From assembly GCA_964566535.1 (NCBI GenBank), contig CAZMIO010000002.1, forward strand, positions 136,905 through 200,904: a stretch of 64,000 nucleotides of DNA, written 5' to 3'. Below the pieces are notes generated by a model that was given only the letters and a program-made list of their open reading frames with translations, was not told where the DNA came from and made no database searches. Origin of the DNA: an uncultured Methanosarcinales archaeon (GTDB lineage Archaea > Nanobdellota > Nanobdellia > Woesearchaeales > CAZOXR01). A program made the translations under genes and the position numbers. Below are positions 1-64,000 of the stretch, piece after piece (the stretch's first letter is position 1; the number at the start of each line of letters is the position of its first letter).

Positions 1-351
1 TTCAGCTTCCTCAAATGGCAGCAACTTAGCATTATATTTTTTGGCAACTACATCCATTCCTGAAATCTCCAACGCCCGTTTAGTTCCCCCATCCATATAC
101 CACCCAGAAGATTCCCCAATAATTATTTCGCATCCTTTCTCCTTCAATATTTTACAAACAGCATCAACAACAGCGTGGTGAGTCGTAATCCCAGTCTCTG
201 GCCCATACTGACTCAAAACATTGGGTTTAATCAAAACTTTCTTTATCCCCTCAAAACTAAATCCAATATCCCCTATTGCTTTCTTAACAGAATTAAATAC
301 CCTTTCCTCGTCGTAGTCCTCACATTTTACAATAGAAACCTTCGTCTTCAT
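1..351 (-). CDS. DUF362 domain-containing protein (N-terminal part; gene continues beyond window start)
   Basis: Minus-strand open frame from ATG at 349-351 running off the window edge (absent from ORF track because no stop in window). Translation MKTKVSIVKCEDYDEERVFNSVKKAIGDIGFSFEGIKKVLIKPNVLSQYGPETGITTHHAVVDAV...IIIGESSGW resembles DUF362 family proteins from memory. Confidence 0.55.
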   Translation of the reverse strand, partial: MKTKVSIVKCEDYDEERVFNSVKKAIGDIGFSFEGIKKVLIKPNVLSQYGPETGITTHHAVVDAVCKILKEKGCEIIIGESSGWYMDGGTKRALEISGMDVVAKKYNAKLLPFEEAE

Positions 352-473
352 AGAGAAAAAGAAAAACTAAGCTTATAAAAAATTTATTATCTTATTATTC
401 GTCAGTATACTATTTACTATACTGGTTTACATAATAGAAACATTTATATACTAGTTATCATATTAAGTATAAT

Positions 474-887
474 ATGGTCATATTGTATGACAGATTTAAC
501 CTCCCGGAAGATATCTATGAGGTTATCTTCGCGACAAAACAGCAGGTTACAGTAGCTAAACTGCTAATCGAAATGATCAAAGAAAACGACGGCGAGATAG
601 GTAAGACTGAAATGTCTCTTTTCGCAACAAAACTTCATGAAGGAAAGTTCATCACAGACCAACTTGACGATCCAGCCTACAAAGGCAAAAAAGTAAAGAT
701 ATCATACAACAAAAGGCAATTTTACGATCGGATATTAACTCCGATGAAAAGTATGGGCATGATTGATTATGACCTATACAAGAAGACATACAAATTAAGT
801 GATAAATTTAACAAAGATATGAAACAAATCGGAATGATGTGGGAATTAGAAATGAGAAGAGAACTTCACACAATAAAAAAGAAGTGA
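474..887 (+). CDS. hypothetical protein
   Basis: 137-aa ORF with ATG start and K/E-rich composition typical of this genome. No family recognised. Confidence 0.4.
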   Translation: MVILYDRFNLPEDIYEVIFATKQQVTVAKLLIEMIKENDGEIGKTEMSLFATKLHEGKFITDQLDDPAYKGKKVKISYNKRQFYDRILTPMKSMGMIDYDLYKKTYKLSDKFNKDMKQIGMMWELEMRRELHTIKKK

Positions 888-1210
888 TATTTACCGGCTC
901 CCTATTGGAATCTTCTTCTCAACCACCCCCACTTCAACCAAAAGGGAGCCACCTCCTAATTATTCCTCGCAAGGGAAAAAGAGGTGAGGAAAAATTATAT
1001 CATCGAGGCCGGTTAAGGGAAGCAAAAAGCGCTAACCTGCCTCATTCCCCATTCAAAAAATGAAAAAGAAAGAAAAACTAAAGATTTTATTTTACGGATT
1101 CTTATTAGGTCTCCTTCTAGCAATCCCTTCAAGAAATTACACTAACATATTATCCTCCACATTAGATCCAATAAAAAGTATTATATAACTAAACTTCTAC
1201 CAAACAATTT

Positions 1211-1738
1211 ATGCAAATTACTGAAAAACAAGCAATAGCTATTCTAAAAAAACATTCTCCAACTGAAAGAGTATTCAAAATAATCCTAGCCCATTCTAAA
1301 GCAGTGCAAAAAAAAGCACTAAGTATTGCAAAGAAAGTACCTAAAATAGACCTCCATCTAATAAAAATTGGATCATTACTGCATGATACAGGCAGAACAA
1401 AGTTTACCCTTGGAGAATTCTCAATAAAACATGGAATCGAAGGCGCCAAAATTCTCAGAAAAGAAAAACTTCCAAAATGCGCAAGAATCGCTGAAAGACA
1501 TATTGGTGTTGGAATCAGAAAACAAGACATAAAAAAACAAGCCCTCCCATTACCATTAAAAGATTATATTCCAAAAACAAGAGAAGAAAAAATAATTGCT
1601 CACGCAGACAATCTCATATTCGGAACAAAACCTGGCACATTAAATAAAGTGATAACAAGGTTCAGAAAAGAACTAGGAGAAAGCTACGTAAAAAGAATAA
1701 AAAAATTAGCAAACGAAATTAAAAGCTGGGAAAAATAA
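1211..1738 (+). CDS. HD-domain phosphohydrolase (HDIG-like)
   Basis: 175-aa ORF with ATG start. H..HD motif (LLHDTGR) and downstream AHADNL are typical of HD superfamily metal-dependent phosphohydrolases. Confidence 0.65.
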   Translation: MQITEKQAIAILKKHSPTERVFKIILAHSKAVQKKALSIAKKVPKIDLHLIKIGSLLHDTGRTKFTLGEFSIKHGIEGAKILRKEKLPKCARIAERHIGVGIRKQDIKKQALPLPLKDYIPKTREEKIIAHADNLIFGTKPGTLNKVITRFRKELGESYVKRIKKLANEIKSWEK

Positions 1739-1879
1739 CCCTACCTAATCCGTTTAACCTTCTTTTCCTTAACATATTTTTCATGAACAGGAATATCTGA
1801 GTCTTCATCTACCTCAAAGCCCTCTTCAGCTTCCTTCTTAAGTTTCTTTCTAATCTTACCAAGTTTATCATCCATAATA

Positions 1880-3586
1880 TCACCTCTCAACCATCTTCAG
1901 AACCTTATCGAGTTTAAAACTATTCAAAATATCTTTTTTCTCGCACCATCCTCGACGAGCAATTGCAATTCCATACTTCATAAATTGTAAATGATTCACA
2001 CTATGCGAATCAGTTCCAATAGAAAACTTAACTCCAACCTCCTTAGCCCGAAGAACATTGACATCATTAAGATCAGATCTGTCAGGAAAAGCATTAATCT
2101 CCAAAAAAACTTCCCTCTCCCTAGCCTTCTCAAAAACCTTCTCAAGATCTACATGATACGCCTCCCTCCTATTCACCAACCGACCAGTAGGATGTGCAAA
2201 AATGTTGATGTACTTATTATCAAGTCCTTTCAAAATCCTCTTAGTCATCACTTCATTAGAAGACTTAAACCCTGAATGTATTGAACCAATAACAATATCT
2301 AACTTTTTCAATATCTCTTCAGGAAAATCAAGTGTACCATCTGATTTAATGTCAACCTCAGAACCTTTCAATATCCGAATCCCCTTAAACTTCTTATTCA
2401 GCCTATCAATCTCACTAATCTGTTTCAACAACTTTTTCTCCTCTAGCCCATTAGCTATCCTTTGTGATTGTGAATGGTCAGTTATACAAATATAATCATA
2501 ACCTAACTTAATCCCTCCTTTAACCATCTCCTCGATTTTATTTACTCCATCGCTATAATTTGAGTGAACATGCACATCTCCTTTAATATCATTATACTCA
2601 ATCAACTCAGGAAGTTTTCCCTTCAAACCTGCACCTATCTCTCCCCTATTCTCCCTCATTTCTGGTTCAACATAAGACAATCCCAACTTCCCATAAACGT
2701 CCTCCTCAGTTTTACTAGCTACAACCCTCTTCCCCTTAAACACCCCATACTCACTTAGTTTCAACCCCTTACTAATAGCAATATTCCGGAGAGCAATGCC
2801 ATGATCCTTAGAACCGGTAAAATATTGCATTGCCGACCCAAACACATCCCTACCAACAACCCTAACATCAACCTGAACCCCTCCCTTAAGAACAACACTA
2901 GCCTTTGTTTTACCTTTAGCCAACACCTCCATAACATCTGGGAACTTAACAAAATGCCCCATGACATTCTCAGCCTTAGACGAAACAACTAAAATATCAA
3001 TATCCCTTACCGTCTCCCTCATACGCCTCAAAGAACCAGCAATCTCAACCCCCTGAACCCCATTTAACTTCTTCAAATATCCAACGATCTCTTCAGCAGT
3101 AGGATAAACATGACCAAGCAGCATCCGTCCCTTACCTTTCTTCAATAGCTCAATTCCACGAAGTATATCCTCTTCTGACTTATTACCCATTCCCCCCAAT
3201 CCAGAGATTTTATGTCCTTTTGCAGCATTCTCCAATTGTTTGATTGTAGAAATCCCTAATTTCTCATAAAGCAACTTAGCCTTCTTAGGACCCATCCCTG
3301 GCACTTTCATAAACTCTTCAATATAATTTGGAACTTTCTTTTTCAACTTATCAAAATACTTCAATTTCCCAGTTTTCAGAATCTCCTCAATCTTCTCACC
3401 TATATGTTCACCAACACCAGGAATTTTCCTTAACTCACCTTTCTTAAAAATCTCCATAAGGTCAGAAGACAAACTCTCAATACTCTTAGCCGCATTCCGG
3501 TAAGCCCTCGGTTTAAAATCAATTCCCTGAATCTCCAAAATATCTGCAATCTCATAGAAAATATTAGCTATCTCTTGGTTCCCCAT
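1880..3586 (-). CDS. polX: DNA polymerase X family (PolX) with C-terminal PHP domain
   Basis: 568 aa. N-terminal HhH/Pol-beta-like nucleotidyltransferase region (GSLRRMRETVRDIDILV) and C-terminal PHP phosphoesterase motifs (GDVHVHSNYSDG, ICITDHS). ATG start at 3584-3586. Confidence 0.85.
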   Translation of the reverse strand: MGNQEIANIFYEIADILEIQGIDFKPRAYRNAAKSIESLSSDLMEIFKKGELRKIPGVGEHIGEKIEEILKTGKLKYFDKLKKKVPNYIEEFMKVPGMGPKKAKLLYEKLGISTIKQLENAAKGHKISGLGGMGNKSEEDILRGIELLKKGKGRMLLGHVYPTAEEIVGYLKKLNGVQGVEIAGSLRRMRETVRDIDILVVSSKAENVMGHFVKFPDVMEVLAKGKTKASVVLKGGVQVDVRVVGRDVFGSAMQYFTGSKDHGIALRNIAISKGLKLSEYGVFKGKRVVASKTEEDVYGKLGLSYVEPEMRENRGEIGAGLKGKLPELIEYNDIKGDVHVHSNYSDGVNKIEEMVKGGIKLGYDYICITDHSQSQRIANGLEEKKLLKQISEIDRLNKKFKGIRILKGSEVDIKSDGTLDFPEEILKKLDIVIGSIHSGFKSSNEVMTKRILKGLDNKYINIFAHPTGRLVNRREAYHVDLEKVFEKAREREVFLEINAFPDRSDLNDVNVLRAKEVGVKFSIGTDSHSVNHLQFMKYGIAIARRGWCEKKDILNSFKLDKVLKMVER

Positions 3587-3687
3587 ATCAAGAAATATAG
3601 GAACACTGACTTAAATATCTTTTGTATCCAAAACAATAAATTCAAAAAATAAATTATTTAAACTAGCAAAACATTAAACAAAAGATA

Positions 3688-4557
3688 ATGCCAATTAGAA
3701 AACCAATCGTAGCAGGCCAATTCTATGAATCCTCACCAACCGAATTAGACAAACAACTAAACAATTGCTTCACGTCAAAATTCGGACCAGGAGATTTACC
3801 ATTAAAAAAAAGAACAAAAGAAACCATAGGCGTAATAGCCCCTCACGCAGGCTATGAGTTCTCAGGACCTTGTGCAGCCTGGGCATACAAAGAAATAGCA
3901 GAATCTAAGTTCCCAGACACATTCATTCTTTTAGGTCTAAGTCATTCTGGCTACCCATCATGCGTATCCCTAAACGATTGGGAAACTCCCTTCGGAATTG
4001 TAGAAAATGACAAAGAATTCGGAAATGCATTAATAAACAGCTCCAATATCCCTCAAAACGAAGAAGCCCACAAGTCAGAACACTCAATTGAAGTCCAACT
4101 ACCATTTCTACAGTTCATAAGTAAAGACAACCCCAATAAACTCAAAATAAGCCCAATTATTGTCTCCCCAGATATAAACCCAGGGGACATCGCTAAAAGT
4201 ATCCACAATACCATAAAAACCCTCAATAAACAGGTAATAGTAATAGCATCATCAGACTTTACCCATTTTGGAGAACATTATAACTACAATCCATTCAAAG
4301 AAAACATAAAAGAAAACTTATACAAATTAGACAAAACAGCCATTGACCAAATCATAAACCTCAACAGCTACCGCTTCCTAGACCACATACAGCAAACAGG
4401 AGCCACAATCTGTGGAAAATACCCTATCGCCGCAATTATAGAATTATCCAACCTATTAAACGCAAAAAAAGCAAGATTACTCCATTACTACACATCTGGA
4501 GACATAATAAACAATTATTCTTCTGCAGTTGGCTATGGGGCTATTTCTATAGAATAA
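3688..4557 (+). CDS. amrB: AmmeMemoRadiSam system protein B (MEMO1 family)
   Basis: 289 aa. Characteristic N-terminal PIVAGQFY and APHAGYEFSG motifs of the Memo1/AmrB family. Confidence 0.8.
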   Translation: MPIRKPIVAGQFYESSPTELDKQLNNCFTSKFGPGDLPLKKRTKETIGVIAPHAGYEFSGPCAAWAYKEIAESKFPDTFILLGLSHSGYPSCVSLNDWETPFGIVENDKEFGNALINSSNIPQNEEAHKSEHSIEVQLPFLQFISKDNPNKLKISPIIVSPDINPGDIAKSIHNTIKTLNKQVIVIASSDFTHFGEHYNYNPFKENIKENLYKLDKTAIDQIINLNSYRFLDHIQQTGATICGKYPIAAIIELSNLLNAKKARLLHYYTSGDIINNYSSAVGYGAISIE

Positions 4558-4604
4558 TCTAACAAACTTAAATTAAATAAAAAATTAGAAAAAAATAAAA
4601 AAAT

Positions 4605-7600
4605 TTAATGTTTTTTCTTGGTTTGTGCCGAGTAAATAATCACCGCAATGATTATTATCGCTACAATCGCTATTATTACCCAGATTGCTGTACTTATTGG
4701 TTTTACTGGCTCAGTAACTCCTTCACCTGACTCTCCAGGAGGTATATCTGTCGGTTCATCAGTAGTAGGCGTATCAGCAGGCGCTTCAGTCTTTGCCCCT
4801 TTCTTACTTCCAATTGCAAAGTAACTAAATCCTGGAGTGTTCGCAATATAAGTTGCCGTTAAGTCTCCACTCTCCAATTTATCGGTAGTCAACACATTCC
4901 ACTTACCATCAACATACCTTAGCAATACAACATCGTCTTCTGCAACACCACTCTCTGCCAACCATACTTTAGTCACTTCAAACTTGATTGTCGCTGTATC
5001 CACATCACTATCAGCCAAATTTGTCTTAGTTACTTGCAAGTATTGATAGACCTTATCAGATGCTTCAGTCAATGATGAAGGCATTTCTTTTAAGCTCGCA
5101 ACTTCAAGCTTCATACTAGTCAAAGCATTTGCTGTTGTAACTTTTACTTCCTTAAATGCAATCTTGTTGTTGGATATCTTCATACTAATGCTTTCTCCAG
5201 CCGCTAATGAACTCCATAAATGACTTGTCTTTGCTGCTACATTGTTTGCTTTTGCAACAGTAACTCCTCCACCTGTACCTGTAGTAGTGGTGTCATCACC
5301 TGATGAATCTTCTTCTCCTGCTGTAGTAAAGTTATACACTCCAGTTGTATTACATATTCCTGCTACATCACATACTTTAACTGAATAGTTTATGTATGAC
5401 GATGGCGCCAGGCTTAAAGTTATTATAGGTTTCTTGGTAGTAAATGGACTACTCTGTGAAGTCACTATGCTACTTGTTGGAGACATCCCTACAGTATACC
5501 TTACGGATGCATTTACATACTCGTTAGATTCAATCCCAATAGTCGCACCAGATGAAGATATACTATCATTAGTGAGGTTTGTATATGTAGGCATTACACT
5601 ATCTGTCACATTAAAGATATAAGCAGTTATGTTCTGGTTTCCTGCATTATCTGTAATGTTCAAAGTTATGTTATACATTCCCAATTTAGAGCTTGAGAAG
5701 TTTGCCAACCCGATAGGTAATAATGATTGACATGTATACAATGAAGTCCCACTCAATAATGATGGTGTTGTCATATCCACCCAACTTGTTCGTACTGAAT
5801 CAGTTCCATCATAGTATGCACTTGTATTAATCATCCACTGACATGAACTTGTATCCTGTGATACAGTAACATTCAGTATAAATGCACTATCTCCCTCATT
5901 CTTTTGTGGATGATTTACAGTAACCGTTGGAGCCATCGTATCATTCACAACAACAACCGCCGAGAAACTCGGTACAAATATTGTTGAACTAATGTTATTT
6001 GTCACATTAAAGCAAGGTGTCGTTTTTGTAGGTGTATATGGTGTTGTTGCTCCACCAGTTGCAGTAGTACATGGATCTATTAATGTCCTAGATGAATAAT
6101 CGGAGACATTTGTAAACCACATTGCCACAAACACTGATCCATTTATAATCCTAGCTTCTGAAAGATTATACCCTACTTCAACTCTTCCAAAGTACGCATT
6201 CGTATTAGGGATAAAGTCACTCATTGTACTACCATTGAACCTCACAAATCTCAGAACAGCTGCACTAAAGTTTCTCCTAATATTAAGTTCATCTATCTCT
6301 GCGTTGCTTGTAACAGTAAAGTTAAGATTCTGCCAACTAGCTTCTGATGCATTGATATCGTCAATAGTAACATTCACTGAACTAGTGGATGAACTATTCA
6401 TCAACAATTTAATGTCAACCAAAAGGGTTTCGCTACTATTAATTAATACATAGCCTCCCTCTATAATTGCACCGTTACTAGCATTAGTTATATTCAATCC
6501 AGCAATGTGAGTATCCCCTAATGAGAGATTTAACTCAGACGCTTTCCCATCAACATCAATTGATCCCACTGTTGTAAATGTATACGTCGTTGCATTTGCC
6601 GTATTACCTACCGAATCATTTGCTTGTAAAGTAAGAGTATGCTTACCACCATAACTTACATTAATAGTGTAATTATAGCTCAATTTCTGATCAATATTGC
6701 CACCAACCAGAAGAGTATATGCTCCACCATCAAGATAATATCCGATTGATGAAAGATATGTTGTCTCAGTAGGAGTTGAAAAATTCAAACTCATATTCTC
6801 AGTAAACTCTACTCCCTCTATAGACGCAGCAGCAACTGACTCAATTGAGTTCAATGTAATATCTGGTGCATGCCTATCTAATCCAATACTATACGTTGTT
6901 GTATTCACACCACCTGCAGTACTTGTAGCCTTAATCATTATGTCCTTAGTACCAGAGGTTGCTGCTAAACACAAGGTATTATTGAATGGTTGGAAATCTG
7001 TATTATTTTGTACTGTAGCCAATGCGCTATTACAGCTTGTATTATACTGCAATGTCCTCAATCCAGAAGATGAACTGCTCACATTAATGGATACCCAAGC
7101 ATAATTGGATATATTAAATGGCTGTAAACCTTCTGCAACACCAGAAACAGTTCCTCCCAATGATGTATTATAACCCAAAGTTATATCATAAGGAACACGC
7201 GTGTCAACTGTAAAAGTATAATTTACAGTCTCAATATTCCCCCATGAATCCTGAGCAGTAACAACCACCCAATGAGATTGTTCATCTCCTAAGTCAGTAC
7301 CACAACTACTATGGAATATCTCTGGAGATGTGAATTGACTCCTATAGTCAGTCCCTTTAATTGTTGTCAAATTAGTCAAAGTAACTGGAACTGCTGCAGT
7401 AGTAAGATTAAGGTAATTACTACAATTCCCAGTTTGAGTCAAAGCTCCATCAATACTAATATTTGCAATAGTCAAATTCTGCTTCTCTGAAATATTCACT
7501 TCAACCCAGAATGAAGTAGAACTCATATTTGTTAAGTTTCCTCCAAATCCAGATGTATTTGAAGTCTGACTAATACCTACTTGTATAAGTGGCTTAGCAC

Positions 7601-10133
7601 TATCATTTACCTGTACTATTAATACACCAGATGTATTAACGTTACCTGCATAATCAACTCCCTGCATTCTAAATGAAACATTATGTCCCGATTGGAAGCT
7701 GTCTGATGCATTAGAAAGTGCATAAGTAATATTGTAAACACTTCCATCACTAATATGTGATGCATTAGTATCATTTTGAACAGTCGTCCAACTATCTGTT
7801 GTATCATTATACATCTGCAATATTATATGCTTAACATCAGATGCAGCATCAGTAAAATTAATAAATGCAGTTATTGAAGATCCCTGTAGGATTCCAATAT
7901 TATGGCCCGTATTATTGTTTGATACAGTATTATTCTCATTCCAATTTTGTATACTTGTGTTTGTAATATTCCATGCATTAAAGGTTGGTGCAACAGTATC
8001 CACTGTGAAATTTAATCGAGCCACAGTAATAGTCCGATTACTGTCAGTCACATTACCACTAATATTCCATGATCCATCAGATAAGTGAATCCCATAATCA
8101 AAAAGATTAAAGTAACATTCTACATGGGACGCATTCACTGGGTTTGTTGAACTAACATCAGACCTATCATAACATGCAGTTGTTAAGTTAGCTATTGTAA
8201 AGTTAAAAGGAGAGACTCCAGTAGTTCCTCCTTCAAAATCTATTCTTATCGAACTATTATCAATTCCAGTTCCAGCATCAGCAAATGAAATATTAATATA
8301 TGTCCCATTATTACTAACATTAGTTCCTGAAATTGGGTAATTAAAAGTCACATTCGGTGCCACAACATCTTCTGACCCCAAAGCTCCTGAGAAATGATCC
8401 ATATAGATGTAAGAGTTGCCATCTTCCTCTATGTAACATGCAGAATCTGTTGGGATGTAATCTTCATGGTTCGTATAGTTTATTCCCCATATATCCTTCC
8501 CATTTGTAGATGCACTACAATTGGAAATTTCACTACAACTAGGATTGGAGAACGTTCCACCACAATAATAGTAGTCATTATAATATTTATCATAAATTGC
8601 TCTTCCATATTTATAATTGTTAGCAGAAGGAACAAAGTTAGCTATCTCAAACCATGCCACTGTTAAGTTATATCCATGACCTACTTGGTCCTGAAGCGCG
8701 TTACCTTCATTAACAGTCAGATTGGATAACCTTATATTAGCTAAATAAGTCTCATTTATATCTATCCCATCAATTTCAATTACAACTGGATATCCTAAAT
8801 CATCAGTCATATTTATCCTAAAGGTATAATTATACAAACTAGGACTCACAAATTCGCCTTCAGATAGAGTTGTAAGGGCAGTGCCATTCTCATAAAAGAC
8901 TGTCAAGTTCCCCAATACAGAACCATTAAATGTAGATATCAGTTGGGTTACATTAACTCCCTCTATTGTAAAACCAGCTTGTTGACCAGACCAAATCAGG
9001 CCACCAGGCGCATCAACATTATTACAGTGTACATCCCCCCCAGTGGTATTCGCACAGAACCAAACACCATGAGCACCAGGATTCCTATATATACTATTAA
9101 TCCTTGTAGAAATATTAACTAACCGTGGATTAGTGGTATCATCTATAATACTAATATTATGAGTTGATAAATTATAGATAGTCTCATTAGTATGAGGACC
9201 AACAGCGCTAGCCACATTAGTCAATATATACCACACTGAATCTATATTTGAACCAGTAACATTAACCCCTACTGTAATCGGATAATCAACAAAGTTCAGA
9301 CTATCAGATGAAGAACCTAATACGGAACCATTAATATTTACAGGTAATACAGTTAGTGAATTACTAACAAGGTTAAATGAGTAATTAGTCTCAAATAAGC
9401 TTTCATTAACATTACCAAAAGTATCATTACACCAAACACTCCAATTATAAGTACCATTAGTATAGCCACTTTGTAGAACATCAATTGTCCAAGTTTGCAA
9501 AGAAGCCAAATCATTCGCTGTACTGTTTGTAAAGTTTGCAGTAGTGAAATTTATGTCAATACCATTTGAACTATTCACATACACCTTACATGTATCAATA
9601 TTCGCATCATCAGGAGTCACCTTAATAAACTGAGTAGTTGATCCTTGATCTTCCGGATACTGTGTCCCGGACATAGACGCTAAAACTCCATCAACAGAAA
9701 TGTTAAAAACGGCTGTACTATTTGCAGCCACCGAAGCATCAGCTGAACTATTAACGAAGAGAGTGATATTAATTGTGTAAGTTCCATTAGTGATATTAGA
9801 GATATCCCAACCAATTGTTGTACTATTAAAATTCATTTGTACTCCACCAGCTGTCTGGTTCGTACCGATTAACGCATACTGAGTGCTTAACTTTCCACTG
9901 CTATTATACCAAAAAGTTACATTACTAACATTTAACGGAGTAGCGTATTCACCATCAGTAGGTTCTATAGTGATATTAATCACAAAGGAGTTATTCGCAG
10001 CACTAAGCCTTGTCCCATTCATAAGATTATGGATGACAATGTTAACACCACTTCCAAACACAGACATAACAACCAACAGAATAACAGCAGAAATAATTAT
10101 CTTAAGATTAGACTTAGCCTCTTTTTCCATCAT
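4605..10133 (-). CDS. very large cell-surface glycoprotein (candidate S-layer or surface-array protein)
   Basis: 1842-aa ORF with N-terminal signal/anchor (IIISAVILLVVMSVFGSG) and C-terminal TM helix plus basic tail (AIWVIIAIVAIIIIAVIIYSAQTKKKH). Extremely dense in N-X-S/T sequons and T/S/N/G-rich, consistent with a heavily N-glycosylated archaeal surface protein. Confidence 0.75.
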   Translation of the reverse strand: MMEKEAKSNLKIIISAVILLVVMSVFGSGVNIVIHNLMNGTRLSAANNSFVINITIEPTDGEYATPLNVSNVTFWYNSSGKLSTQYALIGTNQTAGGVQMNFNSTTIGWDISNITNGTYTINITLFVNSSADASVAANSTAVFNISVDGVLASMSGTQYPEDQGSTTQFIKVTPDDANIDTCKVYVNSSNGIDINFTTANFTNSTANDLASLQTWTIDVLQSGYTNGTYNWSVWCNDTFGNVNESLFETNYSFNLVSNSLTVLPVNINGSVLGSSSDSLNFVDYPITVGVNVTGSNIDSVWYILTNVASAVGPHTNETIYNLSTHNISIIDDTTNPRLVNISTRINSIYRNPGAHGVWFCANTTGGDVHCNNVDAPGGLIWSGQQAGFTIEGVNVTQLISTFNGSVLGNLTVFYENGTALTTLSEGEFVSPSLYNYTFRINMTDDLGYPVVIEIDGIDINETYLANIRLSNLTVNEGNALQDQVGHGYNLTVAWFEIANFVPSANNYKYGRAIYDKYYNDYYYCGGTFSNPSCSEISNCSASTNGKDIWGINYTNHEDYIPTDSACYIEEDGNSYIYMDHFSGALGSEDVVAPNVTFNYPISGTNVSNNGTYINISFADAGTGIDNSSIRIDFEGGTTGVSPFNFTIANLTTACYDRSDVSSTNPVNASHVECYFNLFDYGIHLSDGSWNISGNVTDSNRTITVARLNFTVDTVAPTFNAWNITNTSIQNWNENNTVSNNNTGHNIGILQGSSITAFINFTDAASDVKHIILQMYNDTTDSWTTVQNDTNASHISDGSVYNITYALSNASDSFQSGHNVSFRMQGVDYAGNVNTSGVLIVQVNDSAKPLIQVGISQTSNTSGFGGNLTNMSSTSFWVEVNISEKQNLTIANISIDGALTQTGNCSNYLNLTTAAVPVTLTNLTTIKGTDYRSQFTSPEIFHSSCGTDLGDEQSHWVVVTAQDSWGNIETVNYTFTVDTRVPYDITLGYNTSLGGTVSGVAEGLQPFNISNYAWVSINVSSSSSGLRTLQYNTSCNSALATVQNNTDFQPFNNTLCLAATSGTKDIMIKATSTAGGVNTTTYSIGLDRHAPDITLNSIESVAAASIEGVEFTENMSLNFSTPTETTYLSSIGYYLDGGAYTLLVGGNIDQKLSYNYTINVSYGGKHTLTLQANDSVGNTANATTYTFTTVGSIDVDGKASELNLSLGDTHIAGLNITNASNGAIIEGGYVLINSSETLLVDIKLLMNSSSTSSVNVTIDDINASEASWQNLNFTVTSNAEIDELNIRRNFSAAVLRFVRFNGSTMSDFIPNTNAYFGRVEVGYNLSEARIINGSVFVAMWFTNVSDYSSRTLIDPCTTATGGATTPYTPTKTTPCFNVTNNISSTIFVPSFSAVVVVNDTMAPTVTVNHPQKNEGDSAFILNVTVSQDTSSCQWMINTSAYYDGTDSVRTSWVDMTTPSLLSGTSLYTCQSLLPIGLANFSSSKLGMYNITLNITDNAGNQNITAYIFNVTDSVMPTYTNLTNDSISSSGATIGIESNEYVNASVRYTVGMSPTSSIVTSQSSPFTTKKPIITLSLAPSSYINYSVKVCDVAGICNTTGVYNFTTAGEEDSSGDDTTTTGTGGGVTVAKANNVAAKTSHLWSSLAAGESISMKISNNKIAFKEVKVTTANALTSMKLEVASLKEMPSSLTEASDKVYQYLQVTKTNLADSDVDTATIKFEVTKVWLAESGVAEDDVVLLRYVDGKWNVLTTDKLESGDLTATYIANTPGFSYFAIGSKKGAKTEAPADTPTTDEPTDIPPGESGEGVTEPVKPISTAIWVIIAIVAIIIIAVIIYSAQTKKKH

Positions 10134-10319
10134 GGTACCACCTTTTTTTGAATGATCAACATCTTTTTTTAAAAGATAAAACCTATTTATCCCACCCTAT
10201 ATTACCTACCCTATAGCATAATTAGTTTTATTATTTAAACACACATATTTAAATGTTTCGGTAGACTCAATATAGAAAACACGAACAATTATAAATAAAT
10301 AAACCATCTTGGAAAACAT

Positions 10320-10667
10320 ATGCCGATAAAAAACAAGACAAAAAACAAAATTTTAGTCAATAAGTTAAGATTCTGCAACAATTTCTTAAATAAATCAATA
10401 GGATTAATCTTCCACAAAAAACTAATTGACAAGGGATTAGTATTCCCCTACAAAAAAGATAAAAAGGTCCCATTACACATGATCTTTGTTTTCTTCCCAA
10501 TAGACATCATCTACTTAGACAAAGAAAAAAAAGTCATCGAAATAAAAGAAAACTTCAAACCGTTCACTTTCTACACTCCAAAAAATAAATCAAGATATGT
10601 TCTTGAGCTCCCAGAAAACACAATCAAAAAAACCAAAACAGAGATCGGAGACATACTCTCCTTCTAA
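10320..10667 (+). CDS. DUF192 domain protein
   Basis: 115 aa. Conserved DUF192 segments (PLHMIFVFFPIDIIYLD...YVLEL...GD) recognised from memory. Confidence 0.6.
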   Translation: MPIKNKTKNKILVNKLRFCNNFLNKSIGLIFHKKLIDKGLVFPYKKDKKVPLHMIFVFFPIDIIYLDKEKKVIEIKENFKPFTFYTPKNKSRYVLELPENTIKKTKTEIGDILSF

Positions 10668-10723
10668 CAAAATAAAAAAATAAGAATATTTATATAATGA
10701 CCCCCTCCCCTAAAAACAACAGT

Positions 10724-10839
10724 GGGGACATAGTATAACTTGGCTAGTATAGATGGCTCCAGTCTTGGAGCGATGAGGCACTGCCGATGATTACCAAGGG
10801 CTACACCGTCGGATTTGGGTTCAAATCCCAATGTCCCCA
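10724..10839 (+). tRNA. tRNA-Trp (anticodon CCA) interrupted by a 42-nt intron (10763..10804)
   Basis: Manual cloverleaf fold. Acceptor GGGGACA/TGTCCCC, U8, D-stem GUAU/GUAU (two G-U pairs) with GG in D-loop. Anticodon stem GATGG/CCGTC, loop CUCCAG|intron|A with CCA at 10759-10761. The intron starts after position 37 and pairs with the anticodon loop (GCTCCA/TGGAGC). Variable loop GGAT, T-arm TTGGG-TTCAAAT-CCCAA, discriminator A, no encoded CCA. Intron-containing tRNA-Trp is classical for Euryarchaeota. Confidence 0.55.
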
Positions 10840-11060
10840 TCTCTCCTTAAGATAAGCTTTCAAATTTTTGAATATTTTTTTGATTTCTGGAACCAACAAT
10901 CTTAAAAAAACTCTTAGCATGCTTGTTCCTCATAACAACATCATAAGTACAATAATGCTTATCTTTATTTTCGGTTAAAAATGATCGAATGCCCAATAAA
11001 CTTAAACTATTTGAAATCTCTTCAGCAAAGTTTATATAATTCTCAACTAAATATCAATTC

Positions 11061-12227
11061 ATGTCAAAGAAACATTCTCTAGAAGCAATAGCAACATTAG
11101 TCGGAATGACAATTGGCGCAGGTATTCTTGCTATCCCATTTGTCGTTGTCAAAGCAGGGTTCCTCACAGGTCTTCTCAATATTGTCATTTTAGGAATTGC
11201 CACCCTAGTAATCAACCTTTACATGGGAGAGATTTCATTAAGAACAAAACAGAGTCATCAAATGACCGGTTATGCAGATATTTATCTAGGAAAGGCAGGA
11301 AGGAAGATTATGGTTCTTTCAATGATCTTTGGAATGTATGGGGCACTAATAGCATACACAATCAAAGAAGGAGAATTCCTCTCAAAACTACTTGGCCCAT
11401 TCCTAGGAGGCAACCCCTTAATCTACTCCATAGCCTTCTTCATAATTGGAAGTTACCTAATATACAGAGGTCTTGCCGCAATAGAAAAGAGCGAACTAAT
11501 AATGGTGGGACTAATCTTAGTAATCATATTAATATTCATCATAGTAGGGTACCCCTCAATAAATATCAACAACCTAATCAGTTTTGACATCAAAAATATA
11601 TTCATCCCTTATGGAGTTGTCCTATTTGCATTTATGGGGGTAGTAGCCGTTCCCGAAATGAATGAAGAACTTCAAAAAAATAAAAAATATCTAAAGAAAT
11701 CTATCATAACAGGAACCTTAATTTCCATGGTCATCTACATAATATTTGCCTTAATTGTCATAGGAATAACTGGCCAAGAAAACATGACAGACGGTGCAGT
11801 TATTGGTTTAGGAAAAGTACTTGGTAACAACGTATTATTATTTGGTCTTTTTTTCGGAATCCTAACAATGGCAACATCATTCATAGCCATAGGATTAGCA
11901 CTTAAAGAAATGTACAGATTCGACTTCAAACTAAAAGAAAAACTATCCACCTCATTAACATGCCTCATCCCATTAGTAGCGTCCGCAATAATCATCTTAA
12001 CAAAAATAGACAATTCTTTTTTCAAAGTGATAGATATCACCGGTGCAATATCGGGTGGCTCAATTGGCATCCTTGTTGTCCTTATGTATTGGAAAGCAAA
12101 AGAAGTAGGGAAAAGAAATCCAGAATATTCAATCAACAAAAATAACATCGTAGGATTTCTACTAATATTAATGTTCCTAGCAGGGATAGTCTACGAACTT
12201 TTCATAATAACTAGTTCAATAATATAG
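11061..12227 (+). CDS. amino acid permease / transporter (aromatic amino-acid permease-like)
   Basis: 388 aa, about 11 predicted TM helices. N-terminal LVGMTIGAGILAIPF motif typical of amino-acid/auxin permease (Trp/Tyr permease) families. Confidence 0.65.
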   Translation: MSKKHSLEAIATLVGMTIGAGILAIPFVVVKAGFLTGLLNIVILGIATLVINLYMGEISLRTKQSHQMTGYADIYLGKAGRKIMVLSMIFGMYGALIAYTIKEGEFLSKLLGPFLGGNPLIYSIAFFIIGSYLIYRGLAAIEKSELIMVGLILVIILIFIIVGYPSININNLISFDIKNIFIPYGVVLFAFMGVVAVPEMNEELQKNKKYLKKSIITGTLISMVIYIIFALIVIGITGQENMTDGAVIGLGKVLGNNVLLFGLFFGILTMATSFIAIGLALKEMYRFDFKLKEKLSTSLTCLIPLVASAIIILTKIDNSFFKVIDITGAISGGSIGILVVLMYWKAKEVGKRNPEYSINKNNIVGFLLILMFLAGIVYELFIITSSII

Positions 12228-12243
12228 CAAAGAGCACACAATA

Positions 12244-14424
12244 CTATTTCTTCTTTTTCTTAGAACCAACCTTATTGTTGCCCTCATTTTTCTTCTTATT
12301 TTCTTCACCCAAGAACAACTTAGTTACCTTCTTGTTATACTTAATCATCAAAATAAATATTATCAGTAGCACAACACCAAGAACAATATAATAGAGATAG
12401 GTAACAAAGAACTCATTTATCACTTCATTAAACTGAAAAAAAGAGTAAGTTAACGCTCCAATAATAATTACTGCAATAAGAACAATATATACTACCCCTA
12501 TAATCTTCTTAAAAATCCCAGTAGATTTTTTCTTTGTATCTTTTATCTGTTTTACCTTCTCTTTTTTCAACTCTTTAACTGCCTCAATTTTTTCTTCTTT
12601 CTTAACTTCTTTAATCTCCTTAACCACTAGCTTGCCCTTCTTAATTTCCTTCACTTTCTTTTTCTTCTTCTTTTTTCTTTTCACAAAAAACATAACAAGT
12701 GGAATCAATACAACTACCACAACAATCAAAGTATAAATATAATATTGGTACCAAAATAAAAAATGTAATACTCCATCCAAAACATTCAACAAACTCAACA
12801 GATAATATACTGCAATAATCAAAGCCAAAAATAAAACAGCCATCAGGATTCTAAAAACTAATTTTTTGTTTTTCTTATTCAACTTAATTTTTTTGATAAT
12901 GTTATTTTTTTTGATAATACTAATCTTCTTCTTGTTCCTAGAAATAAATATGTAACTAACTACAACCAAGAATATAATCCCTAACATAATGCCTAAATTC
13001 TTATCAAAAAACTCACTAATATTCTTAAAAGGTATCTCTTCCCTCAGCTTCAGAATAACTACCTTAGACTGAGAATAATCTTTTGAATTAATATTAATCC
13101 TAACAACATAATCGCCCTCAGTAACAGCACCTCCTTCAGTAGCATTCCCATCAGTAACATCCGTAACATCGCCCCCCCCAATCCCCAAGATCAAATTTAA
13201 TTTAACTTCATCTCCTGGCTTCAGTGATACACTCTCAATCTCAGGACTCACCCATTCGGGGCCATCAACATCAATCGAGTAATCAGTTACAATCTCACCT
13301 TCATTCTTAATTGTAAAAGGGACCAACTCAGAACTATAATCAATCGTAACTTGTTTATCAGCAAAAATCTTAGCCCTAAAACATTTCTCAGTTGGAATAA
13401 AACCTATATTCAGTTCGTCACTCATCTTAACGGCTGAATCGCTCTCTAAAAACCCAGTTACTTTAACCTGAGTTCTCTTAAGCTCGTTACAAGGGGGCTC
13501 AAAACTAAGATTTAATGATCTGCTCTCAGAAGGGCCTAACCTCACACTCTCCCCACCATTAACCTCGGCATAAAAGGGTTCAATCAGAAAATCAATAGTC
13601 TCATTAAACCTACCATTATTCTCTAAGATAATCTCATAATTCTTAGGCTCACAACCGCAAATCTCATCTTCATTTTCAAATATATCTAGACCAACACCAT
13701 AACATTCCCCAACACCAAAATGTAATGGAAATGTTTTCTCAACCTTCCCAACTTTATTAACAACACTAAAATCTATTTCAAACTCTCCCTCAACATCTTC
13801 CTCGGGAAATAAGCTTAAATAAACTACTCCCCTCTGATCTTTTGCTAATTTCAGTCTCTTACCAGACAATTTAGACCAATCTGCTCCATCTATATCAAAA
13901 TTATATTCATTCTCAACACCAAGATTAGTCAACAAGATAGGAACAGCAGCCTTCTCTCCAGTACACAATGAGTAATTACCTTCAAAAGTCCTAAATGTAG
14001 CCTTGCTCTTCTCGCTACCTATTGGTATCTCTTCTCCAAACTTCACATCATAACCATAACAAGAATCAAGATTTAGATTAAGAGGAATGCTACTCGTCTT
14101 TTGGCTTTTTAGGGCTTCAACAACTACATTAATTCTATGACTTCCTGTCAAGTCACAAGGAATATCTAATGTAACAGTTATTGCCTTACTTCCCCCCTTA
14201 AGAACTAAAACACTCTCCTCACTAATAGAGATAAAATCACTAAATTTGTCCACACTAATGTTATAATTCTCAGAAAAATCATTTGTATTCCTTATAGAGA
14301 ACTTATAATCTATACTTTGACAATTACAAAGAGGTTCTGCCCCATACCCAAAAGGCAATAGAACAAACAATAGGGACGATAATACTAATAGTAAGAAACC
14401 CTTTTTTATGTATGACATCATCAT
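12244..14424 (-). CDS. secreted Cys-rich surface protein with C-terminal multi-TM/poly-Lys region (CARDB/NEW3-like repeats)
   Basis: 726 aa. Signal peptide (LLLVLSSLLFVLLPFGYG), extracellular Cys-paired repeats with DIDGADW / DVDGPEW motifs shared with the neighbouring 14529-15887 protein, then four hydrophobic helices separated by poly-K stretches. Confidence 0.65.
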   Translation of the reverse strand: MMMSYIKKGFLLLVLSSLLFVLLPFGYGAEPLCNCQSIDYKFSIRNTNDFSENYNISVDKFSDFISISEESVLVLKGGSKAITVTLDIPCDLTGSHRINVVVEALKSQKTSSIPLNLNLDSCYGYDVKFGEEIPIGSEKSKATFRTFEGNYSLCTGEKAAVPILLTNLGVENEYNFDIDGADWSKLSGKRLKLAKDQRGVVYLSLFPEEDVEGEFEIDFSVVNKVGKVEKTFPLHFGVGECYGVGLDIFENEDEICGCEPKNYEIILENNGRFNETIDFLIEPFYAEVNGGESVRLGPSESRSLNLSFEPPCNELKRTQVKVTGFLESDSAVKMSDELNIGFIPTEKCFRAKIFADKQVTIDYSSELVPFTIKNEGEIVTDYSIDVDGPEWVSPEIESVSLKPGDEVKLNLILGIGGGDVTDVTDGNATEGGAVTEGDYVVRININSKDYSQSKVVILKLREEIPFKNISEFFDKNLGIMLGIIFLVVVSYIFISRNKKKISIIKKNNIIKKIKLNKKNKKLVFRILMAVLFLALIIAVYYLLSLLNVLDGVLHFLFWYQYYIYTLIVVVVVLIPLVMFFVKRKKKKKKKVKEIKKGKLVVKEIKEVKKEEKIEAVKELKKEKVKQIKDTKKKSTGIFKKIIGVVYIVLIAVIIIGALTYSFFQFNEVINEFFVTYLYYIVLGVVLLIIFILMIKYNKKVTKLFLGEENKKKNEGNNKVGSKKKKK

Positions 14425-14528
14425 TAAACACCTAATATATCTAAAACCCGCTTACGCTAACAGGTTAAGTTCAATTGAATCAAAACTCAAAGAAAAAAAA
14501 GTTAAAAAAAATAAAAAAGGTTTTTTAG

Positions 14529-15887
14529 TTAGTAATAGGTTTGACCGTCGTCTTTCTCTTGGTCTTCGTCGTCTCCCTTTAACTTATTGAAGCCGATTAT
14601 TAAACCTAAGATTACTAACAAAACAACAAGTACAATCAAGCCAATTTCCAAAGCTCTCTTAACCTTACTCCAAGCACTTGATCCTGCTGAAGCAGATTCT
14701 CCAACATTAGCTTTTAGAGGAACTTGCTCTAGTACTTTGTCGCCACTTGTAACTGAAACTGAAAACATTTGTTCTCCAGCTGTTGCGCCCTCACTTGCAG
14801 TTGCATAAACATATACTGATTTTGATTCACCAGCATCTAAAACAACAACATTTGATGGACTTACCTGGAATGTTCCCCAGTCAGCACCGTCAACATCAAC
14901 AACATAGGTTATTGAACTCTTACCTGTGTTTGTTAGTGTTACCGGATATAAAGCAGCAACTCCTTTTGTCACATCTTGTGTTTCAGGACCGATTGATATG
15001 ATTGTTTTACCTGAATCACTACCAATAACTTCTTGTCCTTCAACGCCTAAAACATGAATTGTTTCGGTTTCTGTTATTTCTGAGTCACCATCTTCAAAGG
15101 TAACTTCAACAACAACATCGTAATCCCCTGTTTCAGCATCTTCTGGTATTCTTAGATAAAGTGTACCGCTTGTAATTGAATCATCACAATCGTCACTTGT
15201 ACAATCTTCTTTATCTACTTCGTCAATGAAGTCAGAAGCACTAACTCCTAATTCAGGAATACTTGCTTTAACCTTAACATCTTCTTCATCATTTTCTCCC
15301 CTGTTCTTAACTCTAGCACTAACTAGTAATGTTCTACCAGCTTTAACTGTGTTCTCAGGGCTTAGAATGATATCTCTTACTTCTAATAGATGATCTGTTG
15401 CATCAATTCTTAATTTGTAGAAATAAGTCTTTGAATTTGTGTTTGTATCAACTCTAATCTTTAATGAATAAACTCCTTGTTCCATTCTTGCTGGAAGCTC
15501 TAAATCGAATCTTTCATCATAGATGTCTCCCATCTTAGCTGTAAATTCCTTTGAAACTTCGCTTATTCTATCGTTGTTATGTCCGTCGCTTGTTAGAGTT
15601 GCTTCAACAACAACACCACCTAGGCTAGCCGGATTGCTTGTAGCAGCAGCTTTTCTTAAAAACTGAAGTGTTACTAAAACATCTAATTCGTCAGTCTTCT
15701 CAATGTTCTTTCTGTCTACATTTTGGTTTAACCTTACATCATTTACTTCAACACCAACTTTGATATCCCTTACTGAATCAAAGCTTTGTCTATCTTGAAG
15801 TTCAGCTCCAAAAACAGCAACAGAACTAGCTACCATACTTACTATAAATAGCATCAAAACACAAATCATTTTTAATTTATTTTTCAT
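14529..15887 (-). CDS. secreted surface protein with C-terminal TM anchor (CARDB/NEW3-like domain)
   Basis: ORF track starts at a TTG (15905). The first ATG (15885-15887) gives a canonical signal peptide MKNKLKMICVLMLFIVSMVASSVAVFGAE. Shares the VDVDGADWGTFQVSP motif with the upstream paralog. C-terminal hydrophobic anchor LEIGLIVLVVLLVILGLIIGF followed by an acidic tail. Confidence 0.65.
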   Translation of the reverse strand: MKNKLKMICVLMLFIVSMVASSVAVFGAELQDRQSFDSVRDIKVGVEVNDVRLNQNVDRKNIEKTDELDVLVTLQFLRKAAATSNPASLGGVVVEATLTSDGHNNDRISEVSKEFTAKMGDIYDERFDLELPARMEQGVYSLKIRVDTNTNSKTYFYKLRIDATDHLLEVRDIILSPENTVKAGRTLLVSARVKNRGENDEEDVKVKASIPELGVSASDFIDEVDKEDCTSDDCDDSITSGTLYLRIPEDAETGDYDVVVEVTFEDGDSEITETETIHVLGVEGQEVIGSDSGKTIISIGPETQDVTKGVAALYPVTLTNTGKSSITYVVDVDGADWGTFQVSPSNVVVLDAGESKSVYVYATASEGATAGEQMFSVSVTSGDKVLEQVPLKANVGESASAGSSAWSKVKRALEIGLIVLVVLLVILGLIIGFNKLKGDDEDQEKDDGQTYY

Positions 15888-16086
15888 TTTTCTTATTACC
15901 CCCAACTAAATTGGTATATATTAATATGTTATTAAAGGCTAGTTAACCCAATCCACTATATAAATATTTCGCTTTTTGAGTATACTAGAGTAGTTACTCA
16001 CTATAACTATCCCATAGTTATAATAACCCTTATCCTTCGTAGAAATATGAAATTATTTAAATATTTAACTGAAATTCCCCTGATTA

Positions 16087-17187
16087 ATGACAAGTATCTC
16101 AATAATTGGAGCAGGCCCAATAGGTAGCTATACTGCCCAGTTACTATCAAAAAAAGGATTCCAGGTAAATCTGATAGAAGAGCACAAGGAGATAGGAACT
16201 CCAATTCAGTGTACTGGAATTTTAACCTCTTCAATAAAAAAAGTCCTAAAACTAAAAAAAGACCTCATCCTAAATAAATTAAATAATATCGAAGTAGTAG
16301 CCCCAAACAAGACCTCAATCAGTTTCAACCTAAAAGAAGAAGAATTTATCATAGATAGACAAAAATTTGACCACTATATATACAATAAAGCAATTGACGG
16401 AGAAACAACCCCTTACCTAAACCACAGATATATGAACATGAAAGGTAACAACATCACAATAAGAGACCTAAAAAATAAAAAAATAAAGAATATCAAAACA
16501 GACATCCTAATTGGAGCTGATGGCCCATTAAGTCAAGTGGCAAAAACATCAGGCCTATTTAACAACAGAAAGTTCTTATTAGGCATTCAAGCCAGGATAA
16601 AGACAAAAAACGACCCCTCCACCTACAAAACCTTCTTTGGTAAAAACTTCCCAAATTTCTTTGGATGGTTCGTCCCAGAATCAAAAGACATAGCAAGAGT
16701 AGGCCTAGCTGCACATAACAACTCAAAATTCCATTTCGAAAACTTCATAAAAAAATTCAAAGGAAAGATAATCGAAAAACAGGCAGGATTAATCCCTATA
16801 CATAACAGCAAAATAAAAACCCAAAAAAACAACACATTCCTTGTAGGGGATGCTGCCTGCCAAACCAAAAACACCACCGGAGGAGGAATCATCCCAGGAT
16901 TAATCTGCTCAAAAGCATTAACAAGCTCAATAACAAACAACCTGGACTACGAAAAAGAGTGGAGAAAGAAGATTGGAAGCCAACTTTTCATCCACAAGAA
17001 AATAAGGGAAACACTTGATAATTTCTCAGATAAAGATTATAATTATCTAATCAAATTATTATCAAACAAAAAAACAAAGCGGGTTATTGAATCAAATAGC
17101 AGAGAATCGCCTTCAAAACTAATATCTCACCTTCTACTTACAGAACCTAAACTATTACTCTTCATGAAAAATCTAAAATTGTTCTAA
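16087..17187 (+). CDS. geranylgeranyl reductase family FAD-dependent oxidoreductase
   Basis: 366 aa. N-terminal dinucleotide-binding IIGAGPIGSYTAQ and overall similarity to archaeal digeranylgeranylglycerophospholipid reductases. Confidence 0.75.
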   Translation: MTSISIIGAGPIGSYTAQLLSKKGFQVNLIEEHKEIGTPIQCTGILTSSIKKVLKLKKDLILNKLNNIEVVAPNKTSISFNLKEEEFIIDRQKFDHYIYNKAIDGETTPYLNHRYMNMKGNNITIRDLKNKKIKNIKTDILIGADGPLSQVAKTSGLFNNRKFLLGIQARIKTKNDPSTYKTFFGKNFPNFFGWFVPESKDIARVGLAAHNNSKFHFENFIKKFKGKIIEKQAGLIPIHNSKIKTQKNNTFLVGDAACQTKNTTGGGIIPGLICSKALTSSITNNLDYEKEWRKKIGSQLFIHKKIRETLDNFSDKDYNYLIKLLSNKKTKRVIESNSRESPSKLISHLLLTEPKLLLFMKNLKLF

Positions 17188-17195
17188 ACACGTTC

Positions 17196-18635
17196 CTAAA
17201 AAAAGTCTTTAGTAAAGAATTTCAAGAATCTAAATGACTTAAATACATCTATTGTCGTCCTAACCGGGGCATCCCTAAAGTTTTTCAGCCAGATCTTAAC
17301 CAAAAAGTATCTCTGCTTACTTTTATTCTTAAACCATATTTTTTTAAAATCTTCAAGCTTAATATCTTCATCAAGAAGGGGAGGATCCTCCTGATTAAAA
17401 TGAGAAAGTTTACTCCAATCCATATCTTCACTTACTATCCCTCTCTCTTTTGCAATCCTCCATATCTCTGTACCTGGGAAAGGAGTCATCGTAAATGACC
17501 ATATGTGGCTTACTTTATTCTTTATACAAAAATCAATGAACTCAAGAGTCTTTTCCATATCTTCGATTTTCTCCCCAGGACTCGCAAAGATAATACTTCC
17601 AGTTACACTAATTCCATGCTTCCTAGCAAGTATTATTGCATTTTTATGTTGATCAAGTGTAACTGAATTCTTCTTCAAGAAAGCCAACATCCTAGGACTA
17701 CCACTCTCAAATCCAAAATTCAATTCATACACGCCAAGTTCCTTAAGAAGTACGCATACTTCTTCATCTATAGTATTTGATCTAGCTAAACACTCGTATC
17801 TTATTTTCCCTAATAGTCCCCTTTCCTTAAGTAAATCAATAATCTCCCTTAGCCTCTGTTTATTTATTGTAAACAAATCATCCCAAATCCCAATCATAAT
17901 AGCCCCATAATCATTATACCACATCTCAATCTCATCAACAACCCTCTTAGCTGAAAAGAACCTTATCTTATTCCCCCAAAAGTTGGTTGTCGAACAAAAA
18001 ACACAATCATAAGGGCATCCTCTCGATGTCATAATTACAACAGCATTTATTTTTTTGCCCCTCTCATACCTGGGCATTACATTCAATTTAGCAAACTCAG
18101 GAAGAGGCATCGGAATCTTATCAAGCGGCGTTATCAACTCCCGCCCCACATTAATCTTAATCTCTCCTTCTTTATGATAAACTATCCCTTTAATAGATTG
18201 AAGTTTAGTATAATCCTCCTCCTTATTCTGATGAATATAACTAAACAATTCAAGTAAAGTCTCCTCTCCTTCCCCCATAACCCCATAATCAAAAACTAAT
18301 TTGAAAGAACTAGGCAAAGTTGAAATATGAACTCCCCCAATTAAAATTTTACAATCTTTGATAGCTTCATTTTGCCTTATCGCTTTAGCTATCTCAATTG
18401 CCTTCCCATAAAAAACAGTCATCGCTGACAAACCAACAATGTCTGGCTTCATCTCTACTATTTTTTTAATATAGTCTTCGACAGGAATATCAGATTGAGT
18501 GATAAAGCCCCCAAACTCATTCAAGCTAACAATTCCTATGTCCTTAAAATCACTATGTTGTTTAATATAAGAGGCTAAACTAATAATACCGTAAGCCTCA
18601 GCTCCGTCAGATACATTAACTAATGCAATTTTCAT
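17196..18635 (-). CDS. B12-binding domain / radical SAM protein
   Basis: 479 aa. N-terminal cobalamin-binding-like domain followed by CX3CX2C radical SAM cluster motif (SRGCPYDCVFCS). Confidence 0.8.
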   Translation of the reverse strand: MKIALVNVSDGAEAYGIISLASYIKQHSDFKDIGIVSLNEFGGFITQSDIPVEDYIKKIVEMKPDIVGLSAMTVFYGKAIEIAKAIRQNEAIKDCKILIGGVHISTLPSSFKLVFDYGVMGEGEETLLELFSYIHQNKEEDYTKLQSIKGIVYHKEGEIKINVGRELITPLDKIPMPLPEFAKLNVMPRYERGKKINAVVIMTSRGCPYDCVFCSTTNFWGNKIRFFSAKRVVDEIEMWYNDYGAIMIGIWDDLFTINKQRLREIIDLLKERGLLGKIRYECLARSNTIDEEVCVLLKELGVYELNFGFESGSPRMLAFLKKNSVTLDQHKNAIILARKHGISVTGSIIFASPGEKIEDMEKTLEFIDFCIKNKVSHIWSFTMTPFPGTEIWRIAKERGIVSEDMDWSKLSHFNQEDPPLLDEDIKLEDFKKIWFKNKSKQRYFLVKIWLKNFRDAPVRTTIDVFKSFRFLKFFTKDFF

Positions 18636-18672
18636 TATTCTACCACCAAAAACTAATCGGTTTTATAAAATT

Positions 18673-18845
18673 TGTCAAAAATCGAGATTTTTGAGCATGC
18701 TCAGAAATGTTTCATTTATGACATATCAAAAATCACCACGATTTTTGAGTATGCTCGGAAATCTATAGTTTCCGACATGTCAAAATACAACCAAGATAGG
18801 GCAAGTAAGAGGTAGTGGGGTTTTTGAGTATGTACAAAATCAAAA
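18673..18845. repeat. approx. 2.5 direct repeats of about 55 bp, each containing TTTTTGAGYATGCTCRGAAAT (12-bp perfect palindrome TGAGCATGCTCA at 18692-18703)
   Basis: Seen directly. Copies at 18688-18708, 18743-18763 and a degenerate copy at 18821-18840. They lie in the divergent promoter region between the radical SAM gene (start 18635, minus) and aglB (start 18886, plus). Confidence 0.5.
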
Positions 18846-18885
18846 GATTTTTATTAAGATTATTTTTCCCAATTAAAAGATTAGG

Positions 18886-21800
18886 ATGTTTGATGACCAA
18901 AAAGATGATGATGATGAAATTTCTTTAGACTTTAGTAAGATTTCCAACTTCTTCAAAGGGAAGAAGAAAGAGAATAAAGAAACAACTACTCATAAATCCA
19001 AGGAAGAAGAAATAAACAAACTTTCGAGTGAAAACAAAGAAGATTTAGAAAGTTCCAAGACTTCTCAAAAAGAAACAGAACCTCAAAAAGAAGAAAATAT
19101 TCAGGAAATAAAAAAAGAACCAGAAATAAAAGAAGAACCAAAAGAAAAAGATCTATCAGATGATGAAGAAGAGGATGAAGTTTCTCTAGATTTCAGTAAG
19201 ATAACTAATATGTTCAAAGGGAAGAAGGAAGATGATAAAGAAGACGAAATAAAAAAAGAAGCTAAATCTGAAGCCGCAGAACAAAACCCAACTGAAGAAT
19301 CAGAGGAGGAAGAGATTAGTTTTGATTTTAGCAAGATAAAAAGTTTTTTTAAGAAAAAAGAAAAATCTGAAGACCAATCTGACCAAGAAGAGGATAGCGA
19401 AGAAGGCATATCATTAGATTACAAAAAAACATTTGGCTCTTTAAAAAAACATAAAAACATTCTGATTCCTTTGATTATAATCTTATTTGTTATGTCGTTA
19501 AGTATTCATCTAAGGATCCATTCTGCATACCTACCAGTAACTGATAACTGGGCCAGAGATAATGTCCATAATTTTATGAGGTCTCAAATAAGAGGGCAAA
19601 TAGACCAACAGTATCCTAATCTACCTGATAATAACAAAAATGCACTAGTTGAAAGCGAATTTCAAAAAGTACTCAAAGAACAAAAGGGCCAACTAGACCA
19701 ACAAATTACGGCTACATCTCAACATCTAAAATCTCAACTACAAAACGATAATGGTCAGACCTACTTAATAGCAATAGACCCATACTTCTGGATGAGACAA
19801 GCAAAGAATATTATAGACCATGGTTTCCCGGGAGATGAACTTAAAGACGGAATCCAATGGGACAATCACATGTTTGCCCCATTAGGAAGACCAAATCCCC
19901 CAGATGTATTCCATCCTTATTTTGAAGCATACGTTTATAACATTTGGAGCTTCTTCAATAAAGAAGTAGGAATAATGAAAGTTGCTTTTTTCATTCCAGT
20001 CATAATCGCAACACTCTCAGTAATTCCAGCATTTTTCATCGCTAGAAGGGTTGGTGGAAATTTCGGCGGGTTTATTGCAGGAACGTTTGTTGCAATAAGT
20101 CCTGCTTTCTTAAACAGAACAGTAGGGGGTTTCTCAGATACAGATGCATATAATGTCCTATTACCTCTTCTGGTAGCCTGGCTCTTCATAGAAGCTATTC
20201 AAACAGACAAACTAAAAAACTCAATAATTCTCGCCTCACTTTCAGGGCTAATAGTTGGAATTTTTAGCCTAGCATGGGGGGGATGGTGGTATGTTTTTGA
20301 TTTTGTACTAATAGCATACTTAGTTTACCTTGTCCACTCATTAATCACTAGTAATAAAAAAACCACCAATAGTAATTTAAAACGTCAATCAAGAAAAAAC
20401 ATCTTAATTATAGGCATTGTCCTTTTACTCTCATCTGCCATCTTTGTCAGTACATTTACAAGTTTTGATAGTTTCAAAAATGGATTCCTTTCCCCAATTG
20501 ACTTTACAAAGATCAAAGACGTTGCTGTGGATAGAATCTGGCCAAATGTACTTACAACTGTAGCTGAACAAAACGAAGCAGGAATAGATTCCTTAATATC
20601 CAATATTGGCGGTAAATTTTTATTCATCATAGCATTAATGGGGATCATTTTAGCCTTAACAAAAAAGGACTCTAAAAACATTAATGATCTTTGGTTCATA
20701 CTATTCTCTGCAATATGGTATACAGTAATAATTTTATCATTTACAAATCCAGAACTTATCACTTTTTTAATCCTATTATTGATCCCTATTGCTCTAAAGA
20801 TTATATTATCAACCATGAAAAAAGAAGTAAACGTAAATTTAATGGTAGCTTCCCTAATTACTGTATGGATCCTATCTACATTATATGCTGGAACAAAGGG
20901 TATCAGATGGGTCCTCCTTTTAGTTCCGGCATTTAGCATAGCAATGGGAATTGCATTAGGAGTATTATACAAATATCTCCATAATACAATCTCTAATGAA
21001 TTCAAAGTACACAAAATTTTATCCAAATTGGCTGTGATCATATTACTCTCCTTGCTCTTATTAGGCCCATGGAATGCAGCAAAATCAATTGCACAAAATT
21101 CAATACCTAGTATGAATGATGCATGGTATAACTCACTAGACAAAATAAATAGAGAGGGTGCTCCAGATGCAATTATAAACTCATGGTGGGATTTTGGTCA
21201 TTGGTTCAAAGCAATAGGTGATAGGGCAGTTACATTCGACGGCACCACCCAGGATACCCCTCAAGCACACTGGATCGGGAGAGTCCTCTTAACAGACGAT
21301 GAAGACACAGCCATTGGGATATTAAGAATGTTGGATTGTGGTGCCCACAAAGCATTTGATGAAGTAAACAATGATATCAAAGATACTGCAAAATCCACAG
21401 AAATATTATATCAAATTTTTGTTTTGGATAAAGAAGAAGCAAAAAACGTCCTCTTAAGCCATGATCTAGATGAAGAAGCAACCACAAACATTCTAGACTT
21501 TACTCACTGCGACCCTCCAGAGAACTACTTCATAACTTCAGAAGATATGGTCCAAAAATCAGGAGTATGGTCTCACTTTGGATCATGGGATTTTAACAAA
21601 GCTCAAATTTATAATACAATAAGCAAAAAAGAATACAAAGAAAATGAACAATCATCAATAGATTATTTATCAGATAGATTCAATTATTCTGAAAATGAAG
21701 CAAAAGACATTATCAATCAGGTAAACTCATTAACAAACAGCAAAGCAGTTAATGATTGGATTGCTCCTTGGCCAGGTTATGCTTCTGGAATTAACGGATG

Positions 21801-22428
21801 TCAAAAATTATCGGATGAAACATTTGCATGTAACATTGGTGGAGGTCAAGGACTTCTAAACACCACTACTATGGACTTCAGTATTGGTACACCGGAGGGA
21901 GTCAAGCATCCAGACTTCCTAATATACCCCACAGAAGAAGGTCTAGTTAAAAAAGAATATAACGATACAATTGGATTAGGCATGGTTGTAATGCCATCCG
22001 GAGACGGATTTGTAAACTTATTCATGTCCCCTCAATTAACAGGCAGCATGTTCACAAGACTATTCTTTATGGAAGGTCATGGTCTAAAACATTTTGAGAA
22101 ATTTAGTGATGAGCGAAGTGTTTTCGGAAGTAGAATTATCGTATGGAAGGTTGACTGGGAAGGCAAACAAGAAAATGTCCTTCCTCACTTCAACGAACCT
22201 GAAGAAGAACTGATTACTAAAGAAGTAATAGAAGATAAGAATGAAGATAACAAAACAACAGACGAAACGTTAGAAGAAAATAAATCAAACAAACAAACAA
22301 CAAATATACAGAATAATTCAGATAAAGAAGTAACAAACGAATCAGGAAACACCTCAGACAATCAAACAATTGATTCCAAAGATATAAAAACAGACAATAG
22401 TTCTACTTCTCCAAATGGAACAGGATAA
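18886..22428 (+). CDS. aglB: oligosaccharyltransferase AglB (STT3 family) with unusual N-terminal repeat extension
   Basis: 1180 aa. Multi-TM core with diagnostic WWDYG-type motif (INSWWDFGHWF) and a long C-terminal soluble domain. Residues 1 to about 190 are a charged extension carrying four degenerate repeats (acidic run-ISLDFSKI..FFKGKK). ATG start preceded by AGG. Confidence 0.85.
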   Translation: MFDDQKDDDDEISLDFSKISNFFKGKKKENKETTTHKSKEEEINKLSSENKEDLESSKTSQKETEPQKEENIQEIKKEPEIKEEPKEKDLSDDEEEDEVSLDFSKITNMFKGKKEDDKEDEIKKEAKSEAAEQNPTEESEEEEISFDFSKIKSFFKKKEKSEDQSDQEEDSEEGISLDYKKTFGSLKKHKNILIPLIIILFVMSLSIHLRIHSAYLPVTDNWARDNVHNFMRSQIRGQIDQQYPNLPDNNKNALVESEFQKVLKEQKGQLDQQITATSQHLKSQLQNDNGQTYLIAIDPYFWMRQAKNIIDHGFPGDELKDGIQWDNHMFAPLGRPNPPDVFHPYFEAYVYNIWSFFNKEVGIMKVAFFIPVIIATLSVIPAFFIARRVGGNFGGFIAGTFVAISPAFLNRTVGGFSDTDAYNVLLPLLVAWLFIEAIQTDKLKNSIILASLSGLIVGIFSLAWGGWWYVFDFVLIAYLVYLVHSLITSNKKTTNSNLKRQSRKNILIIGIVLLLSSAIFVSTFTSFDSFKNGFLSPIDFTKIKDVAVDRIWPNVLTTVAEQNEAGIDSLISNIGGKFLFIIALMGIILALTKKDSKNINDLWFILFSAIWYTVIILSFTNPELITFLILLLIPIALKIILSTMKKEVNVNLMVASLITVWILSTLYAGTKGIRWVLLLVPAFSIAMGIALGVLYKYLHNTISNEFKVHKILSKLAVIILLSLLLLGPWNAAKSIAQNSIPSMNDAWYNSLDKINREGAPDAIINSWWDFGHWFKAIGDRAVTFDGTTQDTPQAHWIGRVLLTDDEDTAIGILRMLDCGAHKAFDEVNNDIKDTAKSTEILYQIFVLDKEEAKNVLLSHDLDEEATTNILDFTHCDPPENYFITSEDMVQKSGVWSHFGSWDFNKAQIYNTISKKEYKENEQSSIDYLSDRFNYSENEAKDIINQVNSLTNSKAVNDWIAPWPGYASGINGCQKLSDETFACNIGGGQGLLNTTTMDFSIGTPEGVKHPDFLIYPTEEGLVKKEYNDTIGLGMVVMPSGDGFVNLFMSPQLTGSMFTRLFFMEGHGLKHFEKFSDERSVFGSRIIVWKVDWEGKQENVLPHFNEPEEELITKEVIEDKNEDNKTTDETLEENKSNKQTTNIQNNSDKEVTNESGNTSDNQTIDSKDIKTDNSSTSPNGTG

Positions 22429-23077
22429 TGTTTGGGCAGTAATCCCCGCTTATAACGAAGAAGAAAACATTATTAACGTAATAAAAGAGACTAAAAAATA
22501 TCTCAGTAACATCGTAGTCGTGGACGATGGATCAAAAGACCGCACATACGAAGTAGCTAAACAAGAAGGGATCATTGTACTAAAACACATTATCAATCTA
22601 GGAAAGGGTGCAGCTCTAAAGACAGGTTGTGATTTTACCCTAAAAAAAGAAGCAAATAAAATAATTGTTTTAGATTCAGATAACCAACACGAGCCTTCAG
22701 AAATACCTAACTTCTTAAACGAATTAAAAAATAAAGAAGTAATATTGGGCTACAGAAAAAGAAACAATGAAATGCCCTTCATCCTAAAACTGGGCAACTT
22801 CATAATAAACAGAATAACAAAATTATTATATAACGTAGAATTACATGACACTCAATGTGGTTATAGAGCATTCACATCTGATGCATATAAAAAAATCAGA
22901 TGGAAAGCCTCAGACTACAGTATGGAGTCTGAAATGATAGCAAACATTGGAAAAAATAAATTAAGTTATACCCAAATTCCGATAAAAACAATCTATGTAG
23001 ATAGATATAAGGGAACAACAATCATAGATGGAATAAAAATTGTATTAAACATGATTTGGTGGAAAATAACAAAATAA
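22415..23077 (+). CDS. family 2 glycosyltransferase (dolichyl-phosphate sugar synthase-like, AglJ/AglD-type)
   Basis: 220 aa. AVIPAYNEEENI...VVVDDGSKD...LDSDNQH motifs of GT2 Dpm1-like enzymes. Overlaps the aglB stop by 14 nt (translational coupling). Confidence 0.8.
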   Translation: MEQDNVWAVIPAYNEEENIINVIKETKKYLSNIVVVDDGSKDRTYEVAKQEGIIVLKHIINLGKGAALKTGCDFTLKKEANKIIVLDSDNQHEPSEIPNFLNELKNKEVILGYRKRNNEMPFILKLGNFIINRITKLLYNVELHDTQCGYRAFTSDAYKKIRWKASDYSMESEMIANIGKNKLSYTQIPIKTIYVDRYKGTTIIDGIKIVLNMIWWKITK

Positions 23078-23078
23078 A

Positions 23079-23438
23079 ATGGCACAAGGAATTTTAGGGA
23101 TTCAGATTTTAGGAACATTATTTGGTATTTTTATGATCTATTACACCTTCCTCCACCATAAGAGGAAAGAATTAACAGCTAAGGAGTATCTATTCTGGGT
23201 TATTCTTTGGTCATTGTTCCTAATTTTAACATTATTCCCAAACCTGGTATCTCCATTCATAAAATCAATTGGCTTTGCAAGAACTCTAGACTTCTTCATT
23301 GTAGCAGGTTTCATGTTTTTAATTGGAAGTCTATTCTACATTTACTTATTAGTCAGAGGAAACCAAAAGAAAGTAGAGAACATTGTAAGAAAGATAGCAA
23401 TTGAAAAAAACGAAGAAAACAAAAATAATTTAAATTAA
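23079..23438 (+). CDS. small membrane protein (DUF2304-like) associated with glycosyltransferases
   Basis: 119 aa, four hydrophobic helices. Positioned immediately after GT2 as DUF2304 proteins usually are. Assignment from memory only. Confidence 0.5.
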   Translation: MAQGILGIQILGTLFGIFMIYYTFLHHKRKELTAKEYLFWVILWSLFLILTLFPNLVSPFIKSIGFARTLDFFIVAGFMFLIGSLFYIYLLVRGNQKKVENIVRKIAIEKNEENKNNLN

Positions 23439-23456
23439 CCTACTTAACTTTTCCTA

Positions 23457-24599
23457 ATGAAAATTTTATTTGTCTTAGAAAATTTCTACCCCCACATTGG
23501 CGGAGTAGAAACTGTATTTGAAAATCTTGCTAAAGGATTGACCAAAGAGGGCCACAAAGTAACAGTTCTCACATCCTGGATAAATGGAACGCAAGGGATA
23601 GAAAAAAAAGATAACTATACAATCATAAGACATAGATGTCCTCAATTTCTAAGAAGATACTGGTTCTCATTCCTCGCAATCCCCAGAACAATTAGTCTAT
23701 CAAAAGATTACGACTTAATCCACACCACTACCTACAACGGAGCTCTCCCTGCAAAAATAGCTTCACTCTTCAACAAAAAACCCTCAATCATTACTGTCCA
23801 TGAAGTCCTTGGAAAAAACTGGAAAACCCTTTCAGGACTAAGCAGTTTATCTGCCAAACTCCATCAACTATTCGAAAAATTAATCATTGCCCTAAACTTC
23901 AATGTCTATGCATGCGTCTCAGATTCCACAAAAAAATCATTACTAAAATCTAACATCAAAGAACAAAAAGTAAAAGTTGTCTATAATGGAATTGATTATG
24001 ATTTCTTCAATCCAAAAAAATACAAAAATGAAAAAAATAAAATCAGAAAAAAACTAAATATAAAAGATAGTTTCATCTACACTTCTTATGGTCGTCCAGG
24101 AATAACAAAAGGTATTGAATATTTAGTAAAAGCCGTTCCCCAAATATCAAAAATCCTACCAAATTCAAAACTCTTACTTATCCTAAGCAAAAGCCCAGAA
24201 GATAGATACAATCACATAATCAACCTAATAAAAAAACTAAAGATAGAGAAGAACATAATCTTATTAGAACCTCAAAAAAGAGAAAACCTCCCAAAATACA
24301 TAATCTCTTCTGATTGTGTAGTAGTTCCTTCCATTACCGAGGGTTTTGGTTATACTGCAGCAGAAGCATGTGCTCTTGACATCCCAGTAATAACTTCAGA
24401 CACAACATCACTACCAGAAGTAGTTTCAGGCCAATACATTTTAATACCACCTAAGAATCCAGAAGCAATAGCTGGGGCAGTTATAGACATGCAAAAAGGA
24501 AAATTCAGTAAAAAACCTAAGAAATACTTCACCATCAAAGAAAATATTCAAAATTACTTAAAAATTTACAAAAAGTTGGTTGATGATGACAGATCATAA
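23457..24599 (+). CDS. family 4 (group 1) glycosyltransferase
   Basis: 380 aa. GT-B fold and C-terminal EX7E-type motif (EGFGYTAAEACALDIPVITSD). Confidence 0.8.
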   Translation: MKILFVLENFYPHIGGVETVFENLAKGLTKEGHKVTVLTSWINGTQGIEKKDNYTIIRHRCPQFLRRYWFSFLAIPRTISLSKDYDLIHTTTYNGALPAKIASLFNKKPSIITVHEVLGKNWKTLSGLSSLSAKLHQLFEKLIIALNFNVYACVSDSTKKSLLKSNIKEQKVKVVYNGIDYDFFNPKKYKNEKNKIRKKLNIKDSFIYTSYGRPGITKGIEYLVKAVPQISKILPNSKLLLILSKSPEDRYNHIINLIKKLKIEKNIILLEPQKRENLPKYIISSDCVVVPSITEGFGYTAAEACALDIPVITSDTTSLPEVVSGQYILIPPKNPEAIAGAVIDMQKGKFSKKPKKYFTIKENIQNYLKIYKKLVDDDRS

Positions 24600-24951
24600 A
24601 ATAGTACAAAAAGTATGGGGTCATGAAGAGTGGATAGTCAACAGAGATTACTGCGGAAAAAAATTAGTTCTAAAAAAAGGTCATAGATGCTCAATCCATT
24701 TTCATAAAAACAAAGACGAAACCTTCTACATCCTTAAAGGCAGAGTTTTGATGGAAGTAAACGAAGAAAAGAAAGTAATGCTCCCTGGTCATTCAGTCTT
24801 AATAAATCCTAACACAAAACACCGCTTTACTGGCTTAGAAGACTCAGAAATTGTTGAATTCTCAACACATCACGAAGATGAGGACAGCTATAGGATTGAA
24901 CCAAGCGGAAAGGTTGATTTGAATTCTTTGAATATCTCTACTGACAAGTAA
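24583..24951 (+). CDS. cupin domain protein (sugar isomerase/epimerase-like)
   Basis: Track ORF begins at TTG 24580; first ATG at 24583. Cupin motifs SIHFHKNKDETFYILKG ... PNTKHRF. Overlaps the GT4 stop, so it is the last gene of the glycosylation operon. Confidence 0.7.
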   Translation: MMTDHKIVQKVWGHEEWIVNRDYCGKKLVLKKGHRCSIHFHKNKDETFYILKGRVLMEVNEEKKVMLPGHSVLINPNTKHRFTGLEDSEIVEFSTHHEDEDSYRIEPSGKVDLNSLNISTDK

Positions 24952-25038
24952 AAAATAAGAAAAGCTTTAAATAAGATAAACTCATTCCTTTTTTAAAGAT
25001 TATATTATAATTTCAGTAAATTTCATGGGGGGAAACAA

Positions 25039-27150
25039 ATGGTACAATACAAGGATAATGATGGAAATTCTAATCTACTTCAACCAATTAGAACGCTGGG
25101 CCTAGCTACAGCAGCTACAACTGCAGGCCTTATTTATCAACTTCTATCACCTCATGCTTTAGCTCAAGAAATACCTACACCTACTCCCTTACCAAACCCC
25201 GAAACAGGAGTAGACCTCTCAACAACTTTAGAAGGCCTTACTTCAAGTTATGAAAGGGTAAGAGAAAGAGCAAGAAACCTTAGAACAGAACTGGCTGAAG
25301 AAGCAGCATCAAAATTAGAAGTTGGTCCTTATGCAGGATTCTGGAACAATGCACATGTTGATGAAGATGGCAACGTTGCTGTTACAGTTGTACCTATTGA
25401 TGAGAAAGCAAGAGCAGATCCTGGTCCACAACACGTTGCGAACGGACCATCGACTTACATCGATATTGGAACTGGAACCACTAATACAAATTATGTAACA
25501 TCAGCATGGGACGATGCTCGTGGATCCCTTACATTAACCAAAACTCAAGATGATCAAAGAGTTAACGATATCGCCAAAGTTGCTGAAGCTTATGAAATAT
25601 TAACAGGTATAAAATGGGATGACCTTCAACCAGGCGATGAAGTAGTAATTTATCATTCAAGAAAAAATTACCAAGAAATGCAAGCTTCAACTGAGCTTTC
25701 ACCTGATCAAAAAGCTGCATCAACAGTAGTAAGAGATAACGCATTACAAGTTTTTCCTGCAATAAGAGAAGTATACCTTAGATCTCTAGTTGACCCAGAG
25801 GGCTCTCAAGCCCAATCAGTCGTTGATGCAGGAGAAAGAGAAAGAAGAACAAAACTTGCTTTATACGAAGCATCACCTGAACTAGCCGAATTAGTAGATG
25901 TGGTTGATGCTTATGGGGGAATCCTCAGTGATTCAAGCCAAGCAGTTAGAATTGGTGTTGACAATATTACAAGCCAAATAGCAAGTTTAGGTAGACAAGT
26001 TGCTGAAAAAGATAGACAATTAGGCGAAGCAAGTGATGCTAGTGATGAAGCCAGAAGAACAAAAGAAAGTTTAGACGAGATATTAGCAGTTGCAACTCAA
26101 AGAGCAGAAGATGCTGGAAAATTATCAGCTGACCTAGATGCTGCAAATAGAAATTTAGATTTTACTCGAAAACAACTTAGAACTACACTCTATGATTTAG
26201 GTGAAGCTGGACAAAGAGTTGAAGATTTAGAGATAGCAATTGCAGCTAAGAACCAAGCTTATGAAACAGAAAGAGCAGGTAGAGCAGACGACAAAACAGC
26301 CTACGATGCTGAAAAAGAAAGAATAGCTGAAGAACACGAAGCAGAACTCTTAGGATTAAACGGTACTCATGTTGATGAAGTTGCTGAATATCAAAAAGTT
26401 GCTAGAAGACTAATACTAAGCTTAGATGCTGCCTACACTGCACTAGGAGAAATTAAAGACGAAGGAGTAAAAGCCGATGCAGCATACAACTCACTTTTTG
26501 GGGATTATGTTTCACTCCAAATAAGAGCATTACAATTAGAAGATGAACGAGATGAAGCAGTAGCTAAAGCAGATGAAGAAGAAACAAGGCAAGCTTTAGA
26601 AATTGGAGTTAGACCAAGTTTAAATGCATTTGTAACAAACCAAGGATCAACTGGAATTGGTGGTGGTTTATCAGTTGCTAAAGGAGACCACTCTTCAATA
26701 GGCGGAAGAGTTTATAGGTTATTGCCTAATGACAGATCACATCCATTAATCCCAAATAACGCTCCAGGAGCAGATGGGGACGTCTCTAGAACAGACACTC
26801 TAACTCTAGATGGGACTGGTTACACTGGAACTTACCATAGATACTTTGGAGATGACCACGCTTGGGCATTCGGAGTAGAAGCAGGAGTTCTTGTTGGTGA
26901 TAGAACTACTGATACAGACTTCTCAGAACTGATCAGAGAAGGTAATTACACTGTTGATAACCTAAACGCAGGCACAGTAGAAAAAGACCCAGTATTAAGC
27001 AGAATTCTTGGAGCAGAGCTGCAAGGAAGAATAGGCGGAAAAACAAGCAACTGGGCAGCTAGTGTAGGAGTAAAAAGAGTTGGTGGAAGATGGGCTGGTA
27101 GCTTTGGAGTCAGTTACAGACCACAAAAAACAGTTCCAAAAAGTAGATAG
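25039..27150 (+). CDS. secreted coiled-coil protein with Gly/aromatic-rich beta-type C-terminal domain
   Basis: 703 aa, GGGGGG Shine-Dalgarno-like motif 8 nt upstream. N-terminal hydrophobic signal (LGLATAATTAGLIYQLLSPHALAQE). About 300 aa of heptad-like A/E/R/D/L-rich sequence. C-terminal about 150 aa with alternating hydrophobic/Gly pattern (HAWAFGVEAGVLVG...WAASVGVKRVGGRWAGSFGVSY). Amino-acid composition and CG-containing codons are atypical for this genome. Confidence 0.7.
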   Translation: MVQYKDNDGNSNLLQPIRTLGLATAATTAGLIYQLLSPHALAQEIPTPTPLPNPETGVDLSTTLEGLTSSYERVRERARNLRTELAEEAASKLEVGPYAGFWNNAHVDEDGNVAVTVVPIDEKARADPGPQHVANGPSTYIDIGTGTTNTNYVTSAWDDARGSLTLTKTQDDQRVNDIAKVAEAYEILTGIKWDDLQPGDEVVIYHSRKNYQEMQASTELSPDQKAASTVVRDNALQVFPAIREVYLRSLVDPEGSQAQSVVDAGERERRTKLALYEASPELAELVDVVDAYGGILSDSSQAVRIGVDNITSQIASLGRQVAEKDRQLGEASDASDEARRTKESLDEILAVATQRAEDAGKLSADLDAANRNLDFTRKQLRTTLYDLGEAGQRVEDLEIAIAAKNQAYETERAGRADDKTAYDAEKERIAEEHEAELLGLNGTHVDEVAEYQKVARRLILSLDAAYTALGEIKDEGVKADAAYNSLFGDYVSLQIRALQLEDERDEAVAKADEEETRQALEIGVRPSLNAFVTNQGSTGIGGGLSVAKGDHSSIGGRVYRLLPNDRSHPLIPNNAPGADGDVSRTDTLTLDGTGYTGTYHRYFGDDHAWAFGVEAGVLVGDRTTDTDFSELIREGNYTVDNLNAGTVEKDPVLSRILGAELQGRIGGKTSNWAASVGVKRVGGRWAGSFGVSYRPQKTVPKSR

Positions 27151-27159
27151 TAATCCAAA

Positions 27160-30100
27160 ATGAAAGTTAACAAACTATTAACAATATTACTCATAACAAT
27201 ACTAATTCTACCTACAATCTCAGCAGTTGTAACTATTGTAACAAGAACTGACGGCTTAACAACCCCAATAGATTACGGAGACCTGATCCAGTTCAAGATT
27301 AGCGGATCTACCGCTTTCAAACCAATGTACATCACAGGAACTGTACTTGATGAAAATGGAGACATCATAAAAGAATATTCTGAAACAACCCATAATTTTA
27401 ATTCAGCATTTAGATTAATAACAGTAATTCCCTCACAATACGGTCCAAGTGGAACTAAAACATTTGTCGGTACAATAAGAGATGAAAGAGGATTCAGCAA
27501 AACAGATACTTTAGAATTTGTAGTTAACGAAGCAGCTCCTGTCCTTGACCTAAATATTCCAGATCAAACACTAGAGGAAGACACTACAATCACATTCAAC
27601 CTTCTTGACTATTTCTCAGATCCAGACAGAGATGACTTAACATTCTCAATAGGTTCAATAAATGATATGACAGTGAGTATTGTTAATGATAAAAACTCAC
27701 CAGTCTATGGACAAGTCACAATCCAACCAGATTCTAACTGGAATGGTCAAAAAACAAATACATTCATGGCTTCAGACGGAACATTATCCACTCAAAGCAA
27801 CCTAGTAACAATAACCGTTACCCCAGTTAATGACCAACCCCAAGGATTTACAGTTGTAGAAGATACTGATGAAGACACTCCAATTACAATCACCTTGGAT
27901 ACTTTAGAAGTCGATGAAGAAGATACATTAACATGTTCAATCATTAGCATTTGGGGTGCAACTGAAACAGAAAATTGTGTTTGTGATGATGAAAATATTT
28001 GTACAGTTGAATTAACACCAAATCAAGACTCAACTGATAATGTTATAGCATTTTACCAACTTAATGATGGTCATGTTGACTCAAACTTCGATCGTATTTA
28101 CGTTACAATAAACGCGATCAATGATGCTCCTGTTGCTAATGACATTTCAGAAACTACTGATGAAGATACTTCAAAAGAATTCCACTTAGATTGTTCAGAT
28201 GTTGACCAGAATTCCCTTACTTACCATATTGTAACAGATCCAACCTCAGGCAGCATAATCAAAAGTGGAAAAAAGGTAACTTATACACCTAACCAAGACT
28301 ATAATGGAGACGACTCATTTACATATAAATGTAATGATGGTACAGTTGATAGTAATGAACCAACAGTAACCATTAACATCATCCCAGCAAACGATCCTCC
28401 AACAACAACTGATGACGAACTAATAGTTGATGAAGACTCAACAAGCAACATTATTAGAGTCTTACTAAATGACGATGATATCGATATTGTTGATGGAGAC
28501 GAAATCCACATAGAAGACTTTACTCAACCAGAGGATGGGACAGTCACAAGATATATGGACAACCTCTACTACACTCCAGATGGGGATTTTAATGATGAAG
28601 ACAGCTTTACTTATACTATCGATGACTTAGCTGGAGAGACAGCAACCGCAACAGTCACAGTTACTGTAAATGCAAAAAATGACCCGCCAGTTCCAGATGC
28701 ATTAGATGAAGAAGTTGATGAAGATGATTCTGTCGATATTACTTTAAGCTGTACAGATATTATTGATGGAGATACTGAATTTTCTTATTCAATTAAAAAT
28801 AATCCAGATAAAGGAACATTAAGCACAATTAGTGGCAGCTCAGTTACTTACACTCCAGATCCAAACTGGAATGGACTAGATACATTTACTTACGAATGTA
28901 ATGATGGCACAGTTGATAGCAGTAATGCAGCAACAGTTTCAATAACAATTAATGCTATTAATGATGCCCCAGTAGCTGCAGATGTTGATGGCACAACAAC
29001 AGATGAAGATGTGCCAGTTGACATAACTTTAAGTTGTACAGATCTTATTGATGGAGCTACTGAGTTTACTTACTCTATTGCAAACCAACCAGCAAAAGGA
29101 ACATTAAGCCTAGAAAATAATCTAGTTACATACATTCCAAATTATAATGAAAATGGAGCCGATCTTTTCACCTACAGATGTAATGATGGAATTGACAGCG
29201 AAAACGCAGCATCAGTACCAATAACAATTAACCCAATTAATGATGGCCCTACTGCTAACGATGACACAGCCACAACTGATGAAGACATACCAGTCAAAAT
29301 TGAAGTTTTAGCTAATGATGAAGATCCAGATATTATTAATGGAGATGTCCTGACAATTACCTCTGTAACAATCCCACGGTCTATTGAAGACTATTACTCA
29401 CACGGAAGCACAGTTTTAAGTGAAGACAGTAAATCCATAACCTTCACCCCTGGAGAAGACATCGATGATGATATGTATTTTGATTATGCCATCACAGACG
29501 GTAGTGGAGAAACAAGCACTGCTAGAGTTATTGTAACTGTCAATGCAATTAATGATGCTCCACATGCTAGAGATTTCGAAGAAGACGTAATTGAAGATAC
29601 TCCTAGAACATTTGCTATTACATGTGGAGACACTGATAGTTCTTTCACAAAAACAATCTTAGATGAAACAACACACGGAACTGCTATAAAGAACCAAGAT
29701 AATGGATTTTATACCTACACCCCTAATGAAAATTACTTTGGAACTGACTTCCTAACCTTCCAATGTTCAGATGACGAATTCAATAGTGAAGTAAAAACAG
29801 GAACATTCACTATTCAATCTGTAAATGACGCTCCAATTCTAACTGAAATAGGAAATCAACACGCAGAAGAAGGAGACTTAATTGAGTTTACATTAGATTA
29901 TGATGATGTTGACACTGAAGATACCCTAACTTGCTCAGCTGAGAACCTCCCAACAGGATCTAGCTTCGATGAATCGGCATGTACATTCACATGGCAAACA
30001 GGATTCGGGGATGAAGGAACTTATGAAGATGTAACATTTACAATTACTGACAATGGAGATCCAATAAGCTCAGACAATGAGGCTATTACAATAACTGTAG

Positions 30101-33100
30101 GAGATGTTAATAGGCCCCCAGTAGCAGATGATTTAACTACAACTGTTGATGAAGATCTTTCAGTGGATATTGATTTATCATGTACTGATCCTGATGGAGA
30201 TTCAGTAACTTACACGGTATCTAACCCACCTCAAGGTAGTTTAACAGAAGTAGACAGCGATACTGTCAGCTACACACCAACCGCTGACTATCACGGTTCA
30301 GACACTTTCGAATACAAATGTTCTGATGGAGAGCTAGATAGTGAACGTGTTGATGTAGATATAACAATCAACTCAATTAATGATGATCCGGAAATTGATG
30401 CCCTAACAGCAACTGTTGATGAAGATCTTTCAGTGGATATTGATTTATCTTGTACTGATGCTGATACCGAAGATACATTAACTTACACGGTATTCAACCC
30501 ATCTGAAGGAAGTTGGGTAGCAGTAGACAGCGATACTGTTACATACACACCCGATGCCGATTACCAAGGAACTGACACTTTCAATTACCAATGTAATGAT
30601 GGAACTGTAGATACTGAACAAGCAACAGTTTCAATAACAATAAACTCAGTTAACGATGCCCCAATATTAGATGCGATAGGAAACAAAAGAATTGAAGAAG
30701 GAGAATTATTAGAATTCGCATTAAGTTATTCAGATGTTGACAGCACAGGCCTTACCTGTTCAGCTGAAAACTTACCAACTGGATCCAGCTTCGACGAATC
30801 TGCATGTACATTCTCATGGCAAACAAATTTCGGAGACGAAGGTACTTACAGAGATGTAACATTCACAGTTTCTGACGGAGCTTTATCAGCAAGTGAAGCA
30901 ATTACAGTAAGAATCGGAGACGTCAACAGACAACCAATAGCAAACGGTTTAACTCCTTCTGTTGATGAAGATCGTTCAGTTGATATTGACTTATCATGTT
31001 CAGATCCTGATGGAGATTCAGTAACTTATACCTATTTCCGAGATTCACTTATACATGGAACCCTAACAGAAGTAGACATCAACACACTGACATACACGCC
31101 AACTTCAGATTATCATGGTTCAGACTCTTTCGAATACAAATGTAATGATGAGGAGCTAGATAGTGAACGTGTTGATGTAGATATAACAATCAACTCAGTT
31201 AATGATGCGCCAACTCTAGCTAAGATTGGAAATCAACATGCAGAAGAAGGAGAATCAATTGAATTTACCTTGGATTATAATGACATTGACAGTACAGGCA
31301 TTACTTGTTCAGCTGAAAACATACCAGCTGAATCTAGCTTCGATGAATCAGAATGTGCCTTCTCATGGCAAACTAACTTCGGAGATGAAGGAACTTATGA
31401 AGATGTAATATTTGCAGTTTCTGATGGAGCTTTATCAGCAAGTGATTCAATTACAATAACAGTAGGAGATGTTAACAGAGCTCCAACAGCTGATGACTTA
31501 ACAACAACTACAGATGAAGATACCTCAGTCGATATTGATTTATCCTGTACAGATCCAGATGGAGATTCAGTAACTTACACAGTATTTGATCCATCTGAAG
31601 GAAGTTGGGGAGAAGTAGATAGCGATACTGTTACATACACACCTAATGGTGATCATTTCGGAACTGATAAATTTGAGTACAAGTGTAATGATGGAACAAC
31701 AGACAGCCCAAATGCTGATGTTGACATAACCATAAACTCAATTAATGATGCTCCAGTATTAGATGAAATAGGAAACAAGAGAGTTGATGAAGGAGAATTA
31801 CTAGAATTCACATTGAGCTATACAGATGCTGAAGGTGATGATATCACTTGTTCAGCTGAAAACTTACCAACTGGATCTAACTTTGATGAACCAACATGTA
31901 CATTCACATGGCAGACAGTGTTCGAAGACTTTGGAACTTACGAAGATGTAACATTCACAATAACTGATGATGGCAACCCAAGAGAATCAGACAGCGAAGC
32001 TATTATTATAACAGTAGGAGACATCAATCAACAACCAACAGCTGATGACTTAATTCCTTCTGTTGATGAAGATAATTCAGTTGATATTGATTTATCATGT
32101 ACAGACCCTGATGGAGATTCAGTAACTTATACATATTTTTCAGATTCAATTCTACATGGAACTTTAACAGAAGTAGACACCAACACAGTAAGATACACTC
32201 CCACCGGTGGTTATCACGGTTCGGACTCATTCACATACAAATGTAATGATGGGGAACTAGACAGTGATCGTGCTAGTGTGGACATAACAATCAACTCAGT
32301 AAATGACGCACCTGTTTTATCTGCAATAGGTCCTAAATCAACAAGTGAAAATACTTTACTCACATTCACAATATCAGCAACTGATTCAGATAGCAGCACA
32401 TTAACATACTCTGCTTCAAACCTACCATCAGGAGCATCATTTGATTCTTCAGCAAGAACATTCTCATGGAGACCAGGATTTAGCGATTCCAGAACTTATA
32501 CTAAAGTAAAATTTACAGTTACAGATAACGGAAATCCCACAAAATCGGACAGTGAAGAGATTACAATTACAGTTAATAATGTAAATAGAAGACCAACAGC
32601 AGATGACTTAACTACGTCAACAAGTGAAGACAGTTCAAAAGAAATTACATTATCTTGTTCAGATGCCGATGGAAACTCATTAAGCTACATAAGAGTCTCA
32701 GGTGTAAGTCATGGTTCACTTAGTACTATCAATGGGAATAAGGTAACTTACTCGCCTAGTTCAAACTACCATGGTTCGGACTCATTCACATACAAATGTA
32801 ATGATGGAACTGTAGATTCAAATACTGCAACTGTAATCATTACAGTCAATAGCAGAAATGATGCTCCTTCAGCAAGAAATATACAAGAATCAACCAACGA
32901 AGACATTTCAAAAGAGATTACATTAAGCTGTTCAGATGCTGACAGTAACTCATTAGATTATATCAGAGTTTCAGATGTAAGTCATGGTTCACTTAGTACT
33001 ATCAATGGGAATAAGGTAACTTACTCGCCTAGTTCAAACTACCATGGTTCGGACTCATTCACATACAAATGTAATGATGGAACTGTAGATTCAAATACTG

Positions 33101-34884
33101 CAACTGTAAGCATTACAGTCAATAGCAGAAATGATGCTCCTTCAGCAAGAAATATTCAGAAAAGTACTAATGAAGACACTTCAGTTAACGTAGATTTATC
33201 ATGTTCAGACCCAGATGGAGATTCAGTAAGATTTAACGTAAGAAACCCATCAGATGGTTCAGTATCAGAAGTAAACGCAAATACAGTAAGATATACACCA
33301 AACACGGACTACCATGGCACAGACTCATTCACTTACACCTGCTCAGATGGAAGTTTAAGTGACGATGCAAAAGTAGACATAACAATAACTCCAGTTAACG
33401 ACGCCCCTAATGTTAAAAACATCCCAGATCAAACAATTAATGAAGGTGAAACTTTTGATAATATTCCATTAAATGATTTTATAGAAGAATATGATGGAAG
33501 TGACATAATCTGGTCCTATGATGGAAACTCAGAACTTACAGTTGAGATTAACTCAAACAATGTTGTAACAATCTCAACTCCACATAATAACTGGAATGGC
33601 GCAGAAACAATAACATTTACTGCAACTGATGATAACGAAGCTGCTTTATCAGATTCAGACTCAGCAACATTTACAGTTACAAGTGTAAATGATGTTCCAA
33701 CAGCTGAAGATATTGATAAAGAAACAGAAGAAGACACTCCAATTGACATAACATTAAGCTGTTCAGATGACGATACTGATGACACATTAACTTATACAGT
33801 ATTTGAACCGTCCCATGGAACATTAACAGATATCGAGGGGATAGACAAAGTAAGATATACTCCCCACCTTAACTTCAACAGTGATGAAGAAGACTCGTTC
33901 CAATACAAATGTAAAGACAGTTCTGATGAAGAAAGCAACACTGCAACAGTATCTATATTAGTAACCCCAGTAAACGACGCCCCAATATGGAAACCCCTTC
34001 CAGCTGCAGACTTAGATGAAGATTTTAAAACCTTTACACATATCAAAGACCTGAGTGAATATACCACTAATCCAGATAAAGACGAAACATTAACATTCTC
34101 AATAACCAAAGAAGACAGAAGAAAAGTAGACTGCAGAATAGATGATAATAAACTAATCCTAAGATCAATAAAGAATTGGCATGGAACAACAACATGTACT
34201 ATCAAAGCTGATGATAACGAAGGAAAAGAAAGCGAAACCACATTAACTATCAATGTAGGAGAAGTCAACGACGGACCAACCCTAAACCCAATCGGTCCAA
34301 AATCAATAAAAGAAGACCAAACACTTACATTTAGAGTATCAGCAACAGACCCAGATGGAGACAAACTAACCTTCACCACATCTAAACTCCCAAAAGGAGC
34401 TAGTTTCAACCCAGCAACAAAAACATTCACCTGGAGGCCAACATTCCAGCAATCTGGAACTTACTCAGTCACATTCACAGTTTCAGATGGACTATTATCA
34501 GATTCAGAAACAGTTCAGATAAAAGTGGGAAACATATTCAGACAAAGCAAACTATCCATTGAATCAGTAAGGGTTCCAAGCAACCCAAGTTCTTTCGTAG
34601 GCTCTGGATTCATGCCAGTGGAACTGTCAATGTCAAATACTGGAAGTATCTCAGTTAAGAACACAATGATTTCAGTTGGACTATTCGACCAAGAATTCGA
34701 CTTAGAATCACAACCAACAAGAGTATCATTAAGGGTTCCAAAAGGAAAATCAACCAAAAAAACAGTTTACATAGAACTCCCAGATGACATTGAGTTCGGA
34801 AAAGAATACTTCATCAACATAGTCTCAAGAGATTCATATACTAAAGACTCAATCACAGTACCTATCTTCTTTGAACAGATTTAA
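27160..34884 (+). CDS. giant secreted adhesin-like protein (2574 aa) built from alternating cadherin-like (..VNDAPV..) and dystroglycan-type cadherin-like/Ig-like domains
   Basis: N-terminal signal peptide (LLTILLITILILPTISAVV), no C-terminal TM. More than 20 tandem domains of about 90-95 aa with motifs TYTP..DY.G.D.F.Y.C.DG..DS..A.V.I.I..VNDAP alternating with APIL..IGN...EG..L.F.L.Y.D.D....TCSAENLPTGS.FDE..CTF.WQT.F.DEGTY.DV.F.V.DG. Starts 9 bp after the upstream coiled-coil gene. Confidence 0.9.
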   Translation: MKVNKLLTILLITILILPTISAVVTIVTRTDGLTTPIDYGDLIQFKISGSTAFKPMYITGTVLDENGDIIKEYSETTHNFNSAFRLITVIPSQYGPSGTKTFVGTIRDERGFSKTDTLEFVVNEAAPVLDLNIPDQTLEEDTTITFNLLDYFSDPDRDDLTFSIGSINDMTVSIVNDKNSPVYGQVTIQPDSNWNGQKTNTFMASDGTLSTQSNLVTITVTPVNDQPQGFTVVEDTDEDTPITITLDTLEVDEEDTLTCSIISIWGATETENCVCDDENICTVELTPNQDSTDNVIAFYQLNDGHVDSNFDRIYVTINAINDAPVANDISETTDEDTSKEFHLDCSDVDQNSLTYHIVTDPTSGSIIKSGKKVTYTPNQDYNGDDSFTYKCNDGTVDSNEPTVTINIIPANDPPTTTDDELIVDEDSTSNIIRVLLNDDDIDIVDGDEIHIEDFTQPEDGTVTRYMDNLYYTPDGDFNDEDSFTYTIDDLAGETATATVTVTVNAKNDPPVPDALDEEVDEDDSVDITLSCTDIIDGDTEFSYSIKNNPDKGTLSTISGSSVTYTPDPNWNGLDTFTYECNDGTVDSSNAATVSITINAINDAPVAADVDGTTTDEDVPVDITLSCTDLIDGATEFTYSIANQPAKGTLSLENNLVTYIPNYNENGADLFTYRCNDGIDSENAASVPITINPINDGPTANDDTATTDEDIPVKIEVLANDEDPDIINGDVLTITSVTIPRSIEDYYSHGSTVLSEDSKSITFTPGEDIDDDMYFDYAITDGSGETSTARVIVTVNAINDAPHARDFEEDVIEDTPRTFAITCGDTDSSFTKTILDETTHGTAIKNQDNGFYTYTPNENYFGTDFLTFQCSDDEFNSEVKTGTFTIQSVNDAPILTEIGNQHAEEGDLIEFTLDYDDVDTEDTLTCSAENLPTGSSFDESACTFTWQTGFGDEGTYEDVTFTITDNGDPISSDNEAITITVGDVNRPPVADDLTTTVDEDLSVDIDLSCTDPDGDSVTYTVSNPPQGSLTEVDSDTVSYTPTADYHGSDTFEYKCSDGELDSERVDVDITINSINDDPEIDALTATVDEDLSVDIDLSCTDADTEDTLTYTVFNPSEGSWVAVDSDTVTYTPDADYQGTDTFNYQCNDGTVDTEQATVSITINSVNDAPILDAIGNKRIEEGELLEFALSYSDVDSTGLTCSAENLPTGSSFDESACTFSWQTNFGDEGTYRDVTFTVSDGALSASEAITVRIGDVNRQPIANGLTPSVDEDRSVDIDLSCSDPDGDSVTYTYFRDSLIHGTLTEVDINTLTYTPTSDYHGSDSFEYKCNDEELDSERVDVDITINSVNDAPTLAKIGNQHAEEGESIEFTLDYNDIDSTGITCSAENIPAESSFDESECAFSWQTNFGDEGTYEDVIFAVSDGALSASDSITITVGDVNRAPTADDLTTTTDEDTSVDIDLSCTDPDGDSVTYTVFDPSEGSWGEVDSDTVTYTPNGDHFGTDKFEYKCNDGTTDSPNADVDITINSINDAPVLDEIGNKRVDEGELLEFTLSYTDAEGDDITCSAENLPTGSNFDEPTCTFTWQTVFEDFGTYEDVTFTITDDGNPRESDSEAIIITVGDINQQPTADDLIPSVDEDNSVDIDLSCTDPDGDSVTYTYFSDSILHGTLTEVDTNTVRYTPTGGYHGSDSFTYKCNDGELDSDRASVDITINSVNDAPVLSAIGPKSTSENTLLTFTISATDSDSSTLTYSASNLPSGASFDSSARTFSWRPGFSDSRTYTKVKFTVTDNGNPTKSDSEEITITVNNVNRRPTADDLTTSTSEDSSKEITLSCSDADGNSLSYIRVSGVSHGSLSTINGNKVTYSPSSNYHGSDSFTYKCNDGTVDSNTATVIITVNSRNDAPSARNIQESTNEDISKEITLSCSDADSNSLDYIRVSDVSHGSLSTINGNKVTYSPSSNYHGSDSFTYKCNDGTVDSNTATVSITVNSRNDAPSARNIQKSTNEDTSVNVDLSCSDPDGDSVRFNVRNPSDGSVSEVNANTVRYTPNTDYHGTDSFTYTCSDGSLSDDAKVDITITPVNDAPNVKNIPDQTINEGETFDNIPLNDFIEEYDGSDIIWSYDGNSELTVEINSNNVVTISTPHNNWNGAETITFTATDDNEAALSDSDSATFTVTSVNDVPTAEDIDKETEEDTPIDITLSCSDDDTDDTLTYTVFEPSHGTLTDIEGIDKVRYTPHLNFNSDEEDSFQYKCKDSSDEESNTATVSILVTPVNDAPIWKPLPAADLDEDFKTFTHIKDLSEYTTNPDKDETLTFSITKEDRRKVDCRIDDNKLILRSIKNWHGTTTCTIKADDNEGKESETTLTINVGEVNDGPTLNPIGPKSIKEDQTLTFRVSATDPDGDKLTFTTSKLPKGASFNPATKTFTWRPTFQQSGTYSVTFTVSDGLLSDSETVQIKVGNIFRQSKLSIESVRVPSNPSSFVGSGFMPVELSMSNTGSISVKNTMISVGLFDQEFDLESQPTRVSLRVPKGKSTKKTVYIELPDDIEFGKEYFINIVSRDSYTKDSITVPIFFEQI
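32704..33166 (+). repeat. near-identical 273-bp (91-aa) tandem duplication inside the giant adhesin gene
   Basis: About 190 bp are identical or almost identical between 32704-32893 and 32977-33166 (gtaagtcatggttcacttagtactatcaatgggaataaggtaacttactcgcc...). Other domain copies are diverged at DNA level (e.g. 30141 vs 30411). Confidence 0.6.
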
Positions 34885-34974
34885 AAACTACTAAGACCAC
34901 TATTCTTAGAAATAGAGTTATTCCAACATATAAACTTTTAAATCAAAACCAATTTCCCCAATCTTGAAAAAAAG

Positions 34975-37194
34975 ATGGTACAAATAAAAGACTTCGAACC
35001 TAGACTTTACCAGGAAACTATCTTCTCAACCTGTACTAAAAAGAATTCATTAGTTATCCTCCCAACAGGAATGGGTAAAAGCTTTCTATTCGTAATGTTA
35101 GCAGCACATAGACTTAACCATTACCCTAACTCAAAAATATTAATCCTAGCTCCAACAAAACCATTAGCTGACCAGCACATAACCGTCCTAAAAAAACACC
35201 TAGACATAGACCCCAAACAAATTGTTCTTTTCACAGGTCTCATAAAGCCAGAAAAAAGAGCAGAGCTATGGAAAGACGCAAAGATAATTATCAGCACACC
35301 TCAAGGATTAGAAAACGACATCCTAACAAAAAGAATTAACTTAGAAGAAGCATCATTACTAGCATTCGATGAAGCACACCATGCAGTAGGAGATTATTCT
35401 TACGTTTTTGTTGCATCACAATACCAAAAAAAAGCAAAGTATCCAAGAATCCTAGCACTAACAGCATCACCAGGCTCAGACATGGATAAAATAAAAGAAG
35501 TTTGTAAGAACCTTTATGTTGAAGAAGTTGAAGTAAGGACAGATGAGGACCCTGATGTAAAACCATACGTCCAAGAAGTAAAAACGGAGTGGCTAAAAGT
35601 TACTCTTCCCCCACCGTTCCATGAAGTCCAAAAACATATCAAAAACTTCCTTAAAGACCGCTTAGAAAGATTAAGAAATTGGGGAGTCCTCCAAAAAAAT
35701 GACTTAGAATTTGTAAGTAAAAGAGACCTCTTAGCATTACAAGCACAACTAAGAGGAAGAGCAGCATCTGGTGAACGCGATTCCACAGTGTGGACATCAA
35801 TCTCAGTTCTAGCAGAAATAATGAAAATGCAGCATGCATTAGAACTATTAGAAACACAAGGCATTGCCCCACTATACAAATACTTAAAGAAAATGCAGGC
35901 AGAATCAATAACAACAAAAGTAAAAGCAGTAAAGAACATTGTAAGAGACTTAAACTATCGAACTGCATTGATACAAACTGAGAAACTGCACAATGAAGGA
36001 ATAGAACATCCAAAATTAGTTGAACTCCAAAAGATAGTTGAAAAAGAAATCAAAGCAGACCCTAACTTTAAAACATTAATCTTCAACCAATACCGAGATA
36101 ACGCATTAGATGTTGAAGAAAAAATAAATAAAATACCAGGAATAAGAGCAAAAATATTCGTTGGCCAGGTAAAAAAAGGAGATACAGGCTACAGCCAAAA
36201 ACAACAAAAAGAAATTCTAGACAAATTCAGAACAGGAGAATATAATGTTCTAGTCTCAACATCAATAGGAGAAGAAGGCCTAGACATTGTAGCAGTTCCC
36301 CTAGTCATGTTCTACGAACCAATACCTTCAGCAATTAGAACCATCCAAAGAAGGGGCCGTACAGGAAGACAAGAAAAAGGCCGCGTTATCATTTTAATGG
36401 CAAGTAACACAAGAGATGAAGGCTACAGATGGTCAGCCCACCACAAAGAAAAACGGATGTATAGAAATCTCTACGAACTAAAAAACAATATAAAACTAGT
36501 ACTCCAAAAAGTTGAAAAAAAACTAGACGATTACTTAACACCTGAAAAAAAGCATAAGATCTTTGCAGACCATAGAGAGAAAGGCTCAAAATTAATAAAA
36601 GAATTAGTTGACAAAGGCCATGATTTAATTTTAGAACAACTTGAACATGCAGACTTCCTACTAAGCTCAAGAGTAGGAGTAGAATTCAAGACAGTTGAAG
36701 ACTTCATCAACTCAATAATAGATGGCAGACTTTTATTACAAGTAAAAAACCTAAAAGCAAACTTTGAAAGACCATTAATCATGATTCAAGGACAAGACGA
36801 CATCTACTCAGTAAGAAACATCCACCCAAATGCAATAAGGGGTATGCTCTCAACAATAACAATCTCTTATGGAATCCCAATCATCCAAACAAAAGACTTC
36901 AGAGAATCTGCCGCCCTAATGGGAATAATCGCAAAAAGAGAACAAGAAGAAACATCATCTGACTTCACACCACATTCCGAAAAGAGAGCATTCTCAATAA
37001 AAGAGCAGCAAGAATACATAATCTCTTCATTCCCAGGAGTAGGCATGACATTAGCAAAACCACTCTTAAAAAAGTTCAAATCAATAAAAAAGATAGTAAA
37101 TGCAAAACAAGAACAACTAGAAAAGATAGCAAAGATTGGTCCTAAAAAAGCAGAATCGATTAGAAAAGTTTTGGATAGTGAATACGACTCTTAA
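34975..37194 (+). CDS. hef: Hef helicase-nuclease (SF2 helicase + ERCC4 nuclease + HhH2)
   Basis: 739 aa. Walker A PTGMGKS, DEAH box FDEAHHAV, helicase C motifs (QRRGRTGR). C-terminal ERCC4-type nuclease and GVGMTLAKPLLKKF helix-hairpin-helix. Confidence 0.8.
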   Translation: MVQIKDFEPRLYQETIFSTCTKKNSLVILPTGMGKSFLFVMLAAHRLNHYPNSKILILAPTKPLADQHITVLKKHLDIDPKQIVLFTGLIKPEKRAELWKDAKIIISTPQGLENDILTKRINLEEASLLAFDEAHHAVGDYSYVFVASQYQKKAKYPRILALTASPGSDMDKIKEVCKNLYVEEVEVRTDEDPDVKPYVQEVKTEWLKVTLPPPFHEVQKHIKNFLKDRLERLRNWGVLQKNDLEFVSKRDLLALQAQLRGRAASGERDSTVWTSISVLAEIMKMQHALELLETQGIAPLYKYLKKMQAESITTKVKAVKNIVRDLNYRTALIQTEKLHNEGIEHPKLVELQKIVEKEIKADPNFKTLIFNQYRDNALDVEEKINKIPGIRAKIFVGQVKKGDTGYSQKQQKEILDKFRTGEYNVLVSTSIGEEGLDIVAVPLVMFYEPIPSAIRTIQRRGRTGRQEKGRVIILMASNTRDEGYRWSAHHKEKRMYRNLYELKNNIKLVLQKVEKKLDDYLTPEKKHKIFADHREKGSKLIKELVDKGHDLILEQLEHADFLLSSRVGVEFKTVEDFINSIIDGRLLLQVKNLKANFERPLIMIQGQDDIYSVRNIHPNAIRGMLSTITISYGIPIIQTKDFRESAALMGIIAKREQEETSSDFTPHSEKRAFSIKEQQEYIISSFPGVGMTLAKPLLKKFKSIKKIVNAKQEQLEKIAKIGPKKAESIRKVLDSEYDS

Positions 37195-38051
37195 ACCTGC
37201 ATACTTCTCAATCTCTCAACACGAGTCTTAATTGGAGGGTGTGTCATAAATAAACTTACAAAGCCCCCTCTTCTAAATGGATTCACAATAAACAAATGAG
37301 CAGTGGTCTGTGTTGTACTAGTAACCTTAAACGGATGATGAACAATAGCAGTATCTAACTTCTCAAGAGCACTTGCCAAACCTTGTCCATTATGTAAAAT
37401 CTTAGCAGCAGACTCGTCAGCCAAAAACTCCCTACTTCTAGAAATAGCCAACTGAATCATTGTAGCCAATATAGGAGTTAGTATAGCTAACACCAATAGC
37501 TCAGCTCCAGAACCACCATCCCTGTCCCTACCACCAAAACCACCAAACATAGCAGCCCATCTAGCCATAAAAGCAACATATGAAATAACTCCAGCAATAG
37601 TTGCAGCAATAGATTGAATTAAAGTATCCCTATTCTTAATATGACTCATCTCATGAGCAATAACTCCCTTAAGCTCATCCTCACTAAGTAAATCTAATAT
37701 CCCTTGTGTACATGCAACAGCTGCATGCTCAGGATCTCGTCCCGTAGCAAAAGCATTCGTATTATCACTAGGCATAATATAAACCTTAGGCATAGGAATA
37801 TTAGCCAAATGAGCAACATCTCTAACAACCTTAAACAACTTAGGAGCATCACTTTCCTTAATTTCCTTAGCCTTATACATAGCAAGAACTAACTTATCAG
37901 AAAACCAATAAGAACCAAAATTCATAACAACAGAAAACACCAAAGCAATCGTCAGACCCTGCATCCCACCAACCGCATTACCAACCCACAACAATAGCCC
38001 AGTCAATAAACCAAGTAACGCTACAGTCCTTATTTGATTACCAGTCCCCAT
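37191..38051 (-). CDS. htpX: HtpX-family zinc metalloprotease (M48)
   Basis: HEXXH motif HEMSHIKNRD with TM helices. The track ORF (to 38267) has a 72-aa low-complexity N-terminal extension overlapping the divergent gene. I start at internal ATG 38049-38051 (MGTGNQIRTVALLGLLTG...), giving a typical 286-aa HtpX. Overlaps the hef stop by 4 nt (convergent). Confidence 0.75.
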   Translation of the reverse strand: MGTGNQIRTVALLGLLTGLLLWVGNAVGGMQGLTIALVFSVVMNFGSYWFSDKLVLAMYKAKEIKESDAPKLFKVVRDVAHLANIPMPKVYIMPSDNTNAFATGRDPEHAAVACTQGILDLLSEDELKGVIAHEMSHIKNRDTLIQSIAATIAGVISYVAFMARWAAMFGGFGGRDRDGGSGAELLVLAILTPILATMIQLAISRSREFLADESAAKILHNGQGLASALEKLDTAIVHHPFKVTSTTQTTAHLFIVNPFRRGGFVSLFMTHPPIKTRVERLRSMQV

Positions 38052-38163
38052 AAGAAAAAAGAACAGAATAAGATATATAAAAGTTTGTATAATAAAAAAA
38101 ATAAACACCACTTCAACTCTAAAATAAAGATTTTTAAATTGATAAATACTACTCAATTGAACT

Positions 38164-39114
38164 ATGAATATCCCAAAATCATTTATACCTGAAATTACAA
38201 GAGACCCAACATTATTTGAATTAGTAGACTGGGGCACAGATATAGAATTAACTTCCCTCCATGACATGTATGTTGTTAAAGGTCATGAACTAGTCCTAAC
38301 TAAAATGAGAGAATATGGTGTACGTATAGCCTCTCTCCCAGAACTAGTACTTGCTAGAATTAATAATTTTGGTGTTGATAAATTTATTCCAGAACATTGG
38401 CGCTATCATTTTCAGAGAGATAGAACGGTTTGGGATCATTGGTTTACTGCAAACTCAGAAATAGATACTGGCTCAGATCATGAAGGAAGATTTACTAGAG
38501 AGGGAGGATTAGTAAATATTATAGTACATGGTGGAGGCATTCTAACACCAGATATATTTGGTGAAATTAGGACGAGTAAATTAACCAAACAAGATCCTGT
38601 TGCAGTAGAAATTGATCAGGAGACCATCACAAAACTTTTGGCAGAAGAGCACCCCGATGGTGGACACATACCAGTGTATGGATACGATGATTTCTGTGAT
38701 GTATCTGCTGATTCACGTTTTTTAGTAGACAACCCTCGATTTGCAGTAGTACTTCCGTTCGAAACATTTGACAGATATCCATCTCAGGATTATCAAGTAA
38801 GTCAAGCATACCACCATCCATTAATGGTTGTATATGCAGGAGGTGTAGAACAAGCTGCCAAATATCTAGATAGATTTAAAGAAAGAGAGGGAGAGGATAC
38901 ATTTGCACTACGTCATCCATTTGCATTCCCAATCCGGCCAATTAAAGGATTCGATAAATCTATCCCTCAAGGAAGGTATCTTTCATTAGGTCAAATATAT
39001 TATCAAGGAATCGATGCAACAATTGGTGTTGACTACTCAGGAAACTTCTTACTAGTGAGGCCCAATCGTACCCTTTTACATCCAGGCCTGGCTGAATTAC
39101 AATTTGTTTCATAA
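38164..39114 (+). CDS. hypothetical protein (compositional outlier)
   Basis: 316-aa ORF, ATG start. W/H/R/D-rich with low Lys. Uses CG-containing codons (cgt, cga, cgg, ccg, acg) that are rare elsewhere in the window. No family recognised. Confidence 0.55.
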   Translation: MNIPKSFIPEITRDPTLFELVDWGTDIELTSLHDMYVVKGHELVLTKMREYGVRIASLPELVLARINNFGVDKFIPEHWRYHFQRDRTVWDHWFTANSEIDTGSDHEGRFTREGGLVNIIVHGGGILTPDIFGEIRTSKLTKQDPVAVEIDQETITKLLAEEHPDGGHIPVYGYDDFCDVSADSRFLVDNPRFAVVLPFETFDRYPSQDYQVSQAYHHPLMVVYAGGVEQAAKYLDRFKEREGEDTFALRHPFAFPIRPIKGFDKSIPQGRYLSLGQIYYQGIDATIGVDYSGNFLLVRPNRTLLHPGLAELQFVS

Positions 39115-39127
39115 AAAATAAAAAAAA

Positions 39128-39706
39128 TTATTCAAAACTAACAGCAGGCGCATTCTCAGCACCAGATGCAGCTTCAAACAAACTTTTCTTATCAAACCCG
39201 AACATTCCAGCAATTAGATTAGCAGGAAAGAACCTAATCTTCTTATTATAATTCTTCACAGCTTCATTATATCTGACTCTCTCAACATTGATCCTATTCT
39301 CAGTACCCTCAAGTTGCGCTTGTAATCCAGCAAAGTTCTCAGTAGCTTTTAACTGTGGATAATTCTCAACAGTAACTAACAACCTAGCAAGTGCAGACTG
39401 AACTTGACCAGCAGCAGCAATCTTAGAATCAATACTTCCAGCATTAAGCCATTTAGTCCTAGCCTCAGTCACTGCCAAATAAGTATCCTTCTCAAAATTA
39501 GCAGCACCCTTAACCGTCTCAACTAAATTAGGAATTAGATCAAACCTTCTCTGATAAGAACTCTCAACATTCGCCCACTGAGCATCAGCAGTCTCATCAA
39601 GACTTACTAAACTATTATATGTCCCAATAAACCATAATATTCCAATAAAAATAACTATAGCAACACTAATCAATACAATTAATCCAACATTTGGTCCTTT
39701 CTTCAT
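39128..39706 (-). CDS. lemA: LemA family protein
   Basis: 192 aa. N-terminal TM followed by conserved LemA segments (NSLVSLDE...QRRFDLIPNLVETVKG...YNKKIRFFPANLIAGMFGF). GGTGA Shine-Dalgarno-like motif upstream of ATG 39704-39706. Confidence 0.85.
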   Translation of the reverse strand: MKKGPNVGLIVLISVAIVIFIGILWFIGTYNSLVSLDETADAQWANVESSYQRRFDLIPNLVETVKGAANFEKDTYLAVTEARTKWLNAGSIDSKIAAAGQVQSALARLLVTVENYPQLKATENFAGLQAQLEGTENRINVERVRYNEAVKNYNKKIRFFPANLIAGMFGFDKKSLFEAASGAENAPAVSFE

Positions 39707-39753
39707 AATATCACCTCTTACTATTAACTACTTAAACTATATAAACATTATCA

Positions 39754-40413
39754 TCATATTTTCATCTGGTCAACAACATGAATAAGTTTATCCAAAAACA
39801 CCATCAAATCTCTAACATTATCTTCCAATCCAGAAGTGTCCCCATCAAGATTCTTTATCTTCTTCAAAACACCAACATCAATTTTATACTTCTCAGCAAC
39901 AACCTTAAACAATTCATCTAATTCAGTAGGGGGCGAAACATCCTTAAGAAACAACAGCCCATAAAACAAAGGCATAGTACTAGGAATAGCCATCTTCAAT
40001 AGTTCCTTAATTTCCTTCGGTTTCTTAATAAAAACATAATTTTCCCTTAAATGAATAAGCTTAGATCGAAGTTCATACTCAAGCTGTCTCCTAACTTGCT
40101 TCTTGTCAAACTTTACTTCTTCAATTAAATCCTCACCAAACAAAACATCATGAGGATGTTTTATATCCAAAAACTCCAAAGGAAAAACATCAGAAGCATC
40201 ATCAAGTTCTTCCTTAGTAAAAAAGAGAGGAACAATCTTATTCTTCTTTGAACATTTCAGTACAGCAGGCTTAATCTTCTCTAAAATCGAATAATCGAGC
40301 GTTCCCAAAATAAATAAAAGATTATTTGGTTCGCCTTCTGTTCCAAACTTAACAGCTGAAAGTAAATTATCTCCAAGATTTTCCTTAAACTCATTTATTA
40401 TTTCTTCATACAT
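39754..40413 (-). CDS. hypothetical protein
   Basis: Track ORF begins with GTG at 40443. An ATG at 40411-40413 is preceded by a textbook AGGAGG (9-nt spacer), so I call MYEEIINEF... as start (219 aa). Sits between TPM and LemA genes on the same strand. Confidence 0.5.
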   Translation of the reverse strand: MYEEIINEFKENLGDNLLSAVKFGTEGEPNNLLFILGTLDYSILEKIKPAVLKCSKKNKIVPLFFTKEELDDASDVFPLEFLDIKHPHDVLFGEDLIEEVKFDKKQVRRQLEYELRSKLIHLRENYVFIKKPKEIKELLKMAIPSTMPLFYGLLFLKDVSPPTELDELFKVVAEKYKIDVGVLKKIKNLDGDTSGLEDNVRDLMVFLDKLIHVVDQMKI

Positions 40414-40436
40414 TTTAATTATCCTCCTTAAACATT

Positions 40437-41195
40437 TCACCACCCGCCAGAAAACCCACCACCACCTGAAAATCCTCCGCCAAAACCACCAAAACCTCCA
40501 CCACCAAGCCCCCCACCAGATCCGCCACTACCTCTATTAAACCCTCCACCAAAAAATATCGGAAAAAATCCAATTCTAGATCTCCTACCACCAGATATCC
40601 TTCCAACCACTGAACTTATAATAAAAAATAAAATTAGTATTGAATAAATATTTGAAAAACTACTTCTTGACCCACCACCATTTGCATAAGTTGACTTATA
40701 CCTAGAAATAACTTCCTCATTGTCTTCTAAGTATCCAAAAATAACTGCAACAGAATTATAAATTCCCAAACCAAACTCCCCTCTCTTAAAATGAGGCGTT
40801 AAAACATTGTTCCCAATCTCCATTGCAGTTATGTCTGGTATGGTAGATTCAAGTCCATACCCTACTTCAATTCTAAATTCTCTTTCCTGTATAGCAACTA
40901 ATATCAAAATACCATTATCAATATCTTCCTTACCAATCCCTGCCTCCTCAAATAATTCAACAGCGTAAGTTTCAACATCAATACCATCAAGTGTTGGAAC
41001 AGTAACAACTGCAACCTCAACAGTTGTGCTTTGTTCTATTTGTTTAGCCAACTGTGAGATAGCCGATTCATATTGAGTATCAATAACATCTCCCTTGTCA
41101 GTCACAAAATTACTAACTTCAGGATAATCTAAAGCAGAAACTAACGGAATAAATAAAATCAACATCAAAAATATTTTTTTATCAAAATAAATCAT
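40437..41195 (-). CDS. TPM domain (DUF477/YgcG-like) membrane protein with Gly-rich tail
   Basis: 252 aa. Signal/TM, TPM domain motifs (VVDTQYESAISQLAKQIEQSTTVEVAVVTV...GILILVAIQEREFRIEVGYGLE), TM segment, then GGGFGGFGGG low-complexity C-terminus. This architecture is typical of TPM proteins that partner LemA. Confidence 0.8.
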   Translation of the reverse strand: MIYFDKKIFLMLILFIPLVSALDYPEVSNFVTDKGDVIDTQYESAISQLAKQIEQSTTVEVAVVTVPTLDGIDVETYAVELFEEAGIGKEDIDNGILILVAIQEREFRIEVGYGLESTIPDITAMEIGNNVLTPHFKRGEFGLGIYNSVAVIFGYLEDNEEVISRYKSTYANGGGSRSSFSNIYSILILFFIISSVVGRISGGRRSRIGFFPIFFGGGFNRGSGGSGGGLGGGGFGGFGGGFSGGGGFSGGW

Positions 41196-41356
41196 AAAAT
41201 ATTACCAAACAGGTCGCGTATTTAATTGTTTTGATAAAAATTTACAAAATAAAAAAGATACATTTATAAACCCTTTCTCGTCCCTAATTTGAAAGGGGGC
41301 GCAGATCATAGATAGTATAGTTTATTTTCTGTCCTTAAATATTAACAATTTACAAA

Positions 41357-42430
41357 ATGATAATTGGAATACCGAAAGAAAAGAAGATGGGGGAGGCAAG
41401 AGTACCTTTAATCCCAGATCATGTTAGCTTGCTCACTAAACAAGGCCACAAAGTCTTCGTTGAAAGAGACGCAGGAAAAAAATGCAGGTTCTCTAACAAA
41501 GCTTATGAAAAAGCAGGAGCAAAAATCGTTGATGATGTTTATGATTGTGAAATGATTGTAAGAGTTAAAGAACCACCAATGGCAACAATAAGAAAGAACC
41601 AAATCATCATGGGTTACCTTCACGTTGAAAAAGGCCAAAACATGGCTTTACTAAAAAAATTCTTAGACCAAAATTCCACAACTTACGCTTACGAAAATAT
41701 AAGGGATGATAGTGGAGACAGATTAGTCAACTTAGGAGTTGAAGCAGGCATTGTCGGAATGTATGAAGGAATAAGATTATACGGAAAGGTCCTAGCAAAA
41801 AATGGACAAATAAACAGATTCAAAAAACTAAAACCAATCAAACAATATCACAGCGTAAAAAAAGTTTACGAAGCACTAGAAGAAGCAAATGTTCACAACA
41901 ACGTAAACATTTACATTTTCGGCAAAGGAAAAGTTTCTAGAGGCTCTCAAGAAGTTCTAAAATATACTAAGATTAAACCAAATGTCCTTTACAGGGATGG
42001 AACAAAAGACGTTACTCCTTTCCTACCAAAAGCAGACATCATTGTTAATGCAATTGATTGGTATCCAGACGAGCCAAGGATCATTACAAAAAATATGTTA
42101 AAACTGATGAAAAAAACAGCAGTTATCGTTGACATCTCTTGCGATGAAAACGGTGCAATTGAAAGTTGCATCCCAACAACATGGCAAAAACCATCATACA
42201 TTTTTAATGGGGTAACACATTACTGTGTAGATAACCTCCCTTCTGCTATTCCTCGTGACGCTTCTATCCATCTAAGTGAAATGATTCTTCCTCATGTTCT
42301 AAAAGTTGCTAATAATGAAGTATTAGAAACAGGTTTAATGACCAAAAGTGGAATCTTTGAATACGCAAAGAAAGAAGGAACATTAGAAGAGTTCGAACAG
42401 CTTTTAGAATTTCCAATAGAAACAGCTTAA
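41357..42430 (+). CDS. alanine dehydrogenase/PNT family protein (N5-carboxyethyl-ornithine synthase / saccharopine dehydrogenase-like)
   Basis: 357 aa. N-terminal IIGIPKEKKMGEARVPLIP is typical of the AlaDH/PNT N-domain. The dinucleotide-binding glycine motif is atypical (IYIFGKGKVSRGS), so subfamily is uncertain. Confidence 0.6.
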   Translation: MIIGIPKEKKMGEARVPLIPDHVSLLTKQGHKVFVERDAGKKCRFSNKAYEKAGAKIVDDVYDCEMIVRVKEPPMATIRKNQIIMGYLHVEKGQNMALLKKFLDQNSTTYAYENIRDDSGDRLVNLGVEAGIVGMYEGIRLYGKVLAKNGQINRFKKLKPIKQYHSVKKVYEALEEANVHNNVNIYIFGKGKVSRGSQEVLKYTKIKPNVLYRDGTKDVTPFLPKADIIVNAIDWYPDEPRIITKNMLKLMKKTAVIVDISCDENGAIESCIPTTWQKPSYIFNGVTHYCVDNLPSAIPRDASIHLSEMILPHVLKVANNEVLETGLMTKSGIFEYAKKEGTLEEFEQLLEFPIETA

Positions 42431-42476
42431 ATTAATTCTAGAAATATTTTTATAGCCCAACCATAAATAAAGAGTT

Positions 42477-43124
42477 ATGGCCAAAGATAAAAGAAAACCA
42501 AATGAACCTGACACTGAAAAAAGAATTCTCATTATAAACAATGAAAGTATGTACATTGAGGAATTAGAAAAAACGGTTAATACTCACGCTTCTGGAAGGG
42601 CAAAAGTTGATTCTGTAAATATAAAGGATGCCAAATCAAAAATAGAGTCTGAGGGATTACCTTATGATGGAATTATCTTAGGAGGGAGTCATAAAAGAAG
42701 ATATGATAATCAAGAGGTTCAGGATATAATAGCCTCAATAGATAAACATAATGAAGCCAATCCTGACAAGCAAGTTGCATTATATGGCGTTTGCTTAGGT
42801 CATCAAGCTGTTGCTCATTATCACAAGGGCAAGGTAGTGGACTTAGGAGAATACCAAAAAGGCGACAAAAAAATTCAACTAGGGGATGGAAAAGAAACAA
42901 AAACACATAAACATCATAAATGGGGAGTAACTGAAGTATCTGGCCTAGAAGTCATTGCCGAGAGTACTGTACAAGATGCAGAGGGTAAAGAAGTAAGAAT
43001 TATAGAAGAAACAAGACACCCAACTAAACCATACGTTACAACACAAGGACACGCAGCAAAGAAAGGCCATGCACAAGAACTATTACACCAATGGTTGGAT
43101 GATGTTTACAAACCAGCAGCTTAA
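42477..43124 (+). CDS. class I glutamine amidotransferase-like protein
   Basis: 215 aa. Nucleophile-elbow motif LYGVCLGHQAV and downstream His typical of GATase1/peptidase C26 folds. Confidence 0.55.
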   Translation: MAKDKRKPNEPDTEKRILIINNESMYIEELEKTVNTHASGRAKVDSVNIKDAKSKIESEGLPYDGIILGGSHKRRYDNQEVQDIIASIDKHNEANPDKQVALYGVCLGHQAVAHYHKGKVVDLGEYQKGDKKIQLGDGKETKTHKHHKWGVTEVSGLEVIAESTVQDAEGKEVRIIEETRHPTKPYVTTQGHAAKKGHAQELLHQWLDDVYKPAA

Positions 43125-43585
43125 ACATTCTTCCCCATCTTAATAGTATAATCTTCAAAACCTAATCTACGATACAAACTCTGTGCACCTTTATTATCAA
43201 TATGAATCTCCAATGAAATATGGCCAACATTATTATCCTTAAGCCATTTAATCATCCTTAAAACTAATTTCTTTCCAATCCCCTTCCCCCTATACTTCTT
43301 CACAACATAAAGATTACTTATATATCCTTTCATACCATAATTAGAGATTTTCAAAGGCTTAAACAACTGTCCAAATACAACCCCTACAACATCATTGCCT
43401 TCAACAGCAATAAAAAAAGCCCGATTAGATTTTTCCAAATCAGCCTCTAAATATCCCCTATAGAACCCCTTGCTTTTACTCAAGGGTTTTAATGTACTGC
43501 TATACTTCAATTCCTCTTTCTTAGATAATAACTTCAGCCTAAATAATTCTTTAATATCTTCCCTACCAGCTTTCCTTATTTTCAT
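43121..43585 (-). CDS. GNAT family N-acetyltransferase
   Basis: 154 aa. Acetyl-CoA binding motif (YRGKGIGKKLV). Its ATG overlaps the upstream ATP-grasp stop (ATGA), indicating translational coupling. Confidence 0.8.
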   Translation of the reverse strand: MKIRKAGREDIKELFRLKLLSKKEELKYSSTLKPLSKSKGFYRGYLEADLEKSNRAFFIAVEGNDVVGVVFGQLFKPLKISNYGMKGYISNLYVVKKYRGKGIGKKLVLRMIKWLKDNNVGHISLEIHIDNKGAQSLYRRLGFEDYTIKMGKNV

Positions 43586-44634
43586 TCTCTATACTCCTTA
43601 ACAATCTCTTCAATCAAAAACTTACTCAAATTAAATCTCCTAACTTTAGGAAAACCCGGAAATGCATTAATCTCAATAAACATTGCACTCTTATGATCGC
43701 TACATAACATAATATCTACACCACCAAAATTCAATCCTAATGCTTTAATAGCCCTTACTGCATTCCTTTTAGCAAATTCAAGTTGTTTCTCTGGAAGCGA
43801 ATTAACAAAACTTGGACCCTCCCCAATAGCACCTTGAGAAATATTTGTAGTAACTGCCTCTGCATCAGTGCTCCTAGCATAAACATAAAGAACTTCACCC
43901 TTAAACACATATAACCTCAAATCAAACTTCCTTCCTTTAACAAGCAAAGGATTAATCGCTTCTTCAACAATAACATCCTTCTTCAAAATCTCACTCAAAA
44001 AATCCTTCTTGCCAGTTATATCAATAAAAGTCCAGCCATAATCAGATTTTTTACTCACTATCTTACCATCCCTAAATCTAAAGTTAGTCATCCACCTTCC
44101 CTTCTCTAAATAAGTTACCCCCTTACCCATCGATCCAAATCTTACCTTAATAAAAAGCTTATAACCTTCATTCAACAACTTAACAACCGCTCTAACACTC
44201 CTTGTGCCAAACTTCTTTGGAACCATAACTCCTGCCTTAGAAACGATACTCTTTGTAACTTCCTTGTCTCTATCAACAGCCAAGTTCCCAGGAGGGTTAA
44301 CATAAGAAATTTTCTTATCAGCGTAAGATTCATCCACCTTCTCTTTCATTAATTCCCAAAACTTAATGAACTTAGAATAAAATCCCCGATTACCATAAAC
44401 TCCCCTATAGTGTTTAGGCTCAATGTGTTTATCCCAATACTCAAAAGGAAAGAAAAGAAATACGATAACTTCCTTTGTACTCACCTTAGGAAATTTTCCC
44501 TCAAGAATAGAATCATAGTCAGCACTCTTAAAAATTATATCACTTCCCCTAAAGAACCTTCTCTGTTTGTAGAACTTCCTAAACGTATCAAAGTCCTTTA
44601 AATCACCTATTGCCAATAAAGTCTTTTTCCCCAT
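43582..44634 (-). CDS. RimK-family ATP-grasp ligase (alpha-L-glutamate ligase-like)
   Basis: Track ORF starts at TTG 44652; first ATG at 44632-44634 (MGKKTLLAIGDL). ATP-grasp motifs (LFIKVRFGSMGKGV, DLRLYVF, NISQGA, EINAFPG). Same family as methanogen MptN/CofF and bacterial RimK. Confidence 0.75.
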   Translation of the reverse strand: MGKKTLLAIGDLKDFDTFRKFYKQRRFFRGSDIIFKSADYDSILEGKFPKVSTKEVIVFLFFPFEYWDKHIEPKHYRGVYGNRGFYSKFIKFWELMKEKVDESYADKKISYVNPPGNLAVDRDKEVTKSIVSKAGVMVPKKFGTRSVRAVVKLLNEGYKLFIKVRFGSMGKGVTYLEKGRWMTNFRFRDGKIVSKKSDYGWTFIDITGKKDFLSEILKKDVIVEEAINPLLVKGRKFDLRLYVFKGEVLYVYARSTDAEAVTTNISQGAIGEGPSFVNSLPEKQLEFAKRNAVRAIKALGLNFGGVDIMLCSDHKSAMFIEINAFPGFPKVRRFNLSKFLIEEIVKEYRE

Positions 44635-44837
44635 ATGAATAGAATCCAACAAATTACTTATAAATGTTTCTTAAAGATTCTACTTGTCTTATTCTAGATT
44701 CCCCTTAAAATCCCCCATTTCTTCAGAAAATCCCTCACTAATACCCATATCCAACCAAAACACCCATATATATTTTGCCCAATCAAAAAATTTAAATAGA
44801 TAAACCATTAATCTCAGTGTAGGAAAGGTGGTATACT

Positions 44838-45122
44838 ATGCTAAAGATGAAAAAAATATCTGAAACATTCGATATGAAGGTGTTTACAGACTCAGGAGAT
44901 TATTTTGGTGATATTGAAGAAAGTATCTTAACCCAGAACAAAGTGTTTGGATGGCGTGTTAGAGCAACAAAGAACTCATTTCTAAGTAAAGTTCTAGGTT
45001 CAGCAAAAGGAGTTATTGTGCCTCACCAACTTGTAAAAAGCATTGGAGACATAATAATTATCAGTAAAGCTGCAGTTCCTTCTTACTCCGGTGAAGAAGG
45101 AGAAGAAGAAAACAAAGAATAA
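44838..45122 (+). CDS. PRC-barrel domain protein
   Basis: 94 aa, GGTGG Shine-Dalgarno-like motif upstream. VFTDSGDYFGDIEE...VIVP pattern resembles PRC-barrel proteins. Confidence 0.5.
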   Translation: MLKMKKISETFDMKVFTDSGDYFGDIEESILTQNKVFGWRVRATKNSFLSKVLGSAKGVIVPHQLVKSIGDIIIISKAAVPSYSGEEGEEENKE

Positions 45123-45184
45123 TTTTTTTCTTTATTTATTATTTAATAGAAAGCTATATAAATAAGAAATATTAAACTATCCTT

Positions 45185-45775
45185 ATGTCCTCAGTCATAA
45201 TCCAGGAATTAAAAAGAAAAACAACACATTTTACTATACTTCTTTTAATAATTGCTTTTATAGTCATTAAAGATAGTTACAACCAAAACAGTGCATTATT
45301 AACCTTAGTGGGTGTTCTTATGATATTCCTCACCCTAGAGTATTTCAGACTAGACTTAAATTGGAAAATTCCAGGGTTCTCTCACTTCATGAAGGCAAGA
45401 GAACAAGACAGAGTCCACAGTGCAGTCTACTTTCTTTGTGCTACAATAATTTGCCTAGCAGTCTTTGACTTCAAAATCGCATTAACAGCACTACTGATGA
45501 CTATCTTCGGAGATATGATTGCAGCAATGGTAGGTAAAAAGTTTGGTACAACCCTCCTCTTCAGAAATAAAACAGCAATTGGAACATTATCCGAACTTGT
45601 AATCAACCTACTGATCGGAATTGTAATCCTCATGGGAACCTACCAAGCATACATAATCATCTCAATGGCCTTTACCGCAACAATCATAGAAACTTTAGTA
45701 GACGAACTTGACGATAACCTACTAACCCCTCTTTTCGCAGGATTTATTGGGCAGATTATAACGTTCCTTATCTAG
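45185..45775 (+). CDS. polyprenol/dolichol kinase or CDP-archaeol synthase-like membrane protein (CTP_transf_1 superfamily)
   Basis: 196 aa, about 6 TM helices. C-terminal signature IFGDMIAAMVGKKFG is typical of CTP-dependent dolichol kinase/CdsA-like enzymes. Confidence 0.5.
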   Translation: MSSVIIQELKRKTTHFTILLLIIAFIVIKDSYNQNSALLTLVGVLMIFLTLEYFRLDLNWKIPGFSHFMKAREQDRVHSAVYFLCATIICLAVFDFKIALTALLMTIFGDMIAAMVGKKFGTTLLFRNKTAIGTLSELVINLLIGIVILMGTYQAYIIISMAFTATIIETLVDELDDNLLTPLFAGFIGQIITFLI

Positions 45776-47097
45776 AAATCAAAAACCTTTTTCTTCTCTT
45801 TCAAAGCACTTGGGGATTCTCCACCATGCCATGTAAATCTTGGCCTTATCCTCATAGGATATAGTCTTTCGTTAACATCATCAAATATAACTGCAGAACC
45901 CTTTATAGCAGGCAGATAATTAAGCTGCTTATCAAGACCTTCTCTCATATAACTCTGCATCAACATCCCCAATGCCTCAACATCTATTTTAGCAGTTAAC
46001 CTATGTGAAATAACTGTATCTGCCTGAGTCATAACATCAGTATGTATCTTACCCGGCTGCTGTGTAGCAAGTATCAAAGAAATACCTGGCTGTCTTCCTT
46101 CCCTAAGTATAGTCAACAAAGCATCAGTAGAAACAGTCTTCCCTTCCTTAGGTAAAAACTCATGTGCCTCATCAATCACAAGCCAAACCAAGGGATCTTG
46201 CTGTTTTTCTTTCTCCCCGCTATCTAAAGAATAGTGTTCACTCCCTTTTATAGATTTAAACTCTTCCATCTTCCGAGATATCATCCGGTGGATAAACAAT
46301 TTCTGAGATATAAGACCAATAACTAATGACTTAAGCCCTTCAGTTCCAGGCGTAACAGCATAACAACTAACATCAATTATAGTTACCTGCCCACCTTTCA
46401 CTAAACTACTTATTGGAGTTCCATCCTTTCCAAAAAGTCCCCATTTCTTAGCAGAACTAAATCTATTCTCAACAAAATCCTTTACATGTTGTTCTGTCTT
46501 CTCATCCTTCTTAATTAAATTAATAACATCATCTAATGAAAAATCAGGATTAGCTTTCATCAAATCCTGAACAACTCTCTCAATCAAAACTCCATGTTGG
46601 CTATGTACCTCTATCTCAAAAGTCAAACACCAATCATGAGGACTTAATTCTGAAGGTTTTATAGAAAAAGGATGATCAGTGGGTATCCCTTGCTTCTTAA
46701 ACTGATCATAATATCCTGTAGGAGTATAAATTGTAACATCTAACGGTTTACTCTTCAGCCCCCATTCATCTAATATGTGAGTATCCTTCTTGTTAGCATA
46801 CTTCATAGTCCAATATATCCCCATGGTATCAAGCATTATAACGGAAATATTATCCTTAACCTCCATAGGCAAATCAGATATGCCTTCTGCAATTACCCCC
46901 ATAGTATACGACTTCCCAGAACCCCTTTTACCACAAATAAACACAACATGCGACCTAGAAACATCCATATAGATCTCATTAGATAAAGAAGTAGTATGTC
47001 CCATCTTCACATACTGCTTTCCAAGAAAAATTGTTCCGTCCTTACCAAACTTCTCCTTGTCTTTCTCAGACCTACCAATAATTATATCATAAGGCAT
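45772..47097 (-). CDS. HerA/FtsK-clade AAA-like ATPase (DUF87)
   Basis: 441 aa. Walker A FICGKRGSGKSYTMG, Walker B/DEAH WLVIDEAHEF, arginine-finger region. No NurA-like nuclease adjacent. Confidence 0.7.
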   Translation of the reverse strand: MPYDIIIGRSEKDKEKFGKDGTIFLGKQYVKMGHTTSLSNEIYMDVSRSHVVFICGKRGSGKSYTMGVIAEGISDLPMEVKDNISVIMLDTMGIYWTMKYANKKDTHILDEWGLKSKPLDVTIYTPTGYYDQFKKQGIPTDHPFSIKPSELSPHDWCLTFEIEVHSQHGVLIERVVQDLMKANPDFSLDDVINLIKKDEKTEQHVKDFVENRFSSAKKWGLFGKDGTPISSLVKGGQVTIIDVSCYAVTPGTEGLKSLVIGLISQKLFIHRMISRKMEEFKSIKGSEHYSLDSGEKEKQQDPLVWLVIDEAHEFLPKEGKTVSTDALLTILREGRQPGISLILATQQPGKIHTDVMTQADTVISHRLTAKIDVEALGMLMQSYMREGLDKQLNYLPAIKGSAVIFDDVNERLYPMRIRPRFTWHGGESPSALKEKKKVFDF

Positions 47098-47368
47098 AAT
47101 TCAAACTTAAATCTACTAATATAAATATTTAGCGAAACAACCAAGAAACAACAAACTTTAAATACTCCTTCTCCCACCATAAACCTATTATGCCGGAGCA
47201 AAAACAAATTAAATCAATAAGCAAGATTTTATTAGTTCTTTTGCTAGTTCTGGTGTTACTTTAAGCCCTACTCACATTCTACAGGGCCACTGCAACTTTA
47301 AACCAAAGTTAGTTAAGAATCCAAAAAAATTATAAAAAATGGAACCAAACGACACTCAAAAAGAAAAA

Positions 47369-48934
47369 ATGAGCAAGATCATAATATTTGACACCACCTT
47401 AAGAGATGGTGAACAATCCCCTGGAGCTAGTTTAACAATCAAAGAAAAGCTAATTATTGCAAAACAATTAGCAAAACTTGGTGTAGATGTTATCGAAGCA
47501 GGTTTTCCTATAAGTTCGCAAGGAGATTTCGAAGCAGTAAAACAGATTGCAAAAGAAGTCCAAGGCCCAATCATCTGCGGTTTAGCAAGAACAAAAGAAG
47601 AAGACATAGACAGAGCATGGGAAGCAGTAAAACATTCAAAAAATCCAAGAATCCACACATTCATAGGAACTTCCAACATCCATATGGAGAAGAAACTAAA
47701 AAAAACTAAAGAAGAAGTAATCTCCCTTGTCTCAAAGACAGTAAAACATGCAAGCTTGTTATGCAAAGACATAGAGTTCTCACCAGAAGACGCAGCAAGA
47801 ACTGACTTAGATTACATGGTCGATGTTGTAAAAGCTGCAATAGAAGCAGGAGCAAATACTATAAACATCCCAGACACAGTAGGTTATTCAGAACCTGAAG
47901 AATTCGGGAAAAGAATCAAATACATTTATGACAAACTAAACACATTAATAGAAAAAAACAATGTTATAATCAGTGTTCATTGCCATAATGACTTAGGTGT
48001 CGCTGTTGCAAATTCATTAGAGGCAATAAGAAACGGAGCAACACAAATAGAATGCACTATAAACGGAATTGGGGAACGTGCAGGTAACTGTTCATTAGAA
48101 GAAGTAGTAATGAACCTAAAGACAAGAAATGATTTTTTCAAAGACTTCCACACAACAATTAACACAAAAGAAATTTTCAAAACATCTCAATTAGTTTCAC
48201 AACTAACTGGAATAAAAATCCAAAGAAATAAGGCAATCGTTGGTCAAAATGCATTTGCTCACGAAGCAGGAATCCACCAGCATGGAGTATTAAGCCACAA
48301 ATCAACCTATGAGATTATGAAACCAGAAGAAATTGGCTGGATTGGAACAAATATTGTGATAGGAAAACACTCAGGTAAACATGCTGTTGAATCAATCTTA
48401 AAAGATAGAGGATATGACTTAACCAAAGAACAAGTTAACAAAGTATTGTCAAAACTTAAAGAACTAGCCGACAAACAAAAAGAATTGATGCAGGAAGATA
48501 TTATCGCAGTTGCCACAAACGTAGCAGGCGAACTATCAAAAGAAGAAAAGATTGTACAACTAGACGAAGTAAAAGTCACAACTGGAAACAAAACAAAACC
48601 AGAAGCAACAGTCACATTAATCATAGATGGAAAAAAGAAAACTGGCAAAGGTATCGGTTTAGGACCAGTTGACGCTGTCGCACATGCAGTAAGGTCAATG
48701 ACAGACCCCTCAATCAAACTAAAGGAATACTCACTTAAAGCAATTACAGGGGGAACTAATGCCCTAGCAGAGGTATCAATAAAAGTTCAAGATGAAAAAG
48801 GCCACATATTCAAAGCAGATTCAGTTGATGAAGACATAATTATGGCATCTACTATTGCATTAATCAAGGGTACGAACAAAGCATTAAACTTCAAGAAAAA
48901 TAAATCAACACAGAAAATCAAAGTAGGTTATTAA
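47369..48934 (+). CDS. leuA: 2-isopropylmalate synthase (or closely related citramalate synthase)
   Basis: HMGL-like motif IFDTTLRDGEQ plus C-terminal LeuA regulatory domain. Track ORF starts at 47339, but an A/T-rich TATA-like element (aaaaaaattataaaaa, 47322-47337) abuts that ATG. I therefore prefer ATG 47369 (MSKIIIFDTTLRDGEQ); the alternative start is 47339. Confidence 0.85.
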   Translation: MSKIIIFDTTLRDGEQSPGASLTIKEKLIIAKQLAKLGVDVIEAGFPISSQGDFEAVKQIAKEVQGPIICGLARTKEEDIDRAWEAVKHSKNPRIHTFIGTSNIHMEKKLKKTKEEVISLVSKTVKHASLLCKDIEFSPEDAARTDLDYMVDVVKAAIEAGANTINIPDTVGYSEPEEFGKRIKYIYDKLNTLIEKNNVIISVHCHNDLGVAVANSLEAIRNGATQIECTINGIGERAGNCSLEEVVMNLKTRNDFFKDFHTTINTKEIFKTSQLVSQLTGIKIQRNKAIVGQNAFAHEAGIHQHGVLSHKSTYEIMKPEEIGWIGTNIVIGKHSGKHAVESILKDRGYDLTKEQVNKVLSKLKELADKQKELMQEDIIAVATNVAGELSKEEKIVQLDEVKVTTGNKTKPEATVTLIIDGKKKTGKGIGLGPVDAVAHAVRSMTDPSIKLKEYSLKAITGGTNALAEVSIKVQDEKGHIFKADSVDEDIIMASTIALIKGTNKALNFKKNKSTQKIKVGY

Positions 48935-48943
48935 GGTGATAAA

Positions 48944-50659
48944 ATGAATGGCGCAAAAACAATTGTTGAAACATTAATCAAACAGGATGTAGATGTAACC
49001 TTCGGATTCCCCGGAGGGTCAGTCATACCACTTTATGATGCTTTCCTAGATTACAAGAGTAAAATAAGAAATATATTGGTTAGGCATGAACAAGGAGCAG
49101 CTCATGCAGCACAAGGGTATGCAAGGGCATCTGGAAAACCCGGTGTATGTATTGCAACCTCTGGGCCTGGAGCAACCAACTTAGTTACAGGAATAATGGA
49201 CGCATATATGGACTCAACACCAATAATTGCATTTGGCGGACAAGTACCAACAGGATTAATTGGAAATGATGCCTTCCAAGAAGCAGATATGATGGGCATT
49301 ACCTTACCAATAACAAAACATAATTTCCAGGTCAGAACCCCTAATCAAATGGCTCCAGTCATTATGAAAGCCTTCAAAATAGCTCAAGAAGGAAGACCAG
49401 GACCCATCTACATAGACTTACCTAAAGATACTCAGACTAAAGAAGTAACTAAACCAATTCCAAAAGAAGTCGAGATTGCTGGATTTCAACCAACTCTTTT
49501 GCCAAATCCATTACAAATAAGAAAAGCAGCAGAAGCAATCTCAAAAGCAGAAAGACCATTATTCGTTATTGGTCAAGGTGTTATCCTATCAGACGCTTCA
49601 AAAGAACTTCATGAACTTATTGACATAACAAAGATCCCAGTAACCACAACATTCATGGCTAAAGGAGCTTTTGATGAATACCATCCATTAAGCTTAGGAA
49701 CAGTAGGTATGCATGGAAGAAAAGTTGCAAACTATGCTACTGTAAACGCAGACCTATTGATTGTAATCGGTTGTAGATTCAGCGACAGAATCACTGGAAA
49801 CTTAAAGACATATGCAGAGAATGCAAAAGTTATCCATGCAGACATAGATCCAGCAGAAATTGGAAAAAATGTAAAAGTAGATATCCCAATAGTAGGAGAT
49901 GCAAAAAATATAATCAAAGACTTAACATCAACAATCAAAAAATTAACATACCAAGAAAAAACTAGTTGGACAAACAAAATCAAACACAATAAAAAAACAT
50001 GTGATGACTGTGTCCCAACACCCAAATCAAACAAACTACATCCAAAAACAGTAATGCTTGAAATTAACAAGATACTAAAACCCGAGGATATAGTTGCTAC
50101 AGGAGTTGGTCAGCACCAAATGTTTGCAGGCCACTTCCTAAAATTCTCAAAACCAAGAACGTTCATAAGTTCAGGAGGAGCAGGAACAATGGGCTTTGGT
50201 TTCCCAGCTGCAATTGGAGCAAAAATTGCAAAACCAAATTCAAACGTCTTCCTAGTAGATGGAGATGGTTCATTCCAAATGACAATTCAGGAATTAGGCA
50301 CAGTAAAAGAAGCAGACATCAAAATAATCATCATCATCATAAACAACTCATACCTGGGTATGGTAAGACAGTGGTTAGAATTATTTTCAGACAAAAGATA
50401 TTCAGAAGTTTACTTAGGCAATACCCCTGACTTCATAAAAGTTGCAGAAGCATACGGACTTAAAGGAATAAGGGTTACAAAAGAAGCAGAAATACAAGAT
50501 GCTTTCAAACAAGCAATAAAAAATGATGTTACGACAATCATAGACATTCAAGTAGAAGAAGAATCAAACATCTTACCTATGCTTCCACCAGGTGGCAACG
50601 TAAAAGATGCTTTTGGAGGCTGTATGGTCGGACCTGGAAAATTTTTCGAGGATGATTAA
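48944..50659 (+). CDS. ilvB: acetolactate synthase large subunit
   Basis: 571 aa. ThDP-enzyme motifs (GDGSFQM), FAD-binding region. GGTGA Shine-Dalgarno-like motif upstream. Confidence 0.9.
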   Translation: MNGAKTIVETLIKQDVDVTFGFPGGSVIPLYDAFLDYKSKIRNILVRHEQGAAHAAQGYARASGKPGVCIATSGPGATNLVTGIMDAYMDSTPIIAFGGQVPTGLIGNDAFQEADMMGITLPITKHNFQVRTPNQMAPVIMKAFKIAQEGRPGPIYIDLPKDTQTKEVTKPIPKEVEIAGFQPTLLPNPLQIRKAAEAISKAERPLFVIGQGVILSDASKELHELIDITKIPVTTTFMAKGAFDEYHPLSLGTVGMHGRKVANYATVNADLLIVIGCRFSDRITGNLKTYAENAKVIHADIDPAEIGKNVKVDIPIVGDAKNIIKDLTSTIKKLTYQEKTSWTNKIKHNKKTCDDCVPTPKSNKLHPKTVMLEINKILKPEDIVATGVGQHQMFAGHFLKFSKPRTFISSGGAGTMGFGFPAAIGAKIAKPNSNVFLVDGDGSFQMTIQELGTVKEADIKIIIIIINNSYLGMVRQWLELFSDKRYSEVYLGNTPDFIKVAEAYGLKGIRVTKEAEIQDAFKQAIKNDVTTIIDIQVEEESNILPMLPPGGNVKDAFGGCMVGPGKFFEDD

Positions 50660-50661
50660 AT

Positions 50662-51150
50662 ATGACAAAAGAAAAGATTCATGTAATCTCAATGTTAGTT
50701 GAAGACCAACCAGGAGTACTTACAAGAATTGCTGGATTGTTTGCAAGAAGGGGATACAACATTAGTACAATAACAGTAGGTAAAACGGCAAAGAAAGGAG
50801 TCTCAAAGATGGTCATAACAGTCAAAGGGGACACAGAAACACTAGAACAGGTTGAAAAACAAGTAAACAAACTAGTAGACACAATCAAAGTTAGTGAAAT
50901 GCGTGAGACTAGTTCAGTCATCAGAGAACTATGCTTACTAAAAATAAGCATCACCGATAAAAAAGCAAAAGAAGAAGTCTTACGCTATACTAAAATTTAT
51001 AAAACTAAGATAGTCGACATAACTCAAAAAGCAGTAACAGCTGAATTGATAGGGGCCCCAGCTAAAATTGATGCATTCATAGACTTAATGAAACAATTTG
51101 GGATAAAAGAAATATCAAGAACAGGGGTTACTGCAATTTCAAGAGGATGA
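50662..51150 (+). CDS. ilvN: acetolactate synthase small (regulatory) subunit
   Basis: 162 aa. ACT domain (ISMLVEDQPGVLTRIAGLFARRGYNI). Starts 3 nt after ilvB. Confidence 0.85.
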   Translation: MTKEKIHVISMLVEDQPGVLTRIAGLFARRGYNISTITVGKTAKKGVSKMVITVKGDTETLEQVEKQVNKLVDTIKVSEMRETSSVIRELCLLKISITDKKAKEEVLRYTKIYKTKIVDITQKAVTAELIGAPAKIDAFIDLMKQFGIKEISRTGVTAISRG

Positions 51151-51168
51151 TTAACAAACCAAACTAAA

Positions 51169-52434
51169 ATGCCATCAACAATAACTGAAAAAATACTTGC
51201 ACGCCACTGTGGAAAAACCCAAGTTAAACCATGGGAATTAATTAACGCAGACATAGATGTAGTCCTATGCCACGACGTTACAACCCCTCCTGCAATTGAC
51301 ATGTTAAATAAAAGAAACATAAAAAAAGTCTTCGATCCAGAAAAAGTAGTTGTTACTCCAGATCATTTCGTTCCAAACAAAGACATAGAATCAGCAGAAC
51401 TAGCAAAAAGATTAAGAGAATGGGTACACTCTAACAAAATAAAAAACTATTACAAGATAGGCAACCATGGTGTTTGTCACGCAATACTTCCTGAACAAGG
51501 CCATGTTACCCCAAGTAGCCTAATCATAGGAGCAGACTCACATACTTGCACTTATGGAGCACTAGGTGCATTCTCGACAGGTGTTGGCTCAACAGACTTA
51601 GCAGCAGCATTAGCAACTGGGAAGCTTTGGTTTAAAGTCCCAGAAACAATAAAATTCATCATCAACGGAAAACTACCCAAAGGGGTCTACTCAAAAGATA
51701 TTATCTTACATATAATCTCAGACATCGGAGTAGATGGAGCTTTATACAAAGCAATGGAATTTACAGGAAGTACAATTGATGAACTTTCAATAGAAGCAAG
51801 AATGACCATAACAAATATGGCAATAGAAGCAGGAGCAAAATCAGGGATAATGCAAGCAGATGACAAAGTAAAAGCTTACCTAAAAGAAAAAACAAGCAAA
51901 AAGTTTGAAATAGTAAAATCAGACAAAGACGCTACCTACTTAGAAACAAAAGAATATGATATTTCAAACTTAGAACCAATCGTAACCGTACCAAATCTAC
52001 CAAGCAATGGAAAATTCATTTCAGAATTAAAGAAAGGCATCAAAGTAGATCAAGCTTACTTAGGTAGCTGCACAAATGGACGTATAGAAGACCTAAGAGT
52101 TGCAGCAGACATCCTAAAAGGAAAGAAAATAGCAGAAAATACAAGAATGATAGTAGTTCCAGCAACAACAGACATCTGGAAACAAGCAAACAAAGAAGGC
52201 TTACTAGACATTTTCATGGAATTTGGTGCAACAGTATCAACTCCAACTTGTGGAGCATGCTTAGGAGGCCATATGGGGATCCTAGCAGAAGGAGAAATAT
52301 GTATCTCCTCAACTAACAGAAACTTCACAGGCCGTATGGGCCATCCAAAATCAGAAGTTTACTTAGCAAGCCCAGCAACAGTAGCAGCATCAGCCATAGA
52401 AGGCAAGATAGCAGATCCAAGGAGATACTTATAA
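51169..52434 (+). CDS. leuC: 3-isopropylmalate dehydratase large subunit (archaeal type)
   Basis: 421 aa. Aconitase-family cluster ligands (GSCTNGR, TCGACLG). In operon with leuA and leuD. Confidence 0.85.
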
Positions 52435-52439
52435 TCAAA

Positions 52440-52919
52440 ATGAAAGGCCACACCCACATCTACAAAAAAGACTACATCAACACAGATGAAATAATTCCAG
52501 CTAGATACCTCAATATCGACAAAGAAGAAGAACTAGCTAAACATGCAATGGAAGATCTAGATGAATGTTTTGTAAAAAACGTAAAAAAAGGAGACTTCAT
52601 AGTAGCAGGAGAAAACTTTGGTTGTGGAAGTTCAAGAGAACATGCAGTTTGGGCCCTAAGAGGAGCAGGAGTAAAAGCTATTATTGCAGATTCATTTGCA
52701 AGAATCTTCTTCAGAAACTGCATAAACAACGGTTTCTATGCGATAGAGTGCAAAGACCTAAAAAACAAAATAAAAGATGGAGATGAATTAGAGATAGACA
52801 TAGAACAAGGAACCATAACTAACTTATCAGACAAAAAACAATATAAATTCGCACCATTTCCTCAGTTTGCTATAGACATAATCAACGCTGGCGGACTTTT
52901 AAATTATATAGAAAAATAA
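52440..52919 (+). CDS. leuD: 3-isopropylmalate dehydratase small subunit
   Basis: 159 aa. Swivel-domain motif GENFGCGSSREHA. Confidence 0.85.
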   Translation: MKGHTHIYKKDYINTDEIIPARYLNIDKEEELAKHAMEDLDECFVKNVKKGDFIVAGENFGCGSSREHAVWALRGAGVKAIIADSFARIFFRNCINNGFYAIECKDLKNKIKDGDELEIDIEQGTITNLSDKKQYKFAPFPQFAIDIINAGGLLNYIEK

Positions 52920-54950
52920 TTATTTAGCAACCGCAATATCTCTTGTCTGAAGTGTCCATATCTTCTTTTTCCTTATGCAGAATTCAATATCTTGAGGAAC
53001 TCCTCTCTTCTTCTGCTCAATAAAGCGCGAAGTATTAACAACGCCCATCAGTAATCCACCCAATTCATGCTCTAGTGGCCCGCTAATATGCTGTACTTCA
53101 AGATTCCTCTTATCTATAACAAAAATAGTAGGAGTCTTTCTGCCAGAAACAAGTTCCTCACCATGGCCCTTCACCACCTCAACCTTCATATGGTCACGAG
53201 AAGGCTCAATTGTTCTCTTCCTCCTTTGGCCCCCTTCAATCTTTGTATAATTAAACTTCTCAGTGATAACCGTATACACAACACCAGAGTAATCAGCATA
53301 GATCATATTCTGCACAACAACAGCCATTTTAGCTTTCTGTTCATCAATACCTAACTTGCTCCTATGATATACTGCTCTATGGGAATACAACGAAGCCCAG
53401 CACCGTTTCAAATTAGTCGTTATCAATTTCATCCCTCTTCTAAATAAATAAGTGCTGTGCAATCCTGCAAAAGTTGACTCTTCGGTATCCTCAGTTGTTG
53501 CTGAACTCCTAATAGAAACATGCCCAGAACCAATCCCTTTGTATGCTTTCCTTATCTGAGCTGTAACTTCATCCGGAATCTTTACTCTCTGAAATATTTC
53601 TTCAATCTCTTCCTCAGACATTTTACCAATATCGACTAATTTCTCAGTCAAGTACTCATAATTCTTAAGGATTACATAGATGTAAGCATCTACAGTTATT
53701 GTAAAGCCATTAGGAACCGAAATCTGACCCATCCTCATTAACCTATAAAGATTAATAGCTTTTCCACCAACCTTTTCAATATTCGAACTCTTAGAAAGCG
53801 GCAGCACAAAAACCTTAGCATCCCTATAAGCTTCAAGATCTTGAAGCGGGAAAAGACCCCTAAATGACAGAACTCCTTGGTCCGGAGTCCCACCACCTTC
53901 TCTTCGAGATTCCCCATCTTTTGCAACAATCTCATGATATTCTGCTTCAGTTATCTTCCTAACATGCCCTTCATCCGCATCAAGATACATATAATCCCCA
54001 GTATCAAAATCCTTGAGAATGGAATTTCTCCCTACAATACAAGGAATCTTATGCTCTCTTGCAATCATTGCAGCATGAGACGTAGACCCTCCTTTTTGAG
54101 TGATTATTCCACTAGATTTCATCATAGCAGCATTGATTTCAGGAGTTGGATTTTCAGCAATAAGTATCTCTCCCTGTCTAAAATCAGAAACATTTTTTGA
54201 ACTAACTTTTCTAACCCTACCCCACGCCTTACCATTATACACAATAATCCCTTCTCCTCCAGTTAAATAACCCATGACAAACGCAGAAACCTCTCCTAAA
54301 ACATAGATACTCCCTTCCTTGTAGTATTGTGCTACAATATTCTCCACTTCAAATTCCTTATCATCCGTCTCTGGTAATTTGTCTTCTAATCTCAACCTTA
54401 ATTCCATAATCACTGCCTCAGAATACATTTCAATCCCTCTTTCTATAGAGTTCATTGCTTGAACCAAAAGTTGCATATTACCCTGAGAATCGCCCTTACC
54501 TTTATAGTAAAGATACTCTTTTAATAAAACAAGCGCCCTTTGAAAACCAGTCTCAACCTTAGGCCCTACTCTCTGCCTTAGCTTTTGAGCAACCCTTTTC
54601 CCTTTTTTATCAATATACTCTCCAGCCTCATTTTTAATAAACCGTTTAAATGCACCCATATGACTTGCCACAACACTAGTTAGAATCTGTTGCAAATAAA
54701 CTACATACTTCATCAATTCAGCAACTGTCATTATTTGTGGATGTTTTGCTGGATCTAGCTGAGCATTAACAAAACCATACGATAGATGCTCCTGAGATTC
54801 TAAAAATGTATCAAATTGCTGAAGCTCATCTCCAAACCGAATTGTATCTCCATCAGTTGACGGAGAAACCCTGGCTATTACTAAATGTAACCTTCTACGA
54901 ACATCGCCCAAACCCACCATCAACCATCTAACAAAACATATATAAACCAT
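52920..54950 (-). CDS. PEP-utilizing enzyme family protein with permuted domain order (phosphohistidine swivel domain preceding PPDK_N-type nucleotide-binding domain)
   Basis: 676 aa. [21 protein letters not shown] (mobile His domain) at about residue 300. PPDK_N/PpsA N-domain motifs ([57 protein letters not shown]) occupy the C-terminal about 280 aa. The first 250 aa are unassigned. The ATG at 54950 is only 20 bp from the divergent leuB start, so the true start may be an internal Met. Confidence 0.7.
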
Positions 54951-54970
54951 TCTTAATTAACATAATTATC

Positions 54971-56098
54971 ATGAAATCCTACAAAATCGCATTGATGCCA
55001 GGAGACGGAATAGGACCTGAAATAATCAGAGAAGGAGTTAAAGTACTAGATAAAACAGCAGACTTAAACAACTTCAACATCAACTGGGTAAACTATGATA
55101 ACGGAGCAGAAAAATACCTTAAAACAAAAGAACTTATCACAGAAGACACTCTAAAAGAAATTAAAAACAGCTGCAAAGCAATCTACTTAGGTGCATTAGG
55201 AGACCCAAGATGCAAACCAGGAATATTAGAAAAAGGTATTCTATTAAAAACAAGATTCTACTTTGACCAATACATTAACCTAAGACCTATCAAACTATTA
55301 GAAGGAGTTTGGTGCCCATTGAAAGATAAAACACCAAAAGACATAGACTTCACAGTTGTCAGAGAAAATACTGAAGACTTCTATGTGGGAATTGGAAACA
55401 GAGCAAAGATTGGAAAATCAAAACAAGAATTAGAAGTTATCAGATCCCTTTATGAAGTAAAGTTCAATCTAGACATAGAAACACAAAACTCCGAAATAGC
55501 TTACCAAATTGGAGTTCTAAGCCAAAAAGGATCCAAGCGTGTCATAGAATATGCTTTTGAACTAGCAAAAAAACAGGGAAAAACAAAAGTTACAGCAGTT
55601 GACAAAGCAAATGTACTAAACAACATTTACAACTTTTGGAGAGAAATAGTAGAGCAAACCTCAAAAAAATATCCTAATATCAATCACGAATTCAATTATG
55701 TAGATGCAATAACAATGTGGTTTGTTAAAAATCCAGAATGGTTTGAAGTTGTTGTAACTCCAAATATGTTTGGCGACATAATAACTGACTTAGGAGCAAT
55801 GATACAAGGCGGATTAGGATTAGCACCAGGCGGAAACATCAACCCAAAAGGAATCTCAATGTTCGAACCTATTCACGGCTCAGCCCCAAAATATAAAGAT
55901 AAAAACGTTGCAAACCCATTAGCAACAATCTGGGCAGGAGCAATGATGTTAGATGAAATTGGCCAAAAAAAAGCAGCTGAGCAAATTGTAAACTCAATCC
56001 AATCAGTAATTAAGCAGGGAAAAGTAAAAACAAAAGACTTAGGTGGAAAAAATACATGCTCAGACATGGGAGATGCAGTATCATCTAACTTAAAATGA
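54971..56098 (+). CDS. leuB: 3-isopropylmalate dehydrogenase
   Basis: 375 aa. N-terminal [15 protein letters not shown] and isocitrate/isopropylmalate dehydrogenase signature [12 protein letters not shown]. Confidence 0.85.
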
Positions 56099-56181
56099 TT
56101 CAAACAGCAACATAATTAAAGTTAATTTTATAAATACTCTCACATTCCTAAACACAATTAATTAACAGGAGGAAATAAAAA

Positions 56182-57183
56182 ATGGTAAACATATTACATG
56201 ATAAAGATGCTGACGAAAAAGCATTAGAAGGAAAAACAGTTGCAGTTATTGGATATGGTAGCCAGGGTTCTGCTCAGGCAATAATGATGAAAGAATCAGG
56301 AGTTAATGTTATTGTAGGAGAAACCGAAAAATTAGGAGACAACCCAAATCAAAGCTGGAGCAAAGCAAAGGAAGATGGATTTGAAGTTATGACAATTTCA
56401 GAAGCCTCAGAAAAAGCAGACATTATCCACATGCTGTTACCAGACGAATTCCATGCACCAGTTTACAAAGAACATATTGAACAGCACATGAAAGCAGGAA
56501 AAGTCCTTTCATGCAGTCATGGATTTAACATAGTCTACAAACAAATCCTCCCCTCAAAAGACATTGATGTTATAATGGTTGCCCCAAAAGCACCCGCTAC
56601 TGAGGAACTAAAAGCTTACAAAGCAGGATTTGGAGTTCCAGGTTTAGTAGCAGTACAACAAGATGCAAGCGGAAAAGCAAAAGACATTGCATTAGCAATG
56701 GCAAAATCAATGAGATTCACAAAAGCAGGAGTCTTAGAATGTACTTTCGAACAAGAAACTTACGAAGACCTTTTCGGAGAACAAAACGTTCTTTGTGGTG
56801 GTTGTGTTGACATCGTAAAATACGGATTTGAAGTATTAGTTGAAGCTGGATATCCTCCAGAAATGGCCTACTTCGAATGTATGCATGAATTAAAGCTAAT
56901 TGTAGACTTAATGTTTGAAGGGGGTATTCAAAAGATGAATGCAGTTATCTCAAACACTGCAGAATTCGGAGAATACTACAACGGACCAAAGATAATTGAC
57001 CCAAGCGTCAAAGAAAGGATGAAAGAATCTCTAAAGAGAATCGAAGATGGAACTTTTGCCAAAGACTGGCTTGAAGAGTCCAGAAAAGGAGCTCCAAACC
57101 TATTAGCAAAAAGAAAAGCTCTTGGAGAACATCCAATAGAGATAGTTGGGAAGAGAATCAGAGAAATGTTCGAAAAGAAATAA
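56182..57183 (+). CDS. ilvC: ketol-acid reductoisomerase
   Basis: 333 aa. NADPH-binding GYGSQG and KARI catalytic-domain motifs. AGGAGG Shine-Dalgarno at 56167-56172. Confidence 0.9.
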   Translation: MVNILHDKDADEKALEGKTVAVIGYGSQGSAQAIMMKESGVNVIVGETEKLGDNPNQSWSKAKEDGFEVMTISEASEKADIIHMLLPDEFHAPVYKEHIEQHMKAGKVLSCSHGFNIVYKQILPSKDIDVIMVAPKAPATEELKAYKAGFGVPGLVAVQQDASGKAKDIALAMAKSMRFTKAGVLECTFEQETYEDLFGEQNVLCGGCVDIVKYGFEVLVEAGYPPEMAYFECMHELKLIVDLMFEGGIQKMNAVISNTAEFGEYYNGPKIIDPSVKERMKESLKRIEDGTFAKDWLEESRKGAPNLLAKRKALGEHPIEIVGKRIREMFEKK

Positions 57184-57196
57184 TTTTTTATTTTGT

Positions 57197-57333
57197 CAAG
57201 AACCGCCAATCAAAGATAGATGGAATATAACAAATTATTGCTACGCCTGTTGGTTCTTGAGCATGCTCAGAATTTTCCTGAAGCCCACATTGGATGTTGA
57301 ATCACTAATCAGAGACCAGATGGAAAATTCTGA
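57197..57333. promoter_or_regulatory. nested inverted repeats including palindrome TGAGCATGCTCA between convergent genes (terminator or structured RNA)
   Basis: Seen directly. CAAGAACC (57197-57204) pairs with GGTTCTTG (57251-57258). TGAGCATGCTCA at 57258-57269. TCAGAATTTTCC (57267-57278) pairs with GGAAAATTCTGA (57322-57333). Oligo-T tract at 57184-57195 directly after the ilvC stop. Confidence 0.35.
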
Positions 57334-57337
57334 CATT

Positions 57338-58108
57338 TTATCTTATTCTAACCAAATCAGAAGCCTTCTCTTTGCAAGAAACAAAAACATCAGGATCAAT
57401 ATCTTTTCTTTCATTTAACAACCCAAAAGCCCTAAGCGCAAGCTCAGGAGTATTATTATTCTGGCTAAGGTGAGAAAGCAATATGCTCTGTAATCTCTTA
57501 GATCCACAGCTCAACACCAATAAAGCAGCCTCATAATTAGAGATATGCCCATACTTAGAAGCTATCCTCTTCTTAAGGTAAGCTGGATATCCTCCATTCT
57601 TCAACATATTAATGTCATGATTAGACTCAAGTATCAAAGAATCACACTGAGAAATATTTGAAACTACATTCTTGCATGCATATCCAATATCTGTTATCAC
57701 CCCTAGCCTCTTCCCACCAGCCTCCAAACAATAAGAAACAGGATCAAAAGCATCATGAGACTTAGAAAACGCCTGAACATGAATCCCATTAACATTCACC
57801 AACTCATCATTCTTTATAGTATGGATCAAACCCTTCTCCCTACATATCAAAGCAGCATCTGCAGTCTTCTTAGTCAGAAAAACAGGAATCTCATGCCTAG
57901 AAGCTAGAACATCTACCCCTCGTATATGATCAGTATGTTCGTGAGTAACAAATATCCCCCTAATCTTATCAATCGACTCACCGATAGAATCAAGCCTTTC
58001 AGTCACTTGCTTCGCAGATATCCCACAGTCTACCAAAACAGCCGTACCACCTTTTTTTACATAAAAACAGTTCCCAGAGGAACCTGATGCTAATGCACAA
58101 AATTCCAA
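57338..58108 (-). CDS. MBL-fold metallo-hydrolase
   Basis: 256 aa, TTG start in this frame with no upstream in-frame ATG. HxHxDH motif (VTHEHTDHIRG) and downstream His/Asp ligands. Confidence 0.8.
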   Translation of the reverse strand: MEFCALASGSSGNCFYVKKGGTAVLVDCGISAKQVTERLDSIGESIDKIRGIFVTHEHTDHIRGVDVLASRHEIPVFLTKKTADAALICREKGLIHTIKNDELVNVNGIHVQAFSKSHDAFDPVSYCLEAGGKRLGVITDIGYACKNVVSNISQCDSLILESNHDINMLKNGGYPAYLKKRIASKYGHISNYEAALLVLSCGSKRLQSILLSHLSQNNNTPELALRAFGLLNERKDIDPDVFVSCKEKASDLVRIR

Positions 58109-58197
58109 TTTAATAAAAAAGAATTAGAACTTACTTTTAATCTTTATTGTTATCAAATATATAGTTAATCTTTATTCTTTTTCCTCAACCATCAAAA

Positions 58198-64000: not shown

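Follow-up and report, generated by a model that had tools for sequence, protein, structure and literature searches.

The oligosaccharyltransferase (OST) AglB encoded in the stretch of archaeal DNA analyzed here (64,000 nucleotides, referred to as the window) begins with 190 residues that are a genuine, translated part of the enzyme, intrinsically disordered and specific to one archaeal lineage, within which our analysis shows this tail to be under selection. The tail carries four dispersed copies of a short motif. It makes the protein a known enzyme with a new feature, and a literature search found no paper describing the tail motif. To our knowledge, AglB is the only enzyme universal to archaeal N-glycosylation, and we know of little work on its cytoplasmic organization and on its coupling to translocation or to lipid-linked glycan assembly.

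The gene occupies positions 18886..22428 of the forward strand, to which all coordinates below refer, and encodes 1180 amino acids (stop codon included in the coordinates). The ORF listing, Pfam and Foldseek identify its product from sequence and modeled fold as an AglB/STT3 oligosaccharyltransferase, in agreement with the initial annotation, and transfer of a lipid-linked glycan to the Asn of N-X-S/T sequons is predicted. The Pfam STT3 domain (PF02516) matches residues 287-724 with E = 8e-48 and 164.3 bits against a cutoff of 24.5, and the NCBIfam models archaeo_STT3 and PglB match below their equivalog cutoffs, so no subfamily was assigned. Foldseek E values for PglB, STT3A and AglB range overall from 1e-16 to 1e-10 (3.5e-16 for PglB 6gxc, 5e-13 for AglB 7e9s), and the full-length AF2 model, built from an alignment of 80 sequences, has the GT-C fold, with multiple transmembrane helices in its N-terminal domain and a globular C-terminal domain on the outside, at a pTM of 0.77 and a core pLDDT above 90. 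The likeness to the AglB/STT3/PglB family (GT66, GT-C) covers the core from the first transmembrane helix (TM1) to about residue 1106, and includes the folds of PglB (6gxc), human STT3A/B, yeast Stt3 and A. fulgidus AglB (7e9s).

The catalytic motifs of this family, namely the Asp of external loop 1 (EL1), D-T-D, T-V-A-E and WWDFG, are also shared. TM1 (residues 190-214, 19453..19527), recognized as a helix by AF2 with pLDDT above 90 and by a hydropathy scan, leads into EL1 (residues 215-340, 19528..19905, pLDDT above 90), which holds a conserved helical insertion of about 80 residues and the IDPYFW motif. The catalytic Asp of this motif, D298, is invariant in 80 sequences and aligns to the DPYF of human STT3A. 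The second acidic motif, D418-T-D420, aligns with D-N-E of STT3A, both of its aspartates being invariant in the 80 sequences, as is the TIXE-type EL5 motif (T557-T558-V559-A560-E561). The WWDFG motif (residues 767-771, 21184..21198) aligns to WWDYG of STT3A and its W767, W768, D769 and G771 are invariant. Extra features of the present clade are the EL1 insertion and a low-complexity external C-terminal tail (residues 1107-1180, 22204..22425; pLDDT below 50, conservation 0.19). In the solved and characterized members of the family the protein starts about 10-45 residues ahead of the EL1 motif region; in ours, TM1 comes after 190 additional cytoplasmic residues, and residue 295 is aligned with residue 46 in STT3A and with residue 100 in STT3B.

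The N-terminal tail spans residues 1-189 (18886..19452) and is a disordered polyampholyte, as judged by charge, by pLDDT below 50 and by the divergence of its spacers. Residues 1-190 include 41 E, 38 K, 22 S and 21 D, with a fraction of charged residues of 0.52 and a net charge per residue of -0.125, which bears out the E/K/D-rich extension of about 190 residues ahead of TM1 that the initial annotation had described. AF2 places residues 1-177 at pLDDT below 50, and in the full-length model the tail is not docked on the AglB core. When the whole protein was scanned with Pfam and NCBIfam, no known domain appeared in residues 1-190. The tail is predicted to face the cytoplasm, a location suggested previously and supported by STT3/PglB/AglB topology, because one transmembrane helix lies between the tail and the external loop bearing the catalytic Asp.

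Long N-terminal tails are generally rare in AglB, and the purine-rich low-complexity DNA of this region leaves a 102-aa shadow ORF on the opposite strand, so that one might regard the extension as an annotation artefact, with the true start near TM1 and an upstream frame that is non-coding or belongs to a fused gene. This reading is effectively refuted. The only methionines ahead of TM1 are M1 and M109, while M203 lies inside TM1. The coding frame of the tail region contains no stops against 5-29 in the other five frames, and not one of 20000 shuffles of the region (local GC 29.9%; 35.7% for the whole window) was free of stops, so the earlier claim that such an open stretch would hardly arise by chance holds. 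An in-frame TAA (18874..18876), read from the sequence 9 nt 5' of the ATG, means that the ORF cannot reach further upstream. A TATA-like box, TTTATTAA (18850..18857), was read from the sequence about 30 nt 5' of the ATG; as a putative promoter it suggests, by archaeal promoter geometry, a leaderless or short-leader mRNA translated from M1. Independent gene callers gave the identical 1180-aa product in three calls (NCBI, JGI and ENA assemblies). Translation from M1, as first proposed, is further supported by motif-level purifying selection in about 120 homologues, which keep the extension and place the first motif at residue 3-12. Of the conditions that the initial annotation had set for its refutation, neither holds: the region is present in orthologues and shows no signs of a frameshift.

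The motif is a module of about 18-20 residues composed of an acidic run, I-S-[ILF], D-F-S-K-I-K-N-F-F and a lysine run. All four copies quoted by the initial annotation are present. Copy 1 (residues 9-26, DDEISLDFSKISNFFKGK, 18910..18963) scores 35.8 bits with a motif HMM and has a column conservation of 0.80, its F23 being invariant in 80 sequences. Copy 2 (residues 96-113, EDEVSLDFSKITNMFKGK, 19171..19224) scores 32.9 bits and copy 3 (residues 141-158, EEEISFDFSKIKSFFKKK, 19306..19359) 32.6 bits, each with a conservation of 0.71. Copy 4 (residues 172-189, EEGISLDYKKTFGSLKKH, 19399..19452) is degenerate and juxtamembrane, with 19.7 bits and a conservation of 0.55, and its D178 is at least 90% conserved. 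The I/V of the four copies is found at residues 12, 99, 144 and 175 (nt 18919, 19180, 19315 and 19408). AF2 predicts short helices of low confidence in the C-terminal half of each motif, at residues 17-20, 104-110, 151-159 and 179-188, the last of which runs into TM1 with pLDDT climbing to 75.

The copies had been described as tandem repeats, a term that does not fit their arrangement: they are dispersed, with start-to-start spacings of 87, 45 and 31 residues and unrelated spacers. Tandem Repeats Finder reported small low-complexity arrays only and none that matched the motif copies, and the spacing is irregular across the family as well (41 to 122 residues between copies 1 and 2), so a tandem-repeat domain was rejected. 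Conservation of the repeats at the protein rather than the DNA level, also claimed earlier, was essentially borne out: the same codon is used at identical residues of different copies about as often as codon usage predicts, but copies 1 and 2 still share 72-79% of their nucleotides over 78 nt.

About 120 homologues from Woesearchaeota/Nanoarchaeota MAGs, 43-56% identical to our protein, have the tail, mostly with 3-4 motif copies (range 0-6). Their layout is constant, with the first copy at the N-terminus, starting at about residue 3-12, and the last abutting TM1 (the median gap between motif end and TM1 is -3 residues); some homologues have a single copy, immediately before TM1. The family consensus is [DE]3-I-S-[ILF]-D-F-[SGK]-K-[IVL]-K-N-[IFL]-F-K-K-K, with EEDDEISIDFSKIKNFFKKKK as the consensus peptide. 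Among 252 motif instances, D at position 3 is found in 99%, F at position 4 in 97% and K at position 6 in 96%, and acidic residues occupy positions -3 to -1 in over 90%. Copies 1-3 are conserved at 0.71-0.80, the catalytic core at 0.67 and the spacers at 0.23-0.32. A lineage of small-celled, uncultivated archaea has in this way kept a multi-copy cytoplasmic module whose conservation matches that of the active site, and such lineage-wide conservation points to a function absent from model organisms.

Copies at the same position in different homologues are more similar to each other (identities of 0.72, 0.64, 0.61 and 0.47 for the four positions) than copies at different positions. Belonging to the same protein does not make two copies more similar than belonging to two different ones, and between copies the synonymous sites are randomized. 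Since the copies are positional orthologues with randomized synonymous sites, recent duplication or gene conversion between them was rejected; the duplication is ancient and has been held by selection. The motif is likewise not an artefact of AT-rich composition: it is kept in divergent, less AT-rich members that have more Arg, Ala and Gly (P0144, P0151), and the choices of D over E at position 3 and of F over I or L at position 4 are not driven by composition.

We scanned GTDB genomes with a degenerate DNA pattern for E-I-x-h-D-F-x-K-I-K-N (77 loci) and metagenomes with one for D-F-x-K-I-K-N-h-F-K (120 loci), ran a motif HMM derived from the family on every six-frame ORF in the window and in the 77 loci, and compared the tail with 1.84 billion representative proteins by phmmer. 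Every match with the full signature was AglB or an N-terminal fragment of AglB ended by a contig edge. The full signature outside AglB was not found in the GTDB and metagenome DNA scans, the profile scan or the phmmer search, and no other ORF in the window exceeded 7 bits with the motif HMM. The remaining DNA matches are chance occurrences that have neither the acidic prefix nor the basic suffix, such as ADIRDFxKIKNLFKN, which recurs in epimerase-like ORFs. This short and well-defined motif, which occurs specifically in AglB, marks this AglB clade in metagenomes.

Among known motif classes, the PIP box (Q-x-x-[ILM]-x-x-[FY]-[FY]) was suggested by I-x-x-F-F followed by a basic run, and was rejected because F stands in place of the Q in 97% of the 252 instances and because a membrane OST offers no rationale for PCNA binding. 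An EF-hand loop does not fit the pattern, the mismatches being at the Gly and the terminal Glu. The LIR/AIM or SIM-type motif, a binder of ubiquitin-like folds consisting of an acidic flank and [WFY]-x-x-[LIV], is formally present as D-F-S-K-I with an atypical internal Lys, and may serve as a lead only.

The C-terminal half of the motif resembles the membrane-targeting helix of B. subtilis MinD (KGMMAKIKSFFG), a proven membrane anchor whose tandem pairing raises membrane association. Over this segment copy 3 reads FDFSKIKSFFKK and the family consensus IDFSKIKNFFKK; the match runs position by position as M/F-A/S-K-I-K-S/N-F-F-G/K, with KIKSFF identical in copy 3. Net charge and hydrophobic moment are similar (moment 0.39-0.47 for the motif, 0.52 for MinD), and a HeliQuest-type D factor is 0.7-1.4 against 1.48. 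The hydrophobic moment of the tail peaks at the four motifs, and no 12-mer of the tail has a moment of 0.6, the tail being in this respect no better than shuffled tails. This is a short resemblance rather than homology. MinD has one such helix, as the C-terminal anchor of a soluble ATPase, whereas AglB, an integral membrane enzyme, has 3-4 copies at internal positions, each preceded by an obligatory acidic run and by I-S-I-D, which MinD does not have. The motif was therefore not assigned to the MinD/FtsA class of terminal anchors, since its copies lie within or at the N-terminus of a polytopic membrane protein; at most the same physical mechanism may operate, and in MinD serial copies increase membrane affinity experimentally.

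With some hesitation, we favor a multivalent cytoplasmic tail that binds the membrane surface, with protein docking as a close rival. Each module would form a short amphipathic helix starting at the near-invariant Asp, which would act as the helix N-cap, with hydrophobic positions 2 and 7 as a "hydrophobic staple" and with the acidic N-flank and basic C-flank stabilizing the helix dipole. The face formed by F4, I7, F10 and F11 would enter the cytoplasmic leaflet while the Lys run meets anionic lipid head groups, as in a MinD-type helix. Continuing straight into TM1, the last copy would have to lie on the membrane surface, and the three upstream copies, being its duplicates, would most likely act likewise, binding weakly and reversibly. 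Together the copies would hold the disordered, acidic spacers along the inner face of the membrane around the OST. The tail would have no part in catalysis, which takes place on the outer face; more speculatively, it may organize the cytoplasmic membrane face by the OST through the composition of lipid or dolichol-phosphate carrier, through curvature or packing, or as a platform for peripheral enzymes.

Several observations touch on membrane binding. The scans found the motif in AglB alone, with no sign of a common protein-recognition motif elsewhere, which is in its favor. Pointing the other way, AglB is an integral, presumably 13-TM protein that needs no membrane targeting, an anionic membrane should repel the acidic run, amphipathicity is only moderate and the confidence of the AF2 helices low. 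The similarity to MinD spans 6-8 residues and could be convergent or fortuitous. Conservation, with its near-obligatory acidic run, is also stricter than in generic lipid-binding helices and more typical of a stereospecific protein-binding motif.

This strictness bears directly on the possibility, which we consider real if somewhat doubtful, that the motifs are linear docking motifs for a cytoplasmic partner and the tail a multivalent scaffold recruiting several copies of it, or an oligomeric partner, to the OST. Conservation of specific residues (the D, F and K given above, with the acidic positions -3 to -1) is very strict, conserved islands in a disordered tail are typical of short linear motifs, and copy number varies as it does in multivalent scaffolds. 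However, the same residues could be explained by helix capping, with an Asp N-cap and a hydrophobic staple; the occurrence of the motif in no other protein means that it is not the ligand of a common adaptor; AF2 gives no docking of the tail on AglB itself; and the last copy abuts TM1, limiting access of a globular partner. Candidate partners would be SRP/FtsY/Sec/ribosome, a division or cytoskeletal protein, or peripheral glycosyltransferases, the last following the earlier idea that the extension tethers the OST to the glycosyltransferases encoded downstream.

The genomic neighborhood speaks to that idea, as aglB lies in a conserved cluster. Upstream is a geranylgeranyl-reductase-family gene (16087..17187; TIGR02032, 174.7 bits against a cutoff of 158.8), with a homologue in 37 of the loci holding tail-bearing AglB. 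A GT2 polyprenyl-phosphate sugar synthase-like gene (22415..23077; AglJ/PpgS-like, PF00535, with the NCBIfam models PpgS and AglJ both below cutoff), whose product has no transmembrane helices, overlaps the end of aglB by 14 nt, stop codon included, and has a homologue in about 20 related loci. Downstream of it, a DUF2304 small membrane protein (23079..23438; PF10066, E = 1.5e-20) has a homologue in 16 related loci. This context of a geranylgeranyl reductase family, an AglJ/PpgS-like GT2 and a GT4 (23457..24599) fits an N-glycosylation pathway and would suit docking of a glycosyltransferase, but pairs of GT2 and DUF2304 are common in organisms whose OST has no tail of this kind. The MinD match and the helical, juxtamembrane last copy argue for amphipathic helices at the membrane surface at least as strongly as the evidence argues for tethering of glycosyltransferases.

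The high charge and disorder of the tail and the variable length of its spacers also bring to mind an entropic or electrostatic "bristle" with no discrete binding, or a topogenic or stability element that keeps TM1 N-in or spaces OST molecules, with the repeats as duplicates of a juxtamembrane segment. The Lys-rich segment ahead of TM1 fits the positive-inside rule, and in the single-copy forms the juxtamembrane motif is the only one. We nevertheless regard this as improbable: topogenesis requires just the copy adjacent to TM1, and a bristle would not hold three distal copies at core-level conservation (0.71-0.80 against 0.67) through the history of the family.

The proposed membrane binding by the tail has a parallel in the acidic A-domain of FtsY, the bacterial SRP receptor, a disordered, strongly acidic N-terminal region of about 200 residues with lipid-binding amphipathic helices and translocon contact. 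Like the AglB tail it is disordered, acidic and of similar length, and it holds a membrane-associated machine on the inner face of the membrane; it belongs, however, to an unrelated, peripheral protein with no sequence similarity to the tail, and its helices are not repeats of one motif. The N-terminal membrane helix of SepF, with the putative sequence MSMKNKLKNFF, was not used as evidence, as a literature search for this sequence together with SepF gave no match.

A further idea, which we think unlikely, is that the tail serves as a multivalent adaptor coupling the single-subunit OST to the ribosome, SRP or Sec translocon, or to the peripheral enzymes that assemble and flip the lipid-linked glycan. 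Coupling to the translocon would allow co-translocational glycosylation, as ribophorin I and accessory subunits do for the eukaryotic OST, while coupling to enzymes would amount to an N-glycosylation "metabolon" in genome-reduced DPANN archaea; amphipathic helices might make either coupling depend on membrane potential or curvature. Appendages facing the cytoplasm are known from the eukaryotic OST, in the C-terminal domain of ribophorin I, which contacts the ribosome, and in the N-terminus of STT3B. These belong to other subunits or sequences and have no repeat motif, in contrast to the single-subunit archaeal enzyme. The N-terminus of STT3B is about 54 residues longer than that of STT3A.

The aglB gene is a single long open reading frame on the forward strand (18886..22428) encoding 1180 aa, and exactly the same protein is called in the NCBI (GCA_030750365.1), JGI and ENA assemblies. 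By sequence and by predicted structure, the product is a bona fide oligosaccharyltransferase (OST). The Pfam STT3 domain covers residues 287-724 (E = 8e-48), and a weak second match, to the STT3/PglB core, covers residues 764-903. In a phmmer search against PDB, IDPYFW (D298) aligned with the catalytic DPYF of human STT3A, D418-T-D420 with its D-N-E, and SWWDFGHW with its SWWDYGYQ; these residues, together with T-T-V-A-E-Q-N at 557-563, are invariant across an 80-sequence alignment. The full-length AlphaFold2 (AF2) model has a pTM of 0.77 and a core pLDDT mostly above 90, and it is structurally matched by PglB (6gxc, E = 3.5e-16), A. fulgidus AglB (7e9s, E = 5e-13), human STT3A and STT3B, and yeast Stt3. 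External loop 1 has a conserved insertion of ~80 aa (residues 215-293, window 19528-19760), which follows TM1 and precedes the catalytic Asp motif. The insertion is predicted as three helices (218-242, 248-265 and 267-283; AF2 pLDDT >90) and contains an invariant P-N-L-P; it explains in part why the STT3 profile begins only at residue 287. The C-terminal tail (22204-22425, forward strand; residues 1107-1180) lies on the external side and is disordered, poorly conserved and rich in N, S, T, D and E. In PDB chain 8i9p_Lh (935 aa, named as an OST and present in ~20 entries), which has an extra N-terminal region, the alignment with the STT3 core does not begin until residue 241.

The initial annotation had described a charged N-terminal extension of ~190 aa with four tandem repeats. 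The extension and all four motif copies are present as quoted: the first hydrophobic helix begins at about residue 190, the 190 residues before it include 41 E, 38 K, 22 S and 21 D (charged fraction 0.52, net charge per residue -0.125), and the copies lie at residues 9-26, 96-113, 141-158 and 172-189, with their I/V at 12, 99, 144 and 175. The repeats are not tandem, being dispersed at spacings of 87, 45 and 31 aa, and TRF found no array corresponding to them. At the DNA level, copies 1 and 2 show 72-79% identity and share codons at 10 of 15 identical residues (7 expected), and other pairs are at or below expectation; codon sharing is near that predicted from codon usage, so the original view that conservation acts on protein rather than DNA is essentially right. 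The tail is evidently coding: its DNA (29.9% GC, 50% A) has no stops in the coding frame versus 5-29 in the other five, none of 20000 shuffles was stop-free, and homologues keep the tail. We read from the sequence a same-strand in-frame TAA 9 nt before the ATG, which precludes further upstream extension, and a TATA-like TTTATTAA ~30 nt upstream of the ATG. Translation could plausibly begin at M1 on a leaderless or short-leader mRNA; besides M1, the sole Met upstream of TM1 is M109, which lies in motif 2, and M203 falls within TM1. Only one TM helix stands between the tail and the external loop with the catalytic Asp, so by the established topology of the OST family the tail must face the cytoplasm, as had been predicted.

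The 120 best database matches (43-56% identical, 950-1224 aa) come from Woesearchaeota, Nanoarchaeota and Pacearchaeota MAGs, and almost all full-length ones keep a pre-TM1 segment of 80-240 aa with the same motif. The consensus of 252 instances is E-E-x-x-[ED]-D-[ED]-E-I-S-[ILF]-D-F-[SGK]-K-[IVL]-K-N-[IFL]-F-K-K-K-K, with fixed positions D (99%), F (97%) and K (96%). Counted with the motif HMM, each protein has 0-6 copies, most often four (46/121) or three (39/121); every copy precedes TM1, the first beginning near residue 3 and the last overlapping the TM1 start, and zero-copy homologues are either truncated or annotated with a start codon within TM1. Measured as majority-residue frequency, conservation is 0.80, 0.71, 0.71 and 0.55 for motifs 1 to 4, 0.23-0.32 for the spacers and 0.67 for the catalytic core. 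Copies resemble their positional counterparts in other proteins (0.72, 0.64, 0.61 and 0.47) more than they resemble other copies, and copies inside one protein are no more similar than copies from different proteins; the duplication is therefore older than the family radiation, and selection has kept the copies without concerted evolution. Single-copy homologues, in which the motif directly precedes TM1 (e.g. MGKKKKEKEPEISFDFSKIKNFFSGKNTAAWLIL), suggest that the juxtamembrane copy is ancestral.

Several homologues show further features. KIKNIKNIFKK is a frequent variant of copy 3, and some tails (P0021, P0046, P0073, P0077, P0128) carry an extra conserved element, ~[DE]EISVD[AT][KQ]KSKISGIPENS[DE]EEFS[LI]DF, immediately ahead of the last motif. 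P0103 bears PpiC-type rotamase Pfam domains, an apparent peptidyl-prolyl isomerase fusion, and the C-terminal end of P0142 looks FKBP-like by eye; such fusions, if true, would tie glycosylation and folding together on the external side. Several contigs with this Woesearchaeota-type AglB (L015, L004, L024 and others) are assigned in 'binchicken' MAG records to Gammaproteobacteria or Methanosarcinales, probably through mis-binning or automatic mislabelling.

The motif was also searched for beyond AglB, as the initial annotation had proposed. Degenerate DNA patterns gave 77 loci for the motif core in one genome per GTDB species and 120 loci for a second pattern in metagenome contigs. All full-signature matches lay in STT3-homologous ORFs or in ORFs truncated where a contig or locus ends; the remainder, which lack the acidic and basic flanks, are chance matches. 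The motif HMM found nothing besides AglB in the 64-kb window (best 7 bits) or over 520 kb of related loci, and a phmmer search of 1.84 billion representative proteins with the tail as query returned 35 matches, all AglBs or N-terminal AglB fragments. Some of these are divergent and less AT-rich (e.g. DEDISIDFSKIKAFFRGKKKEG) and still have the motif, which is therefore not a composition artefact. Judged by these searches of GTDB genomes, metagenome contigs and proteins, the motif is exclusive to AglB. A literature search found no published description of the tail. This AglB clade, with its conserved, AglB-specific cytoplasmic module of several motif copies, is a variant of a known enzyme, and the motif is clean and sharply defined, hence directly testable.

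AF2 predicts residues 1-177 to be disordered (pLDDT <50), with short helices on the C-terminal half of the motifs (17-20, 104-110 and 151-159) and a helix at 179-188 that runs into TM1 (190-214) as pLDDT climbs to 75-93. The hydrophobic-moment maxima of the tail fall on the four motifs. The N-cap, hydrophobic staple and charge-dipole rules of helix capping are established; by these rules the h-D-F-S-K-I segment may start a helix with the near-invariant Asp as N-cap, hydrophobic residues before the Asp and four residues after it would form the staple, and acidic residues at the N-end and lysines at the C-end would favour the helix dipole. The helical half of the motif (copy 3, FDFSKIKSFFKK; family consensus, IDFSKIKNFFKK) aligns position by position with KGMMAKIKSFFG, the amphipathic helix that targets B. 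subtilis MinD to the membrane and has been used in experiments, with hydrophobic moments of 0.39-0.47 versus 0.52 for MinD. According to the same MinD paper, a tandem pair of these helices binds membrane considerably better than one alone. KIKNFF is also found in CRAMP, a membrane-active peptide. The predicted helices and the likeness to MinD make a membrane-pinned tail the best explanation, held tentatively and a little short of an even chance: several weak amphipathic helices of the MinD type would hold a disordered acidic cytoplasmic chain against the inner surface of the membrane, with TM1 forcing the last helix onto it. However, amphipathicity is moderate, no better than in shuffled tails, and a polytopic membrane protein has no evident gain from extra surface helices. 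The unusually residue-specific conservation and the obligatory acidic run also speak against membrane binding and fit motifs that dock other proteins, including the tethering of downstream glycosyltransferases suggested initially; we consider docking a close rival, somewhat less likely than membrane binding. The initial proposal is partly supported, in that the tail is coding, cytoplasmic and conserved; the functions proposed for it, membrane pinning included, remain candidates.

The aglB gene lies in a conserved cluster. Upstream is a geranylgeranyl-reductase-family gene (16087-17187, TIGR02032 above cutoff). Of the neighbours of tail-bearing AglB it is the best conserved, homologues being present in 37 of the GTDB loci, and its product might act in these archaea by saturating membrane lipids or the dolichol carrier. 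Downstream, an AglJ/PpgS-like GT2 shares 14 nt with the stop-codon end of aglB and is followed by a DUF2304 membrane protein and a GT4. The cluster fits an N-glycosylation and dolichol-pathway island and by itself ties no neighbour protein to the tail. A 21-nt palindromic element, TTTTTGAGCATGCTCAGAAAT, occurs in two to three copies in the divergent intergenic region between a radical-SAM gene and aglB (18688-18708, 18742-18762 and a weaker third, 18821-18839, from the repeat finder) and once in another intergenic region (57254-57274). With up to 3 mismatches allowed, the window has 4 matches where chance predicts 0.01, and two of these matches are the first copy read on both strands (18687-18708). 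The element may serve as an operator or belong to a small dispersed repeat family.

What the first reader, a model, noticed from the sequence alone, without database searches (positions are those of the whole stretch)
25039..34884. Compositionally atypical two-gene secreted module: coiled-coil/beta-domain protein plus 2574-aa cadherin-like giant protein, directly downstream of the N-glycosylation operon
The two genes are 9 bp apart on the same strand as the aglB-GT2-DUF2304-GT4-cupin operon. Gene 1 (703 aa) has a signal peptide, about 300 aa of heptad-like A/E/R/D-rich sequence, and a Gly/aromatic-rich C-terminal domain whose amphipathic beta-strand pattern resembles bacterial outer-membrane/autotransporter-type barrels. 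Gene 2 is a giant repeat adhesin with no membrane anchor of its own. Both genes are noticeably GC-richer and use CG-containing codons that are rare in the rest of this window, which suggests acquisition or strong selection. A plausible hypothesis is that the pair forms a stalk-plus-fibre cell-surface or host/partner-attachment apparatus, analogous to giant adhesins of episymbiotic archaea or bacterial T1SS adhesins but with an unknown export and anchoring route. No such paired architecture is a named archaeal system to my knowledge.
Basis: partly seen in the sequence, partly recalled or inferred. Interest (0 to 1): 0.7.

Follow-up and report, generated by a model that had tools for sequence, protein, structure and literature searches.

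The report
Archaeal coiled-coil partner plus glycan-free giant adhesin
A tiny marine archaeon (Woesearchaeota) carries a native, tightly coupled gene pair, an orphan coiled-coil protein and a 2574-residue cadherin-like fibre that has lost every N-glycosylation site, and the same pairing recurs in a distant archaeon, so it is probably a real but uncharacterised cell-surface attachment module and not a foreign island.

Summary
The two ORFs exist as described: 25039-27150 (703 aa) and 27160-34884 (2574 aa), 9 nt apart, downstream of aglB-GT2-DUF2304-GT4-cupin.

Gene 2 is a tandem-95/Big_9/cadherin-like giant with one N-terminal hydrophobic segment and no C-terminal anchor.

Gene 1 matches no Pfam, NCBIfam, PHROG or PDB entry. 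An exhaustive phmmer search found only fragments at 65% identity or more.

The composition claim fails. The higher GC comes from codon positions 1 and 2. GC3 is the lowest in the window, CG codons are not enriched, and codon choice is native.

The beta-barrel idea could not be tested, because AlphaFold gave pLDDT 30-40.

New results:
- The pair, with the same spacer, recurs in a TARA relative.
- A gene of the same architecture, marginally similar in sequence, sits directly upstream of the giant that shares gene 2's end caps in a GC-51% archaeon.
- Gene 2 has 0 N-x-S/T sequons against 39 expected, while 119 homologues have a median observed/expected ratio of 1.2. A likely S-layer glycoprotein in the same window has 118.

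Best reading: a conserved surface-adhesion pair with a deliberately unglycosylated fibre. The role of gene 1 is only inferred.

The parts
24966..24973 (+). TTTAAATA, an archaeal TATA-box-like element in the 87-nt gap between the cupin gene and gene 1. It is followed by a T6 run (24989-24994) and a second AT-rich TATA-like stretch (24999-25010). This suggests the pair has its own promoter, separate from the aglB operon.
   Evidence: Read directly from the sequence. The gap is identical in three metagenomic copies. Promoter function is inferred, not tested.
25027..25032 (+). GGGGGG, a Shine-Dalgarno-like run 6 nt upstream of the gene 1 ATG.
   Evidence: read from the sequence.
25039..27150 (+). 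Gene 1: 703-aa orphan protein (NCBI MDP7179642.1, 'hypothetical protein', Candidatus Woesearchaeota archaeon).
   Evidence: ORF. Under purifying selection, dN/dS 0.31-0.37 against the TARA relative. No Pfam, NCBIfam, PHROG or PDB match. Only 3 fragment hits among 1.84e9 representatives. The exact protein occurs on 12 marine contigs.
25093..25167 (+). Gene 1 residues 19-43: a moderately hydrophobic Ala/Thr/Gly-rich segment (TLGLATAATTAGLIYQLLS) followed by PHALAQ. It is either a cleavable Sec signal (A-x-A) or a weak N-terminal signal anchor.
   Evidence: KD19 maximum 1.13. The L035 homologue has the equivalent segment (KD 1.67) and a similar Y-x-Q-x-x-x-P-x-L-x-A stretch. No signal-peptide predictor was available.
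25168..25206 (+). Gene 1 residues 44-56: Pro/Thr-rich linker (EIPTPTPLPNPET).
25219..25806 (+). Gene 1 residues 61-256: N-terminal helix (61-92, heptad-positive) plus a mixed alpha/beta domain. This is the only part with measurable sequence similarity to the L035 protein.
   Evidence: BLASTP 22% identity over residues 33-272, E 1e-4 pairwise. Smith-Waterman z 7.5 against shuffles. Top non-self hit among 993 ORF fragments. hhalign gave no support.
25807..26607 (+). Gene 1 residues 257-523: about 265-residue helical region, A/E/D/R-rich, Pro-free from 281 to 525, with heptad-positive segments 277-337 and 446-496. It is a coiled coil or helical bundle, up to about 39 nm long if a single extended rod.
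   Evidence: AlphaFold2 helices 257-278, 280-330, 336-414 and 419-523, with block-mean pLDDT mostly 54-77 over about 280-450. Composition. Heptad scan. Only coiled-coil noise in SMC and PDB matches.
26608..27117 (+). Gene 1 residues 524-693: Gly/aromatic-rich domain predicted to be beta-rich, fold unknown. It carries a sequon (N636, NYT) that is conserved as NYS in the relative, and the motif N-A-G-T-V-E-K-D-P-V, which the L035 protein shares as N-P-G-T-T-E-R-D-P-V.
   Evidence: AlphaFold2 pLDDT 30. No Pfam match, including OMP families, at E<=10.
27118..27147 (+). Gene 1 residues 694-703: basic C-terminal tail RPQKTVPKSR. It is identical in the TARA relative and matched by ...HPAGKKVPKQK at the C-terminus of the L035 protein, giving the shared pattern K-x-V-P-K-x-[KR]-COOH.
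27151..27159 (+). 9-nt spacer between the gene 1 stop codon and the gene 2 ATG. The relative L034 has a spacer of the same length; the L035 pair overlaps by 4 bp instead.
27160..34884 (+). Gene 2: 2574-aa acidic giant repeat protein (D+E 19.4%, K+R 4.9%, 40 Cys). It has about 25 Ig-like domains of about 91-97 aa separated by (V/I)-N-(D/R/Q)-x-P linkers, and zero N-x-S/T acceptor sequons.
27160..27225 (+). Gene 2 residues 1-22: strongly hydrophobic Sec-type signal peptide (or N-terminal anchor), ending ...PTISA|VV.
   Evidence: KD19 2.74, the only hydrophobic segment in the protein.
27226..27534 (+). Gene 2 residues 23-125: N-terminal cap domain. It is very strongly conserved (90% identity, dN/dS 0.065 against the relative) and shared only with the L035 giant P0060.
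   Evidence: Smith-Waterman z 5.8. Absent from the other 118 homologues. No Pfam match.
27535..34539 (+). Gene 2 repeat body: tandem-95/Big_9/Cadherin_4/Cadherin_5 domains interleaved with six He_PIG domains. It includes recent internal duplications at 32626-33155 (273-nt unit, 93% identical) and 30140-30658 (77%).
34540..34881 (+). Gene 2 residues 2461-2574: C-terminal cap, weakly CARDB/NPCBM_assoc-like. It has no TM helix, PGF-CTERM or RTX signal, and P0060 shares it weakly.

Best explanation
This is a native and probably well-expressed bicistronic cell-surface module of a marine Woesearchaeota (DPANN) archaeon.

Gene 2 is exported through Sec. It forms a long Ca2+-type cadherin-like fibre of about 25 tandem Ig-like domains, which would be roughly 100 nm if extended, and it serves attachment to a partner cell or a surface. 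Selection has kept it completely free of N-glycosylation acceptor sites, so it stays 'naked' on a cell whose main envelope protein is heavily glycosylated.

Gene 1 is a member of a new, fast-evolving protein family. Its order of parts is: N-terminal export or anchor segment, Pro/Thr linker, alpha/beta domain, about 250-residue coiled coil, Gly-rich beta domain, conserved basic tail. It is co-translated with the fibre and most likely acts as its structural partner, that is, a stalk or base that holds or presents a fibre which has no anchor of its own.

Shown: the gene structure, the domain families of gene 2, native codon usage, conservation of the pairing, and the sequon depletion.

Inferred: export of gene 1, physical interaction between the two proteins, the anchoring role, and host attachment.
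For: Gene structure and tight coupling.

Gene 2 family membership.

Native composition, with bias towards preferred codons (AGA 0.88, GAA 0.89; GC3 0.179 and 0.230).

The organism is a Woesearchaeota/DPANN archaeon. The relative comes from a TARA 0.1-0.22 um size fraction.

The pair is conserved:
- L034 keeps the junction and the spacer length.
- L035 has a 669-aa protein of the same architecture overlapping the start of a 3029-aa giant.
- N-domain similarity: z 7.5, BLASTP E 1e-4, rank 1 of 993 ORFs.
- The C-terminal tail and a motif are shared.
- Both proteins have Pro-free helical cores of 245-256 residues.
- The two giants share N- and C-caps that 118 other homologues lack.

Gene 2 has no anchor other than its signal segment, whereas other surface proteins in the window carry C-terminal TM anchors.

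Sequons: 0 observed against 39.4 +/- 5.2 expected. D/E/K/G/Q-x-[ST] run at 21-27%, and the only four N-x-S/T are N-P-S/T. The 119 homologues have an observed/expected median of 1.21 and a minimum of 0.49. ORF 4605-10133 has 118 sequons against 43 expected, which shows that N-x-S/T is the sequon this organism selects for.
Against: - There is no direct evidence that the two proteins interact.
- Gene 1's N-terminal segment is a weak signal (KD 1.13), so export is not certain.
- Homology between gene 1 and the L035 protein is marginal (31.6 bits; hhalign probability below 1%). The wider conservation therefore rests on one locus plus architecture.
- Three other giants' loci (L036-L038; domain and taxon not established) lack a gene-1-like neighbour.
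- Woesearchaeal relatives with conserved Hef-M48 have neither gene upstream of Hef.
- The L035 giant is not sequon-depleted (ratio 0.79), so glycan avoidance is not a property of the module as such.
- The structures of gene 1's N and C domains are unknown.
Confidence: 0.5

Rival explanations
1. Gene 1's C-terminal Gly/aromatic domain is a membrane-inserting beta-barrel or beta-anchor. This is the first reader's idea, by analogy with trimeric autotransporter anchors or OmpM/SlpA-type proteins (coiled coil plus barrel). It would sit either in an outer sheath of the archaeon or in the host's membrane, and the coiled coil would span the gap.
For: - The sequence pattern has alternating hydrophobic and small residues, for example HAWAFGVEAGVLVG, NWAASVGVKRVGG and RWAGSFGVSY. 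The L035 protein shows the same kind of pattern.
- Even the poor AlphaFold2 models place two beta-hairpins there.
- Gene 1 has no TM helix that could otherwise anchor it.
Against: - No OMP, autotransporter or YadA-anchor family matches, even at E<=10.
- The models have pLDDT 30.
- As general knowledge, archaea have no BAM-type insertase and no verified beta-barrel membrane protein.
- The protein ends in a 10-residue basic tail, not an aromatic beta-signal.
- Amphipathic beta-strands are equally typical of soluble beta-sandwiches.
- The conserved sequon N636 lies inside the domain.
Confidence: 0.12
2. Gene 1 is an export, folding or assembly helper for the giant, and not a structural stalk. The analogues would be TpsB in two-partner secretion, or the coiled-coil membrane-fusion protein of type I secretion.
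For: Gene 1 is upstream of and translationally coupled to the giant in two lineages. It combines a coiled coil with a beta domain.
Against: - Gene 2 has its own classical N-terminal Sec signal and no RTX or TPS domain.
- Gene 1 has no POTRA, ShlB or HlyD match.
- No ABC transporter lies nearby.
- Its strongly preferred codon usage suggests abundance more typical of a structural protein.
Confidence: 0.12
3. The two genes are merely neighbours. Gene 1 is an unrelated secreted or cytoplasmic coiled-coil protein, and the apparent conservation with L035 is coincidence.
For: Sequence similarity to the L035 protein is marginal. Only one distant locus shows the pairing.
Against: - The coupling is a 9-nt spacer or a 4-bp overlap.
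- The L035 ORF was the best non-self hit among 993 ORF fragments, and it is exactly the one ORF adjacent to the cap-sharing giant.
- Length, domain order, C-terminal tail and motif are shared.
- The two genes have the same codon-bias class.
Confidence: 0.15
4. The pair is a horizontally acquired island, or the S-layer pair of this organism (analogous to SlaA/SlaB), which would explain its position after the glycosylation operon.
For: Total GC is slightly higher than in the neighbouring genes. The pair is adjacent to aglB. The combination of a coiled-coil protein with a large anchorless protein recalls SlaB/SlaA (general knowledge).
Against: - GC3 is the lowest in the window, CG codons are not enriched, and codon choice is native.
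- A much better S-layer candidate lies at 4605-10133: signal peptide, 118 sequons, Thr/Pro linker, C-terminal TM helix and a basic tail.
- Gene 2 has no sequon at all.
- Gene 1 has no C-terminal TM helix, unlike SlaB.
- aglB adjacency is absent in L035/L039.
Confidence: 0.05

Closest known systems
Bacterial tandem-95 / Big_9 / Cadherin_4-5 giant adhesins (NCBIfam NF012211; for example in Vibrio, Mycobacterium, Paenibacillus and Patescibacteria)
   Same: Gene 2 is a clear member. It has 20-25 repeat matches and thousands of homologues at about 30-37% identity. It is acidic, has paired Cys, and has N-D-x-P type linkers.
   Different: - It is archaeal.
- Its N- and C-terminal caps are shared only with one archaeal protein.
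- It has no RTX, T9SS, LPXTG or TM sorting element.
- It has zero N-glycosylation sequons, against a family median observed/expected ratio of 1.21.
- It has a dedicated upstream coiled-coil partner.
Sulfolobales S-layer pair SlaA/SlaB (general knowledge)
   Same: The adjacent genes encode a large anchorless outer protein and a smaller coiled-coil 'stalk' protein, both exported in an archaeon.
   Different: - SlaB is anchored by a C-terminal TM helix. Gene 1 has none.
- S-layer proteins are heavily N-glycosylated. Gene 2 has no sequon.
- There is no sequence similarity.
- A separate S-layer candidate exists in the window.
Trimeric autotransporter adhesins and OmpM/SlpA-type tethers (signal peptide, head or SLH domain, coiled-coil stalk, C-terminal beta-barrel; general knowledge)
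   Same: Gene 1 has the same order of elements: export segment, globular domain, long coiled coil, C-terminal Gly/aromatic beta-rich domain.
   Different: No YadA_anchor, SLH or OMP domain was detected. The organism is an archaeon without a known outer membrane or BAM. The beta domain could not be modelled. The protein ends in a basic tail.
Giant surface proteins of other DPANN archaea (SPEARE-type proteins of nanohaloarchaea; PMC10266531)
   Same: These are very large Ig-like-repeat ectodomain proteins in ultra-small, host-dependent archaea. They are proposed to bind the host, and they sit in variable genome regions.
   Different: According to PMC10266531, those proteins are 8,880-9,409 aa, membrane-anchored, and carry a VirB4/TraG-like ATPase domain. 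Gene 2 has no TM helix beyond its signal segment and no ATPase domain. Instead it has a separate coiled-coil partner gene.
Two-partner secretion (TpsB/TpsA) and type I secreted RTX adhesins (LapA, SiiE; general knowledge)
   Same: A giant adhesin is encoded next to a protein of about 600-700 aa that contains a beta domain and/or a coiled coil.
   Different: There is no POTRA/ShlB, TPS, HlyD, ABC or RTX domain. Gene 2 uses an N-terminal Sec-type signal.

Membership tests
Tandem-95 / Big_9 / cadherin-like repeat adhesins (gene 2) | Multiple tandem domains of about 95 aa matching NF012211, PF17963, PF17803 and PF17892 | tested here: met
   NF012211 7.5e-264 with 25 stretches. Big_9 1.8e-252 (20), Cadherin_4 9e-180 (21), Cadherin_5 1.5e-170 (18).
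Type I secreted RTX adhesins (gene 2) | C-terminal RTX nonapeptide repeats or T1SS signal, no N-terminal signal peptide, and linked ABC/MFP genes | tested here: not met
   No HemolysinCabind hit. A strongly hydrophobic N-terminal signal is present. No ABC or HlyD genes were found in the neighbourhood.
Archaeal S-layer glycoprotein (gene 2) | Many N-x-S/T sequons and a C-terminal TM or PGF-CTERM anchor | tested here: not met
   0 sequons against 39 expected. No C-terminal hydrophobic segment. ORF 4605-10133 meets both criteria instead.
DPANN SPEARE-type giant proteins (gene 2) | Membrane-spanning segment followed by a cytoplasmic VirB4/TraG-like ATPase domain (PMC10266531) | tested here: not met
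   No ATPase domain among the Pfam hits. No internal or C-terminal TM segment.
Trimeric autotransporter adhesin (gene 1) | C-terminal YadA-like membrane anchor domain (PF03895) | tested here: not met
   No Pfam hit to the C-terminal 174 aa at E<=10 apart from a spurious 'E+ motif' match.
Trimeric autotransporter adhesin (gene 1) | Coiled-coil stalk preceding the anchor | tested here: met
   Helices span residues 257-523. The stretch 281-525 is Pro-free and contains heptad-positive segments.
OmpM/SlpA-type outer-membrane tether (gene 1) | N-terminal SLH domain and a C-terminal porin-like beta-barrel | tested here: not met
   No SLH or porin family hit. The barrel fold itself could not be tested because the model pLDDT was 30.
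Sulfolobales SlaB-like S-layer stalk (gene 1) | C-terminal transmembrane helix after the coiled coil | tested here: not met
   No segment with KD19 >= 1.6 anywhere in gene 1. The C-terminus is a hydrophilic basic tail.
Two-partner secretion TpsB (gene 1) | POTRA domains plus a 16-strand ShlB-type barrel, and a TPS domain in the substrate | tested here: not met
   No such Pfam or NCBIfam hits in gene 1 or gene 2.
Horizontally acquired genomic island (both genes) | Synonymous-site composition or codon usage deviating from the host genome | tested here: not met
   GC3 is 0.179 and 0.230, at the low, native end. CpG observed/expected is 0.40 and 0.46. CG codons are 0.9-1.0%. Codon log-likelihood relative to the rest of the window is +0.091 and +0.049. 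Only the 64-kb window was available, not the whole genome.
New 'gene-1 family' (gene 1 plus MFH1849041.1 of L035) | Proposed here: export segment, alpha/beta N domain, a Pro-free coiled coil of about 250 aa, a Gly-rich beta domain, a K-x-V-P-K-x-[KR]-COOH tail, and a position immediately upstream of a capped tandem-95 giant | tested here: inconclusive
   All architectural features are shared. Sequence support is modest: BLASTP 31.6 bits, shuffle z 7.5, rank 1 of 993 ORFs. hhalign was negative. There are only two lineages.

The most novel reading that the evidence does not exclude
The pair is a dedicated DPANN host-attachment apparatus in which gene 1 trimerises or dimerises through its coiled coil. 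Its C-terminal Gly/aromatic domain would be a self-inserting beta-barrel-type anchor, in the symbiont's envelope or in the host's membrane, and it would present a deliberately glycan-free cadherin-like fibre. That would be the first beta-barrel-type membrane anchor described in Archaea, and a new class of archaeal cell-cell adhesion machinery.
Probability: 0.1. Interest if true: 0.85.

Novelty: new variant of a known kind. Interest (0 to 1): 0.55.

Why it matters
How ultra-small DPANN archaea attach to partner cells is largely unknown, and marine Woesearchaeota are uncultured.

This locus offers a concrete two-protein candidate that can be tested:
- a giant adhesin of a known repeat family;
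- a previously unrecognised partner family that recurs in a distant archaeon.

The complete removal of N-glycosylation sequons from a 2574-residue exported protein, in a cell that packs 118 sequons into its probable S-layer protein, is a clean signature of selection. It implies that the fibre must be glycan-free to work. To my knowledge, and in the papers I could search, this has not been described for archaeal surface proteins.

It also gives a simple computable criterion, sequon-rich against sequon-free secreted giants, for sorting 'coat' proteins from 'binding' proteins in uncultured archaea.

Tried and rejected
1. The search for homologous proteins with full gene 1 returned nothing, not even the query itself, because the 8000-candidate word filter was saturated by the coiled coil. 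With the C-terminal 184 aa it found only the TARA fragment P0003.
2. Exhaustive phmmer over 1.84e9 representatives found only 3 fragments at 65-100% identity.
3. The search for related loci with gene 1 found nothing in genome contigs, metagenome contigs (twice, once with a degenerate alignment) or viral contigs. Alignment A1 was too gappy to seed patterns.
4. AlphaFold2 on full gene 1 as a single sequence gave pLDDT 40.5. On the C-terminal 189 aa with a 3-row alignment it gave pLDDT 30. Both were unusable.
5. Pfam, NCBIfam, PHROGs and PDB sequence and profile searches on gene 1, its sub-domains and the L035 homologue gave only coiled-coil noise: SMC, ODF2, and a designed SARS-CoV-2 HR1 mimic at 4.6e-5.
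6. hhalign of the gene 1 alignment against the L035 protein gave probability below 1%.
7. Synteny through Hef: 24 Woesearchaeota/Nanoarchaeota loci keep Hef-M48, but none has gene 1, gene 2 or the aglB operon upstream.
8. Neighbourhoods of three other giant homologues (P0009, P0082, P0051) have no gene-1-like gene.
9. No paralogue of gene 1 exists in the window or in the loci.
10. Literature searches for a named system or for sequon avoidance in archaeal adhesins found nothing specific.
11. Rejected ideas: the HGT island, the S-layer pair, T1SS/TPS, and a class III (pilin-type) signal in gene 1, because no [KR]-[GA] cleavage motif precedes the hydrophobic segment (read).


Full report
**Observation**

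The window has ORFs at 25039-27150 (+, 703 aa, 'gene 1') and 27160-34884 (+, 2574 aa, 'gene 2'), separated by 9 nt.

Upstream on the same strand lie:
- a long STT3/AglB (18886-22428);
- GT2;
- DUF2304;
- GT4;
- a cupin (to 24951).

Downstream lie a Hef-type helicase-nuclease (DEAD/Helicase_C/ERCC4/HhH) and, on the opposite strand, an M48 peptidase.

**Organism**

Hef relatives at 51-67% identity all come from Woesearchaeota/Nanoarchaeota MAGs. NCBI holds the exact gene 1 protein as MDP7179642.1, a hypothetical protein of a 'Candidatus Woesearchaeota archaeon'. The exact gene 2 protein lies on a 221,641-bp contig, the longest contig also recorded for gene 1's cluster.

The exact gene 1 protein occurs on 12 marine metagenomic contigs, including TARA, always with the same neighbours. 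This is a marine DPANN archaeon with about 35% GC.

**Composition**

The claim of atypical composition does not survive.
- Gene 1's total GC of 0.402 is matched by ilvD (0.407). It is produced by GC1 0.58 and GC2 0.45, that is, by an Ala/Asp/Glu/Arg/Gly-rich, Lys-poor amino-acid composition.
- GC3 is 0.179 for gene 1, the lowest of 42 ORFs, and 0.230 for gene 2. CpG observed/expected is ordinary.
- CG-containing codons make up 0.9% and 1.0% of codons, about the window median. Arg is 88% and 79% AGA, and Glu is about 90% GAA.
- Both genes fit the window's preferred codons better than their amino-acid composition predicts (+0.091 and +0.049). These values are among the highest in the window.

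This is the signature of native genes that are probably well expressed, not of acquired genes. Only the 64-kb window could be used as background.

**Gene 2**

It is an unambiguous tandem-95/Big_9/Cadherin_4/Cadherin_5 giant with six He_PIG domains.
- 21 (V/I)-N-(D/R/Q)-x-P linkers are spaced 90-104 residues apart.
- It has 40 Cys, mostly in regularly spaced pairs.
- D+E is 19.4%, against K+R at 4.9%.
- Two internal duplications are recent; one is 93% identical.
- Its only hydrophobic segment is the N-terminal signal (KD 2.74). There is no C-terminal TM helix, RTX element or sortase-type element.
- The closest database proteins other than itself are at most 37% identical and are mostly bacterial.

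**Gene 1**

It matches nothing in Pfam, NCBIfam, PHROGs or PDB beyond coiled-coil noise. A full phmmer scan of 1.84e9 representatives gave three fragments only, at 100%, 65% and 80% identity, all TARA.

Its parts are as follows:
- a weakly hydrophobic N-terminal segment (KD19 1.13) ending in A-L-A-Q;
- a Pro/Thr linker;
- a helix plus an alpha/beta domain, to about residue 256;
- a helical region of about 265 residues, Pro-free from 281 to 525, with heptad-positive stretches;
- a C-terminal domain of about 170 aa with 16% Gly;
- a basic tail, RPQKTVPKSR.

AlphaFold2 modelled only the helices, with block-mean pLDDT mostly 54-77 there. The full model had pLDDT 40.5, and the C-terminal domain run with a 3-row alignment had pLDDT 30. 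The proposed outer-membrane-barrel resemblance is therefore neither supported nor refuted. No OMP or autotransporter family matched even at E<=10.

**Is the pairing real?**

Two independent observations say yes.

*First, the TARA relative.* In the only sequence relative (TARA_037 mesopelagic, 0.1-0.22 um fraction), the 3' end of the gene 1 homologue (80% identity) is followed, after a 9-nt spacer, by a gene 2 homologue whose first 190 residues are 90% identical. Gene 1 evolves several-fold faster (dN/dS 0.31-0.37) than the gene 2 N-terminal cap (0.065).

*Second, the L035 locus.* I inspected the neighbourhoods of four gene 2 homologues. The one labelled 'archaeon' is P0060 (3029 aa, GCA_043823195.1, locus GC 51%). 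It is preceded by a 669-aa gene that overlaps its start by 4 bp. That protein (MFH1849041.1) has the same order of parts as gene 1:
- an N-terminal hydrophobic segment followed by a similar Y-x-Q-x-x-x-P-x-L-x-A stretch;
- an N domain that aligns colinearly with gene 1 (22% identity, BLASTP E 1e-4 for the pair; Smith-Waterman z 7.5 against shuffles);
- a 256-residue Pro-free heptad region;
- a Gly-rich beta-type C-terminal domain containing N-P-G-T-T-E-R-D-P-V (gene 1 has N-A-G-T-V-E-K-D-P-V);
- a C-terminus ...KKVPKQK (gene 1 has ...KTVPKSR).

When gene 1 was compared with 993 ORF fragments from all fetched loci, this ORF was the best non-self hit (E 0.034). hhalign, with almost no alignment depth, gave no support, so I treat the homology as probable and not proven.

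The two giants also share an N-terminal cap (z 5.8) and, weakly, a C-terminal cap (p about 0.01). None of the other 118 homologues has either cap.

Three other loci (L036-L038) have no gene-1-like neighbour. Woesearchaeal relatives that conserve Hef-M48 carry neither gene upstream of Hef.

**Relation to the glycosylation operon**

The 87-nt gap before gene 1 contains TTTAAATA, a T6 run and a second TATA-like stretch, followed by a G6 Shine-Dalgarno-like run. The pair therefore probably has its own promoter. The L035/L039 pair is not next to aglB.

More tellingly, gene 2 has no N-x(not P)-S/T sequon, although it has 173 Asn and 24% Ser+Thr.
- Shuffles expect 39.4 +/- 5.2, and no shuffle out of 300 reached zero.
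- S/T at position +2 follows D, E, K, G or Q in 21-27% of cases.
- The only four N-x-S/T are the non-acceptor N-P-S/T.
- This is not a property of the repeat family. The 119 homologues have an observed/expected median of 1.21 and a minimum of 0.49.

In the same window, ORF 4605-10133 (-) (1842 aa, no Pfam hit) has 118 sequons against 43 expected. It also has a signal peptide, a Thr/Pro-rich linker, a C-terminal TM helix and a basic tail, which is the classical layout of an archaeal S-layer glycoprotein. Gene 1 is neutral, with 3 sequons against 3.7 expected. One of them (N636) is conserved in the relative.

I infer that the organism's AglB uses N-x-S/T, that gene 2 passes the glycosylation machinery, and that selection removes every acceptor site from it. 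This is strong indirect evidence that gene 2 is exported and must remain glycan-free to function. The L035 giant is not depleted (ratio 0.79), so this is a lineage-specific trait.

**Mechanism (inferred)**

Gene 2 is a Sec-exported, Ca2+-type, rod-like adhesin of about 25 Ig-like domains. Assuming about 4 nm per domain (a general figure for Ig-like domains), it would be about 100 nm long and would project beyond a glycosylated S-layer. It lacks its own anchor, whereas the other surface proteins here have C-terminal TM anchors.

Gene 1 is co-translated with it, conserved as its upstream neighbour, and built like a stalk. It is the best candidate for the element that holds or presents the fibre.

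Two topologies remain open:
- The N-terminal segment acts as a signal anchor, with the C-terminal beta domain distal.
- The signal is cleaved, and the C-terminal beta domain plus basic tail associates with the envelope or a membrane.

Rivals are that gene 1 is an assembly or export helper, that its beta domain is a true membrane barrel, or that the linkage is coincidental. The HGT-island and S-layer-pair readings are rejected.

**Comparison with known systems**

Gene 2 is a member of the tandem-95 adhesin family. It is not a T1SS RTX adhesin, not an S-layer glycoprotein, and not a SPEARE-type DPANN giant. The SPEARE-type proteins are TM-anchored and carry a VirB4-like ATPase domain (PMC10266531).

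Gene 1 resembles trimeric autotransporters, OmpM/SlpA tethers and SlaB in layout only. Each family's defining domain was tested and not found.

No named archaeal system with this pairing was found in the searchable literature.

**Verdict**

This is a real, native, conserved two-gene surface module with a new partner protein family and a striking sequon-free giant. The function of gene 1 and the beta-barrel idea remain open.

I rate it a new variant of a known kind (a giant adhesin plus an accessory protein), with interest 0.55.

Noticed in passing
window 4605-10133 (-): An 1842-aa ORF with no Pfam hit. It has an N-terminal signal, 118 N-x-S/T sequons against 43 expected (62% of its Asn), a Thr/Pro/Glu-rich linker, a C-terminal TM helix and a KKKH tail. 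It is probably the heavily N-glycosylated S-layer or envelope glycoprotein of this Woesearchaeon, and the natural substrate of the nearby aglB operon.
   Followed up: partly
window 18686-18839 and 57252-57274: A palindrome-containing repeat (GATTTTTGAGYATGCTCRGAAAT) lies in the aglB upstream region. Two copies are 54 nt apart, and a degenerate third (19-nt core, 79%) lies at 18821-18839. A fourth copy (3 mismatches) is at 57252 in another intergenic region. Zero matches are expected by chance. It may be a transcription-factor site or a small repeat element.
   Followed up: partly
window 18886-22428 (+): AglB is unusually long (1180 aa), and the STT3 domain starts only at residue 287. The N-terminal extension was not examined.
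   Followed up: no
window 12244-14424 (-) and 14529-15905 (-): Two more envelope proteins carry CARDB/NPCBM_assoc/FixG_C-type Ig-like domains and TM anchors. The 458-aa one also has 0 sequons (2.5 expected) and the strongest preferred-codon bias in the window.
   Followed up: no
whole window (ORF table): Lys content separates predicted extracytoplasmic or membrane proteins (2.5-4% Lys: gene 1, gene 2, the 1842-aa protein, the M48 peptidase, the TPM protein) from most cytoplasmic ones (8-15% Lys). ORF 38164-39114 (3.5% Lys, no signal, no Pfam hit) is an exception.
   Followed up: no
L001, L004, L005, L006 (contig ends): Independent metagenome assemblies of the same population break at the end of gene 1 or within the first 200-460 codons of gene 2. 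This is presumably because of the internal repeats, so the full-length gene 2 sequence rests on few assemblies.
   Followed up: no
window 37191-38267 (-) / 38164-39114 (+): The called 5' ends of the M48 peptidase and of the divergent 316-aa ORF overlap by about 100 nt. Homologues of M48 align only from about residue 26-77, so its true start is probably further downstream along the gene. The Hef-M48 pair is conserved across Woesearchaeota loci.
   Followed up: no
window 39128-41195 (-): The 192-aa ORF looks LemA-like, and the adjacent 252-aa ORF looks like a TPM-domain protein with a Gly-rich C-terminal tail. Both identifications are by eye from the sequence and were not confirmed by a family search.
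   Followed up: no
window 47339-52434 and 60784-62421: These are branched-chain amino-acid biosynthesis genes: LeuA/HMGL-like, the acetolactate synthase large subunit, and ilvD. Such biosynthetic capacity is more than is usually assumed for DPANN archaea.
   Followed up: no
L039 278-2545 (-): In the GC-51% archaeon, a 755-aa T2SSE-type secretion/pilus ATPase and a 715-aa unannotated protein lie about 7.5 kb upstream of the gene-1-like/giant pair. Any relevance to the pair is unknown.
   Followed up: no
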